Shown one piece after another: positions 1-64,000 of a DNA stretch of 64,000 nt. Origin of the DNA: Phoronis australis (Eukaryota; Animalia; Phoronida); NCBI GenBank assembly GCA_002633005.1, contig NMRA01000194.1, positions 499,074-563,073 of the forward strand. The letters run 5' to 3'. The translations under genes were made by a program, and so were the position numbers. The notes below the pieces were generated by a model. That model saw only the letters and a program-made list of their open reading frames with translations. It did not search any database and was not told the DNA's origin. Each line of letters begins with the position of its first letter. Position 1 is the first letter of the stretch.

Positions 1-1176
1 GGGGGGGGGTCCTGTTAGATGAAAGTGACTTAAAGATGTACATTTATGCTCTTACCTGTGCTAATGTATAGCAGAAACTAAACAACATTGCTATTTAATC
101 TGCGCTGAACAAAGTGCAGTTGTATTCATTGACAACTCATGAGTGAGAAACTTCTGCAAGTAGGTGACCTTTGCACTAGTGACGTACTTTGTGGGTTCAC
201 ATAGCCCACATCATGCATTGTTATTCCTTAACACCATGTCACAATACTTACTGGATACGGTTTAGTGATTTTCGGTGGATCATTTTCGCCACAGAACTTG
301 TTCTTAAAAACATTTGGCAATTTTTAACCTGCTTCATATTCACATGGGTGCTATACCTTGTGTTCCTAACTAATTTGGCCAAGCAATCACAGACTTTGAG
401 GAATTAGCCTGCAAGTTCCACATTTAAGACATAAATTTGGTCTTGCCTCTTACTTCACAATTACTGAATTACGAGTGCTTCAGAATGTGGAAATAACAGA
501 AATTATCTTAGTATCTTGCAGTTATGTGTATATTCTCAGAGACTGCACTTTTGCTCATGTGAGATTTTTTAGAAATTAGTTATGTGGAGCGTTGGACAAA
601 ATTTCTGTCTCAAGTCTTGCAGTAGTCACTTTCCTTGAAAGAGAACCCTGATACAGTGCTACACTGACTCCACAAATTACATGTACTTACATCTTTGGCT
701 TTTGTCACTTTTCAACCAACACCGCAATTCCGTTAACTCCACTCCATGGGAGTAGTGATAAGTCCCAACATGCCAGGCACATACTTTAATGGGAAGTGCA
801 AGTCAAACACGCCATCTGTTGCTTAAACCGGAGAATTAACGGTTTAGTGGTGAATGTTGCTAGCAGAGAGGAGCTAGTTAGGAAGCCAAAGAGAGCTGTG
901 ACAGATTTTTCGATAGACCTGAGTTTCGTTGTTGGGAAAGCTACGTTTGTGAAAACCGTCTTGCAGCCTTGTATTGTGCAACTGACGACTTGTGGATTAA
1001 TGAATATTCTAAATGACATCTATATGAAATTGTTAATATTGTAAATGAATGACATCTACTTTAAAATGTTAAATAAAATTGTTGCTAATAGCTTCGAATT
1101 TTATTCAGAAATTCAGCAACACTATTTTGCACGGAGATGTCTTGTTATTGTTGCACCAAGAAGTTTCAGCAATCTT

Positions 1177-1284
1177 TTAGTTATCTTTCATTTCGATCTC
1201 ACAGATGGCACCACCGTCTTCGTCACACTCGTTGTCATTCCATAGCCAGTTGCTCTTTCTTCTTAGCTCAACACAGGAGTCATC
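1177..1284 (-). CDS. C-type lectin exon 5 (WND, stop)
   Basis: DDSCVELRRKSNWLWNDNECDEDGGAICEIEMKDN*; TTTCAG acceptor. Confidence 0.92.
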   Translation of the reverse strand, partial: DDSCVELRRKSNWLWNDNECDEDGGAICEIEMKDN

Positions 1285-4186
1285 CTGAAATTGGACAAAT
1301 GATCAAATCTTAATGGGGGTAATAAACCAGAAATTTTTGTCGGAAAATGATACTACGTCTGGCAGAAACTGGCAGGTACTTACTGATTTCATGTGATCAG
1401 GTTTAAGTTGTTTATCCGCGCGTGGCGGGTTAGTTTCAGCCACCAAGGCAGCGTGGCCTTCAGCGGAATTCCGGGCCGTTTATTATTACCAGGTTTTTTT
1501 TCAAACATAGGATAAGAACATTATGACCTTGCTCTTTGGTAATCAAATACGAACATTGATGTTATTAGCCGACACCAAACTGTTTCATCGGGTTTGGCAA
1601 CTCCTTGGTTTGACTCGACTAACCACCGGTTAAATTTTGGAGCAACACTGGATTTGGTAGAAGCAGTTATTATTTTTACTATATATGAATTGTTCATTGT
1701 TATAAAGTGACAGGTCCTTTCGTGTGATAGCTCGTGACAATCGAAAGTGACCCGTCATTGAATCTAAACGCTCTTCTCAAAATATTGAGTCGGATATGAC
1801 TGCTTTGGAAAATTGTGACTCCAATTTGAACAAAGTTTGGCCGTGTTCGGAAACCTTTAGCATTTTAAAAATGTAATAAGCTTTTTCAAGCATTTTTGAC
1901 GATTATTTTGCGCGAAATTGAACAGATGTTACTGGAGGTGCATACCCCTTTGTTGGCTGGACTGCGACTGTCCCAAGCTGTGAAGTTGGCCAACTCTCCC
2001 GTCTCGTTCCATCGAAATTCACCTTCAATGTCGTCGTCGGTTAGACCGATCCAGTAGTCGTATGGTGAAAGTGCTGAAGGGGTAATTATAATGTGCCATC
2101 ACTTTACAGAAACGAGGTCTTTTCTCTCAATTGGATAATAACTCATTTCAATTTCACCTGCAGAATTAAGCTACGTCTCTTGCTACAAACCAAAAATGTT
2201 CAATATTTTCATGTACTTTCTGAAAGAGTGGTTAGTAAAACAAGGTTTACCCAGCAAAATTTGTTCGGTACATAAAATCATTCTTTTGCTAAATTACCTA
2301 CTGTAAGTGTTTCCCTAAATTCGGAGATAAAACACATCAGAGAGTTAGATACGTCTTTCATAAAATGTTAAATTTTGATAAAAAGAGTCCAAAAATGGCT
2401 CACTTACTTGAATTCTGCATTATCTGTTTGGCGAGGAAATCTTGCTCCAGCTGCGACCCGATCCTCACCATATCAGCACCGAGCGCCTGGCAGCGGGCTC
2501 TCGCTTCAGCCCATTCGAAGTCTTCCGCCACGAACTTGTAGCATGACCTCTCCTGCTCGTTCCACGTCCAGCCTTTTTGACAGAGGCCGTTCTTAGTTTC
2601 CTTGGTTACTGCTGGTGAATAAAAAGTGAATAACCAATGGGCTCTGAACTGAGAGTTATTCCGAGGAGTACGCCCATTCAGTGTTGTGAATTTGAGAAGG
2701 CCGGGGTTTCAACGTACAACTCATTTGTCAGTAGAACTGGAAGAAGTTTATCCATCGAAATGGAACAGCTGCCTATCCTGCTTTGGTTAACTTAACTACA
2801 CTTGCCTGATTCATTTCAAAGTAGGAACACAAATCGTCAGTACATCACGTCAAGCTGAGAATCACCATTGAAAATTAAGCCAGATTATAATACTCAGACT
2901 TAACAGGCAAACTGAAAAGTTAAGAGTGGGCCAAACTGACTGGGGTCAATAGAAGCCTTGTGCCCGTTCACGCGCCAGCCGATCGATGGGTTTCGCAGTT
3001 GCCCCAGGCATTGCTTGCATGGACTAAAGCCCTGTCCGGTCTTGGCACACTACAAATTTTCTTAATTGTTGAAATACTCCTATTGTCGCGTTCTGCTTCG
3101 TATCCGAAAAATTGTGTCCGGGGCACCAGTTGCTTTTGTATTCCGATTAGGTACAAGAAAAATCCGAAGTGTGTACCAAAGGATTTTCCCGACACTGATA
3201 ACTTTTTTTCGTTATTTCATTATAGAACCACACCGTTTTTGCATCACTGACAAGCTCTCGAAGTATAGTGCGAAGTAGGTAGAAAACAAAATTCCGTGTC
3301 AAATATCCTTGTCAAGTTATTAGCCTTGACTACAGGAACTGAATAAAAGAGAGGGCGACAAATCCCGTTTCTGGAATATTATTTTCCCACGATCAAATAC
3401 AACATCTCAGTATAGCAGAGCCTAGTTAAGTCCTCGTCCCATTAGGGCTGCCGCGGCGGAGGTAGGTTGTAAGGCGATATGACATCATACCTTTGGACAC
3501 TTTGTCTTCTAAATCTTTAATCCGCAAGGTGTTGGTCGAAATGACTGTCCTTAGTGCAGCTACTTCGTCCACTAAGACTTTAACTTCATGTTTACAAGAA
3601 CATGATGACGGCTCCACCTTCAGTAACGACAGTAAAAATAAAGTCTAATATCAATTGCGCACGTCACGGCGGATTAATTAGTGGGTAAGCAGTACATACT
3701 ATTTCTTTGCAGTTAAGAATTGCTAGACAAGTTAATCCAAGGAAAAAGGTGAAATTTCCTCTGCAAAATTTAAGAGGACATCTGAATGTAATGTACTAAG
3801 TTTGCAGTCCCGGGTTTGCGGCTAGTGACAATTACAAATAGCCCTCACTGAAAAACTGAACCAGAATGATGTATTTCGAGACCATAATCTAGGCGGAGTG
3901 TGTGAATTAGGAACGACAAGTCCAGGGGCGGATACAGGATTTTGAGTTGGGGGGGCAGGGCAGAGTATTAGCCAGAATTTTGCCCGTCAGACATTCGCAC
4001 CCGGCCCCCGTACTGCCAAATGGAATCTGGGAGAATTTTAGGGGGGGGCATGGGGCCCCCTCTAAATCCGCCTCTGAAGTCGCTAGGTTTTTGGCGGTCT
4101 TAACTCACTCCTGACCCTTCGTCTTCCGCTAAGAATCTTCCTTGGGACGAGGCCAGCAAACCAGCAAATAAAATGAGACTGAACAT
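1177..4186 (-). CDS. Secreted C-type lectin with N-terminal coiled-coil neck (214 aa, 5 coding exons)
   Basis: complement(join(1177..1284,1946..2073,2408..2611,3491..3617,4109..4186)). All introns are GT-AG with consistent phases (0,1,1,0); 645 nt. Signal peptide MFSLILFAGLLASSQG, heptad neck, CTLD motifs CQKGW..CYKF..W..A...C, YWIGL, C..WLWND..C....ICE. AATAAA on minus at 1100-1105. Confidence 0.9.
1946..2073 (-). CDS. C-type lectin exon 4 (WIGL)
   Basis: YDYWIGLTDDDIEGEFRWNETGELANFTAWDSRSPANKG; CAG acceptor, GTATGC donor. Confidence 0.92.
2408..2611 (-). CDS. C-type lectin exon 3 (CTLD N-half)
   Basis: LCQKGWTWNEQERSCYKFVAEDFEWAEARARCQALGADMVRIGSQLEQDFL; CAG acceptor, GTAAGT donor. Confidence 0.92.
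3491..3617 (-). CDS. C-type lectin exon 2 (CxC plus coiled-coil neck)
   Basis: Pyrimidine tract then AAG acceptor; VEPSSCSCKHEVKVLVDEVAALRTVISTNTLRIKDLEDKVSK; donor GTATGA, phase 1. Confidence 0.8.
3923..4076. mobile_element. ~155-bp MITE (CAGGGGCGGAT...ATCCGCCTCTG) with 5-bp TSD AAGTC
   Basis: Terminal inverted repeats; AAGTC on both flanks; homologous copies at 39132-39290 and ~25870-26033. Confidence 0.8.
4109..4186 (-). CDS. C-type lectin exon 1 (signal peptide, MFSLILFAGLLASSQGRFLAEDEGSG)
   Basis: ATG at 4186, 26 codons, donor GTGAGT, phase 0. Confidence 0.8.
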
Positions 4187-4447
4187 GTCGAGTCAGTGGA
4201 ATGAACTGTGCCCACTTGGCAAGCGAGACGCCGTGTACGTGGACCATGCAATTGATGTTATCAACGTGTAATCCGCCATATGGAAACAGCCGGCGTGGGT
4301 CGAGAGCATCCTCTTCAGTCTAACTGTGTCGGCCAACACTATAGCGAGTACTCGTCTCTACAGTCGGGGTGGGCCCTGCGATAAATCATCGAACTGCAGA
4401 ATGAAGCAAGAGAGCCGGGCAAGGGGGCAGGCCGGAACGTTGTGGTG

Positions 4448-4574
4448 TACTTACTTTATTGCACAAGACTTGGCCTTTGCAGTGACAAAAAGAGGAAATT
4501 TTTCTAGTTCTACTTACTTTATTGCACAATACTTGGCCTTTGCTGTGACAAAAAAGAGGACATTTTTCTAGTTC
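4448..4574. repeat. Tandem duplication of a ~63-bp unit
   Basis: tacttactttattgcacaa...tttttctagttc occurs twice (4448-4510, 4511-4574). Confidence 0.9.
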
Positions 4575-5526
4575 TATAAATAACTAGGCTTATGCGGTAG
4601 AAATATTTTTTTGCGTTGCAAAATTTAACTGCTAGTAACGTTTTTTTTTGTTTGAATAAAGTAAAAATAATGATAAAAAGGAAACAGAAAGAGCGAACTG
4701 GAAACCAAAGAAGAGAAAATCGAAACCGAAAGAGAAGAAACTCCCAAATTCCAAGCCCTAATTGCAGTCAGGCAGTTCCTCCTCAGTATAATTGCACTAC
4801 GGTTAATTTAGATCCTGTATTGTTCATTTCTAAAAATATGGAAAATCCTGTTCCAGGAGACGACGTCCAATGTTGCACTGTTTCACGAGTTTGTCCCCGG
4901 CGTCTGTAACTCGATCCAGGCACCCCTACAGTTTTGTAGGGTACACCACTGCGTGGTCATCAACAACATTAACTACTTTGACAAATCATGCTTAGCCTAT
5001 TGCTTCTCGGCGAAACTTTCACCTAGATACATGTCGAGGAATCGGAGAAACATTGACTCACTCGCCGACAACTGGGGTTACGGTGCGTAGACTCGCGATA
5101 GCGAAACTCACATCACGATATTCGCGAGATATCGTCACGTAGTACGACCGAAGCACGCGAAACCACAGCTTTTCTCAACTTAAGGTCTTACGTCTACGGA
5201 AAGCAACGTTTATGCGACATTCTTTGAACGATCGAGGGAGAAACCGACGTTTGTTCAATTTGTTTCAATACACTATAGCCAGAGATAAGGTGCGTAGATA
5301 GGATCTCAAATTCGAGTTGTGTACTACTTTGTAATCACTACCATATTATTTTGTCTGTTTCCTTTGCTGGACGTCGTGGTATCAGTGAACATTGAACAAT
5401 TTGTACAACCTGAATTAAATATTATTAGTTTACACTGTATGGCTGGGCCAAGTCATCTATGAGTGACTAGAACAAACATTCTACTACAGTGGAGTATGAA
5501 AAGACATTACTTTACAATACAAAATA

Positions 5527-5532
5527 TTTATT
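5527..5532 (-). terminator. Probable poly(A) signal of the Nrf/CNC gene
   Basis: AATAAA on minus ~840 nt after the stop codon, in AU-rich context. Confidence 0.5.
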
Positions 5533-5929
5533 TAAATAAATCTTCAGAACAGACATCTTGTAACAAGCAAAATTTCCTTTCCCGGCTATATGGAACAAAA
5601 AGCCAAGGGCAGAAGTGCCATGGGAACCACATATGATACAACATATTACACAAAGAGGTCAGTCACTACTATTCCAGTCTTACACCGTGAGGTGTCACTA
5701 GTTAACAGACTGCCGAGACAACCGTGCCAGTATATGAAACAAAATCAAAGGAAATTAAACACCACTAAGACAACATTATTATCAGCACTGTGGATAATTT
5801 CCATAAGTTATTTCATTCCTAATGACTACTAATTGAAGGAATGGATTTGGGCAACTATCTACACAACAGACATCCATGAGAAGTGAAATGACATGAGGAT
5901 GGATAGGACAACTCCAAATGACAACTACG

Positions 5930-5951
5930 CACACACACACACACACACACA
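5930..5951. repeat. (CA)n microsatellite in the Nrf 3' UTR
   Basis: About 11 CA units. Confidence 0.95.
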
Positions 5952-6369
5952 AGTTGTCTTCCTTCACAAAGCAGTCTAACATTGGAGAAAGCACGTCCAC
6001 TCGAATGTAAAATGATGACTGTAAAAGGAAACAATAATGAACACTGTAAAAACAGCGATATGACAACATTGGCTGAGATTTCAATGATACCTGACCATGG
6101 AAACAATGCGAAAATGACAACAAGAAAGGACAAATCAAATTTCACAGTTTTTAAAACTGTTCATACAATGAAACATCAACATAACACTATCTTTTTCTTA
6201 AAATATGGCCATGAAAGCGATGAGTACGACAAACAGATGGGGTGAAAATGCATATGCAACTCTCAGTCTCACTCAAGCAGTCCAGCCCGACAGCATACAG
6301 CTCATGCATATACACACACACATGGGAGACGCACAATTCTACGAACACGCACATAGAGGCCGACCACGT

Positions 6370-7054
6370 CTAGTTCTTCTTAGGGTTCTTCCTCTTCTTC
6401 ACCGACCTCTGTCTGCCCTGTTCTTCCCTGGTGCTGTTGGCAGGCACAAGCAGCAAACTCCCATCACTAGACTGCTGTAGGGAGTATTCGCCTGGCCTAT
6501 ACGGTGCACCATTGGCATCCCGCAAAGAGCGGAACATCTCCTGGTACAGCTGATCATATTTATCCCGCAAGTTCTTCAGTTCCTTCTTCATCGCTTCACG
6601 CGCCTTCATCTCCTTTGATCTTTCACTCTTCAACTCATCCAGCTCGTCCTCAAGCGACGACACCACTGTCATCTTGCGCTTACGGCAGTTCTGTGCAGCC
6701 ACCTTGTTCTTGCCCCGTCGCCGGATGTCGCGCATCAGCGACACCTGTTCGTCCGAGAACCTGTGCTTCTGCAGCATTTCATTAAACGCGTCCACAGACG
6801 AATGTACGATTTCATCCATGGTAAGCGGCACCTTCATCGTCTTGAGACGCTTTTCATCCCGACTCGTTGACTGTTTGTCTGGTTCTGGTTTCTTATCTGA
6901 CTTGCGCTCTCTCGGCTGCTGTCCAGGTTGTAGCGGATATGAATGGTTATGTGTCACGTGACGAATCTGCGCGGGAGTGAAGCTGGCGCTCTGATTGGTC
7001 GTCTCGTTGATCTCCATGTCGGAAGAGTCCAGATAGAAGCCACCCATAGAATCG
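6370..7054 (-). CDS. NFE2L1: Nrf exon 8 (CNC-bZIP, Neh3-like region, stop)
   Basis: TTTTCAG acceptor; SRDEKR...[20 protein letters not shown], leucine zipper, [15 protein letters not shown]. Confidence 0.97.
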
Positions 7055-10000
7055 CTGAAAATGGAACAAAACACGAGTTGCACAAGTTGATATTCCACAG
7101 TGAAAAGACAATAACCAACTCTAGAACTAGCTCATCAAATACAGATGAGACAGGGCTGAAGAGCGATGCAGGCAACAGACACGATACTGCTAGGTAATAT
7201 TTTCAAATGCCAATTTAAACCAACACCTGTCTAGTAAAATTGAATTATTCAGTGCTAACACCACGTATCCTCTTTGTCTTGCTTTAAATCCTCACCTGAA
7301 GCCATTCGTCTTTTGACTAGATCCGCCCTGACTGGATGACTCGTACCCACCGCCCGTGGCGCCCTCTAAGCCATCAAAGGGACTCGTCATGCCAGAACTT
7401 CCGTTGGTGGAGAGGGTGTCATTCCAGTCCTGTGGCGACAGACTTCCCATGGACGAGACTGCCGAGTCATCGCTGATCTCCTGAAGGTGGAGCTGCTGTA
7501 CTCCTGTGGAGTGAAAACAATAATAGCTTTAGTCTTAAGTTTTGAGCTGAATTGACAAAAAGCTTTACTGGAGAAATGGTCCTAACCTCTGGGAGACTTT
7601 TGGCTAGATTTGACTAGGGTTGCTCATGACGCACATAGTGTGGCACTCATGAATACCGCTCATGCACCAGCAACTTCATCTCAGTGATTCACAAGCACAG
7701 CCCCACACTCACAAAACACGACGCACGTGCCCAAATAAGACAGCTTAACGAGTCAAATTTACTAGTACATGGGATGTGTTCATGAGTGCGTGAGCCGTGT
7801 TGTTCGGGTAGCCTGATCATAACACAAAGTTCCAATCACTTGCATTCAAATCATCCGAATCTATGCGAGCGAGTGCTCATAAATCAAGAAGATTCAAGTG
7901 GACGATGATGGGTGACAAAAATATTACGCATTAACATAGAATTTGCCTTTGCAATAAAACTGTGCCAACAACAGTGGCATGGATTAGATGAACAACTGGT
8001 CTTTGAACAGGACTCACCAGAATCCAGATTAAACTGAGCTATTTCATGATCCAGTGTCAGGTCATCTTCCATCACGTCGGGCAAGAAGAAAGACTGATCA
8101 TAATAGGATGCCGACTCGTTGATCATGTTGGCCACGTCTGGAAACAGCATGCCTTCATCAGCAGCGTTGTACAGCTCACTGGGACTAGTGCTGTTGATGG
8201 TTGGGGCCAGACTGGGCTGTGGCGACACTGCAATGGGAAACACTGGGATGCACCGCCTTGCAATACGATAATGCATAAAGCTTACTGCCACACTAAGTCC
8301 TAGTAGGTAAAAGAGCTCCATCATAGTTTCATGTTCTGTTGTTTACCAGCACATGAATACAACAAGTGGTCTCACTAGCAGGCAGTTAACTCCATACTGT
8401 CCATGGAGTTACGAGGCGCAATTAAGAAAGCCAACCTGCAATACTCAAGAACTGAAACAACAGCTTCCAATCTAAAAAACAATAGTGTTCAAATATGACA
8501 CTTTATGCGACTTTAAATTTGGTTACTCTAAATCACAGAAATGAGCTTGTCTCGTGCCAGGTGTAAAACAGCAGGCCATTGCCACAAATAAACTCAATAA
8601 CTTGTTCAGACAAATTGGCTTCACAAGCCTCTATAGTTCCACGTACCACTGTTGAAATAATGCTCAAAGGGGCAATCCGCAGGTGAGGTGACAGGGGCAA
8701 ACGAGGTGTTCTGTATCAGAGCCAGACTAGTGTCTTGAATTCCGGTCATGGTTTCAGTGGATGCAGGACTGTACATGTCTGTCTGTAATGGTGCTGACGT
8801 CACAGCCATGTCCACGACAGATGGTGGTGTGCCCTCACTGGAGATCACCGTGCTGTTGGTGACAGTCAAGTTTAACAGGCTGCTGATGTCATTCCATCGC
8901 TGCTCCAGACTGTTCTGCCGTCCAAACTGGGAGTCATTCTGTAATGAACACCAATAATCACCATGAAGTTTCAGATATGTCCGCAAGCTTGGCAAGCTGG
9001 CTGGATACTGTGCTTCCATTTTGAGATGCCATGTTTAAAGATTGAACGTGTATGTTTAATGCTCCAAGTATGAATTCACATTCCTACATTGTGACACACA
9101 TCTATAAAGCTGGAGACTCCTTGTTCAAAGTTTGAAAAACATGCTTAAAGTTAGAGTTACTAGGCTTAAAGCTAGAATTTGATCCAACATGTTTGCATTA
9201 CATATAATGACCCAACCTCACCTGTTGAACTTGGTGAATAAGTTCCGAGATCTCTCGGTCCAGCTGGTCATCAGGTGTCTGTAGTAAGGTTGAGATGTTG
9301 GTGTCGGCCTGAACAGGGGTCATCTGCTGCTCGTCTCCAAGAACATCCATTTGCGAGATAGCCTATCAATGGAGAAAAAAGTAGGACAAATGTGACACAC
9401 GGCGATGATACATTAATAAATTAGGACAGCAACAACAATGTATGACGACCAGTTAAAACACTGTTCATCCTTGAAAAATGGAAATTAGTTTCAATCAAGT
9501 TGGGCTCAAGCATGTCTATGGTACATAGACTTCAGGATGATGACTTGCACTTGCAGGGAAAAAAAATTCATTTATAGAATGGAAATAGTGCATTCAATCC
9601 CAAAATTCAGCATATCAACCTCGCCGACCGATCACCTCAGTGGCTGCCATTTTGCTACTCACTCACCTGTTCAGTGTCGTTGCCTAAATGAACGTCATAT
9701 TCACTAGTTATACTCCCTCCTAATGTGGGATGGGCTGGGATGACCTCGCCTGGAAAATGGCAAACCATGTCAACACAATCATGCAATGCAATTAAACGTG
9801 AACAACTTTGAGCATCAACATTTTAAACAAAAAAATTAAAAAGCTTCCAAACGTGCATTTTCAAGTCATTAACTCCCAGAGGACAAAGTCAGCCGAGTTA
9901 AGGGAAATAATAGTTTCTAATACAAGTACTTCTGAAATGAGCTGGATGACTGAAAATACATTTATCAAATTATGTGCTAGTAGTTGCAGACAGCTAAATT

Positions 10001-12027
10001 TTATGTGCATTAGCTCTCATATTCACCGAAATGTTGAAAGATAAAAAAATAAAAAGTCAATATTAGTCATTTCAACCATTTCCAATTAAAAAAACAAATC
10101 AATGCTTTTTGTTACAAACTCCATAAGCACAGTTGGCAAAACTGTGGTAATTTAATTTTTTGATGTGGCCATCTTAAATACAAACACTGACATATGAGAC
10201 TAAGGTGTAGTGGCCAGTTTACCCACCAGTTTCATTGTCGACCATGAAGTTGTCCCAATCAATTTCTTCTTCTTGGTCACTTGACTGAGACGGTGTTTCT
10301 GTCTGCTTTTGCTGTTCAAGCTCCCGCTCTTTTTCCAACTCTTGTCTCAGGTTGGCGTCGAAACCATCTCTGCCAATACCCAGGTCAATATCTTGGTGCC
10401 ACAGAATTTCTATCAAGTCCATATCCTGGAAAAAATATGAATTTATTTAATTACTAAGTCAATGCCACATGGCTGCTGGAGAGTAGGTCATGCGGACCAG
10501 AAATAGGTTTACTAATTCACCATTGGCCACCCACTCCTTGATACAATGCTATACGCTTATGAACCTTTGCTAAAGAATGGTCTCCATTTGATAGTAACAA
10601 TAAAATGTTTGTAAGTGTACACAATGTATATTAAGAGTGCAGCTATGACGCCCTTTTAAAAATCCAGAATTAAACATTTTAAGTCCAAAAGATCAACACA
10701 GCATGGCTGGAATGTGTACATTAGAATATTTGCACTCAGTTTTTAGCTTGACTACACCAACACAGACAGTACAAGCCAAACAAGAGACACCAGCAAGAGG
10801 TGGTGTTAAGGAAATAAAAAGGTCAGGGGAAAGGTCATGACCTTACATTATGAAACACATCATGTGATGCATGGATGTTACCAGCTGCTAGATATGTTTA
10901 TCTTATCACCTGGTAATACTTTATGTAACACATAGTGGGATAAGAAAGGGATCTTGCAGAACCGCAAATTCCCTGAGAAAGATCCCATGTCAAAGCGGTA
11001 TTTATATATAATGAACAACTACAGTGAATTCATACAGAGTGGATGCCACACACTGTAACAAATCAAGATAACAAATCTCATGAGATCAGACTCATAATAT
11101 TCCTTATAGTGAGTATGATAGGATATTTTCCATTACCGAAAAAGAATCAAAACCATCAGCAGCTCGAGATAATGCTTCAGAGTGTATTGAGGTTGGCCAA
11201 CCCCAAAACAGTGTAAATTCAGAAATGGCACACGTATGCATTGGCACAAATATCTCCCGATGTTCGTGGCTTTTTTAAGGAACAGTTGTAAGTGGTTTTA
11301 AGTAGACAACAACATACGTTGGGTTGAATGTTAATTAAACATTAATCAAGTTTAACTATCAACAAACTCTGCCTTCAATATCAGAATCATTGAACAAGCA
11401 ATGCTGAAAGCAATCCATCAATAAAATTGTGGCATTAAACTCAGCCCCACATTTCCTTGAGTGAGCTTTGGACTTTACCTCCTTGGTGAGTTCTGAGCCG
11501 GCCTGTCCATCACTGGACTCAACTACACCACCAACAATTTGCGTCGTTTCACTTTCATTATGCACCGTACTCTCCACATTTTCTTGAGTTACAAGACCAG
11601 ATGATTGACTACTACTATTATTATTGTTATTATTAACTTCCGTGGACACTGGTGCAACCGCTTCTGCCACTGCGGGAAGCTCATACGATTGCCCGTCAAC
11701 AAGCCAGGCGGAGATAACATTTTCATTAGTGTGCCAGCTATGCACATGATCTGGACCCAGTTGTTGAATATCTTGGAACACATCAAGCCAGTAGCTATCC
11801 ACAGATTTGGGATGAATGTGGCCAATACCATCAAACGAGTTGTACACATTCTGCGAGTGAAAGTTGGTTAACGTGTACGCATAGGTTTGTCCCAGCATGA
11901 TTTCCTGGACTTCTGGATATGTGGATATTCCGGAGTTTAGCAAATTATTAAGATCTGTTCTCAGAAGGCTCAGTACAATCGCCAACTGAATTAGGCTGTC
12001 GCTGAAACACTTCTTCATTGGAATCAT
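6370..12027 (-). CDS. NFE2L1: Cap'n'collar bZIP transcription factor (Nrf1/Nrf2/CncC family), ER-anchored Nrf1-type isoform, 788 aa
   Basis: complement(join(6370..7054,7296..7503,8018..8227,8647..8938,9222..9362,9667..9749,10227..10425,11479..12027)); 2367 nt, all GT-AG and phase-consistent. NHB1-like [19 protein letters not shown]2-like SAWLV, LTKE|[21 protein letters not shown]|[31 protein letters not shown], Neh3-like DGSLLLVP. The invertebrate gene is probably co-orthologous to NFE2L1/2/3. Confidence 0.95.
7296..7503 (-). CDS. NFE2L1: Nrf exon 7 (DSAVS degron-like motif, LEGATG)
   Basis: CACAG|[24 protein letters not shown]...[12 protein letters not shown]...NGF|GTGAGG. Confidence 0.9.
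8018..8227 (-). CDS. NFE2L1: Nrf exon 6
   Basis: CAG|[15 protein letters not shown]...FNLDS|GTGAGT; 210 nt, phase 1-1. Confidence 0.85.
8647..8938 (-). CDS. NFE2L1: Nrf exon 5 (SLEQRW motif and NST-like region)
   Basis: CAG|[30 protein letters not shown]...YFNS|GTACGT. Confidence 0.88.
9222..9362 (-). CDS. NFE2L1: Nrf exon 4
   Basis: TAG|AISQMDVLG...[14 protein letters not shown]|GTGAGG; 141 nt, phase 0-0. Confidence 0.82.
9667..9749 (-). CDS. NFE2L1: Nrf exon 3 (completes ETGE)
   Basis: TTTTCCAG|GC GAG GTC ATC gives (G)EVIPAHP...NDTEQ; donor GTGAGT. Confidence 0.88.
10227..10425 (-). CDS. NFE2L1: Nrf exon 2: Neh2-like DLG motif to ETG
   Basis: TTTTTCCAG|GATATG; [16 protein letters not shown]...MVDNET; donor GTGGGT, phase 1. 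Confidence 0.95.
11479..12027 (-). CDS. NFE2L1: Nrf exon 1b: Nrf1-type N-terminal ER-targeting domain (183 aa)
   Basis: GCCATG start; [22 protein letters not shown] resembles Nrf1 MLSLKKYLTEGLLQFTILLSLI; ends LTKE then GTAAAG, phase 0. Confidence 0.93.
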
Positions 12028-12526
12028 GGCTCTAGTAAACTTTCCGTTGTTGTCTTCCGTTTCGATTGATCAGTCCGTCTGGCACAAAGCCCTTTGTTTA
12101 CAGCTAAATCAGACCAGCAACCAATTATCTCGCACGATCACGACACGGGCACGATATTTTACGTCACTGTCTTTAGAATACACAAAATCTACTTTAGTTT
12201 GGTAAGTCAACACAAAATAGCAGTATCCAAAATCAGGTGAGACCAACGTGGCACATCCTCATGAAATCATTACTATAGTAGAACTGATTACTCATTCGCG
12301 CCAGGGTTCGGACATCCAGGAATATCCCAACCTAGGACCGAGCCCAAACAAAAGAACTTTCCAGAATGAAAATGAAAAGAAGAGGAAAAAACATCCCCTG
12401 CATCGTTTACCACCACTATTCGTCCCTGGAAACCGGAAAAGGGTTCGTCCAATTATGATTTCTGTCAGATATGAACAAGCGCTACACACGAAGAAATGTA
12501 ATATAGCGCGTTTGTCTTCTCTCGTT

Positions 12527-12577
12527 TTGCATCAGCCATGAAATGATTCAGCAAATTTCTCCAAGGCGATGACGTCA
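12527..12577. promoter_or_regulatory. bZIP site cluster: CARE/ATF4 (TTGCATCA), ARE-like (ATGATTCAGCAAA), CRE (TGACGTCA)
   Basis: Motifs at 12527-12534, 12543-12555 and 12570-12577, ~500 bp upstream of the Nrf1-type ATG. Confidence 0.55.
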
Positions 12578-13110
12578 CAACACTGATAAGCACATGCGCC
12601 GTGAAAACCACAAGGTCACAAAATATGGGTCAAAGTGATTGCGTAATAAACAAACCAACAACAGATAGAAATTGAGATAAACTGAGTCTAACACAACACA
12701 ATTTTAATGCAGTCTTTGATGTTAGCTCGTCTACTTGAGCTCCTTTGGAGCTCATAAACCAACATTGACCATGAACCATTGAATCAGCGTCTTGTGACTG
12801 ATGTATTGAAGTTGATTGGGCTTCATCACCGCCCACCGTGCTAAAGCGCGCAGCAAAGACCATCAAAACGACTCTTGCAAATATTACAAACTGAGCACAG
12901 CGAACAGTAAAACAGATTCATTACACACCAACGAAAAAGACTATTTGATCCGCCGTCATTTGTTCAAGGTCTTGCGGCCGGGCACGATCAACCCACTATG
13001 AGCGCCAGCCAAAGAGCAGACTTCATTTAGTTGTCAGATCTACGCCCCTCGATATCATTCTGTTTTGAAGAATATATTAACCGATAAAAATACACGAGAT
13101 GTATACTTAC

Positions 13111-13164
13111 AAGACTTGCCGTTTCTCCCGAAACATCAAAAACAGGGGGATATTCTATTTCCAT
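13111..13164 (-). CDS. Candidate alternative first coding exon 1a (Nrf2-like N-terminus MEIEYPPVFDVSGETASL)
   Basis: GAAATGG Kozak context, 18 codons ending exactly at a GTAAGT donor in phase 0, in frame with exon 2; no upstream ATG after the Inr; the isoform would be 623 aa. Confidence 0.7.
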
Positions 13165-13242
13165 TTCTAACCTCGTCCCTTGCTTCGCCTGGATTGCTGG
13201 CTTGTTTGATCAGTAGTCTATCAATTGCGCACGCGTGTTACA

Positions 13243-13273
13243 GAATGACGTCACGACGGACTTCTATTTATAG
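13243..13273 (-). promoter_or_regulatory. Core promoter for exon 1a: TATA (TATAAATAG) and Inr (TCATTC) overlapping a CRE
   Basis: Minus-strand TATAAATAG at 13272-13264 (also a MEF2-type CTATTTATAG); TCATTC at 13248-13243; TGACGTCA at 13246-13253. Confidence 0.55.
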
Positions 13274-14544
13274 TATCTAGCAAATAAACTTTATTGTTAT
13301 GAAGTTTTGAACTTACAGTTGGGTCAAGCGAAACGTTCCGAGAAACGCTCTCATCAGTCTGTCTTGATCACTATAGATTGACCGATTGATCAACACGACT
13401 CGCACACTATGTCAGAAGTATTTTTAAACTGAAGTTAAAACTTTCTGTACACGTAGTAGACCTTACCTGACAACGAATCGGAAGCTCAATTAACAGGCTG
13501 GCGCGCCCCGGCCCGGGCAGCGCGGATCCAAGGTTTTGATCAGGAGAGTCCTACAATTGGGACAAACTCAGAGGTTCTTGAGGTTAATCCCTTGCAGCAA
13601 TTAATGTAAAGGTAAATGAACAGGGAGGTCGGGGGTGTACTGACACGGCCCCCATAGACCTAGTCTCCGGTCCTGAAACTCATAGTGAAGCCGTCATAAG
13701 AAAAAGTTGGACGTGGACTGGAAGAGTCAAGCGCTCGGTGACCTCAGGGCAGTCACTGACACCACCAAATTCCGCACACTTGTGGCATCCAGGTGACTGT
13801 CGGTAATTACGGATCAACTTATAGTTGGTAGCTTCATTTGCTTGATTAAGTTGGCCGTTGCAGGCGTGCCTGTGACGCAAACGTACCGTGAGTGGGGACC
13901 CGCGACTCGAGAGAGTGGCCATGCAGGTACCATCCTGGTAGCGGGCAGCAGGATGCCTGTAGGTGCTTGCAGCCTCGGTGTCTGGCGCTGAATGTCCCGC
14001 TGTCACTTAGCTTCCTAACTGGCAGTCATAGGCTGGGACCCGCGGCAGTAAATTAAGCAGTGTGCAGGCCCACCCGGTCGTGTGGATACGTAGGCCTAGA
14101 CGCCCTGGCCACGGGAAAACGCTGTCATGTCACCATGCAATTAGTACACGGCAACCCGTGACTGCCTTGTGCGTCAGTTCCGCGGAGGGCCGTACGTGGG
14201 AACGAGCGGGGAGATAACCCCTACAAGAAACAGCTCAGTGCTGTCTATTGAGTTGTAGTGACTCGTCCAGGAGCAGGATACATCCAGAGTCAGCCGGAGT
14301 CTCTAACTGAGGCGGTTTATCGTTGCCCCACGACGTCATTCCGGCAGTGCGACGGCTGATGCCAATATTACCGGTTTTGCCGATCGTTTCCGCATCCTAT
14401 TCAGTGACGTGGTGGGTGAGCCGGGAGTGTTGCTGCTACATGGCCTGCAGCTGCACTTCCATCACTTTCTTGCCCAGGCTGCAGATGAACATCGCAGACA
14501 GACACGTACCTGGAAGCCCACTGCGTTCACTTCACACCCATTAA

Positions 14545-16185
14545 AGGAGAATGCCACCCAAAAAACAACCTATTTTGTATCAATTTGGGTCGAGTAGTTC
14601 TACTCGATAACGGCAGGTTCGGTTGCGTTACCTAACACCTGACGGCAGACGGAGGTTTTGAAATTATCCAATGACGTAATTGGTTTCACACGCAGTCTGT
14701 TCAGCAGTTCACAACACGGGTTAGTGAATTCAGCTTATTGCTTGAATTCATCGTTTAACACCAATAAATCATCAAACTTCGATGTAAAACCCTTAAAAAT
14801 ATACCGAGTTCTTATAAAAACCTGTAGTTTTATTTTGCTGTTACGGATTTACTGGTATTTGGACACACCGTAGCCTACAAACTTTCGGTAGGCCAATTTA
14901 CCAAGGTCCGTAGCAGGAGTTTGGGGTCTGTTCGGAGATAAATTCGAAGTCTTCTTCCGTGAAAATACAGACAGGAGAACCTAGATCTGTGTGATTTTTT
15001 GAGTTCTAAACACACAAAACGCGTGTTATCCCGGCCAGTGGCTCGGAACCCGATCAGGCCCGTCGCGGCCGCCGGGACTGGCACGAACATAAACCAGCTT
15101 GAGTTGGAAACTAAGCCTCCAGTCACGAAAAGACTATAATAGTGAGCCAAAGAAATAATGAGCACGTAATTATTTATGTGAATTAGCCCGTGACGAAATG
15201 ACTTACTTGTCGGGGGCCGCGAAGTCGGGTTCCGTTTCCACAGACCGTCAGGGCAAAGGTTGTACAGTAACAATGATTTGAATAATGTATTTATATTTCT
15301 TAATAAAAATTCCCATAAAATATGTGACAATAGCATATAAAATCGAGTAATTGTTTCACAACAGCTTTCTGTCAGCAAACACTGAATTAGCATGCGCTCA
15401 CACGGCCTCGGTGCCCGGTCAATTACCTTTGTTGCCGACATCAAAAGCCGGTAACGCAGTGGTTTATTCATTGCTGGCTTCTCAAAACATATGCACTCAC
15501 GAGCACTCCAAGGCATTACAAATTGTATCTAACGAGACTGACTTTGTTTCACTTTCATATAAGCTGCATTGGTTAGGATCATTTTAGGATGAGAATAATT
15601 CATTTTGAAACAGAACGCAGAATAATATACGTCTACATTGCAACTCGCCCGGCGCCAATCCCGACTTAGTCAAGAGCTCATCTGACGAAGACTTCACAGA
15701 TGGATCGTTAGGTTTCACAGGCTATCAATTCGAACCGCAATACACTGATCAAGCAATACTGGAGAGGCGCCGTGAACATGCACAGGCAACGGAACGTATG
15801 GATAGTTCTTTGGTAAACGGCAGAGAAATCATTGTCGACGAAATGCCGGCCACAGACACAGAGATGTTTCACGGCGTCCTCATACTTGCTATTAACAGCA
15901 TACCTTTCATTCTTCACTACCGCGAGCCACTTCCTAAGCATTTCGGGCTCTCGAAGAAGTCAAAGAAACGGTATACCCACTTCTGCGCAGCGTCATAGTT
16001 CGGACAAGCGGGAACCGATGCACCGCAATACAGCGGCATTCACTCTGCAGACGAACCACTGACGTCGCTGTGTCGCTTCTCACCTTCCTCACAGGTTTAC
16101 GCGACACCTCTCGGCAAGGTGAGGTCGACCGTATAAGAGGCGATGTGGATATAGACCGATTAAGACCGTCGGGTGGCATTCTCCT
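14545..16185. mobile_element. Non-autonomous Kolobok-like DNA transposon, copy A, with THAP-domain relic
   Basis: TIR AGGAGAATGCCACCC/GGGTGGCATTCTCCT, TTAA TSD on both sides; frameshifted minus-strand MP..C...C.N...W...VCGRHF at ~16039-15820. Confidence 0.85.
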
Positions 16186-19100
16186 TTAATTTTCTCACCG
16201 CTCTTCTGGCACATTCGAAACAACAATAGAACTTTACTCAAATCAACGACAGTTCTCAACCGATTCCTCAACCTATTCACTATATACGTGGGACGACTCA
16301 CTGTCCTCACTTGGCGATGAGCTGGGCCTGTAGGCCTACTCACTGCCACTAATAACCATCACTGCTGGGCTGTTCTGTAGTGGACTGGAAACACCACCAG
16401 CACATAGTGAAACTGTGCTGGTTGTTGGCCTTGGGCGCTGCGGGCAGCTGCCGTGACACACGAGTGACACCAGATTTCTGGCTTTGAGTAACTGCAGTGA
16501 CAGCAGCTCACATAGCTTCCCGTGTAAAAACGAAATTCGAGCATGTGTTGAGTGAAGGAGCCAGATCCCGATAACGAAGAGCATAGCACCCTTCTTGAGA
16601 CTGTGTTTCGGAGGTTCCTTCATGGTCTCTACGCCAAATGTCCGTTTCGCGATCTGACGGTACAAAATGTTTTCCGTATAAGTCTGATGATTTTGCTTGC
16701 GTGAGCAGCTAGGTAACGTCGGATCTTCACTCGAAGGAGACAACTTCGACGTATCTAGTCACCCACTGAGAAAATCTGTAAAACGTGACACCTGTACCGT
16801 GCCAAAGAATTTTACGATAACACTTGGCTTACCTTAAAATCCTACTGCTGCCCGGTGGTTTGGTAATTGACCCAATTCTGTCGCACACCCAGCAAAATTA
16901 ACGAGGAACATATTATTGCAACATTAAAAAAACGTTTAAGGTTGTAAAAGTCATCCTCATCGTGTGCTTTTCACGAACTATTCATACATACTATTTACAA
17001 TGTTTCAAAACGAAAATTTAAAAATTGCTGAACTGTTGTCGCCCCCAATCTGTTTATGTTGGGTCTCATTGTCTAGAGAACGATAACATCAACAGCCTGG
17101 GACGATTTAATTAACCACAACCCCATGGTGTACCTCATCTAAACCGGCAGATTCTGAGGTGCGCAAACCGGTCGAGTTACCCAATCTCATGACTCGTTGG
17201 AAGCTCCTAATATGATACGTGTATCTCGGCTCGCAACAACCTGCGGGCATACTGAATAAGACATTGGCAGAGGTGAATAACGATATAATTTGTTGCAACC
17301 TAATAAACATTCGATGTCAAACAAAGTGCATGATAACAAAGATGGGATGAAATGATCTGGACCACGGACGTTACATCCGGAGTTACGCATGCCAAATTAA
17401 TTAGAACACGGGAACTTAATTTAACTTACGAGAATTTTTCTAGGATAACAAAAATATCGTGTTTTAACTAAAAATAACCATAAAATAATCGTCTTTCCTT
17501 TAGTCTTATGTCCCTTTCGAGTCATGAAACAGATCCATGGGGTAATAGGAAGATCGAATACGCTACGTGCATATTGCAAATCTTTTGATTCTTTTCATTT
17601 TTTTCTAATTGGGTTACAAACGTGTATACTTTCTTACGAACCCTCATATCTATTGATCAATCACTGGCGTAGACAAGCGAAGAGAATACTGAAGCCACGC
17701 CCCCGTTCATTGTAAATGACCCTCCCTCAGTAGGCGAAGCTCATTTCAATATTTCAATTTTACGCTTAATTTTCCTGTTTATGGGAAGGTCCGCATAGGT
17801 TGCCATTCATTTCCGCACCCGACCCCTCCCCTACCCCGGCGTTTGACACCCCCTCTGTTCCTTACGTCTGGCTCTGCCAGCGTAGACACGAGTTTCACGT
17901 AAGAGTGACCTTTTCCACGGAAGTCACGTGTCTTCCAAAACGACGCCCTTCAGGGCCCGGCTATATAAAAGTTACACGCCGTATAGCAACGACGTTGCGT
18001 TATCATGCACCACGTTTGTTATTGTTGAACAATGCACCTGACATCATACAACAATCAAACTTATCCACCGGATAATTTTAAAGTTTTATACAACCCAGCC
18101 CTGGTGTTTTCTGGACGAGACACAAGCAACTGTCGTCAAAACCGACTATACCTTGCGGCGCAACCATTGCTTGGAGAATGTGACAACACTTCAGCAATCT
18201 CAGGATACTACAACTTTCCCATCAGGGAAATCTCTGATACGGAATTTCTGTAACTGTATCATACAGGGCGATTTCACAGAAATCGAGAAAAATGCAAACA
18301 CAAAAATGAAAATTCATTCATGCCGTCGTTACTAGGCATAAGTCAACTGTAACAGCCCCTTAGGGACCCTCGCCCATTCAGTTATACTTTGCTGGGGATG
18401 GGCGTCATTTCAGGAGTTAAGAATTCAGTCTTGCCGCAAGAGACAGAAAGCTGTAATGAGCCATGGCGAATGCACTTGAGGAACATTTTTGAAAATGCGC
18501 TCTTTGGCAAGAGAGGGAAATTATGGAAATTGGCGTGTATGGTTTTATCAAGATCTTTTGTCCCGTATGATAACAAGCAGGCCAATTATCTCCCAGGCTT
18601 CAATGGAAACGTATGGTGGTTGCACGCTATTACCGAACGCGAGCACAGTCAAACCCAGTGCGTTGGTAACCCGTTTGGACAGAATAGATTGTCTTAACTT
18701 CTGTTGTAGTTGGTCGATTTTGGTGATTCAAAAACGGAACATAATGAGCATTTGACGAGGAATTCAGAAATGCTATTGGTTTAAGCTCAAATATGTAACT
18801 TAATTTTTTTTATCAGCCCAGCCCAGCCAGGCTAGATACGATCTGATCGGAGATTAGAGCAATTATCGAACAAAAGAGCGCAGGCCCTCCAACCATAAAT
18901 GCCAGAATGGAGTTAATCAGTCGTGTAAGATATTGGCTACGGGGGTAAACTTCCCAACTTGTTGTTGGACTATAGAATCGAACAACATGGGAGCAACGGG
19001 ATGTCGCCGCCATGATATACATGATATTTACACTAGACACGAGGCTACAACTGAGAAGAAATCTAGCAGGCCACAATTTGGCCTAAATTGTACAAACTCA

Positions 19101-21303
19101 AATATAGCCCTTGGTAGTTGCAATGCCTGCAGAAACAATAGATAACGTGTGTAGTTTTCATAATTGAAATAGATTGGAGTTGGTTAACAATATTTACCAA
19201 CGTTGACACCGGCTTAGTCCTGTGACCCGGCAGGCCGGGTGCGGCCTGTTCCATGTACCTACCTGATATACAGGAGAAAACGTTAGTCTTCTTGATATAT
19301 CGCCAGGCATTACAAGCACACATGATGTTTTTTAAAATATGTTCACATATGATTGTGAACAATGTAATGTACAATTATTGGAATTAAGCTAAGGTGCCAG
19401 ATATATAGCCTTAAAGGAGAACGCCACCCGATTTAATTAGTCTTTTTTGCCGTCTTAATCGGTCTATATCCACATCGCCTCGCATACGGTCGACCTTACC
19501 TTGCCAAGAGGTGTCGCTTTAACCTGTGAGGAAGGTGAGAAACGACGCTAGTGACGTCAGTGGTTCATATGCAGAGTGAATGCCGCTATGTTGCGGTGCA
19601 TCGTTCCCGCTTGTCCGAACTAAGCAACTGCGAGGAAAGCGGGCATATCGTTTTTTTACTTCCTCGAGAGTCCGAAATGCTTAGGATGTGGCTCATGGTA
19701 GTGAAGAATGAATTGTACGTTGTAAATAGCAAGTATGAGGCCGTGAAACATCTCCGGGTCTGTGGCCTGCAGACGTCGAGAGTGCCTGACGAATGCCGGC
19801 TTACCAAATAACTCCATACGTTCCGTTGTCTGAACTTGTTCACGGCGCCTCTCTAGTATTTCTTCATCACTGTATTCCTGTTCGAACTGATAGCCTGTAA
19901 AACTTAACGATCCACCTGCGAAGTTGGGATTGATGAGCTCTAGCTCGTCCTAAGTAGGGATTGCGAGTTGCCATGTTGGCGTTTATCACTGAGCGTTCTG
20001 TTTCAAAATGAATTATTCTCACCCTAACCAATACTTATATAAAACTGTAACAAAGTCTTTCTCATTAGATGCAATTTGTAATGCCTTTGGAGTGTTCGTG
20101 ATTGCAAATGATTTGAGAAGGCAGCAATGAATAAATCACTGCGTTACCGGCTTTAGGTGCAATAAAACTAATTGACGGGACACCGAGGCCGTGTGAGCTT
20201 ATGCTAATTTAGTGTTTGCTGGCAGAAGCTATTGTGAAACAATTCGATTTCCATGCCACGGCCAGGTGTTAGGGGAATCTTTATTTACATTTACAATACT
20301 CAAATAATGATTGTCAATGTACAACTTCTGCCCTGACGGTGCTGTGGCCATGCAAAGCGGAACCTGAATTCGTCGGCCCCCGACGAGTAAGTAGATTTGC
20401 AGTTTCGTGGCTAATTCACCAACATATGGCTCACTAGTATAGTATTTTCTTGACTGGAAGTTTAGTTTCCACTGAACTTTGGCTGGTTTATGTTCGTGAT
20501 GTCTGATCACTTTCCGAGCCGCTGTCTGAGATAACGAGTCAATCCGACCAGCCGCGACGGGCCTGATCGGGTTCCGAGCCACTGGCCAGGATAACAAGCG
20601 TTTTGTGTTTAGAACTAAAAAAATCACAAGTCTAAACAACACAGATCTAGGTTCTCATGTCTGTATCTCACGGAAAATACTTCGAAATGATCTTCGAACA
20701 GATCCAAACTCCTGCTACGGACCTTATTGGCCTGCCGAACTTTGTAGGCTACGGTGTGTCCTAGTCTCCTACACAGACCCACGAGATTGGTTGGGGTCTG
20801 CTACAGCGCACCTTTCCATGTGCATTCTTGGAATATCATTGGCTGTTCCGATTTCAAGAAACAAGGCATTCTATTGGTCAGTTGAATAATAGGTCAAACT
20901 AGTTCACCAACATGGCGACTTCCAGTAAGGGAAGAATGTCGATGGATTTATAGCTGTTTAAATCTCTCTGTTCTCGTCACACTACCGCATTTCAAAGCTA
21001 ACGAGTCAAGGAATACATCAGCAGTAACGTATACGAAACATTTAATGATAATTATTATCTTGTATACTATGCTGTATTCTGAATTGATGTGACATTTTAC
21101 GAAATAATTTGTGGAAGAGATAGCCATTAGCTGATTAGGCCATTCACAACAACAGTCATTTTAGGCACACTATAGCACCGAATAGCGGGAAAGGAGTAGC
21201 TAAGTGGTCACGGAAGATTGCCTCGATCTTTTCAGGGCACACCCTCTCGTATGTTAACATGTTCATGTGCGTTATGTAAGCTCCCGTGAATTATTGGGTC
21301 AGA

Positions 21304-21327
21304 CTAGGAACCAATATTGGTTCCTAG
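21304..21327. repeat. Perfect 24-bp palindrome flanked by 7-bp direct repeat GGTCAGA
   Basis: ggtcaga-CTAGGAACCAATATTGGTTCCTAG-ggtcaga. Confidence 0.85.
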
Positions 21328-22215
21328 GGTCAGATAAGGATATGTGCTGAAATACTGCTATTCATGACATTGCCATTGTAATGTATAGTACACTGGCATA
21401 CTTGTCACTACCCACAGAAGTTAGGAGCATAAAAATACAGTCAATGGTCCTAAACACTCAAACATTAACCAGTCTAGCAAGAGTTTTATAATGACTGACA
21501 TTGCTTTTGTCGGTGCCATTCAGCAGTGCCTCTGTCTCTGACTGCCATCCTACAGTCATACAGAGTATTCAATTATTTCGGAGGGTGTTTGTTGCTGTGA
21601 AATTAGGATTATACACACTCTTTTGTATAGTCAGCAAGATAAAACCTCACCCTTTTTTGAGTGGGAACAGTGATTAAAACTGACCCATTTTGGTGAGAGC
21701 CTCAATGGAAGAATCAACTTTTCTGATAACATAATTATGCAAAGTTATTATTTACAGGGAATTGAATTTCAGCAAAAAGCTCTCTGGGCGGTATTCTTTT
21801 TAAAACAACAAACCTCAGTTGCATATGAAACCTTCAGTGGTTTTGGTACTAAAATGGATCATTTTGTACAGTTCCAACCAAAAAATTATTTTTTTTGTGT
21901 GGAATTTATTTGGAAATTCACCCTTTCATGGTGACTTTTGCAATTCCCGAGTCACTGGTCAGAGTGTCACATTTGGTCATATGAAATCTATGCAAGTCTC
22001 CTCTCTCCTGGACCCCGACTGGTCGACTGTTTCATTTTTTCTTTCCACGTTCACATGATGTCAAGTGTTGTAGAGTTTCAACAATCATCTATTAACATCA
22101 GTCTAATTGCAAAACAAGATCTCAGAACCATTCTAAAACATTCTGAAACTACTAAGGTTCGCTGTTATCAAAGCATCCTGGAGTTAGACATTGTAAGCAA
22201 GCGAACTTTAAAAAC

Positions 22216-22372
22216 CTGCCTCCCGTTCAGTAGCGCTAGGACCTCGCTAAAAAGCAAGACTTCGCGAGATTACGTGAGATATTGCCGTGTATTTTAAATG
22301 AGAACACGTGACTTTGACTAGGTTTTAGCTAGGTCCTAGCGTAGGTCCTAGCGTCTACTGAACGCACGCCTG
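22216..22372. mobile_element. ~155-bp MITE (GTTCAGTA.CGCTAGGACCT inverted repeats)
   Basis: Inverted repeats at both ends; close second copy at 43013-43169. Confidence 0.75.
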
Positions 22373-24326
22373 GTTCATTAAAATGACTACTAGTAGGTTG
22401 CAAAAACATCTCACATTTCAAAATTGGGAGCTCAGGGTACTTCAAAGATTTTAAGCTGGGTCACTAAACCCAAATTGACAGTTTCTTGTGCGTTACTTGG
22501 GTTGGATTGTTATCCAGGCAATAGTCACTGGCAATCCAAATTTTGAGAACAAGTTTTAACGCCTGCTATTCAGTGAAAAATAGGTTCCTGTTATACAGTA
22601 GAAAACACTGTTTCTCAAAGTGGGGGTGCCCTGTATGTTACTATGACCATTATGTTTTGCTCTGAGCAACATGATAGTGTTTCATTCTTGTGGTTATGAT
22701 CTACATAATACAGCAGTGATTTTAGTCAACATTTCGGTCTTTTCGAACAGTTTTTCAAAATTACAAATTTGACTCTTACTGAGGGGGCCTCCTCGTGGCA
22801 AGAGTTGGGCAGTGTGAAATGCTTCAGAACATTCGCACTGGCAAACACCCTCACGTTGACATCATTAATGTGTTCCTAGAAATAGTATATACCCATAAGC
22901 TACAAAACACACAACATGCCAAGAAATTTACCTAACCATTGGAAACTTTATTTTGCTGATGTATTGATTAGAAATATGGTTTAGTTTAGCGATAAACTTG
23001 AGTACTAAGTCTGGGTATTAACATAGCCGTGGGCGCACAGCAGGGCTATCCCCTCGTCATTGCAAACCCTTCCCCTGATAGAAATTCATTCCAGTTTTGT
23101 TCTTGCCTAGCTTCCCTGTCCCTGTCCCCTGTTCATGCAGTGCTTCCAAGTTGCCTCACATTACAGTCATTGGTTGCCAACAATTTCAAGTTTAGCAACC
23201 TCTTGAATAATTCTGACTACACCAGTGATGCTATGGGAATAGGTTACTAAAGACACGACTGTCATTCAAGTTGCACATTCACTGCCTTGTGAAAGCATAA
23301 ACCATTATGAAATTAACACCTGGGCCCTGGGTTTGAACTTTTTACTCAGAATTATTTTTGTTATTTTCTATTCTAGTTTTGTTTGAACTTGAGATAAGTT
23401 TCTTTTATTCTATGTACTTATTGATGGCAATTAATGACCCCAGCATTAGAGCTAAGAGTTTGAGTAAGAGGTTTTGCTAGAAATCTTGAGTTTTTACTCA
23501 AATTTTAGCTCGAATCTATTGGTCATTAATGTTATGATATCGCTCCACATTTTATAGCTACTTACGGTTTACTGCCTGATCCATCTTTTGACATACCCGT
23601 TGCCGGAAGTTCAACAATATACATCGTATGCCCTTGTCAGTCAATCATTGTATTCTTATTACAACATTACATGCCATAACCGGCATGACAATTAAGTACT
23701 ATCTTGATCGCCCAAGAAAGTGGACTAGAAGTGACAAAAACAATTTCGAGTTTGATTTGGATTGAAAGTTTCACTCTAGAGGTGTATTCCCAAAACATGA
23801 TCGCATAATCCCTTTTCAGGGTTTTAAATCAATCCATACAAGACTGGGCTGGAATCTGTTTAGCCCAAAAAGCATTTAAATGCTATGTGGAGAATAATAA
23901 AACATCTGTACTAAACTGTGTTGAAAAAATGAACCCTTTTGGAGTTCCGTATCCACAAATTGTACCATTTTTCTAGCTGCTATTAACCCAACCTCTTTTT
24001 AGAATCGCCATGTAACAATATAAGAATGGTCTGGTACAAACAATGTTGGTTTTGGCCAAATTAGCAGCAAAAATCACAAGCACTCACATGAAGATTGGCA
24101 TTGGATTTGGATACTAGTGTCTGATGTCAATCTTCATTTGTGAGCTCGTGATCAGACTCTTGATCTCGTACTGTTCCTTACTGAGATTACATGTGGTATA
24201 TTGGCTTCGGTTGAACTGATAGTTTGTTATTGCTTAAGACCTGGTGCAATAACTATGGCTTTGAGCAATAACAAAGTTTGAATTCTTCCAAGTCCACTAA
24301 AGAACAAGTTGAGACAGGGATATATA

Positions 24327-24537
24327 CAGGGCTTGGAATTTTCCTTTTTCGTTTTTATTTCCTCTTATTCGATTTCCAGCTTCTTTTTCATCGTCATTTT
24401 TTTGGCTAACTTGATTCATGCAAAAACATTTATTTCAGTTTAATTTTACAACACAAAAATATTTCCATCACACAAGCCTATTTGTGAAATGATAGATCAC
24501 CTGGAAAATTTTCCTCTTATAGTCATTCCAATTCCTG
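24327..24537. mobile_element. Possible ~210-bp MITE (CAGGGCTTGGAAT...ATTCCAATTCCTG) in a TATATA target
   Basis: 11/13 TIR match; TATATA on both flanks. Confidence 0.45.
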
Positions 24538-25869
24538 TATATAGTGGTAATTTGTTCAGATCAAAATTTATTCTTTTTCACATAAAACGCATTTATAGCA
24601 ACTTTAAGGGATTTAATTCAAAGGAAATCTGGAAGCTAGAAGACACCATCTGATAAGCGCATTCTGAAGTAACAATTGTGCTTGTACTTTACAAGATGTT
24701 CAACTCACATTGTTAGGTATAGGGATAGGGTTCATTCCACCATCCTTGGGCTTTCAGAGTACCCTCCTAAAACCATTCCAAGGGGGTACTCCCACAGGTT
24801 TATACAAGATACAACACTCAATTGGGTGATTTTTCTCAAACAATTTCTTTTCAAAATGGTGCTTGAAAAAATCCCTACCAAAGCAAACTTTTTCCCATGA
24901 ATACAATGGGTTTCACTCTGGAAGTTAAACACACTGTATATGATACCTTTTTCCTACTGCAAAAGATACCTGTATTTTTAAAACCTTAGACACCAGACTC
25001 ATTTTTGACAACAGGAATCTCTGAGCCGACTTCTTCAAGCTTAATGGGTGAAAAAGACAGCTGTCCAAGAATTATTACGAAAGGATTCAGTTGTTAGCAT
25101 TAGCTCTTATAAAAAGGTTGTGCATTTGAAACATTAGGCTACAATTTTATAGAAGTCCAAACCTCGGACTACAAACATAATGTTTTTTAGCCACTGTCTA
25201 AACGGGTGGAGATTCTTCTAGTACCAGATATGCGCAAAACTAAAGGTTAGGGCCCATTTGGAACAACTCTCGGGTATTTTAGTAGCAACAAATTTACCCT
25301 CGGAACATCTGGAGCACCTCGGCTATTTTCCTATTTACATGTACAAATTTTTCTTAGAAACACTTTAGGTATTTTCGTAGCCTCAAATATCCTCTCGGAA
25401 ATGAATGTTATCCAAAATATGGCAAGTCACGTGATTTTCAATCTTGACAATAATAAGGTAACTGAAGTCCGCACACATGCAGAGAGCGTTCACCTATTAG
25501 GTGAAATTTGAGGTTACGAAAACACCCGAGGTGTTCTGGATGCCCTTGGAAGTTAATGTTTTCAGTGCATGCTCGAACTTTATGGCCAATCATTCTCCAC
25601 TAAGTTTGATAATCACGAAGGTTAAATTCACCTCCATTGAGAAGTTTGAGGTCCCGAATATACCCAAGGTGATCTGAATGGCTTAGGACCCTCACGTTGT
25701 GCGGGGTCCCACCTCAAAAAGGGAAATGGGGAAGAAAAAATTCATGTCAACGAGGTGAGAATTTTGGCTACCTGGAGGGTAGAAAATTGTGTTTTTCTAG
25801 GAGGTGAAGACTGTGTAGTCTGCGAAGTGGTGGAAATTGGGTGCCAGCAGTGTCTACTGTAACACTGTA

Positions 25870-26069
25870 CAAAGACGGATAGGGGGAAGGGGCGGGGGCG
25901 CGGAAAGAGGGCCATGGCCCTGCCTAAAATTCTCCCAGATTCCATTTGGCAGTTTGGGGGTGCAAATGTCTGACAGGCAAAATACTCTGCCCTTGCCGCT
26001 ACCCCCTAACTCAAAATCCTGGATCATCCCCTGCTGTAAGATCTTGCAGCAGGGGAGGATCCAGGATTT
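25870..26069. mobile_element. Copy of the GGCGGAT MITE family ending in a 56-bp near-perfect palindrome
   Basis: Homology to 3923-4076 and 39132-39290; arms 26014-26041 and 26042-26069 differ at 2 positions. Confidence 0.7.
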
Positions 26070-27927
26070 CGGGACGTTTTCAATTCATAAAAAGCATTCA
26101 AACAATGAAACTGAAAAAATGCCAAGTGAAAAGAGTGAAGCCATTGTTAATTCAGGTTTATTTTCCTAGTAAAGAAACGTTAATTACATGATTTTACTAC
26201 AGTTTGTTGGTAATATCACAATATATAAACAGCTACCTCACCAGAGAGTTCCCCCCGACCGCAAACTCGACCCAGTCTCAAAATAACTTTTACTCTGGCG
26301 ACACCTAGCGACCTGAGAACGTAATACCGGATGTTAGCATGCGCAGAGCAAACTTCCTGGTTAAAAATTGCCAGCTGACAGCCAATGAAAACCATCGTTC
26401 TAGTGCGCTGTACCTGGGCCTTCACAAGCAATCCGTGACGTCACTTGTGAGGCCCGGGAACCAGGTTACGGTGTGTCCAAATACCAATAAATCCGTAAGA
26501 GCGAAATAAAACATCACGTTTTTATAAGAACTCGGCGTATTCTTAAGGGTTTTACATCGAAGTTTGATGATTTATTGGTGTTAAACGATGACTTAAAGCA
26601 ATAAGCTGACACCAGTAACCCGTGTTGTGGACTGCTGAACAGACTGCGTGTGAAACCGATGACGTCATTGGATAATTTCAACACCTCCGTCTGCCGTCAG
26701 GTGTCAAGTAACGCAACCGAACGTGTCGTTATATAGTAGAACTACTCGATCTAAATTGATACAAATTAGGTTGTTTTTGGGGTGGCATGCTCCTTTAAGT
26801 GGGCGCGTAGCACGTGATCACGATTCCTGCGTCTACAGACTCAAATTCGGTGGCGCCAATTTTGATTCACGAGAGGTCACTTACGATTCACTGCGATGTC
26901 AACAGCAGGATGCTTACCTCGCTGGTTCCCTGCTTGTCCGCTAGGGGGAAGGGGGACACGCAGGGACCCAGCGAGGATGCTTACGAACCGACAACCGTCC
27001 CACAATGCATTAGAAAACGACGCCAGCGACAATAATTGTGTAATTTATGCTGTAGATCAGTGCTTCTAGATCCTGGCTGCTAATAGTGCCTGTATTAATT
27101 TGCATACGACATGGTGTCCAGGGGCAGGAATAAACTGGCATTTACAAAAAAGTATTGTTTTTAGTGGAATTTTAAATGGCGTTATTAAACTGCCAAATTT
27201 CAGGACTAAGACTGTACGTCAGGGACGGCACATGAAGAACTGGTGATGATATTTTTAAAATCCAGGGCACTGGGTCTAGTCTTTGTATTTGAGATCGGAA
27301 TTGAAAATGTTTTTGTAATTTTTGTAACCCCCTCTGTGTCGCTAGAAAACACCATTGTTGTTGTCAGCACCCACCGCTACGGGCGCCACCTGTCCCCCCG
27401 TCCCAGGTACGCCGATCACTGCCAGTTTTAGCCGTGAAGTCATCGCAAGGAAAAAATGAAGACATAAGGTTCTTTACTATATTTTTAATCTCTTTTGTTG
27501 GCCACCGCCTTGGTTCTCCTGGGTTATTTGGAAATTAATGGAATATTATTCATTTTTTCGCTCGCTTCATATCCGAACAACCAGCCACACAACAACACAA
27601 CATCATGAGATCTTGATATACGCCACAAGTGTGGAAGCGTTCCCATTACGTGAGATGACGCAATCTTAAAACGAATGGACATCAATAATGATCGATCCCA
27701 CGAAATTTATACAGAAACAACGTACTAATATGGCATGTCGTTGTTAAATATTGAGCGGAAAGTCAATTCTCCGGGTGCCACAATTAGTCTTTTTTCTCAC
27801 AACCTCTGGACAGCACTTTTCGAACTCAGTAGTGTCGTTTACATGTAAAAGTAGTAGTAGTGGAAGTAAACACGTTATTTTTTTCGCTAAAATGTATTTT
27901 GATTGGAACAAATTTTTAACCACCGGA

Positions 27928-28258
27928 ATGAGGTCTGCGACGTTTATACCAATTTGGATAGTTTTTCTGTCAACGACACAAGAAGCGTTTGCGCTTTCTT
28001 CGCTGTATCGCGTGATTACCGGCTATAAACTTACAACAAGTGATTTTATGCCCACAATTCAAAATACTAATCCTCGTACGTGCTCTCAGGCGTGTCTTTC
28101 GTCGGACGTTGCAGGGACCCCTTGCGTTTTAGCTAATTACAATGTGGATACAAACGTATGCGAACTGTATTTGGGCAACGCGTCTCCACTGCACTCGACC
28201 AATAACGCGTTCGAAGCCAATATTGCGTGGAACATTTTACATAAAGAAGGTCTCATAG
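27928..28258 (+). CDS. Copy 1 exon 1: signal peptide and PAN/Apple domain
   Basis: MRSATFIPIWIVFLSTTQEAFA...CSQACLS...CVLANYNVDTNVCELY; donor GTAAGT; conserved in the paralog. Confidence 0.9.
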
Positions 28259-31200
28259 GTAAGTAGGACAACTTCAATTAAAATCAGGACATTCGCTCAA
28301 AGCTCAAAGATGTTGTATCACGCAAAAAAAACACCTATCAGTTAGCGCTGTACGTCTTGAGAAATTCTTTTTTGTGGACAATTAAATGGTAATTAAATGT
28401 CAATGAGAATGCAATCACATATAATCCACAAAATTGGTAATTCATAACGAATTTCAAACAAATACTGGAGGTTATATTTCGTGCTTCGCATTTTCTTTAT
28501 AGTCACGGTTATATGAGTTCCAGTCGTAACCACAGAAAAAAGTGCAAAGTTGCTTTCTTTCCCGACTTTCAACATTTCAAGATGTCTCTTATTTCGCTCA
28601 TTATTCTATTAATGCGCAATGATTTCAGTCACGCTCATTCGATAAAATATTCGTCATTTTCCGCACGATGACATAATATATAATTATACAGTAATGTACA
28701 TGATAACAACACTCGAAAATGAACGAACTTCGTATCGAATGAGCATGATTTCAGTTGCGCGCTTTTCCCGGCTTTTTGCCAACCTTTATGAAATACGTAG
28801 CAATGCTGTACCAAATACAATATTCTGTCCGACTGGCACTGGGAGCAGTGGACATGGTGATCACAAACAGAGTTTATTATCTCGATTATGACTCACGAAA
28901 TCGTCCAGTTACGATGGTAAAGACATGCGTTTATGTTCAGTTGATTTAAATACGCCGGTTGACTTGATTCTTGATTGACCACTGAAGATACAAATATGAG
29001 AGTTGATCACCATACTTCTAGGCTCATAGGGACTGGATGCGAGAGAGATTTGCATTGAGCCTGCAATTTGCATGTACAGTCTCACGTTTATTGCGGCGTT
29101 TCTTCTTGTAGACAAATACTGGACAGTGAACTACAACATCGACTCACCAAGCGACGCTGTCGAAAACGAGTCGTTGAACAGTATAAAGGTAAGGTGTATT
29201 GTTTCAAACATACGTACAAAGGAGACCAGGATTTGAATTCCGTTTGACTGTTTACATGTTTTAACGTGGATAAAGCAATTTCAGATTGCTATCATTTCGG
29301 AGTCGTTCCAAACATATAAATGAGATCGTTTTTCGGACAACTCCCAATCCGTTTTTTATGCAAATCTGTGTCTTTCTTCTTTTTTGCCTTTCCGAAAAGA
29401 GAACCCCGAAATACAATTACAATATGCCCCGACCGTAAGCCAAACTCCTCCAAAAGTATTAAGAAAGTCTCACCTGTCAGATGTATTAACATCATTCATA
29501 AAGTTTCAAGTATTTACAGTGATGTAATCAGCAACTGAAACAGCAATTTTAGAAATTATTTACATGTGAAATATTTGGAGAATTATTGTAATGAACTCAT
29601 AGTCCGTTTTATAGAATAGTATGCTTTATAACAATCATTTAAGACAAATGCATCGCTCATTTTCCAAATTTCAGATCTTTTGAAACATTGCGGTGCGACT
29701 GTCTGTTACTCACTTCAGATTTGTCTAAGAACTACTGAAACGTTTTAGGGAGAAGATTTACACGAGTTAGAAATTATGCACGCTTGTCCAAGAAATTAAA
29801 AAAGTTGTTTTTTATTGCAGACAGCGGGAAACAATGTTTGTCACGGGCTCGAACCATTGTGGACACGCTGTAAAACAGGATCTACGACCTTTGACCACTC
29901 CACTCTAGTATCTGCCGGTATAACCCAAACCCTGGAGCCAGGCAAAGATTGCACACCATCTGGCGGTCTGGAGTGTCGTGGCGCAAGTCAAAACGGAGGC
30001 TCTTGCAGCGATTACACTGTGTCGTTCCAGTGTATGGGGATTAAAAGTAAGCGCTCACCGTGTCTGTATATTTAGTATACAGCTTTGCACCAAGGCTAAC
30101 CACTCACGTGTAATCGACATGATAATACCCGCAAATCAAGCTACAAGAAAGCAAGCTTCCCCAGGGTAAGAAAACTGAGCTGCCTCCTGACCTGCAGTGG
30201 GACGTTTACAGGGCAAATAAGACGCCTGACGAGCATTCACATCTGCCGAACTGCCTTCTCATATGACGGCACGCGAACGCAGTAATAATGATCTCCTTTT
30301 GATTCGATGTCATATGACAATTTGTAAATATTTTAAGGTGCTTTCCCATTAGGGAAACTTTGTTTCACCGAAGCTTCGCCAAAACTGCGCTTACTTTTCC
30401 GACTAGCCAGCCAGCTGGAAGAATATCGTTAAAATGCTTCCAAGTTTGTTGGTATTATAATACTAGAAACTAGTAAAGGAATGAAACCAATTCCGAATTA
30501 GTTGTAACATGTACGCAACCTCGCGGAAGAAGAACAGTTGAAAGGAGAATCGGCGTTAAAAGAAACTGGCCAATACATGTAGGTGACACTCCACAACTTT
30601 ATCAGCAGAATAACGGTAGAACGCCAACTTTTCCGACACCGGTAAAAACTTAATTTAATCAAGGAAGAGTGTAGCTTTCCAATGACACTATTTTTGTCAG
30701 ACATTATTTGGCTAGTTTTTTACCCACATCGGCGCAAAGCTGTATATTTAGAATACAGCTTTGCACCAAGGCTACTTTTCGACTAGACAGCGATATCGAA
30801 GTTATCGATATGGCAATTCAGTCATCGAAGACGGTGCAGGTCATTCTTACTCTCGAATATTGAGTAGTGGGTTTGAGGCAAACTGAAAAGTTTTCCTGCC
30901 ACTTACGAGTGTCTATGAAAATGACCAGTGCCATTCTTCATCTTATATGCCATCTTTTATTTATTTACGTGCGGCTATCGAGAGCGCGTCGGCTACTATA
31001 CAATAATAAAGAACACGTTTTGCAAATCTCGCGTTATCTTACATTTGTATATCGTTACCGAGACCTCTACCAATAACTTCGACGAAGCTTCGCTCTGATT
31101 TTTCCCACTACACCGAAGTTTCGGTGACTACCGAAGCTTCTCTTTTAATCCTACCATTTTCAGCGAAGTTTCGCTTGCAGATTAACTACCGGAGTTAATC

Positions 31201-34200
31201 TTTCCCACTTCGGTAAAAGCGAAGTCTCGCCTTCAATGGGAAAGCACCGTTAGTTTATAGTCAGGTTATTTTGTATTTTTCTCAGAATGATAGACTTGAG
31301 AGTGTTGGGGGTACAATACTAGTTAATGCATTGTGGCACGGAATCTAAATAGGACAGCTCACCATCAAACCCATTCGTGTTACCTGTTTTCATCCGAAGA
31401 TTATGGAATGATATATAAATTGTTCTGGAAATCAAATGGAAATCATTAATCCTAGATTACTAATTGCACTTTCAAACCTGTCGTTATTTAATTAGTGGCA
31501 AATAATGTCAAGAATATATTGATAACTTGTGATCTGGGTGGTATTGCGTCATAGGACTGATTATCGATTAACACTATAAGTTTTGGAGAACTTGGAGAGC
31601 ATTTGTTAATTATATAATATCGACTTCATTTTCATTACCTAAATATATTGCGAGGGAATGACCATTGTGTTTTTAGATTGAAACAAATATAGCATATTGT
31701 ACAACGGCTACTATGAACTGAGCTGCGGTCAGAAAAATGAAAATGATTCTAAAACAGCCCCAGCGCGGATTTGAACTAACCTGGCATCTTGGCATGGCTG
31801 CCGCAGTCAAACTAAACGCTCTCCTGACGGCTTAAACTGCAGTCGATGAACAGGTATTTTAAGCGCATTTACCTGGTAAAGACCACGGCCTTGATTTCTG
31901 CTAATGTCTGGCAGACATTGGCGAGACTTTGCGATGCATAATAAAATCATAAAAACACATTACGGATTTAATCGTTTTACAGCTCTGGTCAAAGCCAGTA
32001 ACTTCAAAAAGTCATTCAACAATAATACCAGCTCAGCCACAAAATGATAATGCTTCTTCACCTTGCTCGATAATGACATTACGCGTGATTTTTGGTAGTA
32101 CTCGAGAGGAGCGCATAAAATGACCCGCCGTGTCAACTCACACCGTTGAGCAAGCATGGTATCGAGCAACGACGAACAATTGCTTCTTCCCATCCCCAAA
32201 TCACGTCTAATCTGTGCAAGGAACTAGCCGAGTCCTCTTTTACAGCGGTGTGGTGTCTACATCAAAAATTATTTTTTACATTAGGCGGGTATATGAGCAA
32301 TTGTCACTGACTTTTGAGGCGTCGAAGTTAATACTTTTACACACGCAACATATGCTGTGGCAAAAAGTAGAAAATGACGGAACCCCGAATAGGTTCTGAA
32401 TCACAGTTTTCAGGCGAACTGTTTGAAAAACAATGTGTACTTTTCAAAACTTTCGAATTCACTACTTTATACTTCATTTCCATGTATCTTTAAACTACGC
32501 TTTTTAATTGTTTTCATTGACACTATATTGGCTCTTATCTTTATGCTTGTAGATTATTTGGATTCCATGTTAGCGTATTGGTCCTTCGACGCAAACTACG
32601 AAGATCAGTCTGGCAACGGGTACAACGGCGCAGGTGTTGGTAACGCACCCTCCATCTCTAATTCTATTTATGCCAAGGTACATGTACCGTCGTTTGCGTG
32701 GTCTTACGTGGTCATGCTTGTTTGCATGACACTAGTGCAGTAGTAGAGTGTCCTCCTGGCTCAGTGCTTCAAGTGCATTATGCTACCACAAGGGTTCGTT
32801 CCTCCATGAATGCCCGGATACATACAAGCCGGACACTGAGCCCAGCGGGACAATGATTCATTTAAAGTTAAGTAGGACCATTGAAAATGATCAAATTTGG
32901 TTAACTTCTCAGGATCATATCTCAGAAATGGCATATTTTATTCATAAGAATTTTTCAGAATTTTTTTTGTGCCCTGTTCTAGGTTGCACGAGGGGCTGTC
33001 AAAATAGGACGTCTATGACTTTTATGAAAAAGCTCAAAATTTGCATAGTAAACTCCAACAGTATTTCTGAGATTTTATCTTGGACATTTGTATCAAACGA
33101 AATTGGCACATGTTCTTGAGTCCGCTGTTTAGTTTGAATGTATCCACCCTTCTCGTTAAATTGTAAAACACCTGATCACCTGATCCAATTAATGAGAGGT
33201 TTGTAGCAAGTCAAAATCTAATTTTACAGGCTTTATGAATATGTAAACCTAGTCAAAATTTTTGGCTTTAGATATATTTAGCTAAAAGTTCATACTTGTC
33301 GATAAGGTCCTACATCGGGTGCTAATTGTTTAAAAACGAAAACACAAAAGCTACCTTGGTTTCGATTGAGTTTGCGGTACGCTTTTAAATATGCGCCTGA
33401 AAATATGAAATGCCTTCAGGTAGGTTACCTGTCCAGGTGGAAGCCGACTGTTTTTACACCGGCAGGTGCATCGTCTGCTGCAAGACTGTGGGAGACAACG
33501 GTCGCACGTGACGATGTCTTGAGAAGTACAAAAATGCAAATAACACTGATTAAGACTAAAGTAAAAATGAAAATTTACTACAAAAATGACCACGGGCATG
33601 ATACAAACTGATGAAATGCTGAAAATTTTCTTTTCAGGGTGGGGGCAGTCTATTTTTGAATCCAGACGGTGTTTATGTGAAAGTAAGCAGTCTTGCTAAT
33701 CACAACTGGGGAGACAAAATGAGCGTAAGCGTGTGGTTCAGACGTACAGGTACAGATAACCACTACTCCACGGTGGTTGGTAATGGATGGTGGACACGTG
33801 GCAGTTTTGATATAAGGTACCGAGCCATGTCCGGAACACCTCCGGTATTTTTTATATCTTCAGATTTCCCCTCTGGGATATTTCAACATCTGCACATGTG
33901 CGAAATTCAGTGATACATTTTGAAATGAAGAATGACTGTATATATGGCTGAAGTTCGCACATACGCAGATATGAAACACGTCTGAAGGGAAATTTGAGAC
34001 TATCAAGGTATCCGAGGAGTTCTAGATGGTACTGAGCGTTTGCAGACACAAAACCAGACACAAATAATTCAGTGATACAGATCCCTCTTGCTCGTCCATA
34101 TTTCTGTAGTTGAGGAATTAAAAAGTGTGATAGGCCTATTCGTAGTCAGATCCCTTCTGGACTTGGGCTGCTGCATTCCGTAGACACAAGACTCGCGAGT

Positions 34201-37200
34201 ACAGCTGATAGGATCATGTGATTTGCTTGTAACACGGTTTCGTCCAGCATCTTGAATATTTATTAGGTAGACTAAACAAGCCAGTTCACATGGGTTTCCC
34301 ATGTAAGTAGACGTGAAAACCTGTTGAAATTCACGTATTTTTGAGGTAAGTATATACACTAGGTTTTCAAAAGCTTCAATGGAATCTGCAAATCAGGATA
34401 GTCACACACTATATTTCACAACAACGTACCCTAAATTTTGGAACCCATTCAATGTTGCCGATGATGTGAGTAGTAATTTGCAAGGTATATCACGTTTTCA
34501 CGAAATCCATCCCGTGGCAATATATGTTTATACTCCTGGTTAGTACTCGACACAAAGAAAAAAACAAACCTTCAAATTATTGCAATTACGGCTTTACAAT
34601 TGCGTGACAAATCATCAGTGACCCCGTCATCGGCTGAACAGCGAAGCCCGAGTTCAGAGGGAAAAGAGCTTAAGATATCAATAAATTCAACATTTGCTTT
34701 TCCAAATAACTCCACGATGTTCAAATATTGATGGCATAAATTAATTATCGAGCGCTGTTTTCTCCATGTTCCCACCTTTTTAAGAGAAATCTGCATTTCA
34801 TTGCTGTGCCCCTACAGAGCGCTATGTAAAAATCGGCTTGTTAAGGTGACACTCGACAGTTTTTGGTAATTTTAGGCTTGAAAAAAACAGGTCTTGGCAG
34901 CTCCCACAACCTGTTCCACAGCCTGAAAACATGGACAGTATACTGAACCAAAGACTTCAAAAAACCTTGCACAAAGTCGTGCGAAGCTGCTTCGAAAATA
35001 TTTTTCTTTAACGCCTACTGGAAAGGCAGCCATGTACGCATACCCAAAACCAAAATTTGCCATTTTTGGACTGAGAGACACTGCATGCATTCAGACTACC
35101 AAATCTCCAGATTACATAGGTGAAAAGTGGGTGTCGACCAGCTTGAAGAGACTAGAATTTCATGCTAAATTTCAACTTATTGCTTGCAAGCAGTAAAGGT
35201 TTAAGAAAAGCCACGACTGAGGAAAAAGTGGCTCAAGAGCTCAACAACTGGCAAAGTTTCACTAACAACAACCCAAAAAAATGAAGCAAATGCTATTCAC
35301 CGCCTTCACTTGTAGTACAAAACTTAAAATGCCCAGGTAACCCTACAGGCGTCAATTTTTAACAAAATGGAGGCAGGAAAATTCAACTGTAGCTCAAAAA
35401 CCATTGTGTACCACCAAACTCTGTCTAGTTTTCTACCCAGCCTCGTCCACAAGCCTCAAGCTGACGCTGGTTGGTTTAGCCATTTGAGGCTTGGTTATGG
35501 GGAATGAAATGTGACACATTTTGAAAGTTTCTGGAGTTTTATACAAAAATGAAATCTAACGGTATATTGCAGCAAATTATTGTAAAAATGATGAATTTTG
35601 ATTCGAATAAGAAAGAATTGAAAATAAGTACGCGAACAACCTTTATTTCAAACAATAACCAAAACAATGCCTTCTGCTTCATGAATTGCAGCAACAACGA
35701 CTGTGAAAATAGTTAAAATCTGCCATTGTTTTAATGACGCCAAGGCAGCGGCAAAACATTGCGCAGAAGATAATTCCCATAACCAAGCCTCAAAAGGGAA
35801 AACCGATCAGCGCCATCTTGAGGCCTTGGGGACGAGGTGGGTTTACTACCATATTAAAGCGCATGCCCTACGCATGCCCAACTCGAAACCGTGGACTAGT
35901 ACATGGATGTACTAGTCCATGGTCTTTCTTTTCCCGCAAGAAATTTCCTCTACGAAATGCTTCCCAAATAGTAATCCCGGATTTTCCTACTCAGCAACTT
36001 TTTTTTTCTTCAAAATTAATTTTTTATGTCATTCAAATTTTAAGATACCATTTAAGGCTTGTTCGAAGCTGCCTGGGATTTGTTCTGTAGAGCAAATTTC
36101 TTACCAAAAAGCGAATACATAAGAGCACTCCAAAATCACACGAGCAAAGTCCGAGTGTTTTGCCAACGTGCTCGGTGTCTTACTAGCGTGCACGAACATT
36201 GTGGCCGCCTTTCAATTTTGTGAGGCTGGAATTCGAAGATATCTGGTCGCAATTATGTCACAAGTTTATTGCGTTTACGGGACGCGCCCTTGTACTCTAG
36301 TCGGCTGGAAATTGTCAATGTTGGGTCGCGACCGCAGGCGTGACAGCCTGTTACTTGCATGCGCGAATGTTGACGTCAGAAACACTTACAATATTTGACG
36401 ACACTGGTGTCCCTTTTCCCGTTGTGTACAAAGTGACTTGAGGCTTAAATCACAAATGTATTCGCTAATAAAGGGGGCACATTTTCCAAAAGCGTTGGAA
36501 AATTTCTCTATATTCAAGGAACAATTTACATTACGTCATGATGGGCAAACATTTATTTCCTTCAATAAATTAAAATTTTTTAAGTATGTCCCGAAGACGG
36601 CTGCATCTTTTTTCGAAATGGGAGGTCCAAGTAAAACTATAGGTTTCTGAAGAGAATTGTATATTACAAATAATGATTAGAAAATCGATAATGGAATTAA
36701 GTGTTGTAGTGGTTGCACCCAGCGTCTATAGAAATGAAAGTGTTGTGATATTTGCGCCCAGAAATAGTATAGAAATAAAGAAAAAAAATCATTTATTTTC
36801 TCGTGGTTTCTGTTAGCCGCTTTGAAGCCCTCCCCCCCTGCACTGCTCCCCTGGATCCGCCTATGTTAAGCCCTCGTATCGTCTCCGTTAAAGCTTACCT
36901 TGTCTTGCGCTACCAATGGGTTTGCCGCCACTCAAGAAATGGACGCTGACCATGTAGATATATTTCTATTGCCGTTTGATTAATCATAAAATTGATATGT
37001 CATTGAAGGTGTGAAACTGGATCTGTGGTAGGATCCACGATAATGACAGCTGCAGACTCCAATGGATGGGAATACAAGACATCCTTTTCAATTGACACGT
37101 GGCATCACGCTGTTCTCTCCTACGACGGCTCCGTTACATCTTTCTATTTGGACGGAAACAAAGTCAGTGGTTCGAACAGAGATTCTGGTAAGCTCTGCAT

Positions 37201-38598
37201 CTTTGAGTTTTTAGTTTATACCAGTTACGTGGCCACTTGAGATTTTGTCCCAAGAATCAAGGTAGCCATGTTAGGAATCATGCGAGGCTTTAGTCATGCC
37301 ACCATGATTTTTTCATCCGTTGTAAAGGTCTCTTGAAGGCGTTTTGGTCAATTTGGCATATTGTACTCGCTCTGAAAGATATTTCGAATCTTCAGTCGAT
37401 TTTTAACAGTACGATATCAACAATTCTTCCAACCGTAACCGTGGCAGGCGCTATGAGAAAGTCGCACATTGCAAACGCTTTGTCTAACAAACTCAATCGC
37501 TGTTGTATTAGTTGTGTTACGTGTTTCTGGCGTTTTTGTTCAAGTTAAAGATAATGCGTTGTGTAACGGTGCCGCAAGGAATACAGGTTACTTATCGTAG
37601 TCGGAATTTGCTCACTGCGTCACCACTTCCGGTTTTAGGAACTGCTGTTTCCCTTAACCTTATTTTTACAGAGGGCAACTGAAATAGTTCAAAATACTGA
37701 TAGGTAGAATATGCGAAATTGACCAAAAAGACATCAGAAGATAGTGCTCTCTCTCTCGAGAGAGAGAGAGAGATTTTGCTCTAACATGTGTACTATTGTC
37801 ACATTTCAGGTTCCATTCTCTCGTCAAACCAGCCATTTTATTTCGGTTACAACGACTACGACATAAGGGAAACGTTTCGAGGCTATATCGACGAAGTGAG
37901 TAAAAATTGCTCATTTTGTGCTATGTAAGCAAATCGAGTTCAATATACGCGAAGCGCATGGACGTAAATGGAACGTTAACTGCCGTTCGAAGAGTAGGTC
38001 CAAATTTTGCCGGTTTTTGTCGTTTGGCTAATCAATATGTCATTTCCGAGACACAGACACAGGAGTCAGTCTTACTGACTTCCTTCTTTGACGCTTTTTT
38101 CTGATACCCAAGTTTAATTTTGTCAACTTTGTTACTCCCAATAAATTGGAAAAACGATATGTTGTCTTCATTAAAAAAAACAGAAATGAACTAAGGTGTG
38201 TAGACAACGATTGGCATAGCGGATTTTCTTAAATTGTATCTTTTCTAATAAACATCGGGTTTTACACCGTCTTGAGAGAAAATTTGTAATCAGTCACGAC
38301 CTAGCATGCCAAAATTTTGCTCTCAACTCTCTGAACTTTGTTACACTCGATTACAGTTTCCAGCTTTTTTGGTGTGATAAGCCTTCTTCCAGTTCAACTG
38401 ACATTTATTCTATGTTAAAAATGGAGCATTTTAATCTTGAACCAGTCTTTTATGTACTCCGTTTATTTATCTAGTAGAAATTTCCACAACGGCTTGATCA
38501 TCATTTGTATTATTCATTTTCAGGTACGTATTTATGAGAGAGCATTGGACGAGCAGGATGTCGGATGGTTGTTGAGTCAGGGAGAATACAAAGTGTGA
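27928..38598 (+). CDS. Secreted PAN/Apple - WxxW (mucin-type) - LamG/concanavalin-like protein, copy 1 (425 aa, 8 exons)
   Basis: join(27928..28258,29112..29188,29821..30046,32553..32677,33638..33816,37009..37187,37810..37895,38524..38598); 1278 nt, all GT-AG and phase-consistent. Signal peptide; C..AC...C..NY....CEL; WT..N.DSPS...E with GLEC...C.DY.VSFQC; LAYWSFD..DQSGNG, WHH...YDG...YLDG, FRGYIDEVRIYERAL. AATAAA at 38877. Confidence 0.88.
29112..29188 (+). CDS. Copy 1 exon 2: WxxW domain N-part
   Basis: DKYWTVNYNIDSPSDAVENESLNSIK; TAG acceptor, GTAAGG donor. Confidence 0.88.
29821..30046 (+). CDS. Copy 1 exon 3: WxxW domain C-part
   Basis: VCHGLEP...CTPSGGLECRGASQNGGSCSDYTVSFQC; CAG acceptor, GTAAGC donor. 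Confidence 0.88.
30336..31249. mobile_element. PIF/Harbinger-like MITE (~915 bp) in intron 3 of copy 1
   Basis: TIR GGTGCTTTCCCATT/AATGGGAAAGCACC, TTA on both flanks, repeated subterminal CGAAGCTTCG palindromes. Confidence 0.75.
32553..32677 (+). CDS. Copy 1 exon 4: LamG-like domain start
   Basis: YLDSMLAYWSFDANYEDQSGNGYNGAG; TAG acceptor, GTACAT donor. Confidence 0.88.
33638..33816 (+). CDS. Copy 1 exon 5: LamG-like
   Basis: GGGSLFLNPDGVYV...MSVSVWFRR...GSFDI; CAG acceptor, GTACCG donor. Confidence 0.88.
37009..37187 (+). CDS. Copy 1 exon 6: LamG-like
   Basis: DTWHHAVLSYDGSVTSFYLDG; AAG acceptor, GTAAGC donor. Confidence 0.85.
37747..37772. repeat. (CT)n(GA)n self-complementary microsatellite
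   Basis: ctctctctctc-gagagagagagagag, ~40 nt before the exon 7 acceptor. Confidence 0.85.
37810..37895 (+). CDS. Copy 1 exon 7: LamG-like
   Basis: GSILSSNQPFYFGYNDYDIRETFRGYIDE; CAG acceptor, GTGAGT donor. Confidence 0.85.
38524..38598 (+). CDS. Copy 1 exon 8: LamG-like end and stop
   Basis: TTTTCAG|VRIYERALDEQDVGWLLSQGEYKV*. Confidence 0.85.
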   Translation, partial: VRIYERALDEQDVGWLLSQGEYKV

Positions 38599-39131
38599 TA
38601 ACCACTCGCGATCTTTTACTTGAACGACGAAGTAATTTGGTGGAATTCGCAATTCACTGGGTGGCGCTTCTGAAGCAGCGTCAGGCATTCAGGAAGTTCT
38701 AATCTCGCAAACCGAGCTACTTGTTCGTATTTTCAACCAATTCCGATACTAAAGAGGAAACCCTATGATCCTCAGTAGCGCCACCCAGTGGTCACCGTCT
38801 CTCTGTCGTTTATGTTTGTAAGCCGGCTTGATTTCAAGGAATGTTCGGCAGACATCGGCGAAAATTGGAGATGTGCAATAAAATAAAAAAAAAGTGTTCT
38901 TCGCCTGTACATTGACACAGAGACACTTGGGAATACCTGAATATGAAAGAGTTCATGATTTCAAAAACAAGGAATGACTGTCAAGAGATACATAGGATTG
39001 GCTTCCGTAAACGCAAAAACACACAATCACTTGAGTCTTTGCGACATTTTGCCAAGCATTACAAGCGAAACGGGATCACACTATCTTGCGAGTGCCTTGC
39101 ATCTACGGAACGCAGCTTACTGGGTAGGCCC

Positions 39132-39290
39132 CAGTGGCGGATTTAAGGGAGGGGGGTGCAAGGAGGCCATGCCCCTCCTAAAATTCTTCCAGATTCCACT
39201 TGGCACTTCGTGGGTGCGAATGTCTGGCGGGCAAAATTCTGGCAATACTAAGCCTGGCCCCCCAACTCGGAAATCCTGGATCCGACCCTG
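39132..39290. mobile_element. GGCGGAT-family MITE with 5-bp TSD GGCCC
   Basis: CAGTGGCGGAT...ATCCGACCCTG flanked by GGCCC on both sides. Confidence 0.8.
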
Positions 39291-41663
39291 GGCCCCATAA
39301 ACATCAACTGATATACAATATCAAAAACGAAGTGCAGCTATGCACTGTCTTCGAATTATCTTCGTGAACTTAGAAATCTGAAACAGTTTGCTCTAGATAC
39401 TCTGTATTTCAAGTTTCCTTAGTCTACTTCAAAGCATGGTAAAGGGCCCGTTCTAAAGCTCGTGACAAAAAAGCCCTGCTCAGGGCACCACAGGGTAAAC
39501 CCGGCGCCAGTAGTAAAAAAAATATTTTTGGTTTAACCAATCTCTTTCATTTTTCTTGTCATTCTCTTACCATTTTTGCCGCCGAAGCAGAGGACTAACT
39601 TCCTCCTGCCTCCCCGTCTAATTCACCGTTGCCATTAACCATCAAAATACCTGTTGAACAGTATATTTTCTATGCTCAAATAACATCTTGGGCACACCAT
39701 TCATTATTGTTTTGCGTATCCATTGGCTGTGAAAAGGCAAATAGATACTCAATAGATGGTACGTGAAGTGTTATTCTGGTCCCCGCGGTGGATTACAATT
39801 CTGTCGTTGGAACCAGCGAATCTTGGGATCGTTTTATTAAAGTCTATGCTTACCTAAGACTGTAGTGAGCACGTTACTGCGAAGGCAGCGCTGTGTTTTG
39901 TTAGGAGAGCAACATTTTGCAGCTGACGTAAAGTTGATAATTTTGTAGTCTGACATTCCAAGTAAACGACCGCTTTTACCAATCACCATGTGCAAATTGC
40001 AATCGAAATTGTCGCCGTCTTTGTTAAGACCAGATTTTCATCTTTCATAAAACCAGTTCATTCTGGTAACCGCGGGAGATACACAGTGCAGATAAAACTT
40101 CTATCGCCGATATGTCATGAAGCAACACTAACGTAATCGCCTGTTGTAGCCAAATTTCAAGAGACGATATTTACCTACGCTGGCGTGTCGAGTTGCGCTA
40201 GTTGCTTCTCTCCTACGTTATGTGCACTGCTATAACCTTGGTCATGTTTACTTCTTATCACGTAAATGTCACTGTGCAAAAACATAAGATTGTTCATTCC
40301 AACAGCACATATTCAGAAATATCCAACTGACGGGCTTTTCCCACTTAAGACCCACCTATTTATAGGGAGAGCCAGTGAAACAAAAATTATCATAATTGGC
40401 GAATATGAAACCACAACTGCACAAAAATGTGTTATAATTAAAAAGTCATATTTTAGCTATGAAATCATTCATTGACGTATTTAGAATTAAATTTTGTCGG
40501 GCTCAAAGGGAAGAATTTGCCCACTTGCTAAGACACAAAAAGTCACTTGTGTATTACTTGTTGCTACAGTTACAAGTTTATATCATATTTAACACGTTTA
40601 TAAACTTAAACCGCTTGAATTAGAACATCCACACAACAGACTAAATTTCTGCATGAGTCTAAAGCCACATTAGAGCTGAGTATCTCCCTACAAATGAAGA
40701 AAATGGGGTAAGTGTTGTTTGACGGCAGTTTTGTGAACTAAAGGGAAAATCATTGCCACGAATGATATTCGGTAGTTCCTTGAAGTTGTTTTGAGTAAAC
40801 TGAGTCCAGAAATACTAGAATATGGAAGTGCCGATATTTTGAGAGCACATGCTTGTCGGGTTTTGAATTCTTGGCGCGAATCCAGGAACCCTTCAGGCAC
40901 GTGGAAATTGTCAAAAATCTGAATAGTAATGACATATTTTAATCTAAAGTTTAGGAATCTTGGTTAAAAATCAGGTAAATTGTTTGGTCCATCTAGAGGG
41001 AAAAAGCAGTGATCAGACACAGCTGCGCATGAGTTTGCTGAGTTATGAAACCAGTACCTCCTCGACCTGGTGGAGTAACTAAGTTTGTTGCCAACACAGG
41101 TGCTATATCTGAATTGGTGGTACCTGTTAAACACACAACTACCAATAGTTACCCCACCTGGTGGTCAAACAATCAAAGGGAGAAAAAGCTACTAAGATGC
41201 AGTTAGTTGGTTGACATCCAACATCCAATAGCTGCTCTACCTGGTGGACAAACGATCATTGGCAGAAACAGCTAAGATGTAGTTGTTGGTTGACATCCAA
41301 CATCCAATGGCTTCCCAACCTGGTGGTCAAATCATAAAGCAATCCAAAGGGACAGATAGCTGACTAGTTGGATGACTTCCAACATCCAAGAGCTGCCCCA
41401 CCTGGTGGTAAAATCGTAAAGCTATCCAAAGGGACAGATGAATGGTTAGTTGGTTGACATCTAACTTCCAATAGCTGCTCCACCGGGTGGACAAATGATC
41501 ACTGGCAGATACAGCTAAGATGTAGTTAATTGATTGACATCCGACATCCAATAGCTGCCCCACCTGGTGGTAAAATCATAAACCAATCCAAAGGAAAGAT
41601 AGCTGGTTAGTTGGTTGACATTCAGCTACCAGTTGCTACCGCACCTGCTGGTTAAATCGTTAA

Positions 41664-42562
41664 AGGCGAAGGCAACCCTTTTTCATGTCTTTTTTAGCAA
41701 AAATAAGGTTCGTTGGTTATCCCAGACAAATTTTCCACTTAATTACAGCTTTTTGTAATTTAACTAATTATTCGTTCTCTACTCCGGAAGTGACGTTTTG
41801 GGAGGCAAGCATTTCGCGCCAATTTCTTTTCATATAGTCTGACTGTGAGAGCTGCCGAGTCAGTCATTGTTCTATCTCTGTTGTGATACGTTCGGTCGTC
41901 GTTTGCTATTGTTTACGAGTCAGTCAACATGCCACACTGTGGCTGCGTACCGGGTTGTACTCATTATTGTCTCACGGACAGAGTTACAACTGTCCCATAT
42001 GCCCGAGTGTACCGCGACACACTCCCACTGGATAGTGACCTGAGCACACAAACTGCTTACACCCCGCCGTGTGACTCCTTCGCCAGACACCTGGCACCTT
42101 CTATATAGCTCCAATACTTTAAACAAGTCCACAATAAACTTATCAAAGTTTGGCTCACCGATCTGTTCATGGAACGACGAATTGTACTCTTCACTGACTG
42201 GACCTGTATTCACTCCCACTACTCAACATCGCAGCAGAGCTGCTTACAGGCTTTGGGCCATAATGAGTACATCCCGGTACGCATCAACAGTGTGGCATGT
42301 TGACTGACTCGTAAACAAAAGCAAACGACGACCGAGCTTATCACAACGGAGGTAGATCAATGACTGACGCGACAGCTCTCATAGCCAGACTATATGAAAA
42401 GAAATTGGCGGGAAATGCTTGCCTCCCAAAACGTCACTTCCGGAGTAGAGAACGAATATTTAGTTAAATTACGAAAAGTTGTAATTAAGTTGAAAATATG
42501 TCTGGGATAACCAACGAACCTAATTTTGCTAAAAATGACATGAAAAAAGGTTGCCTTCGCCT
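41664..42562. mobile_element. Foldback non-autonomous element (~300-bp TIRs, TTAA TSD; Kolobok-like) inserted in the satellite
   Basis: TTAA-AGGCGAAGGCAACC ... GGTTGCCTTCGCCT-TTAA; arms ~41664-41966 and ~42260-42562. Confidence 0.88.
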
Positions 42563-43012
42563 TTAAGCTATCCAAAGGGATAGATAGCCGGTTAGTTCGT
42601 TGACATCCAACATCCAATGGCTGCCCCACCTGGTGGTCAAACCATAAAGCAATCCAAAGGGACAGATAGCTGGCTAGTTGGATGACATCCAACATCCAAG
42701 AGCTGCCCCACCTGGAGGTAAAATCGTAAAGCTATCCAAAGGGACAGATGACTGGTTAGTTGGTTGACATCTAACTTCCAATAACTGCTCCACCTGGTGG
42801 ACAAATGATCACTGGCAGATACAGCTAAGATGTAGTTAATTGATTGACATTCAACATCCAATAGCTGCTCCATCTGGTGGACGAACGATCACTGGCAGAT
42901 ACAGCTAAAATGCAGTTAGATGGTTGACATCCAACATTCAATAGCTGCCACACCTTGTGGTTAAATCGTAAAGCTATACAAAGGGACAGATACTTGGTTA
43001 GGAGGCAGAGAA

Positions 43013-43169
43013 CTGCCTCCTGTTCAGTAACGCTAGGACCTAGCTTAAAAGCAAGACTTTGCGAGATTACGAGAGATATTGCCGTGTATTTTAAATAAGA
43101 GCACGTGACCTTGACTAGCTTTTGGCTAGGTCCTAGCGTAGGTCCTAGCGTATACTGAACGCACGACAG
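43013..43169. mobile_element. Second copy of the 22216-22372 MITE
   Basis: Near-identical sequence and inverted repeats. Confidence 0.75.
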
Positions 43170-46100
43170 TTCTCACAAGCTTTTGCCTATCAGCACACGT
43201 CAATGGACTCTTCACCCTTTCTTCACTCTGTCAAAAACTGAATGCAAAGAAAGAAAAGTGTTGAGTCATTTCACATCACAAGCCTTATAGATGAGCACAG
43301 AAACTTTATTCTCTCTTGAATTTTTTACCCTTTCACTACCACTGAAATCCAGGTTAAACTAAGAAAAATAAGGTCTAAAAAACGCAAAATCAGCCCTTTT
43401 CACTCCAAAAACACCACTTCCCTGCAGACGCTCGACTAAAGCCAACATTAGAATTCGAAAGAAAATCTCCTACCGACTCAAAAATGTGATACAAATGTAC
43501 TGTCAACCAACTAGTTTTTTTGCAAATCTGGCTTGTTTGAGGGCTACCTGAAATCGAGGTCAAGTTTCTCAGTTGCTATCCAGTAATGCACAATTGCAAC
43601 AGGGGGCCACCATCTTGAAGAAGAGTGCAGCTACGGCCGAGCAAGTGGTCTTTTTTCATTCTCAATATATTTACAAATACAAACAAACCACATTCGCTTG
43701 GCCTGCATACAACACCCAACTAGAAAATGCCCCCAAGCCTGGCCTACCCCAAGATTTTAATATTTTGGGAGTGCAAATGGGCCGCAGCCTAACTGTTCAG
43801 TGCCACCTTAGTTGATTGACATCTAACATCCAATAGCTGCTCCGTCTGGTGGACAAACGATCACTGGCAGATAGAGCTTATATGTAGTTAAATGGTTGAC
43901 ATCCAACATCCAATAGCTGCCCCACCTGGTGGTCAAATCGTAAAGCTATACAAAAAGACAGATAGTTGGTTAGTTGGTTGACATCCAACATCCAATAGCA
44001 AATTTTATTTCAATTGTTAAAAAAGCAAAATATATTTTTATAAGAAAAGAAAATTATCTTAAAAGTAAAACATGTTAAAAAATCACAAAAACAATTTTGA
44101 AAATATTTTGAATTTAAAATGGAAAAAATTGAAAGTAACAGGTGTTCAAAAAGAATATCTGATATAAAACAATTTAAAAAATTTTGAAAGAGAAACAGTT
44201 TTAAAACCATAATAAAATCACTTTTGCTTTGTGTCTCCACTTTCAAATGATTTTAAAATGAAAAGCAACCCCTGGCTGCCACAGTTGATGAGTTCATGCA
44301 GAGAATTTTTTGCATACACTGGTCACTGCTCACATTCACTTGGCCCCAGACAATGTTTATGATGACTATTCAGCTCACCTTTTGTATTGATGTAGTTCTG
44401 AGAAAATTAATAGCTTGTACTACTGTCTCAAAAATGATGATTGTTATTATGCCCAAATTGGTTTCCCCTGGAAATTGCACAGAGTTACAGTATACAACTA
44501 TGAAGAGTAGTTTTAACTTGTTACATTAAATATTACAAAATTACTAAAAAGTTAATTTGTTTAAGTTGACCATGGGCCACTTCCCAAAGGAACGATGGTT
44601 TTAACCATGTTTCAAACCGGTTTTTGTTATTTCAGTTTAAATACTCCTGTATATTTGTTTTTTATCGCGAACGGGTTAGTTGATATCTTTTTATTTTATT
44701 GTTAAACTTGAAGTACCAAAACTGGTATATTTTGATAGCCAGCAAAATTTAACTAGTTTAGTTAATTGTGAAACCATCCCTGAACTTTCCAGATTACAGC
44801 TACACTAAACATTTCACCGCAAACAAAACTACACGAGTCATTACTTTAAGTTTAGTCGTTATGAGAAGTCAAGTTATAAAATATATACTAAAGTGCAAAT
44901 GTTGTGATAGCCAAATTGAATATTTGGAATCTCTAAACAATTTCGATTGCACTGACTACATAACTATTCTAGCTTTTTCTCCACTCATAAAAAATGCGAG
45001 GACACAAGTTAAGTACAACTGTGTCAGAGTCAAAAATCTGTTAAACGAGATAGAAAGAATATTAAAAGAATAATCCATGTGATATTGTCAACTCTGATCA
45101 GTGTTTATAAATCCACAGAGTACAGTGTATGTCAATACGCACGATAATTTATCTTTAATCGTACCCAATGTTAGTAGTTTTTAGGTTATTAGTTCATCGG
45201 TTTTTAAAAATCGAAAACATTACTTGGTTGTTTTTCCAACTGACTACCGCCGTGGTGTTTGTTTTTAACGCATTTGTTGATGCATTTTGAAAATTGGCCA
45301 TTTTGTACATGCAGAGATGTTTATTAAAGCTTAGGGTCGGATAATTACACTTTATTGGGTCTTTCTCCCAGGCATTTACTTCGATCATTGCCGTTTTAAT
45401 AAAATGCAACTATGTAAGTCAAAAGTGGTCGCCAACCTACGCCATAGTAAACTGAAAGGGGTTTCCAAGATTCCAGCCAATAAGAATGACTGAATGTTGT
45501 GACGTCGGTGAAGTCACGATAAACAACATTACACAGTGTTACCTTTCGTAGCACTGTGGAAGAGTGTACCAGCTAATCAGCTAACTCACCTTTTGGAAGA
45601 TCTGATCACGAGGTGGGGCAGCACCATTGTGAATTACGCGTTTGCGCATGTTTAATGAACTGATGCCTCATTTTCTCGGACTTATTGTCGCTTTTTGCCC
45701 ACTTCGCCAAATGGGGGGCTCGTTCGAGCCCCCCCCCCCTGGGTGCGCGCATGCAATATGACCACCAGGTGGGGCAGCTGTGAGATGTCAGGCAACCAAC
45801 CATTTATTGGGATACTTTTACAATTTAACCACAAGGGTTTGGCAGTAGTAACGTGTTCACCTAACTAGTTGGTTGACACCCACGTAAGATTTTTATCGTT
45901 TATCATTTGGCCACCAGGGGCATTCGTTGTTAACTTAGTCTAACTCACCAGCTGCCTCCCTGTTTCACAACACCCCGGCCAACCCGCGATCGAGAACGCC
46001 CGGAAGGCGATCGAGAACGAAATTTGGTGCGAGAAGCGAAGCCAGGCAAGGTGAGTACATTTGATGAATTTTCGTTGTTTTTACTTCCAATGTGAAAACA

Positions 46101-47099
46101 GAGACATGAGTTCAAGGTGTAGCACATTGAGGAAGGGCAGGTAGAGGCTTAGGCTAGTGTCTCTTCCAATTAAAAGGAGAAAAGACATGCTGGCCGAGGC
46201 ATCGCATGAGCCGAAGGTGATTTGTATGACATTTTGGCAAATTGGCGTTATTTTTGGCACTAAATCAATAAATTGACCATGGAGTTACGAAGAAATTACG
46301 TGTGAAAATATAACGCAACGCTTGTTTTTTGTAGTTTTGTCAGGATCTCTGATTTTCGACACTTTCTGTTAAAAAATGCGATCGAGAACGTAACGATAAG
46401 CGATCGGGAACGCAAATATGTGTTTGTTTGTGCGATCGGGAACGCATCGTGGTGTCGCACAGTAATGAACTTTTTACTTATAAAACGTGAAAAAGGTTAC
46501 AAAATAAGTGTGGCGAAATGAATTAATCACATTTTGCGTCATTGCTGTGGTACTTTTGTATTAAAACTGAACAACAGCATAGCATATTTCCATTAAATTG
46601 CCAGGAGCACTACATGTACCTCAAGCATAATTTTAGTTTCACAAACGAATTTATTTTCATTTCAACGAACATGTTACTCACGAAGTGAAGGTGCACCCTA
46701 CCAGGGTTTTGAAATACAAACATCTACTTTTAGACGAAACCACTGAAAACAAGGGGTTCTAAGCTGAAGACTCACCCAGGAGTTGTTCCATGTGGCCTGT
46801 CAGCCAGGGGTAAACAAATTGTTGCAGCAGATGAAAGGGAGAGTAGAATCTTCGTGTAAAACTGTGACAGCAAAAGGAAAAAACAAATGCCAGTGAAGTC
46901 AAAAAATGATGATGAGTTTGACAATGGGGAGAGAGGGGAGTGTGGCAACACTTCACGAGATGATTCAAAGATCCCCACTCATAAATGTCTGGGATTTAAC
47001 AATTGGCCAGTAGTTGTGTAAACTGGTGTGCTGAACTGTTTTACTGATAATATCCATACAGAGATGAACAGGTTGACTTGTGACACCCGTGTGGCTTGA

Positions 47100-47310
47100 A
47101 TGTACGCTGTGTTTTCCTCGCCGCCTCGTGGTTTCCACAAGCGGGAATGATACACCACAACAGCGGCACACACTCAGCTGAAGAACCACTGACGTCACAG
47201 GTTAACGCGACGCCTCTCGGCGAGGTGAGGTCGACCGTATACGAGGTGATGTGGATTTAAACCGACTCAGACGCTAAAAAGGAAATAAATCGGATGACAT
47301 TCTCTTCCAA
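47100..47310. mobile_element. Diverged end fragment of the Kolobok-like family
   Basis: Similar to ~16000-16189 (acaggtt.acgcgac.cctctcggc.aggtgaggtcgaccgtata...). Confidence 0.65.
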
Positions 47311-47529
47311 CTTGTATTGCATTTTTCTCATGAATACGAAGAAGACGAACCTAATTTCTTGCACTTATGATTCAGCAGGTTGTCTGATACTGATGACAAG
47401 TCTGTGTCATGGGAACAAGTTTTCCCTCTGTCAAGGACCCCAATCTGGCGTTTCCAGGCCACTACCACGAAATTGGACAGTCTGTGTCGAAGCAGTTGGT
47501 AGCGGACCCTCGCCCATTAAAATTGTGCT

Positions 47530-47593
47530 TTGCCGGGAATTAAGATAAAAGTCGAGCCGAATTGCCGGGAATTAAGATAAAAGTCGAGCCGAA
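47530..47593. repeat. Perfect 32-bp tandem duplication
   Basis: ttgccgggaattaagataaaagtcgagccgaa twice. Confidence 0.95.
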
Positions 47594-48127
47594 AGAGACA
47601 GACAGTTGAAATGGGCCATGGCGAAGAGTGTTTAGGAACATCTTCGGAAGTGTGCTCTTTTGCAAGTGAGAGCAATTATGGAAATTCCGCGTACGTTTTT
47701 AACAAGAAGAAAAGCTCAAGTTCAGCAGTTTTCTGGGAAAAGCACTAGACACATAATCTTCTGGTATATAATTACATAAATTTACATCAGGCTTGAGGCT
47801 ACAACTGACAAAAATCTAGTAGAACACATGTTGGCGTAAATTTTTCAAATCCAAATATTACCCTTGTTGGTTGAGATGCCAAGTGAAACAGTAATTAGTG
47901 TGTGTACTTTTCACAATGAAATAGTTTGATTCAGGTTAGGTAGCAGAATTTACCAACATTGACACCGGTTTGCTCCTGACCGGTAGTGCGGCCAGTTTCA
48001 CAGACTACGTAAATTACTGGCAAATACGTTAGATCACTGACGCAACTCCTCTTAAGATATCGCAAGACATTACAAGCGCAGAATGTTTTTAAAGATATTC
48101 ATGATTGCGAACAATGTAGCAAACATA

Positions 48128-48371
48128 CACAAAACGTACCGAGAGTGGCGTACTTGAAGTAATATCCCACGAGACAGTATTTCGCGTATCGACCGAGACC
48201 GAAGGTTGAGTGGGATATTACTTCTTGTACGCCAATCGAGGTACGTTTTTATTTATCCCATACGATTCGAATTCCTAATTTTTTCATTTTTCCGCAGATT
48301 TTTTAGGGAGGCGAATACGGAACATTAAATGGCCATATTTTCCTTGACAGATTCAACGCGTATGGGATAAA
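48128..48371. mobile_element. Double-hairpin insertion (Crypton-like non-autonomous element), absent from the paralogous position
   Basis: ~40-bp inverted arms around a GACCGAAGG loop, plus tttatcccatacg/cgtatgggataaa. Confidence 0.5.
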
Positions 48372-51000
48372 ATTATTGGAGTTAAGCACAGAAAGAATTA
48401 AACAGCCTTTACTGGGCGCGTAGCACGTGATCACGCTTGCTGTACTCCCAGAATTCTTGTGTCTGCGGACTCAGATCCGGTGACGCCAATTTTAATTCAC
48501 GAGAAGTCATATACGAATCACTGTGATGTCACCAGCAGAAAGCTTACGAACCGACAACTGTCCCACGATGCATTTGAAAACGACGCCAGCGCCACTAATT
48601 GTGTAATTTATGCGGTAGATCATTGCATCACGATCTTGGCTGCTATAAACTGCTGAGTGTCTCATCGACTGGAACAGCTGTTGAATATGATATTAATTTG
48701 CATATGACAGGGCAGGAATAAACCATACACGTCACGTGAGCATGAGAACCGAGGATGATAACGTTTAAATTCAAGGGCCGTGGGTCAAATTTTTGTACTT
48801 GAAATCGAAATCGAAAATATTTTTGATTATTTTGGAATCCCCTCTCTGCCGCTATTTAACACGATTGTTGTTTTCGACACCCACCATCATGCGTACCACC
48901 TGTCTTCCCGTCCCAGGTAAGGCGACCACTGCTATTTTTAGCTGTGAAGTCAAATGATCACGTTTGTGCCATTGCATGAAAAAAATGAAGAGATAATTTA
49001 TATAGTTTTTTACCATAAATTTTAATGCCATTTGCCAGCCACTGTCGACGCACTACTGGGTTATATGGAAACCAATGCAATATTGTTCACATTTTCGCTC
49101 GCATCATATCCTGAACAACCAGGCGCACAACAACACACCATCACGAGAAGCTGATATACGGAAAATTGTGACAGTGCTCCGATTATTTAGTTTACGCCAC
49201 ATTAAAACGAACGGATATCATTAATTATGAGTCTCATGAAATTTAAACAGCAACCATGTATGCAAAAAACTATACGGGTTGTCGTAATCAAATATTGAGC
49301 GGAAAGCCAAGTCTCCGGGGTCATCAATCAGTCTCTCTTCTCATAACCTCTAGACAGTACCTTTTGCACATCAGTAGTGCCGTTCTCATGCGGAAGTAGC
49401 AGCAGTGCAAGCAATCGCGTTAATTTTTCGTTAAAATTTTAATCTTAAGAAATTTTTAACCAACGGAATGAGATCTGTTACTTTTATATCAATTTGCGTT
49501 GTTTTTCTGTCAACAGCTCAAGAAGCGTTTGCGCTTTCTTCGCTGTATCGCGTGATTACCGGCTATAAACTTACAACAAGTGATTTTATGCCCACAATTC
49601 AAAATACTAATCCTCGTACGTGCTCTCAGGCGTGTCTTTCGTCGGACTTTGCAGGGACCCCTTGCGTTTTAGCTAATTACAATGTGGATACAAACGTATG
49701 CGAACTGTATTTAGGCAACGCGTCTCCACTGCACTCAACCAATAACGCGTTCGAAGCCAATGTTACGTGGAACATTTTACACAAAGTAGATCTCATAGGT
49801 AAGTAGGCCAGTTTTAGTTAAAATCAGGACATTCGCTCAAATCTCAAAGATGTTGTTTCACACAAAACAACACATATCAGTTAGAGCTGTACGTCTTGAG
49901 AAATTCTTTTTTGTGGAAAACTAAAGGGTAACACGTCAGTGAAAATGCAATCGCATAAAATCCAAAAAAATTGGTAATTCATAATGAATTTCAAACAAAT
50001 TCCGGATGCTAAATTTCGTGCTTGGCAGTTTCTTTATAGTCACGGTTGTATGAGTTCCAGTCGTAACCACAGAAAACAGCAAATTTGCTTTCTTTCCCGA
50101 CTTTCAACATTTCAAATTACCTGTAAGTTTTACTGAGACAATTATTTATTCAGTTGCTACTCAATGACTTCAATCACGCTCATTCGATACAATATTAGTC
50201 ATTTTCCGTTCCATGTTGTAATAAATATATAGCATAGACGGCACAGCACTGAAATAAATGTGGGCCATTGCCCCCCAGTCCCCTATGGGCGCAGCCCATG
50301 TATAGTAATGTACATGCTAACGTCACATAAAAATGGACGAGATCATGATTTCATATTGCACGCTTTTCCTTTTTGGCTAATCTTTATGAAATGCGTATCA
50401 CAGGTGTACCAAAACTATTTTCTGCCTGAGTAGCACTGAGCGTAGAGGACACTGTGAACACAAACCGTGTTTATCATGTAAATTATGACTCAAGTAATAC
50501 GCCATTTACGCTTGTAGAGGCATGTTCTTATGTTCAGTTGATTAAATACGTCCGTTGACTTCATTCTGGACTAACCAATGAAGATCCAATATCACAGTTG
50601 TTCCCCATACTCCAGTGCTCATTGGGACTGGATGCGAGAGTTTTGCTTTGAGCCTGGAATTTGCATGCACAGTCTTACGTTTACTGCTTTGTTTCTTTTT
50701 GTAGACAAATACTGGACAGTGAACTACAACATCGACTCACCAAGCGATGGTGTCGAAAACGAGTCGTTGAACAGTATAAAGGTGAGGTGTATTATTTCAA
50801 AAATACGTACAAAGAAGACCAGGATATGGACTCCAGCGTTGTTAAAAAGTATTTCGGCTCGCTATCGGAGAGTCGTTGCAAATGTATAAATGAGATCGTA
50901 ATATTTTTTGGAAAACGCCCGCTCCATATCACGATGCAAGTCTACAAAGAATCATCTGTGCAAAAGCATGAAAATTTTGAGACATCCAGTTAAGAAAACA

Positions 51001-51246
51001 GATCAAGTTTGAGTCTAATTCTGGTATAATAAATTACTAAAAATTAGAAGAGGCGATTTAAGATTCGATTTGTCACACGTATGCGATGGTGTTCCGAGGT
51101 CAATGCCGCGCCGTCTGGTCAAAACGACACCAATTGGCCAGAATAACGATAACGTCACAAGCCAAGCTGAAGTCCGTGACTGATGCGGACGCAACGTCGC
51201 TAATTTTTAGTAAGTTTTTATTCCAGTATTAGACTCAAACTTGATC
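51001..51246. mobile_element. ~246-bp inverted-repeat element in intron 2 of copy 2
   Basis: ~47-bp arms gatcaagtttgagtctaat...aaattag / ctaatttt...attagactcaaacttgatc. Confidence 0.7.
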
Positions 51247-51909
51247 AATCACCTGTGCATTTCTACCGTTTAGTCTTTTGCGAAGAGATAACACATAAGT
51301 ACAACCATACATGGGCAGGACGTTGATTTTTTATCACAGTAGCCACGAACGTTCTTCACTTATTTATTTAACATACAACATGGCTTAAGTGAAATTCTAT
51401 AGTCAAATTTCTCCTCAAAGATGAAGAAAATTTCAGCATGGTTTGCACATTTGATGAAGTTTCCACTGTGTAAAGCCACGTGATTATAACTTGAAAAATA
51501 CAGGCAGCAATTTCAGTGCAGCAATTATTTTTATGGGAAATATGTGGAGATTTACCTTAATAGGATACCAAACCCTGTTTTTAGCTGTTTCAACCAATCG
51601 CCTTTCTGTCGTCTGCTAGTGCTTAATTGGCGTCCCACTTGAGTGATTAAAGCAATGATGGATGGTCGTTCTCCACAAATGTCGTGTATTATTTATTTGT
51701 TATAGTGACACAAGGCTGCCAGTAAATACAATCTCAAAGACAGAATATTCACCACACCCCTCAATGGGCTTACTCAGTCACCTAATAATAATTATTAAAT
51801 CATTACATAACACATTGTACACGCTCAAATATGACCACTTCAGACTAGTTTATGAATAAATAATTACTTCTAACCTGCAAAGTGTCTTAAATGAATTTCG
51901 CTAGACCTT

Positions 51910-52158
51910 TCAAGTTATTTTGGAATATTTGAGGTAGGGCAGAATCCCGTATAAAAATGGTCGAATGTGAGTATATTTGTCACAATCAAAAACGAAATGA
52001 ACTTCATCTTCAATTCCGTTTTCAGAAACACGACAAATCCGTTCATTCACAGGAATTCCGAAATACCGCCCCACCTCAGCCTCTAATGGCAGAATACGTG
52101 CAATCAATCGAGCTATGACGACCTCTGAGACGTGTAAGTCGCCTAAAGCGTAGGTCAC
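51910..52158 (-). mobile_element. 3' relic of a non-LTR retrotransposon (RTEX-like C-terminal zinc-knuckle region)
   Basis: LPLEAEVGRYFGIPVNERICRV....IEDEVHFVFDCDKY. Confidence 0.7.
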
Positions 52159-52702
52159 ATTTGAACGTTTAACAAACAGTGAAAAGCGTTTTGCTCAAAA
52201 CGTGTTGGGGTTGTCGAGGGTTACGAAGCAATATTACGTTTCAGAGAACTAGATGGGAAAGTCGTTTTCAGGACCTGTTACTAGGCCAAAAACGGGTTTT
52301 AGTATCCTTTTAATGAACTCACAGTCCGTTTTATAGATTAGGATGTTTTATAACAATACTGGCAGCTTGTTTACCGAATTTCAGATTTTTTTGAAACATT
52401 GCAGTGCAATTGCCTGTGGTATTTAGACAATTTTCAGATTTTTGTGAGAACTACTGAAACGTTTCAGGAAAAACCTTTACATGAAATTGAAATCGCTGCC
52501 TTATTTTCAGGCTGCGAGAAACAACGTTTGTCACGGGCTCGAACCATTGTGGACGCGTTGTAAAACAGGATCCAAGACCTTTGACCTCTCCACTCTAGTA
52601 TCTGCCGGTATAACGCAAACCCTGGAGCCAGGCAAAGAGTGCACACCATCTGGCGGTCTGGAGTGTCGTGACGCAAGTCAAAACGGAGGCTCTTGCAGCA
52701 AT

Positions 52703-53340
52703 GGGGCTATTCGGAGAATTCTCCTCGCGGTGTCGCTGCTGTACTAGTGGTGATTGAATTGCGCATGCGTGGCTGTCTGCATGTAAACAACTGGTAAAAG
52801 ATGGGATTTTTATCAAAATACGTCGTCGCGCTAAGCCATATTACTGCTAATTTCCTTGGTACAAGTCTTCGACAGGTGGACACAAATTCCCAAAAGACCT
52901 AAGGTTACTATATTCGTGGACAATTGCGGTCAACAGGGTCAACTAACTGACAAAAAGTGTGTGGATGCTGAAGCCCCGTGTGTGCTCTATGACTATGCAG
53001 TTCCCGGCATTCGGAGACTACACAACATTACTTGGTAAGTTTTTAGCAATCAGTTTCTATCAACATCGTTCGGTGATGTTATCCCCACCAGTTACCCCAC
53101 TGAATAACAGGTTTGTTGTGTGGAACTAAGTGTTTCTTTTTGGAAACTCACCGATGACGGGTAGGCTAGCAGCACATATTCATATTGTTCTGGGTGNTTT
53201 TTACGCAATCTCAGATTCAGTTGGCACGGATGCAAGCCATTTCACCATGTATTTAAAGGGCTCGCGAAATCGAGGCTGTTAATCTATCACCACTAGTACA
53301 CTCACGCCCTCTAGTTATTGCAGATTTACCGAATAGCCCC
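52703..53340. mobile_element. 638-bp MITE with 2-bp AT TSD (ISL2EU/Harbinger-group-like) in coding exon 3 of copy 2
   Basis: TIR GGGGCTATTCGG/CCGAATAGCCCC plus inverted ACTAGTGGTGAT; comparison with the intact copy-1 exon shows AT duplicated. Confidence 0.88.
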
Positions 53341-54203
53341 ATTACACTGTGTCATTCCAGTGTGTGGGGATTAAAAGTAAGCACCCACCAGCGTCTCTGC
53401 ATTGATGTTTAAATTTTCTAAGCTCATGTCTGTTGAGCAAATGTTATAATCTTTTATGAAAAAGTGGGCGAAAATGATATCCTTCTTATGAATTTTCACA
53501 AGAACATTAAAAGGGAAAATTTCTTTAAATTTGGGCCTAATTAAACTTGCAGGTTTTAATCTCGTGCGCTTATGTTCACCAATTAGGAAATTAGAAAGAA
53601 ACAAAACAGCCAAAACTAGAATCTGAATACTAGAAAACCATGACACAAGCTGACGAACATGTAGCAAAATAAAATAAGAAAAGTCTGGCAAGTCATGGAA
53701 CTCTGGCATTGGAATGCCAACTTCGATCTGGCACTGGTTTGGTTGAGCCGCGTGGGAGTGGCATTTGTTTGCATTCGTTTTTTCCAGTGTTAGTTATTGC
53801 AGTGAAATTTACTTTCAGTAATATTATTTTTGCAACTCTGCTATTTTTTAACCGAATAGTGTAAGAGTCATACTAAAAACCCCTCCGTCGGTTCTTGGTG
53901 TATGATTATACCAAAAGCAAACGACAAATTGTTTATTTCGTAAACAATCATAATTTTGCATAATTGAGACGTTTTTAAGTATTCTAAAAACTAAAAATGT
54001 CACCAAGTTTCTAGAATAACAGGGTGTAATAGTTATATTAAAAAGGAAATGAACCAGAAAAAACATATTAAATGATTAATTAAACTAGCACTGAAATAAT
54101 TTCAATGATTCAAAAGATTTATACTCTATCAAGACACAGATGTTAGAATGTGGATCCTCCACCGTTATTGTGAAGAATTTAGTCAGTTAATATTTTTATA
54201 TAT

Positions 54204-54700
54204 TTATTGGATCTCTGGTGCAGTTTAATAAAGTTCTTCTGTAAAAATTCATGCTGCAATGACATTTACAAAATGTGATAGAATATTTACTCCTACTCCC
54301 TGCTGAAAGTTGCTAGATAAAACATGAGTAAGCGTCCATTGTGTAGGTTTGTCTTTATAAATTTATTGGATCTCAAGTGACGTTTGATAAAGTTCTTCAG
54401 TAAAAATTCATGCTGCAATGACATTTACAAAATGTGATAGAATATTCACTCCTACTCCCTGCTGACATTTTCAGATAAAGGCTTTTTGATAGATAAAACA
54501 TGAGCAAGAGTCCATTGTGTAGGTTTGTCTTTATGAATTTATTGGATCTCAAGTGACGTTTGATAAAGTTCTTCAGTAAAAATTCATGATGCAATGACAT
54601 TTACAAAATGTGATAGAATATTTGCTACTACTCCCTACTGACATTTGCAGATAAAGGCTTTTTGATAGATAAAGCATGAGCAAACGTCCATCGTGTAGGT
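54204..54700. repeat. ~176-bp tandem repeat, about 3 copies
   Basis: ttattggatctc...gcaatgacatttacaaaatgtgatagaatatt...ctactccct recurs three times. Confidence 0.9.
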
Positions 54701-56220
54701 TTGAAATGTACTGCGGATACATCATTACACTAAGTTGCAATGCGCACTGTAGGACATTCCATAGTACCTTGTAAAGAAACTCATTCATCTAGAGTAAAAA
54801 TTAGTGATCCTGATACATGCAGTGAGTGTCGTCGTAAACAAGAGACACTGCAACGCATTTTCACGATTGTTATGTTACTAAAGAAAGTAGACTCTGGAAA
54901 ATAACAATATCCATAACAAAGTGGCAAACAAACACCTGCTTCACAATTGTCAGCATTTGGGAATAAAAGACGGGGACAACTAGATTCAAAAACGGGACTT
55001 CCAGATAAAAAGAGGGACATTTGGCTGTATGCCAAAACGCGAAGGTGAAATGTTTGCCGCAACACACTAAAACGTCCCGGAGCCAGGAATTTATTGAATT
55101 TAGTTTTATTAGGGTTGTTGAAATTAACTTTCAAAACTTTTCAGCTAAAACTCCCACTCCACAAAGCATCAAAAGATCGAATCTAGGGTGACGGATTCAG
55201 ATCTTGAAAAAATTGTGTGTACGTGCATCCTGGTGAGATATGTTCAAAATGTTTATTTGGAGTTTTTGGGCCATTATTTACGTTAGATAATCATGAATAT
55301 TTTGGCCCAAAATAGCCCATTTTTGGTTCAAAGAGGTTCACTTAGTGAAGTTGATAAAAAATTTAAAACGGCTTAAAAGAACGGGAAAGAAAAAATCTTG
55401 ATAATGATTATGCAGACAATAAGAAGTCTTTGAAATTCTAAAGGCGTTTCCATCGGCCTTCACTAGAGTTCCAAATTTCTGTAAACTTCGCCCAAGTTTG
55501 TGTATTTGACTTTTAGCCACTTTTAAGGTGTTCGGGGGGGGGGCAGTTTGCAGGGTGCTGGTGATTTCCAATGATATTTTCGTCAGCTTGCTGTCTGACT
55601 AAGAAAATAAAACAAATAAAAGTGTGCTTTTTGTTTGTATTTAAGCGACAGCCTATAGAAAAGATACACCATCGCGTATTTCACATTGCCTGACTACGGA
55701 TAGTATGCAGCTTTATCTCCCAAACCTCGTAAAGGGGCTTCATTATTTTTTGGAAATATATTTTTGTGGTGATCAAACCAGTCGACGTCAATTTTTAGAC
55801 ACTACAGCAGGCTCCCTGGTGGCAGTTTCTATGACTAGATTTTTTCGGTGAAATTTCATAACATGTGGCCAAAACCTTTCCATGGAGGAAACAATGGCAC
55901 ATGCATGTTTCCCGTTTCAATATTAATCAAATATTCTGCTACGGTATTTTGTTTTCTGTCTTCTATTGTACCAGAGGATGACATTTAGTAGTCTTCGAAA
56001 CGTCGTTTACTTGCCGCACACAAGCGTGGTTTTTGTTATCCACTTCTTACTTCTATTGTGGCCAAAATTGATATTATTTACTTCATGTTTTCGAATAATT
56101 CTAACCTGAGCTACCTTACTAGTAACAGTTTTAGCACTTTGGAAACCGTTTCATATGTCTAACCTGTGGCCCCCCCGTCAGCTGCTAACTGATGCTGTGC
56201 CCTGGTAACGTCAGCCTTAT

Positions 56221-56480
56221 CACTCTGCGCGTGTAAGTGCAGAGTACTGCTGTTCCTGGGTTTTCTTCAATTTTAGTCTTATTACTCTGCGAGTTTAAGC
56301 GCAGAGTACTGTTGTTCCTGGGTTTCCGTCAATTTTATTCTTATTCTTATTACTCTGCGCTTGTAAGCGCAGAGTACTATTGTTCCTGTTTTTCTTTTTT
56401 TCAATTTTATTACTCATCGCGTGTAAGCGCAGAGTGCTGTTGTTCCTGGGTTTCCGTCAATTTTATTCTTCTTATTTTTA
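56221..56480. repeat. ~62-70-bp tandem repeat (4 copies) with ACTCTGCGC..GCGCAGAGT hairpin; Helentron/HINE-like head
   Basis: Four hairpin units followed by a (TTC/TTA) tract; family assignment is an inference. Confidence 0.7.
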
Positions 56481-56589
56481 TTCTTCTTCCGACCAAATTT
56501 GACGCTTAATAACTCCAGAATGGATGCAGGTATGTTCTTTAAATTCAACATTTGAATTTAAGCAGTACATAAATTTTGAAATTTTTAAA

Positions 56590-57556
56590 ATATTTATTAC
56601 GAAATCTTCAAAATACAATGAATATACATAACCCAAAAAGCGCCAAGAGGCATTAGACCTGGGCTAAAAAATACAAAGAAGTCTATATACAATTATTATA
56701 CACGAATACATAAATTAAAAAAACTGATGCTAAGATTACAATGATAATGATTACGAATGTAAATAGTTCATTTTCATACACACTATACAATTCTGTCCAC
56801 TCACACAAAGAGATTTAATGTTATAAAGAAATTCTGAGACTATTTCGAATAAAACCTTATTTTCATTTGGGTCGAGTTCTTGACATCCATGTAGAAAAAT
56901 TAATTTTGTTGTACAATTGCGGAATTTCAGAATATTTTTTGTAAACAGTGGGGTATTGTTCGAGTGTCTGGAAAAGCTGTACCCTCTGCTCCTTGCATAC
57001 GTCACAAGCAAAGAAAACACGAAAATATGTCTGGGTGTCTCCACAAGAACACAGAGGCAAAATATTATTAAAATTATATCTAAATTTCTCGTTGTATAGG
57101 AATAGACCGCATGTTGATCTGTATAAGGTTATTTCATGGTTGCGAGGAAGTTGGAATGATGTCAATTGGACTGATAAGTCTTGAGTAGTGGTATGCATTT
57201 TAAAGTTATTTTTGACAGTGACGATTGAAGTGCTTTCTTTTATTTTGAATGGTAAGGAATTCCAGTTGTCAATACAAGTTAATATCGTTGATCTCCTGAA
57301 GGCTTGGCTGATGGAAGATGGAATAGTGTGCATATTACTTTGTCGCAGTCCTGGTCTCGTGTTTCGTCTTTCGTAGGAGTCAAAGAGGATTTTGTTAAAG
57401 TAACTGTTTATGTTGGTTAAGACTTTGAATGAATACATGGACAGGTGGAGTTTACGACTGGTTGCTAGTTTGCTCCAGTTGAGACTATTTAGAACCTTGG
57501 TTGTGTTGGACCCTTTGTATGCCCCTGTTATAGCTAAAGCTGCTTGGTATTGTAGT
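56590..57556 (-). mobile_element. 5'-truncated LINE (CR1/L2-group-like) 3' end
   Basis: QYQAALAITGAYKGSNTTKVLNSLNWSKL..RKLH...YSFK, then WNSLP..IK and CSCG motifs (ORF 56863-57438). Confidence 0.75.
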
Positions 57557-59824
57557 CTTTAGAATTGAAGAAGTATGGCAGCGTTTGCCGATTGGTAGAG
57601 GAAGCCCGTCCTCTTTTTAAAGAAACTTAAAAAATTAGTAATAAAATATTACAAACAGGACTGAAAGTTAGGAATTTTTTTATATTTTGGAAATATCATT
57701 CGTCAACTGACGAACTCACTTTGTGTTCTAAATTAGTACATGTAAAAGAGAATCCTTAATGGACGGAGTGCCATAATTCATAAGTATTGACAACGAGGCG
57801 GAGCCGAGTTAACGGTTCCTAAGCAGATGTTTTAATAACATCTAGCAGATTTTGCCACTGGAATTTTTTGAACTTTGGAAAATTAAAAAAATATGCAGAC
57901 AGATAAAAAGGAGATATTCGCACAAAGCGTCTGGAAAATTTTTGGCGTTGCCTTATCTTCTAAACAATGTTTTACATATTTACAATTATTTTCTTGGGAA
58001 GAAATGGGAAGTGCATGTGTTCCAAGCAAAACGGTTCGATGAATAGAACACGTACAATTGGAATTAAAGTCTTACATTATATTTTACACACCGTCGCTAT
58101 TTATTAGTACTGCACATGGGCGTGCAAGTCTGTTAGGTTATCATATAATGAACAATATACAATTGTCACAGGCAAGCGACCGTTCAAGAACTGGTCGGCC
58201 AATCAATGACCTTCAAATTTGTTACTGTTATGGATAATACGTTTTCAACAATACACGACAACGGAGTAAATTTGACTACTATAACCAATCCCTAGACAGT
58301 GCCGGCAGGTAGGACAGATCCGCAGACCAGCAAATCAGGTCGGCGGATTCGACTGAACCTAGCGTCTTGGCATGGCTGTCTCGGTCAAACGCCCTCCTGA
58401 CGGGTTAAATCGCAGTCGATGAATAAGTACTTCAAGCGCACCGGCCTTGATTTCAGCTTATGTTTGGAAGACAATGACGCGATAATTGGCGATGTATAAA
58501 ATCATAAAAAGAAAAGGGATTTTATTGTTTTACAGCTCTGGTCAAAGCGAGTAACTTCAAAAAGTCATTCAACAATAGTGCCAAATATGTGTATTCAGCG
58601 GTAAAAAGATGTTGCCTCTTCATTTTGCTCGATAACGAGATTATGCACGATATTTGTAGTGCTGGAGACCAGGTCCTAAAATGACCCACAGTGTCAACTC
58701 ACACTGTCGAGCAGTAACGAACTATCTCTTCTTTCCAACCCCAAATCACTTCTAACCTGTGCAAGGAATAAAGCGAGACATCTTTTACAACGGCGGATGG
58801 TCTACATCAAAAGATATTTTTACATTAGGCAGGCATATGAGCAGTTGTCACTTCTGAGTCACTGAATTTAATATTTTTACTGAAAGTAAAAAATGACGGA
58901 ACCCATTGAGGACGGAGTCTGATAGATTCTTTTTAAGCGAGATGTTTGAAAACAATGAATACTGTTCAAAACTGGCTAATTTATATTCCGTTTCCATACA
59001 TAATTTATAAAAACCGCGCTTTTTAATTCATTGGCACTATATTGGCTCTTGTCTTTGTGCTTGTAGATTATTTGGATTCCTTGTTAGCGTATTGGTCCTT
59101 CGACACAAATTACGAAGATCAGTCTGGCAACGGGTACAACGGCGCAGGTGTTGGTAACACACCCTCCATCTCTAATTCTAGTTATTCCAAGGTACGTGTA
59201 CAGTAGTTTGCGTGGTCTTACGTGGTCTTGTTTGTTTGCATAACACTTAGTCTGTTGAACACACCCCAGTGTAGCAGCAGAGTGTCCTACTGGCTCAGTG
59301 CCACAAGGGCATTAACTCGTACGCTACCATACGGTTTTGCTGCTCCATGAATGCCCGGATGCTTCATTTAAATATATACAGGTCGAGCATTGATTTCATC
59401 GGGACAATGATTCGTTTAGAATTATATAGGACCATATAAAATGATTCAGTTTGGTTAACGTCAAAACATATCTCAGAAACGACATATTTTATGCATATGA
59501 AATTTTTATTTACCACGATTTGTGCACTGTTCTTCAAAACGCTATCTATTTTGCACGAAGAGCTGTCAAAAACAGTATTCCTATCATTTTCATGAAAAAA
59601 TTAAAAATTTGCATCGTTCCTGAGATTTTATCTTGGACAATTGTATCAAATGAATTTGACCCATGTTCTTGATTCCGTTGTTTCCGTTTGAATGTATCTG
59701 CCCTTTTCATTAAATTTTATTAAAAGAATTAATGAGAAATTTTTATCAAAATCTAATTATATGGCTTTAAACTTTGTAAATATACAAACTAAGCTAAAAT
59801 CTATAGTTTCAAATATATTTATCT

Positions 59825-62800
59825 TGTCAGAATAAATATTGATTATGTAATTAGTAGAGTTAGTTCAATGTAAGTTGCAAAAATTTGTGCACGGGGCCAA
59901 ACTTGTTTACATGTATTTTGATATCGATATCAATTTTTATATGTTGTTTACCTCCTTTTTTCTGAGGTCAATGCACTGTAAAGATTTTAGAAATTCCTAA
60001 GATCAGATCGTAACAGCCAATGATACGATTAGGTAAGATCATTTAGTTTTTATTAGCCAATCGTTAAACTTTACTATAATTTGAGCATAAGGCTGGAAAA
60101 TGGTTAGATGGCATTTGGGGGTTGAAGCTATAGGACTTTTCTTCAATGTACTGAAGGAATTATAGTACAACAGAGCCATCTCGTGGAAGATTCTAATGAG
60201 GATCTTGGCAAGGGCAAAGGCTAACGAATAGAAAGTTAACTAATAGCTTGTCACTTGCATCGTATTACTACACGTGCTGTGTCATAAGGGACTGTGTCCA
60301 GCAAAAAGAATCGTGGGTAGTGATACTGCCTTCACGTCTTGCGTCACCAGGGACTGTGACCAGCACGTACAATGTAGCAATACAGTGTGTGGTAGTAATA
60401 CAGTGTGTGGTAGTAATACAGTGTGTGGTAGTACAAGGATCGACCAAAAGGACTGTCATCCAACTAGTGTTGAGTCTGCATACAGTTTGGATAGCAGACA
60501 AGATGTTTGATTATTTATGGTCAATTGATTGAAGTTATTCCTACAGAGGGTACTAGCGTAGTTAATCTTCTTCATTGTTAGTTTATTTAATTAAGAACAG
60601 GTTTCACTTGCATTAATGAGTGGTTATTAAATAATAAATTAATTGCTGGATTTAATCAGCCCGATTTGAGACGTTTTCCACATGTCAGGTGTGGGATAAA
60701 TCGGACTTGAGTCCATTGTTGACAGGTAAAGGCCTACAAGTTTTCAATACCGTGCCTTCTGACCAAATTAACAACTGCGACCAACTACAGTTGGAGCTGC
60801 TGAATAGGTATGAACTTACCGAAGACGGGTTCCAACGGAAGTTCAGAGAATCCAAGCCTGCAAAGGAAGAGATATGCGAACTGGTGCGGAAAATTTATGA
60901 AATACTGGTGAATCATACAAGCACCATTATGACAAAAGGGCAGGAAATCTTGGCTTCAAGGTTGAAGACCAGTCCTAATACTGTTACCAACCGAAAGTAG
61001 AAAGCTGCTACTACAGCAGAGGGAACACTATGAAGTAACCGAGCTTCTCAACAAAACAGACTGCCGAGTAAGGGATGATGGAAAGGCCAAGACATGCCAT
61101 GCCACGACAACCTGTTTAAAGTGTACATATACCGTGACCAAAGTGGGGCTGCAATTAAAGATGATATCTCAGCCATACCTGTACTTCAACATGAAATAGG
61201 CAATGAGGTTGGTGTTGCCAGTTGTGTGCGCCTACTACATCTGGGATCGACAAACCAATAAGAAACGTAAAAAGATGTCAAGATATTAGATGACCTCACT
61301 ACTAGCCAACGAAAGGAGGTGACAAGTCTGCTAGAAGGGTACTCTAACATCTTTAGTGAGGTTCATGGTACGACTCATTTGGTTGAGCACAAGATTGAGA
61401 CCACCTGTGAAGAGCCGATGAGAGTCAAACCATATTACCTGCCGTATGCCACACGGTCTGTTGTGCAAGTGGGAGTTGACAATATGTTAAAGTATGGAGT
61501 CATAGAGCAATCTGATACCCCCTACAACTCTCCATTGGTCTTGGTGAAGACGAAGATGGTTCAAATCGATTCTGTATCGATTTTTGTCGTTTGAACGCTA
61601 TCACCCAGCTTGACTCGGAACAGATAGGCAACCGTGACAAAGACCAGTAAGGATCACTACTTTCTTAGTATAGGTTATAGGCAAGTCATTTTTGCCGAGG
61701 AATCATTGCCTAAGACCTAGTTTATAGTACCAAGTGGTTTCTATAAGTTCGTAAAGGTGTCATTTGGTCTGGTACACTCGGCAGCGACCTTCAACCGTAG
61801 GACGAGGAAGATACACATAATGTAGAACATTTTGTGGATGACATTCTTTGCCACAATACGACCTGGACTGAACACCACGCAACTCTGCGAGACACCTTCC
61901 AACGTGTACGAGAGGCTGAGCTAATGATCCTACCCACCAAGTGTTCGGTTAGATCTCGTTCCGTCCATTTCGTGTAACATGTGGTCGGTGAGGGGCACCT
62001 GGCAGTGGATGAAGAGAAGCTGGGACGCATCTGAGATGTATCATGACATCATGAGGTGGACCTTGCAAAATCATCGATTTAAGGTGGACGCTATTAAAGG
62101 CTCGGTGAATGTTGTTGTTGATTACCTTAGAAGGTTAGAGTATTGATTACACCTGGAAGTTGGAGTATTTTCCTGAGAAGGGTTTGATTTATCAGAATAA
62201 ATATTGATTGTATAATTAGTAGAGTTAGTTAAACTTACGTGTCCCAAATTTGTGCTTTTAAAACTGTTGTGGCTTGATACACAGGTTCTCGTGCAGCTTA
62301 CCTTTACTCATATGAAAGCTTGAATACACGCTTGAGATGACGACCCACAAACGCAGACGTCCAGCGTGCAGCAGAGCCACACGAAGAGAGACCTCTCGAT
62401 TCCCCAGTCACGTGACAAAACTAGAACTTACAACATCGGGCCACTGACGGAAACCCACGGACGAACACGAACACACAAGACAACGCGAAAGACGAGACCA
62501 CACAAACCAACATTCACAACAAAACCATAGGGTCAAACTTGTTTTCATGTATTTTGATGTCAACATCTATTTTTAAATGTTGTTTACATCTGTTGTTCTG
62601 GGGTCAATGCCCTGTAAGGATCCTAGAAATTTCTGAGGTCAAGTTGTAATATTTAATAAGGTTTTTATTAGCCAGTCGTTAGGCATTATTATAACTTGGG
62701 CAAAAGTCTGGAAAATAGTTGGGTGAAGTTTGTGAGTCCAAGCTATAGGATTTGCTTCAGTGTACTGAAGGAATTATAGTACAACAGCCATCTTGTGGAA

Positions 62801-63215
62801 GATTCTAAAGAGGGTCTTGGCACATTGTGGGTAGTAAGATACTGCCTACATGTGTTGCGTCACGAGGGACTGTGATCAGCAAGAGGAGTTGTGGGTAATC
62901 AGATTCTGCCTACACGTGTCGCTAGCGTGGTGTATCGTGGGTAGAGCAATACTACAGACTTGTGTTGCGTCGCTAAGGACTGTGACTAGCAAGTACAGTG
63001 TTGAGTCCTGCAAACAGATTGGATAGCAGATAAGACGTTTGATTATTTATGGTTAATTGATTGAATTTATGCATACAGAGGGCGCTAGCGAAGTTACTCA
63101 AGTTTTCTTTATTGTTAGTCTACTTAACTAACAACAGGTTTCACTTGCATTAAATAGTGGTAATTAAAAATAAATTAATTATTGCATCTACTAACTCTTG
63201 CTCCATCTACGCACA
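59825..63215 (+). mobile_element. Internally deleted, decayed Gmr1-type Ty3/gypsy LTR retrotransposon in intron 4 of copy 2
   Basis: LTRs at ~59825-60645 and ~62190-63215; gag relic LLTGK..LLNRYELTEDGFQRKFR; integrase C-terminus VLILLPTE..KLL; RT SPLVLVK...FVDDIL; RNase H end IKGSVNVVVDYLRR just before the 3' LTR. Confidence 0.85.
60379..60432. repeat. 18-bp tandem repeat (3 copies) within the 5' LTR
   Basis: aatacagtgtgtggtagt three times. Confidence 0.9.
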
Positions 63216-64000
63216 ATCATGCAGCATGGCTACCTTTAAGATTAAACCCACAGTCAATTCCTGGCATAGCTAAATGCCCATATTTGTCGATAAGGTCCTA
63301 CATAACCTTAAAATAGGCTCTTAATTCTTTAAAAAAACGGAACAGCAAAATGTACTTTGGTTTCCTTTGAGTTTGTGATACACTTTTCAATATGAGTCTG
63401 AAAATATGAAATGCCCTCAGATGGGTTACCTTTCTTGGTGGAAGTCGCCAGGTATATCGTTTGCTTCGAGATGAGACACAACGGTCGCACGTGACGACAA
63501 AAATTTAAATTACATTGACTCGTAATAAAGTAAAATGAAAAGTTATCAAAAATAGTCACAGGCACGAATCAAACTCATGAAATAATGCAAGTTTTCTTTT
63601 CAGGGTGGAGGAAGTCTATTCCTGAATCCAGACGGTGTTTACGTCAAAGTAGACAGTCTCGCTAATCACGACTGGGGTGACAAAATGAGCGTAAGCGTCT
63701 GGTTCAGACGTAAAAGTGCACACAACCACTGCTCCACGGTGGTTGGTAATGGTTGGTGGGATCGTGGCAGTTTTGATATAAGGTACTGGGCCATATCCAG
63801 AACATCTCTAGTAATTTTTATCTCTTCAGAGTTCCCTTTGAGGTTTTTCATATTTGCACATGTGCGAATTTTAGTAATACATTTTGAAATGAAAAATGAT
63901 TGGACTTATAGCGGAAGTTCTCATATGCGAAGATATGAAACACGTCCAAAGGGAATTTTGAAACTACCAAGGTATCTGAGGAGTTCCGGATTGTACCGAG

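What the first reader, a model, noticed from the sequence alone, without database searches (positions are those of the whole stretch)
13111..13273. Hidden Nrf2-type first exon: one CNC gene may encode both an Nrf2-like cytosolic and an Nrf1-like ER isoform
Seen on the minus strand ~1.1 kb upstream of the Nrf1-type ATG: TATA (13272), Inr (13246), an ATG-free leader, a strong Kozak ATG (13164) and exactly 18 codons, MEIEYPPVFDVSGETASL, ending at GTAAGT in phase 0. Exon 2 starts in phase 0 with [16 protein letters not shown]. Known (from memory, to be verified): human Nrf2 exon 1 encodes the short MMDLELPPPGLPSQQ spliced to DMDLID, whereas Nrf1 has a long NHB1/NHB2 exon ending LTKE before DIDLID; exon 1b here also ends LTKE. 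Inference: alternative first exons give a 623-aa Nrf2-like and a 788-aa Nrf1-like protein, so vertebrate NFE2L2 and NFE2L1 may have partitioned two pre-existing isoforms after duplication. The exon is too short for the ORF track and is easily missed by annotation.
Basis: partly seen in the sequence, partly recalled or inferred. Interest (0 to 1): 0.88.

Follow-up and report, generated by a model that had tools for sequence, protein, structure and literature searches.

The report
One gene, Nrf1-like and Nrf2-like starts
This invertebrate's stress-response Nrf gene is transcribed with two alternative first exons, giving a short protein predicted to act like vertebrate Nrf2 and a long one predicted to sit in the ER like Nrf1; the arrangement is real but already known from other invertebrates.

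Summary
The hidden exon is real. RNA reads join 13111 to 10425 in 3 of 3 raw runs (15, 7, 22 reads), beside the long first exon 11479>10425 (27, 23, 10); a contig from a second study carries the short junction too. The frames give 623 and 788 aa. The long form adds an NHB1 anchor and the Nrf1 cleavage motif; both share DLG/ETGE and the CNC-bZIP. It is not new in kind. Fuse & Kobayashi 2017 proposed one invertebrate Nrf locus making forms with and without the ER anchor, divided among vertebrate paralogues. SKN-1A/C is the worked example, and 11 of 11 named spiralian/hemichordate pairs checked are already annotated, diverging at the same residue. Added here: read proof, a ratio that differs between samples, and modest sequence evidence that the micro-exon is homologous to vertebrate Nrf2 exon 1 (beats 1090 of 1090 background ATG peptides; motif patchy, strict form in 0 of 55 relatives). 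The start site is not mapped; localisation and Keap1/DDI2 dependence are untested. Boldest open reading: human NFE2L2's second promoter and non-coding exon 1' are the relic of the ER-form exon.

The parts
13266..13272 (-). TATA-like box of the exon 1a promoter (predicted)
   Evidence: sequence; start site not mapped
13246..13253 (.). perfect CRE-type palindrome TGACGTCA overlapping the predicted initiator of exon 1a
   Evidence: 8 copies in 64 kb; function untested
13111..13246 (-). exon 1a (short first exon); CDS 13164-13111 = 18 codons; reads cover 13111 to about 13190-13200, the rest is predicted
10426..13110 (-). intron 1a (2685 nt, GT-AG, phase 0); contains exon 1b
   Evidence: joint, 15/7/22 reads and X1 contig
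12570..12577 (.). second CRE-type palindrome at the edge where exon 1b sense coverage begins
   Evidence: function untested
11479..12570 (-). exon 1b (long first exon): about 540-nt leader with 9 upstream ATGs, all closing before 12027; CDS 12027-11479 with NHB1 and the AWLV motif (W108/L109)
   Evidence: 5' edge approximate
10227..10425 (-). exon 2, shared: Neh2-like, DLG, and the ET of ETGE
9667..9749 (-). exon 3, shared; completes ETGE (intron in the Gly codon)
9222..9362 (-). exon 4, shared
8647..8938 (-). exon 5, shared; Neh5-like EQRW motif and N-glycosylation sequons
8018..8227 (-). exon 6, shared
7296..7503 (-). exon 7, shared; DSAVSS (Neh6-like variant)
5581..7054 (-). exon 8, shared: CNC-bZIP and Neh3-like LLLVP, stop at 6370, 3' UTR to about 5581
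   Evidence: (tables 6, 8)

Best explanation
The window's CNC/Nrf gene is transcribed with two alternative first exons, both spliced in phase 0 onto the same DLG exon, giving a 623-aa form predicted to be cytosolic and Keap1-controlled like Nrf2 and a 788-aa form predicted to be ER-anchored and DDI2-released like Nrf1. Shown: both junctions, both frames, a ratio that differs between samples. Inferred from homology: exon 1b's NHB1 inserts the long form into the ER, where the enriched sequons are glycosylated; retrotranslocation, deglycosylation (Asn to Asp editing) and cleavage at AW|L release a factor for proteasome genes. The short form carries the same sequons but would never enter the ER, so it stays unedited and is turned over through DLG/ETGE. 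Promoter choice would thus set the balance of the two stress arms. The architecture is likely ancestral to bilaterians, and vertebrate NFE2L2 likely kept the short exon while NFE2L1/3 kept the long one, as published.
For: Junction reads for both exons; no cross-splicing listed. 1a:1b = 15:27, 7:23, 22:10; chi-square p = 0.0008 on reads, 0.026 on distinct starts. Exon 1b vs lizard NFE2L1: 41% over 113 columns, E 2e-19; AWLV at 107-110 matches 102-105 in the lizard protein, numbered like the Leu104 start of processed Nrf1. Best 19-residue hydropathy 1.34 in the long form, 0.79 in the short. Exon 2 vs gar Nrf2a: 66% over 44 aa; DLG-ETGE distance 51 vs 50 in 4 of 4 named vertebrate Nrf2. Sequons in the shared part: 15 vs 5.4 in shuffles (1/5000); enriched in 2 of 2 Nrf1-type and 7 of 7 other invertebrate proteins (p under 0.02), not in 5 of 6 Nrf2 nor in the lamprey protein. 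11 of 11 named species pairs share their sequence from the same D[ML]DL residue. A Pinctada gene model runs the short peptide into the NHB1 exon, the same genomic order. Published model: PMC6155405 section 4.2; SKN-1A/C.
Against: No protein-level data: translation from ATG 13164, localisation and partners are untested. NHB1 hydropathy is moderate. Only 2 lysines lie between DLG and ETGE (3-7 in the four vertebrate Nrf2); no TRAM-type Neh4 motif is seen; Neh6 reads DSAVSS, not DSGIS. The second intron splits ETGE here, whereas both degrons lie in human exon 2. The short-exon motif is absent from 5 of 5 ambulacrarian and 19 of 19 arthropod short forms. The intron position in vertebrate NFE2L1 is recalled, not checked. 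The three raw runs are one study of unknown tissues. That the gene is single-copy could not be checked (no genome held).
Confidence: 0.85

Rival explanations
1. Both transcripts exist, but short first exons arose independently in several lineages; the likeness to vertebrate Nrf2 exon 1 is convergent, since any promoter upstream of the DLG exon gives a form without the anchor.
For: Motif M[DE][ILVM][DE] in only 5 of 15 named spiralian short forms, 4 of 11 Nrf2-clade, 0 of 5 ambulacrarian, 0 of 19 arthropod. It was defined after seeing the data, and real N-termini are richer in M-D/E than my genomic null (recalled). Exon 2 has its own Met, and Lineus X3 and gar X3 start there.
Against: The window peptide outscores 1090 of 1090 background ATG peptides, and 71 of 71 with D/E second, against vertebrate Nrf2 starts, with 6 chosen or all 11 Nrf2-clade starts at 5-8 residues (at 4 residues 4 of 1090 reach it). 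Gar Nrf2a starts MEIELP, the window MEIEYP. Most spiralian short exons are 15-20 codons, vertebrate ones mostly 11-14.
Confidence: 0.25
2. Exon 1a is used, but both proteins converge on one nuclear factor: the short form equals the processed long form and there is no real division of labour.
For: 605 aa are identical. In C. elegans both isoforms promote oxidative stress resistance (abstract).
Against: In the same paper proteasome-gene activation needs sequence editing, which only the ER form gets; sequons are strongly enriched here.
Confidence: 0.12
3. Exon 1a is a cryptic or noise exon.
For: Start site not mapped; no protein evidence.
Against: 23-69% of first-exon junction reads per sample, found in two studies; equivalent short exons annotated in 11 species.
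Confidence: 0.02

Closest known systems
Invertebrate single Nrf/CNC locus with variants with and without the ER-binding domain (fly CncC/CncI, octopus, Ciona; Fuse & Kobayashi 2017, PMC6155405)
   Same: One locus, forms with and without NHB1, proposed to be assigned to separate vertebrate paralogues; the same hypothesis as the finding.
   Different: In the sections read (4.1, 4.2) that review works from database variants and domain content; it gives no junction reads and does not discuss homology of the short exon itself.
C. elegans skn-1 (SKN-1A / SKN-1C)
   Same: Alternative starts give an ER Nrf1-like and an Nrf2-like isoform; editing distinguishes them (PMC12251208).
   Different: SKN-1 lacks the leucine zipper and nematodes are reported to lack Keap1; the window protein has DLG/ETGE and a full bZIP.
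RefSeq X1/X2 isoform pairs in Lingula, Lineus, Crassostrea, Liolophura, Dreissena, Pomacea, Gigantopelta, Haliotis, Ptychodera, Saccoglossus, and an Owenia pair
   Same: Long NHB1 form and short form diverging at the D[ML]DL residue.
   Different: DLG-ETGE distance is 62 in most molluscs and 55 in Owenia, 51 here; the short peptide here is closer to vertebrate Nrf2 starts than any of the 29 others scored.
Vertebrate NFE2L2 (Nrf2) and NFE2L1 (Nrf1)
   Same: Short start + DLG/ETGE as in Nrf2; NHB1, AWL site, LTKE|D boundary and sequons as in Nrf1.
   Different: Separate genes in vertebrates; invertebrate Nrf proteins branch outside the vertebrate Nrf1/2/3 clade (the window protein was not in that tree). 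No TRAM-type Neh4 seen.

Membership tests
CNC-bZIP (Nrf/Cnc) family | CNC + basic leucine zipper | tested here: met
   bZIP_Maf E 7e-16 and bZIP_1 above cut-off; best named hits are Nrf/Cnc proteins at 40-57%
Invertebrate dual-isoform Nrf locus | Two first exons spliced to the same Neh2 exon | tested here: met
Invertebrate dual-isoform Nrf locus | Single Nrf gene in the genome | not testable with these tools
   no genome held
Nrf1-type ER factor (long form) | N-terminal NHB1 segment | tested here: met
   41% to lizard NFE2L1, E 2e-19; hydropathy peak 1.34
Nrf1-type ER factor (long form) | Cleavage-site motif around Leu104 | tested here: met
   SAWLV aligned; Leu104 from PMC7279161
Nrf1-type ER factor (long form) | Sequon-rich region | tested here: met
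   15 vs 5.4, 1/5000 shuffles
Nrf1-type ER factor (long form) | ER localisation, glycosylation, DDI2/NGLY1 dependence | not testable with these tools
   needs cells
Nrf2-type factor (short form) | DLG and ETGE with lysines between, no anchor | tested here: met
   distance 51, 2 Lys; hydropathy max 0.79
Nrf2-type factor (short form) | Keap1-dependent turnover | not tested
   no Keap1 of this organism in hand; no complex job sent
Vertebrate NFE2L2 (strict orthology) | Neh4 TRAM (FxD/ExxxL) and DSGIS | tested here: not met
   no such motif seen between ETGE and EQRW; DSAVSS instead (definitions)
Vertebrate NFE2L2 (strict orthology) | Branching inside the Nrf2 clade | tested here: inconclusive
   window protein groups with non-mollusc spiralians, away from lizard NFE2L1, in a quick tree without starred support and without Nrf2 rows; other invertebrates fall outside the vertebrate clade
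Homologue of vertebrate Nrf2 exon 1 | Same boundary and phase, similar peptide | tested here: inconclusive
   boundary and phase agree with published human coordinates (differs by one codon); peptide similarity above background but patchy

The most novel reading that the evidence does not exclude
The ancestral two-promoter layout (short exon, then about 0.5 kb downstream the long ER exon) survives in human NFE2L2: canonical exon 1 is the homologue of exon 1a, and the conserved, non-coding, poorly translated exon 1' of promoter P2, about 400 nt downstream, is the decayed NHB1 exon. Nrf2 would have lost its ER form by decay of the coding frame while keeping the promoter.
Probability: 0.3. Interest if true: 0.62.

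Novelty: new member of a known kind. Interest (0 to 1): 0.36.

Why it matters
It supplies direct read evidence, in a likely spiralian, for the published view that the Nrf1 (proteasome) and Nrf2 (oxidative stress) programmes began as promoter choices of one gene. Practically, invertebrate 'Nrf2' expression studies with primers in shared exons would pool two differently regulated proteins whose ratio shifts between samples. If the exon 1' idea holds, it gives an origin for the second human NFE2L2 promoter.

Tried and rejected
No genome is held for the window, so copy number and Keap1/DDI2 genes were not checked. The exon-2 peptide found no longer relatives in the word-indexed search (0 of 93 candidates); the Glandiceps N-terminus gave only 5 hits of 228. 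Exons 1b and 2 match no Pfam family. The careful tree did not finish; the quick tree gives no starred group for the window protein. A paper search for the NFE2L1 exon structure listed nothing relevant (12 of 39 shown), so that intron position stays recalled. Splicing of the 13110 donor into the exon 1b leader, and an upstream exon or trans-spliced leader on exon 1a: no such joint or loose end listed (threshold 3 reads). Autoregulation by an ARE: no MARE in the window and no TGA[CG]nnnGC at either start. Repeats around the promoters: three short two-copy families, likely chance. One of 12 pairs (unnamed cluster) shared no suffix and is not counted among the 11 named pairs. Three look-ups of earlier scan findings returned nothing.

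Full report
Observation. Every sequence feature named is present: TATAAAT at 13272, an initiator-like TCATTCT at 13246, an ATG-free leader, ATG 13164 with G at -3 and +4, 18 codons and a GTAAGT donor in phase 0. Exon 1b (CDS 12027-11479) ends LTKE at a GTAAAG donor, also phase 0. With seven shared exons the frames are 623 and 788 aa.

RNA evidence. Four runs were laid: three stranded raw runs of one study (about 18-19% of each read) and one contig set from another. All six shared introns are confirmed. The joint 13111>10425 has 15, 7 and 22 reads; 11479>10425 has 27, 23 and 10. Their sums (42, 30, 32) are of the order of the next junction (41, 50, 39), leaving little room for a third major first exon. 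The X1 contig, which differs from the window by substitutions and 3' UTR indels and so is another population or close relative, also runs through exon 1a. In the finer lay all listed loose ends at 13110 read exon 2, and nothing is listed entering exon 1a from upstream. The ratio differs between samples (p = 0.0008 on reads, 0.026 on distinct starts); tissues or treatments are unknown. The exon 1a start is not mapped: coverage fades near 13190-13200. Exon 1b coverage begins near 12570, giving a leader of about 540 nt with 9 upstream ATGs. Both apparent starts abut a perfect TGACGTCA, of which the window has 8; function untested.

Protein anatomy. The last exon is a CNC-bZIP; best named hits are brachiopod, mollusc, annelid and nemertean proteins, and a quick tree places the protein among non-mollusc spiralians without firm support. 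Exon 1b aligns to lizard NFE2L1 from NHB1 to SAWLV, whose Leu is residue 104 in the lizard protein, the start of processed Nrf1. The shared part has DLG and ETGE 51 residues apart with 2 lysines and 15 sequons against 5.4 expected. Sequon excess holds in 7 of 7 other invertebrate and 2 of 2 Nrf1-type proteins tested, and is absent in 5 of 6 Nrf2 proteins and in the lamprey protein, as expected if Nrf2 lost its ER route. No TRAM-type Neh4 motif is seen and Neh6 is a variant, so the short form likely works like Nrf2 but is not an NFE2L2.

Relatives. In 11 of 11 named species pairs (9 spiralians, 2 hemichordates) the short and long annotated isoforms are identical from the D[ML]DL residue on (Ptychodera one residue further by chance); a twelfth, unnamed pair did not match. 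A Pinctada model fuses the short peptide to the NHB1 exon, showing the same order. Vertebrate Nrf2 starts came, 4 of them named and 11 placed in the Nrf2 clade. Against them the window peptide scores above all 1090 background ATG peptides, with 6 hand-picked starts and with all 11 at 5, 6 and 8 residues; at 4 residues 4 of 1090 reach it. The null is genomic, not real N-termini, so it flatters the result. I put exon homology at about 0.7.

Prior knowledge. PMC6155405 (passages, and sections 4.1 and 4.2 read whole) reports variants with and without the ER domain in fly, octopus, Ciona and C. elegans and concludes that they were assigned to separate loci at vertebrate quadruplication. PMC12251208 (abstract and passages) describes SKN-1A/C and sequence editing. 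PMC12285602 (passages) makes a similar inference. PMC11989980 (abstract, passages) treats amphioxus NRF as one Nrf1/Nrf2 hybrid. PMC7279161 (passages) gives Leu104 and DDI2. PMC13626756 (passages) gives human exon 1 coordinates, from which I compute 45 coding nt, phase 0; PMC13208080 (passages) tabulates aa 1-16 instead. No supplements were opened; those of PMC13626756 may bear on exon 1' conservation.

Mechanism. Shown: two first exons with variable use. Inferred: the long form follows the Nrf1 route (ER insertion, glycosylation, editing, DDI2 cleavage) and the short form the Keap1 route; the upstream ATGs likely damp translation of the long form.

Novel edge. Human NFE2L2 has a second promoter whose 729-nt non-coding exon 1' lies about 400 nt downstream of exon 1, splices to exon 2 and is more conserved than exon 1. 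That is the position of exon 1b here (about 540 nt). A gar Nrf2a isoform starts at the exon-2 Met, which fits such a transcript but does not show it. The paper's main text never names NRF1 or NFE2L1, and searches listed no title or abstract start proposing the link; the library lacks most subscription journals. The support is position only: no vertebrate DNA could be examined, exon 1' is said to hold no AUG, and tandem promoters arise often. Probability 0.3.

Verdict. Real, confirmed by RNA, and a new member of a known kind. Interest 0.36.

Noticed in passing
window 12144-13060 and 13303-14350, + strand: Low-depth antisense reads follow promoter use: around the exon 1b start in X2/X3 (1b-dominant), upstream of exon 1a mainly in X4 (1a-dominant); possibly divergent transcription, few reads.
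   Followed up: partly
window 5287-7319, + strand: A GT-AG antisense splice joint (3 and 5 reads in X2, X3) spans the 3' end of the Nrf gene; possible antisense RNA.
   Followed up: no
window 12570-12577 and 13246-13253: Perfect TGACGTCA at both apparent starts; 8 in the window against about 1.5 expected from a third-order Markov model.
   Followed up: partly
window 12027-12570: Nine upstream ATGs in the exon 1b leader, uORFs of 3-24 codons, against none in exon 1a.
   Followed up: partly
window 14540-15000: High-depth reads on both strands at 90-95% identity with a sharp edge at 14540: a dispersed repeat or transposon end.
   Followed up: no
window 27748-28266 and 49435-49806: Two near-identical PAN-domain exons about 21.6 kb apart, a local duplication.
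   Followed up: partly
window 2400-2708, - strand: C-type lectin-like exon, below the Pfam cut-off.
   Followed up: partly
window 56863-57558 and 60656-61594: ORF pieces that look like degenerate retroelement remnants by eye; no Pfam match.
   Followed up: partly
window 9749-10227: The ETGE motif is split by intron 2, unlike human NFE2L2 where both degrons lie in exon 2.
   Followed up: partly
protein P0014 (Pinctada imbricata): The public gene model fuses the short first exon to the NHB1 exon by read-through, probably an annotation error.
   Followed up: no
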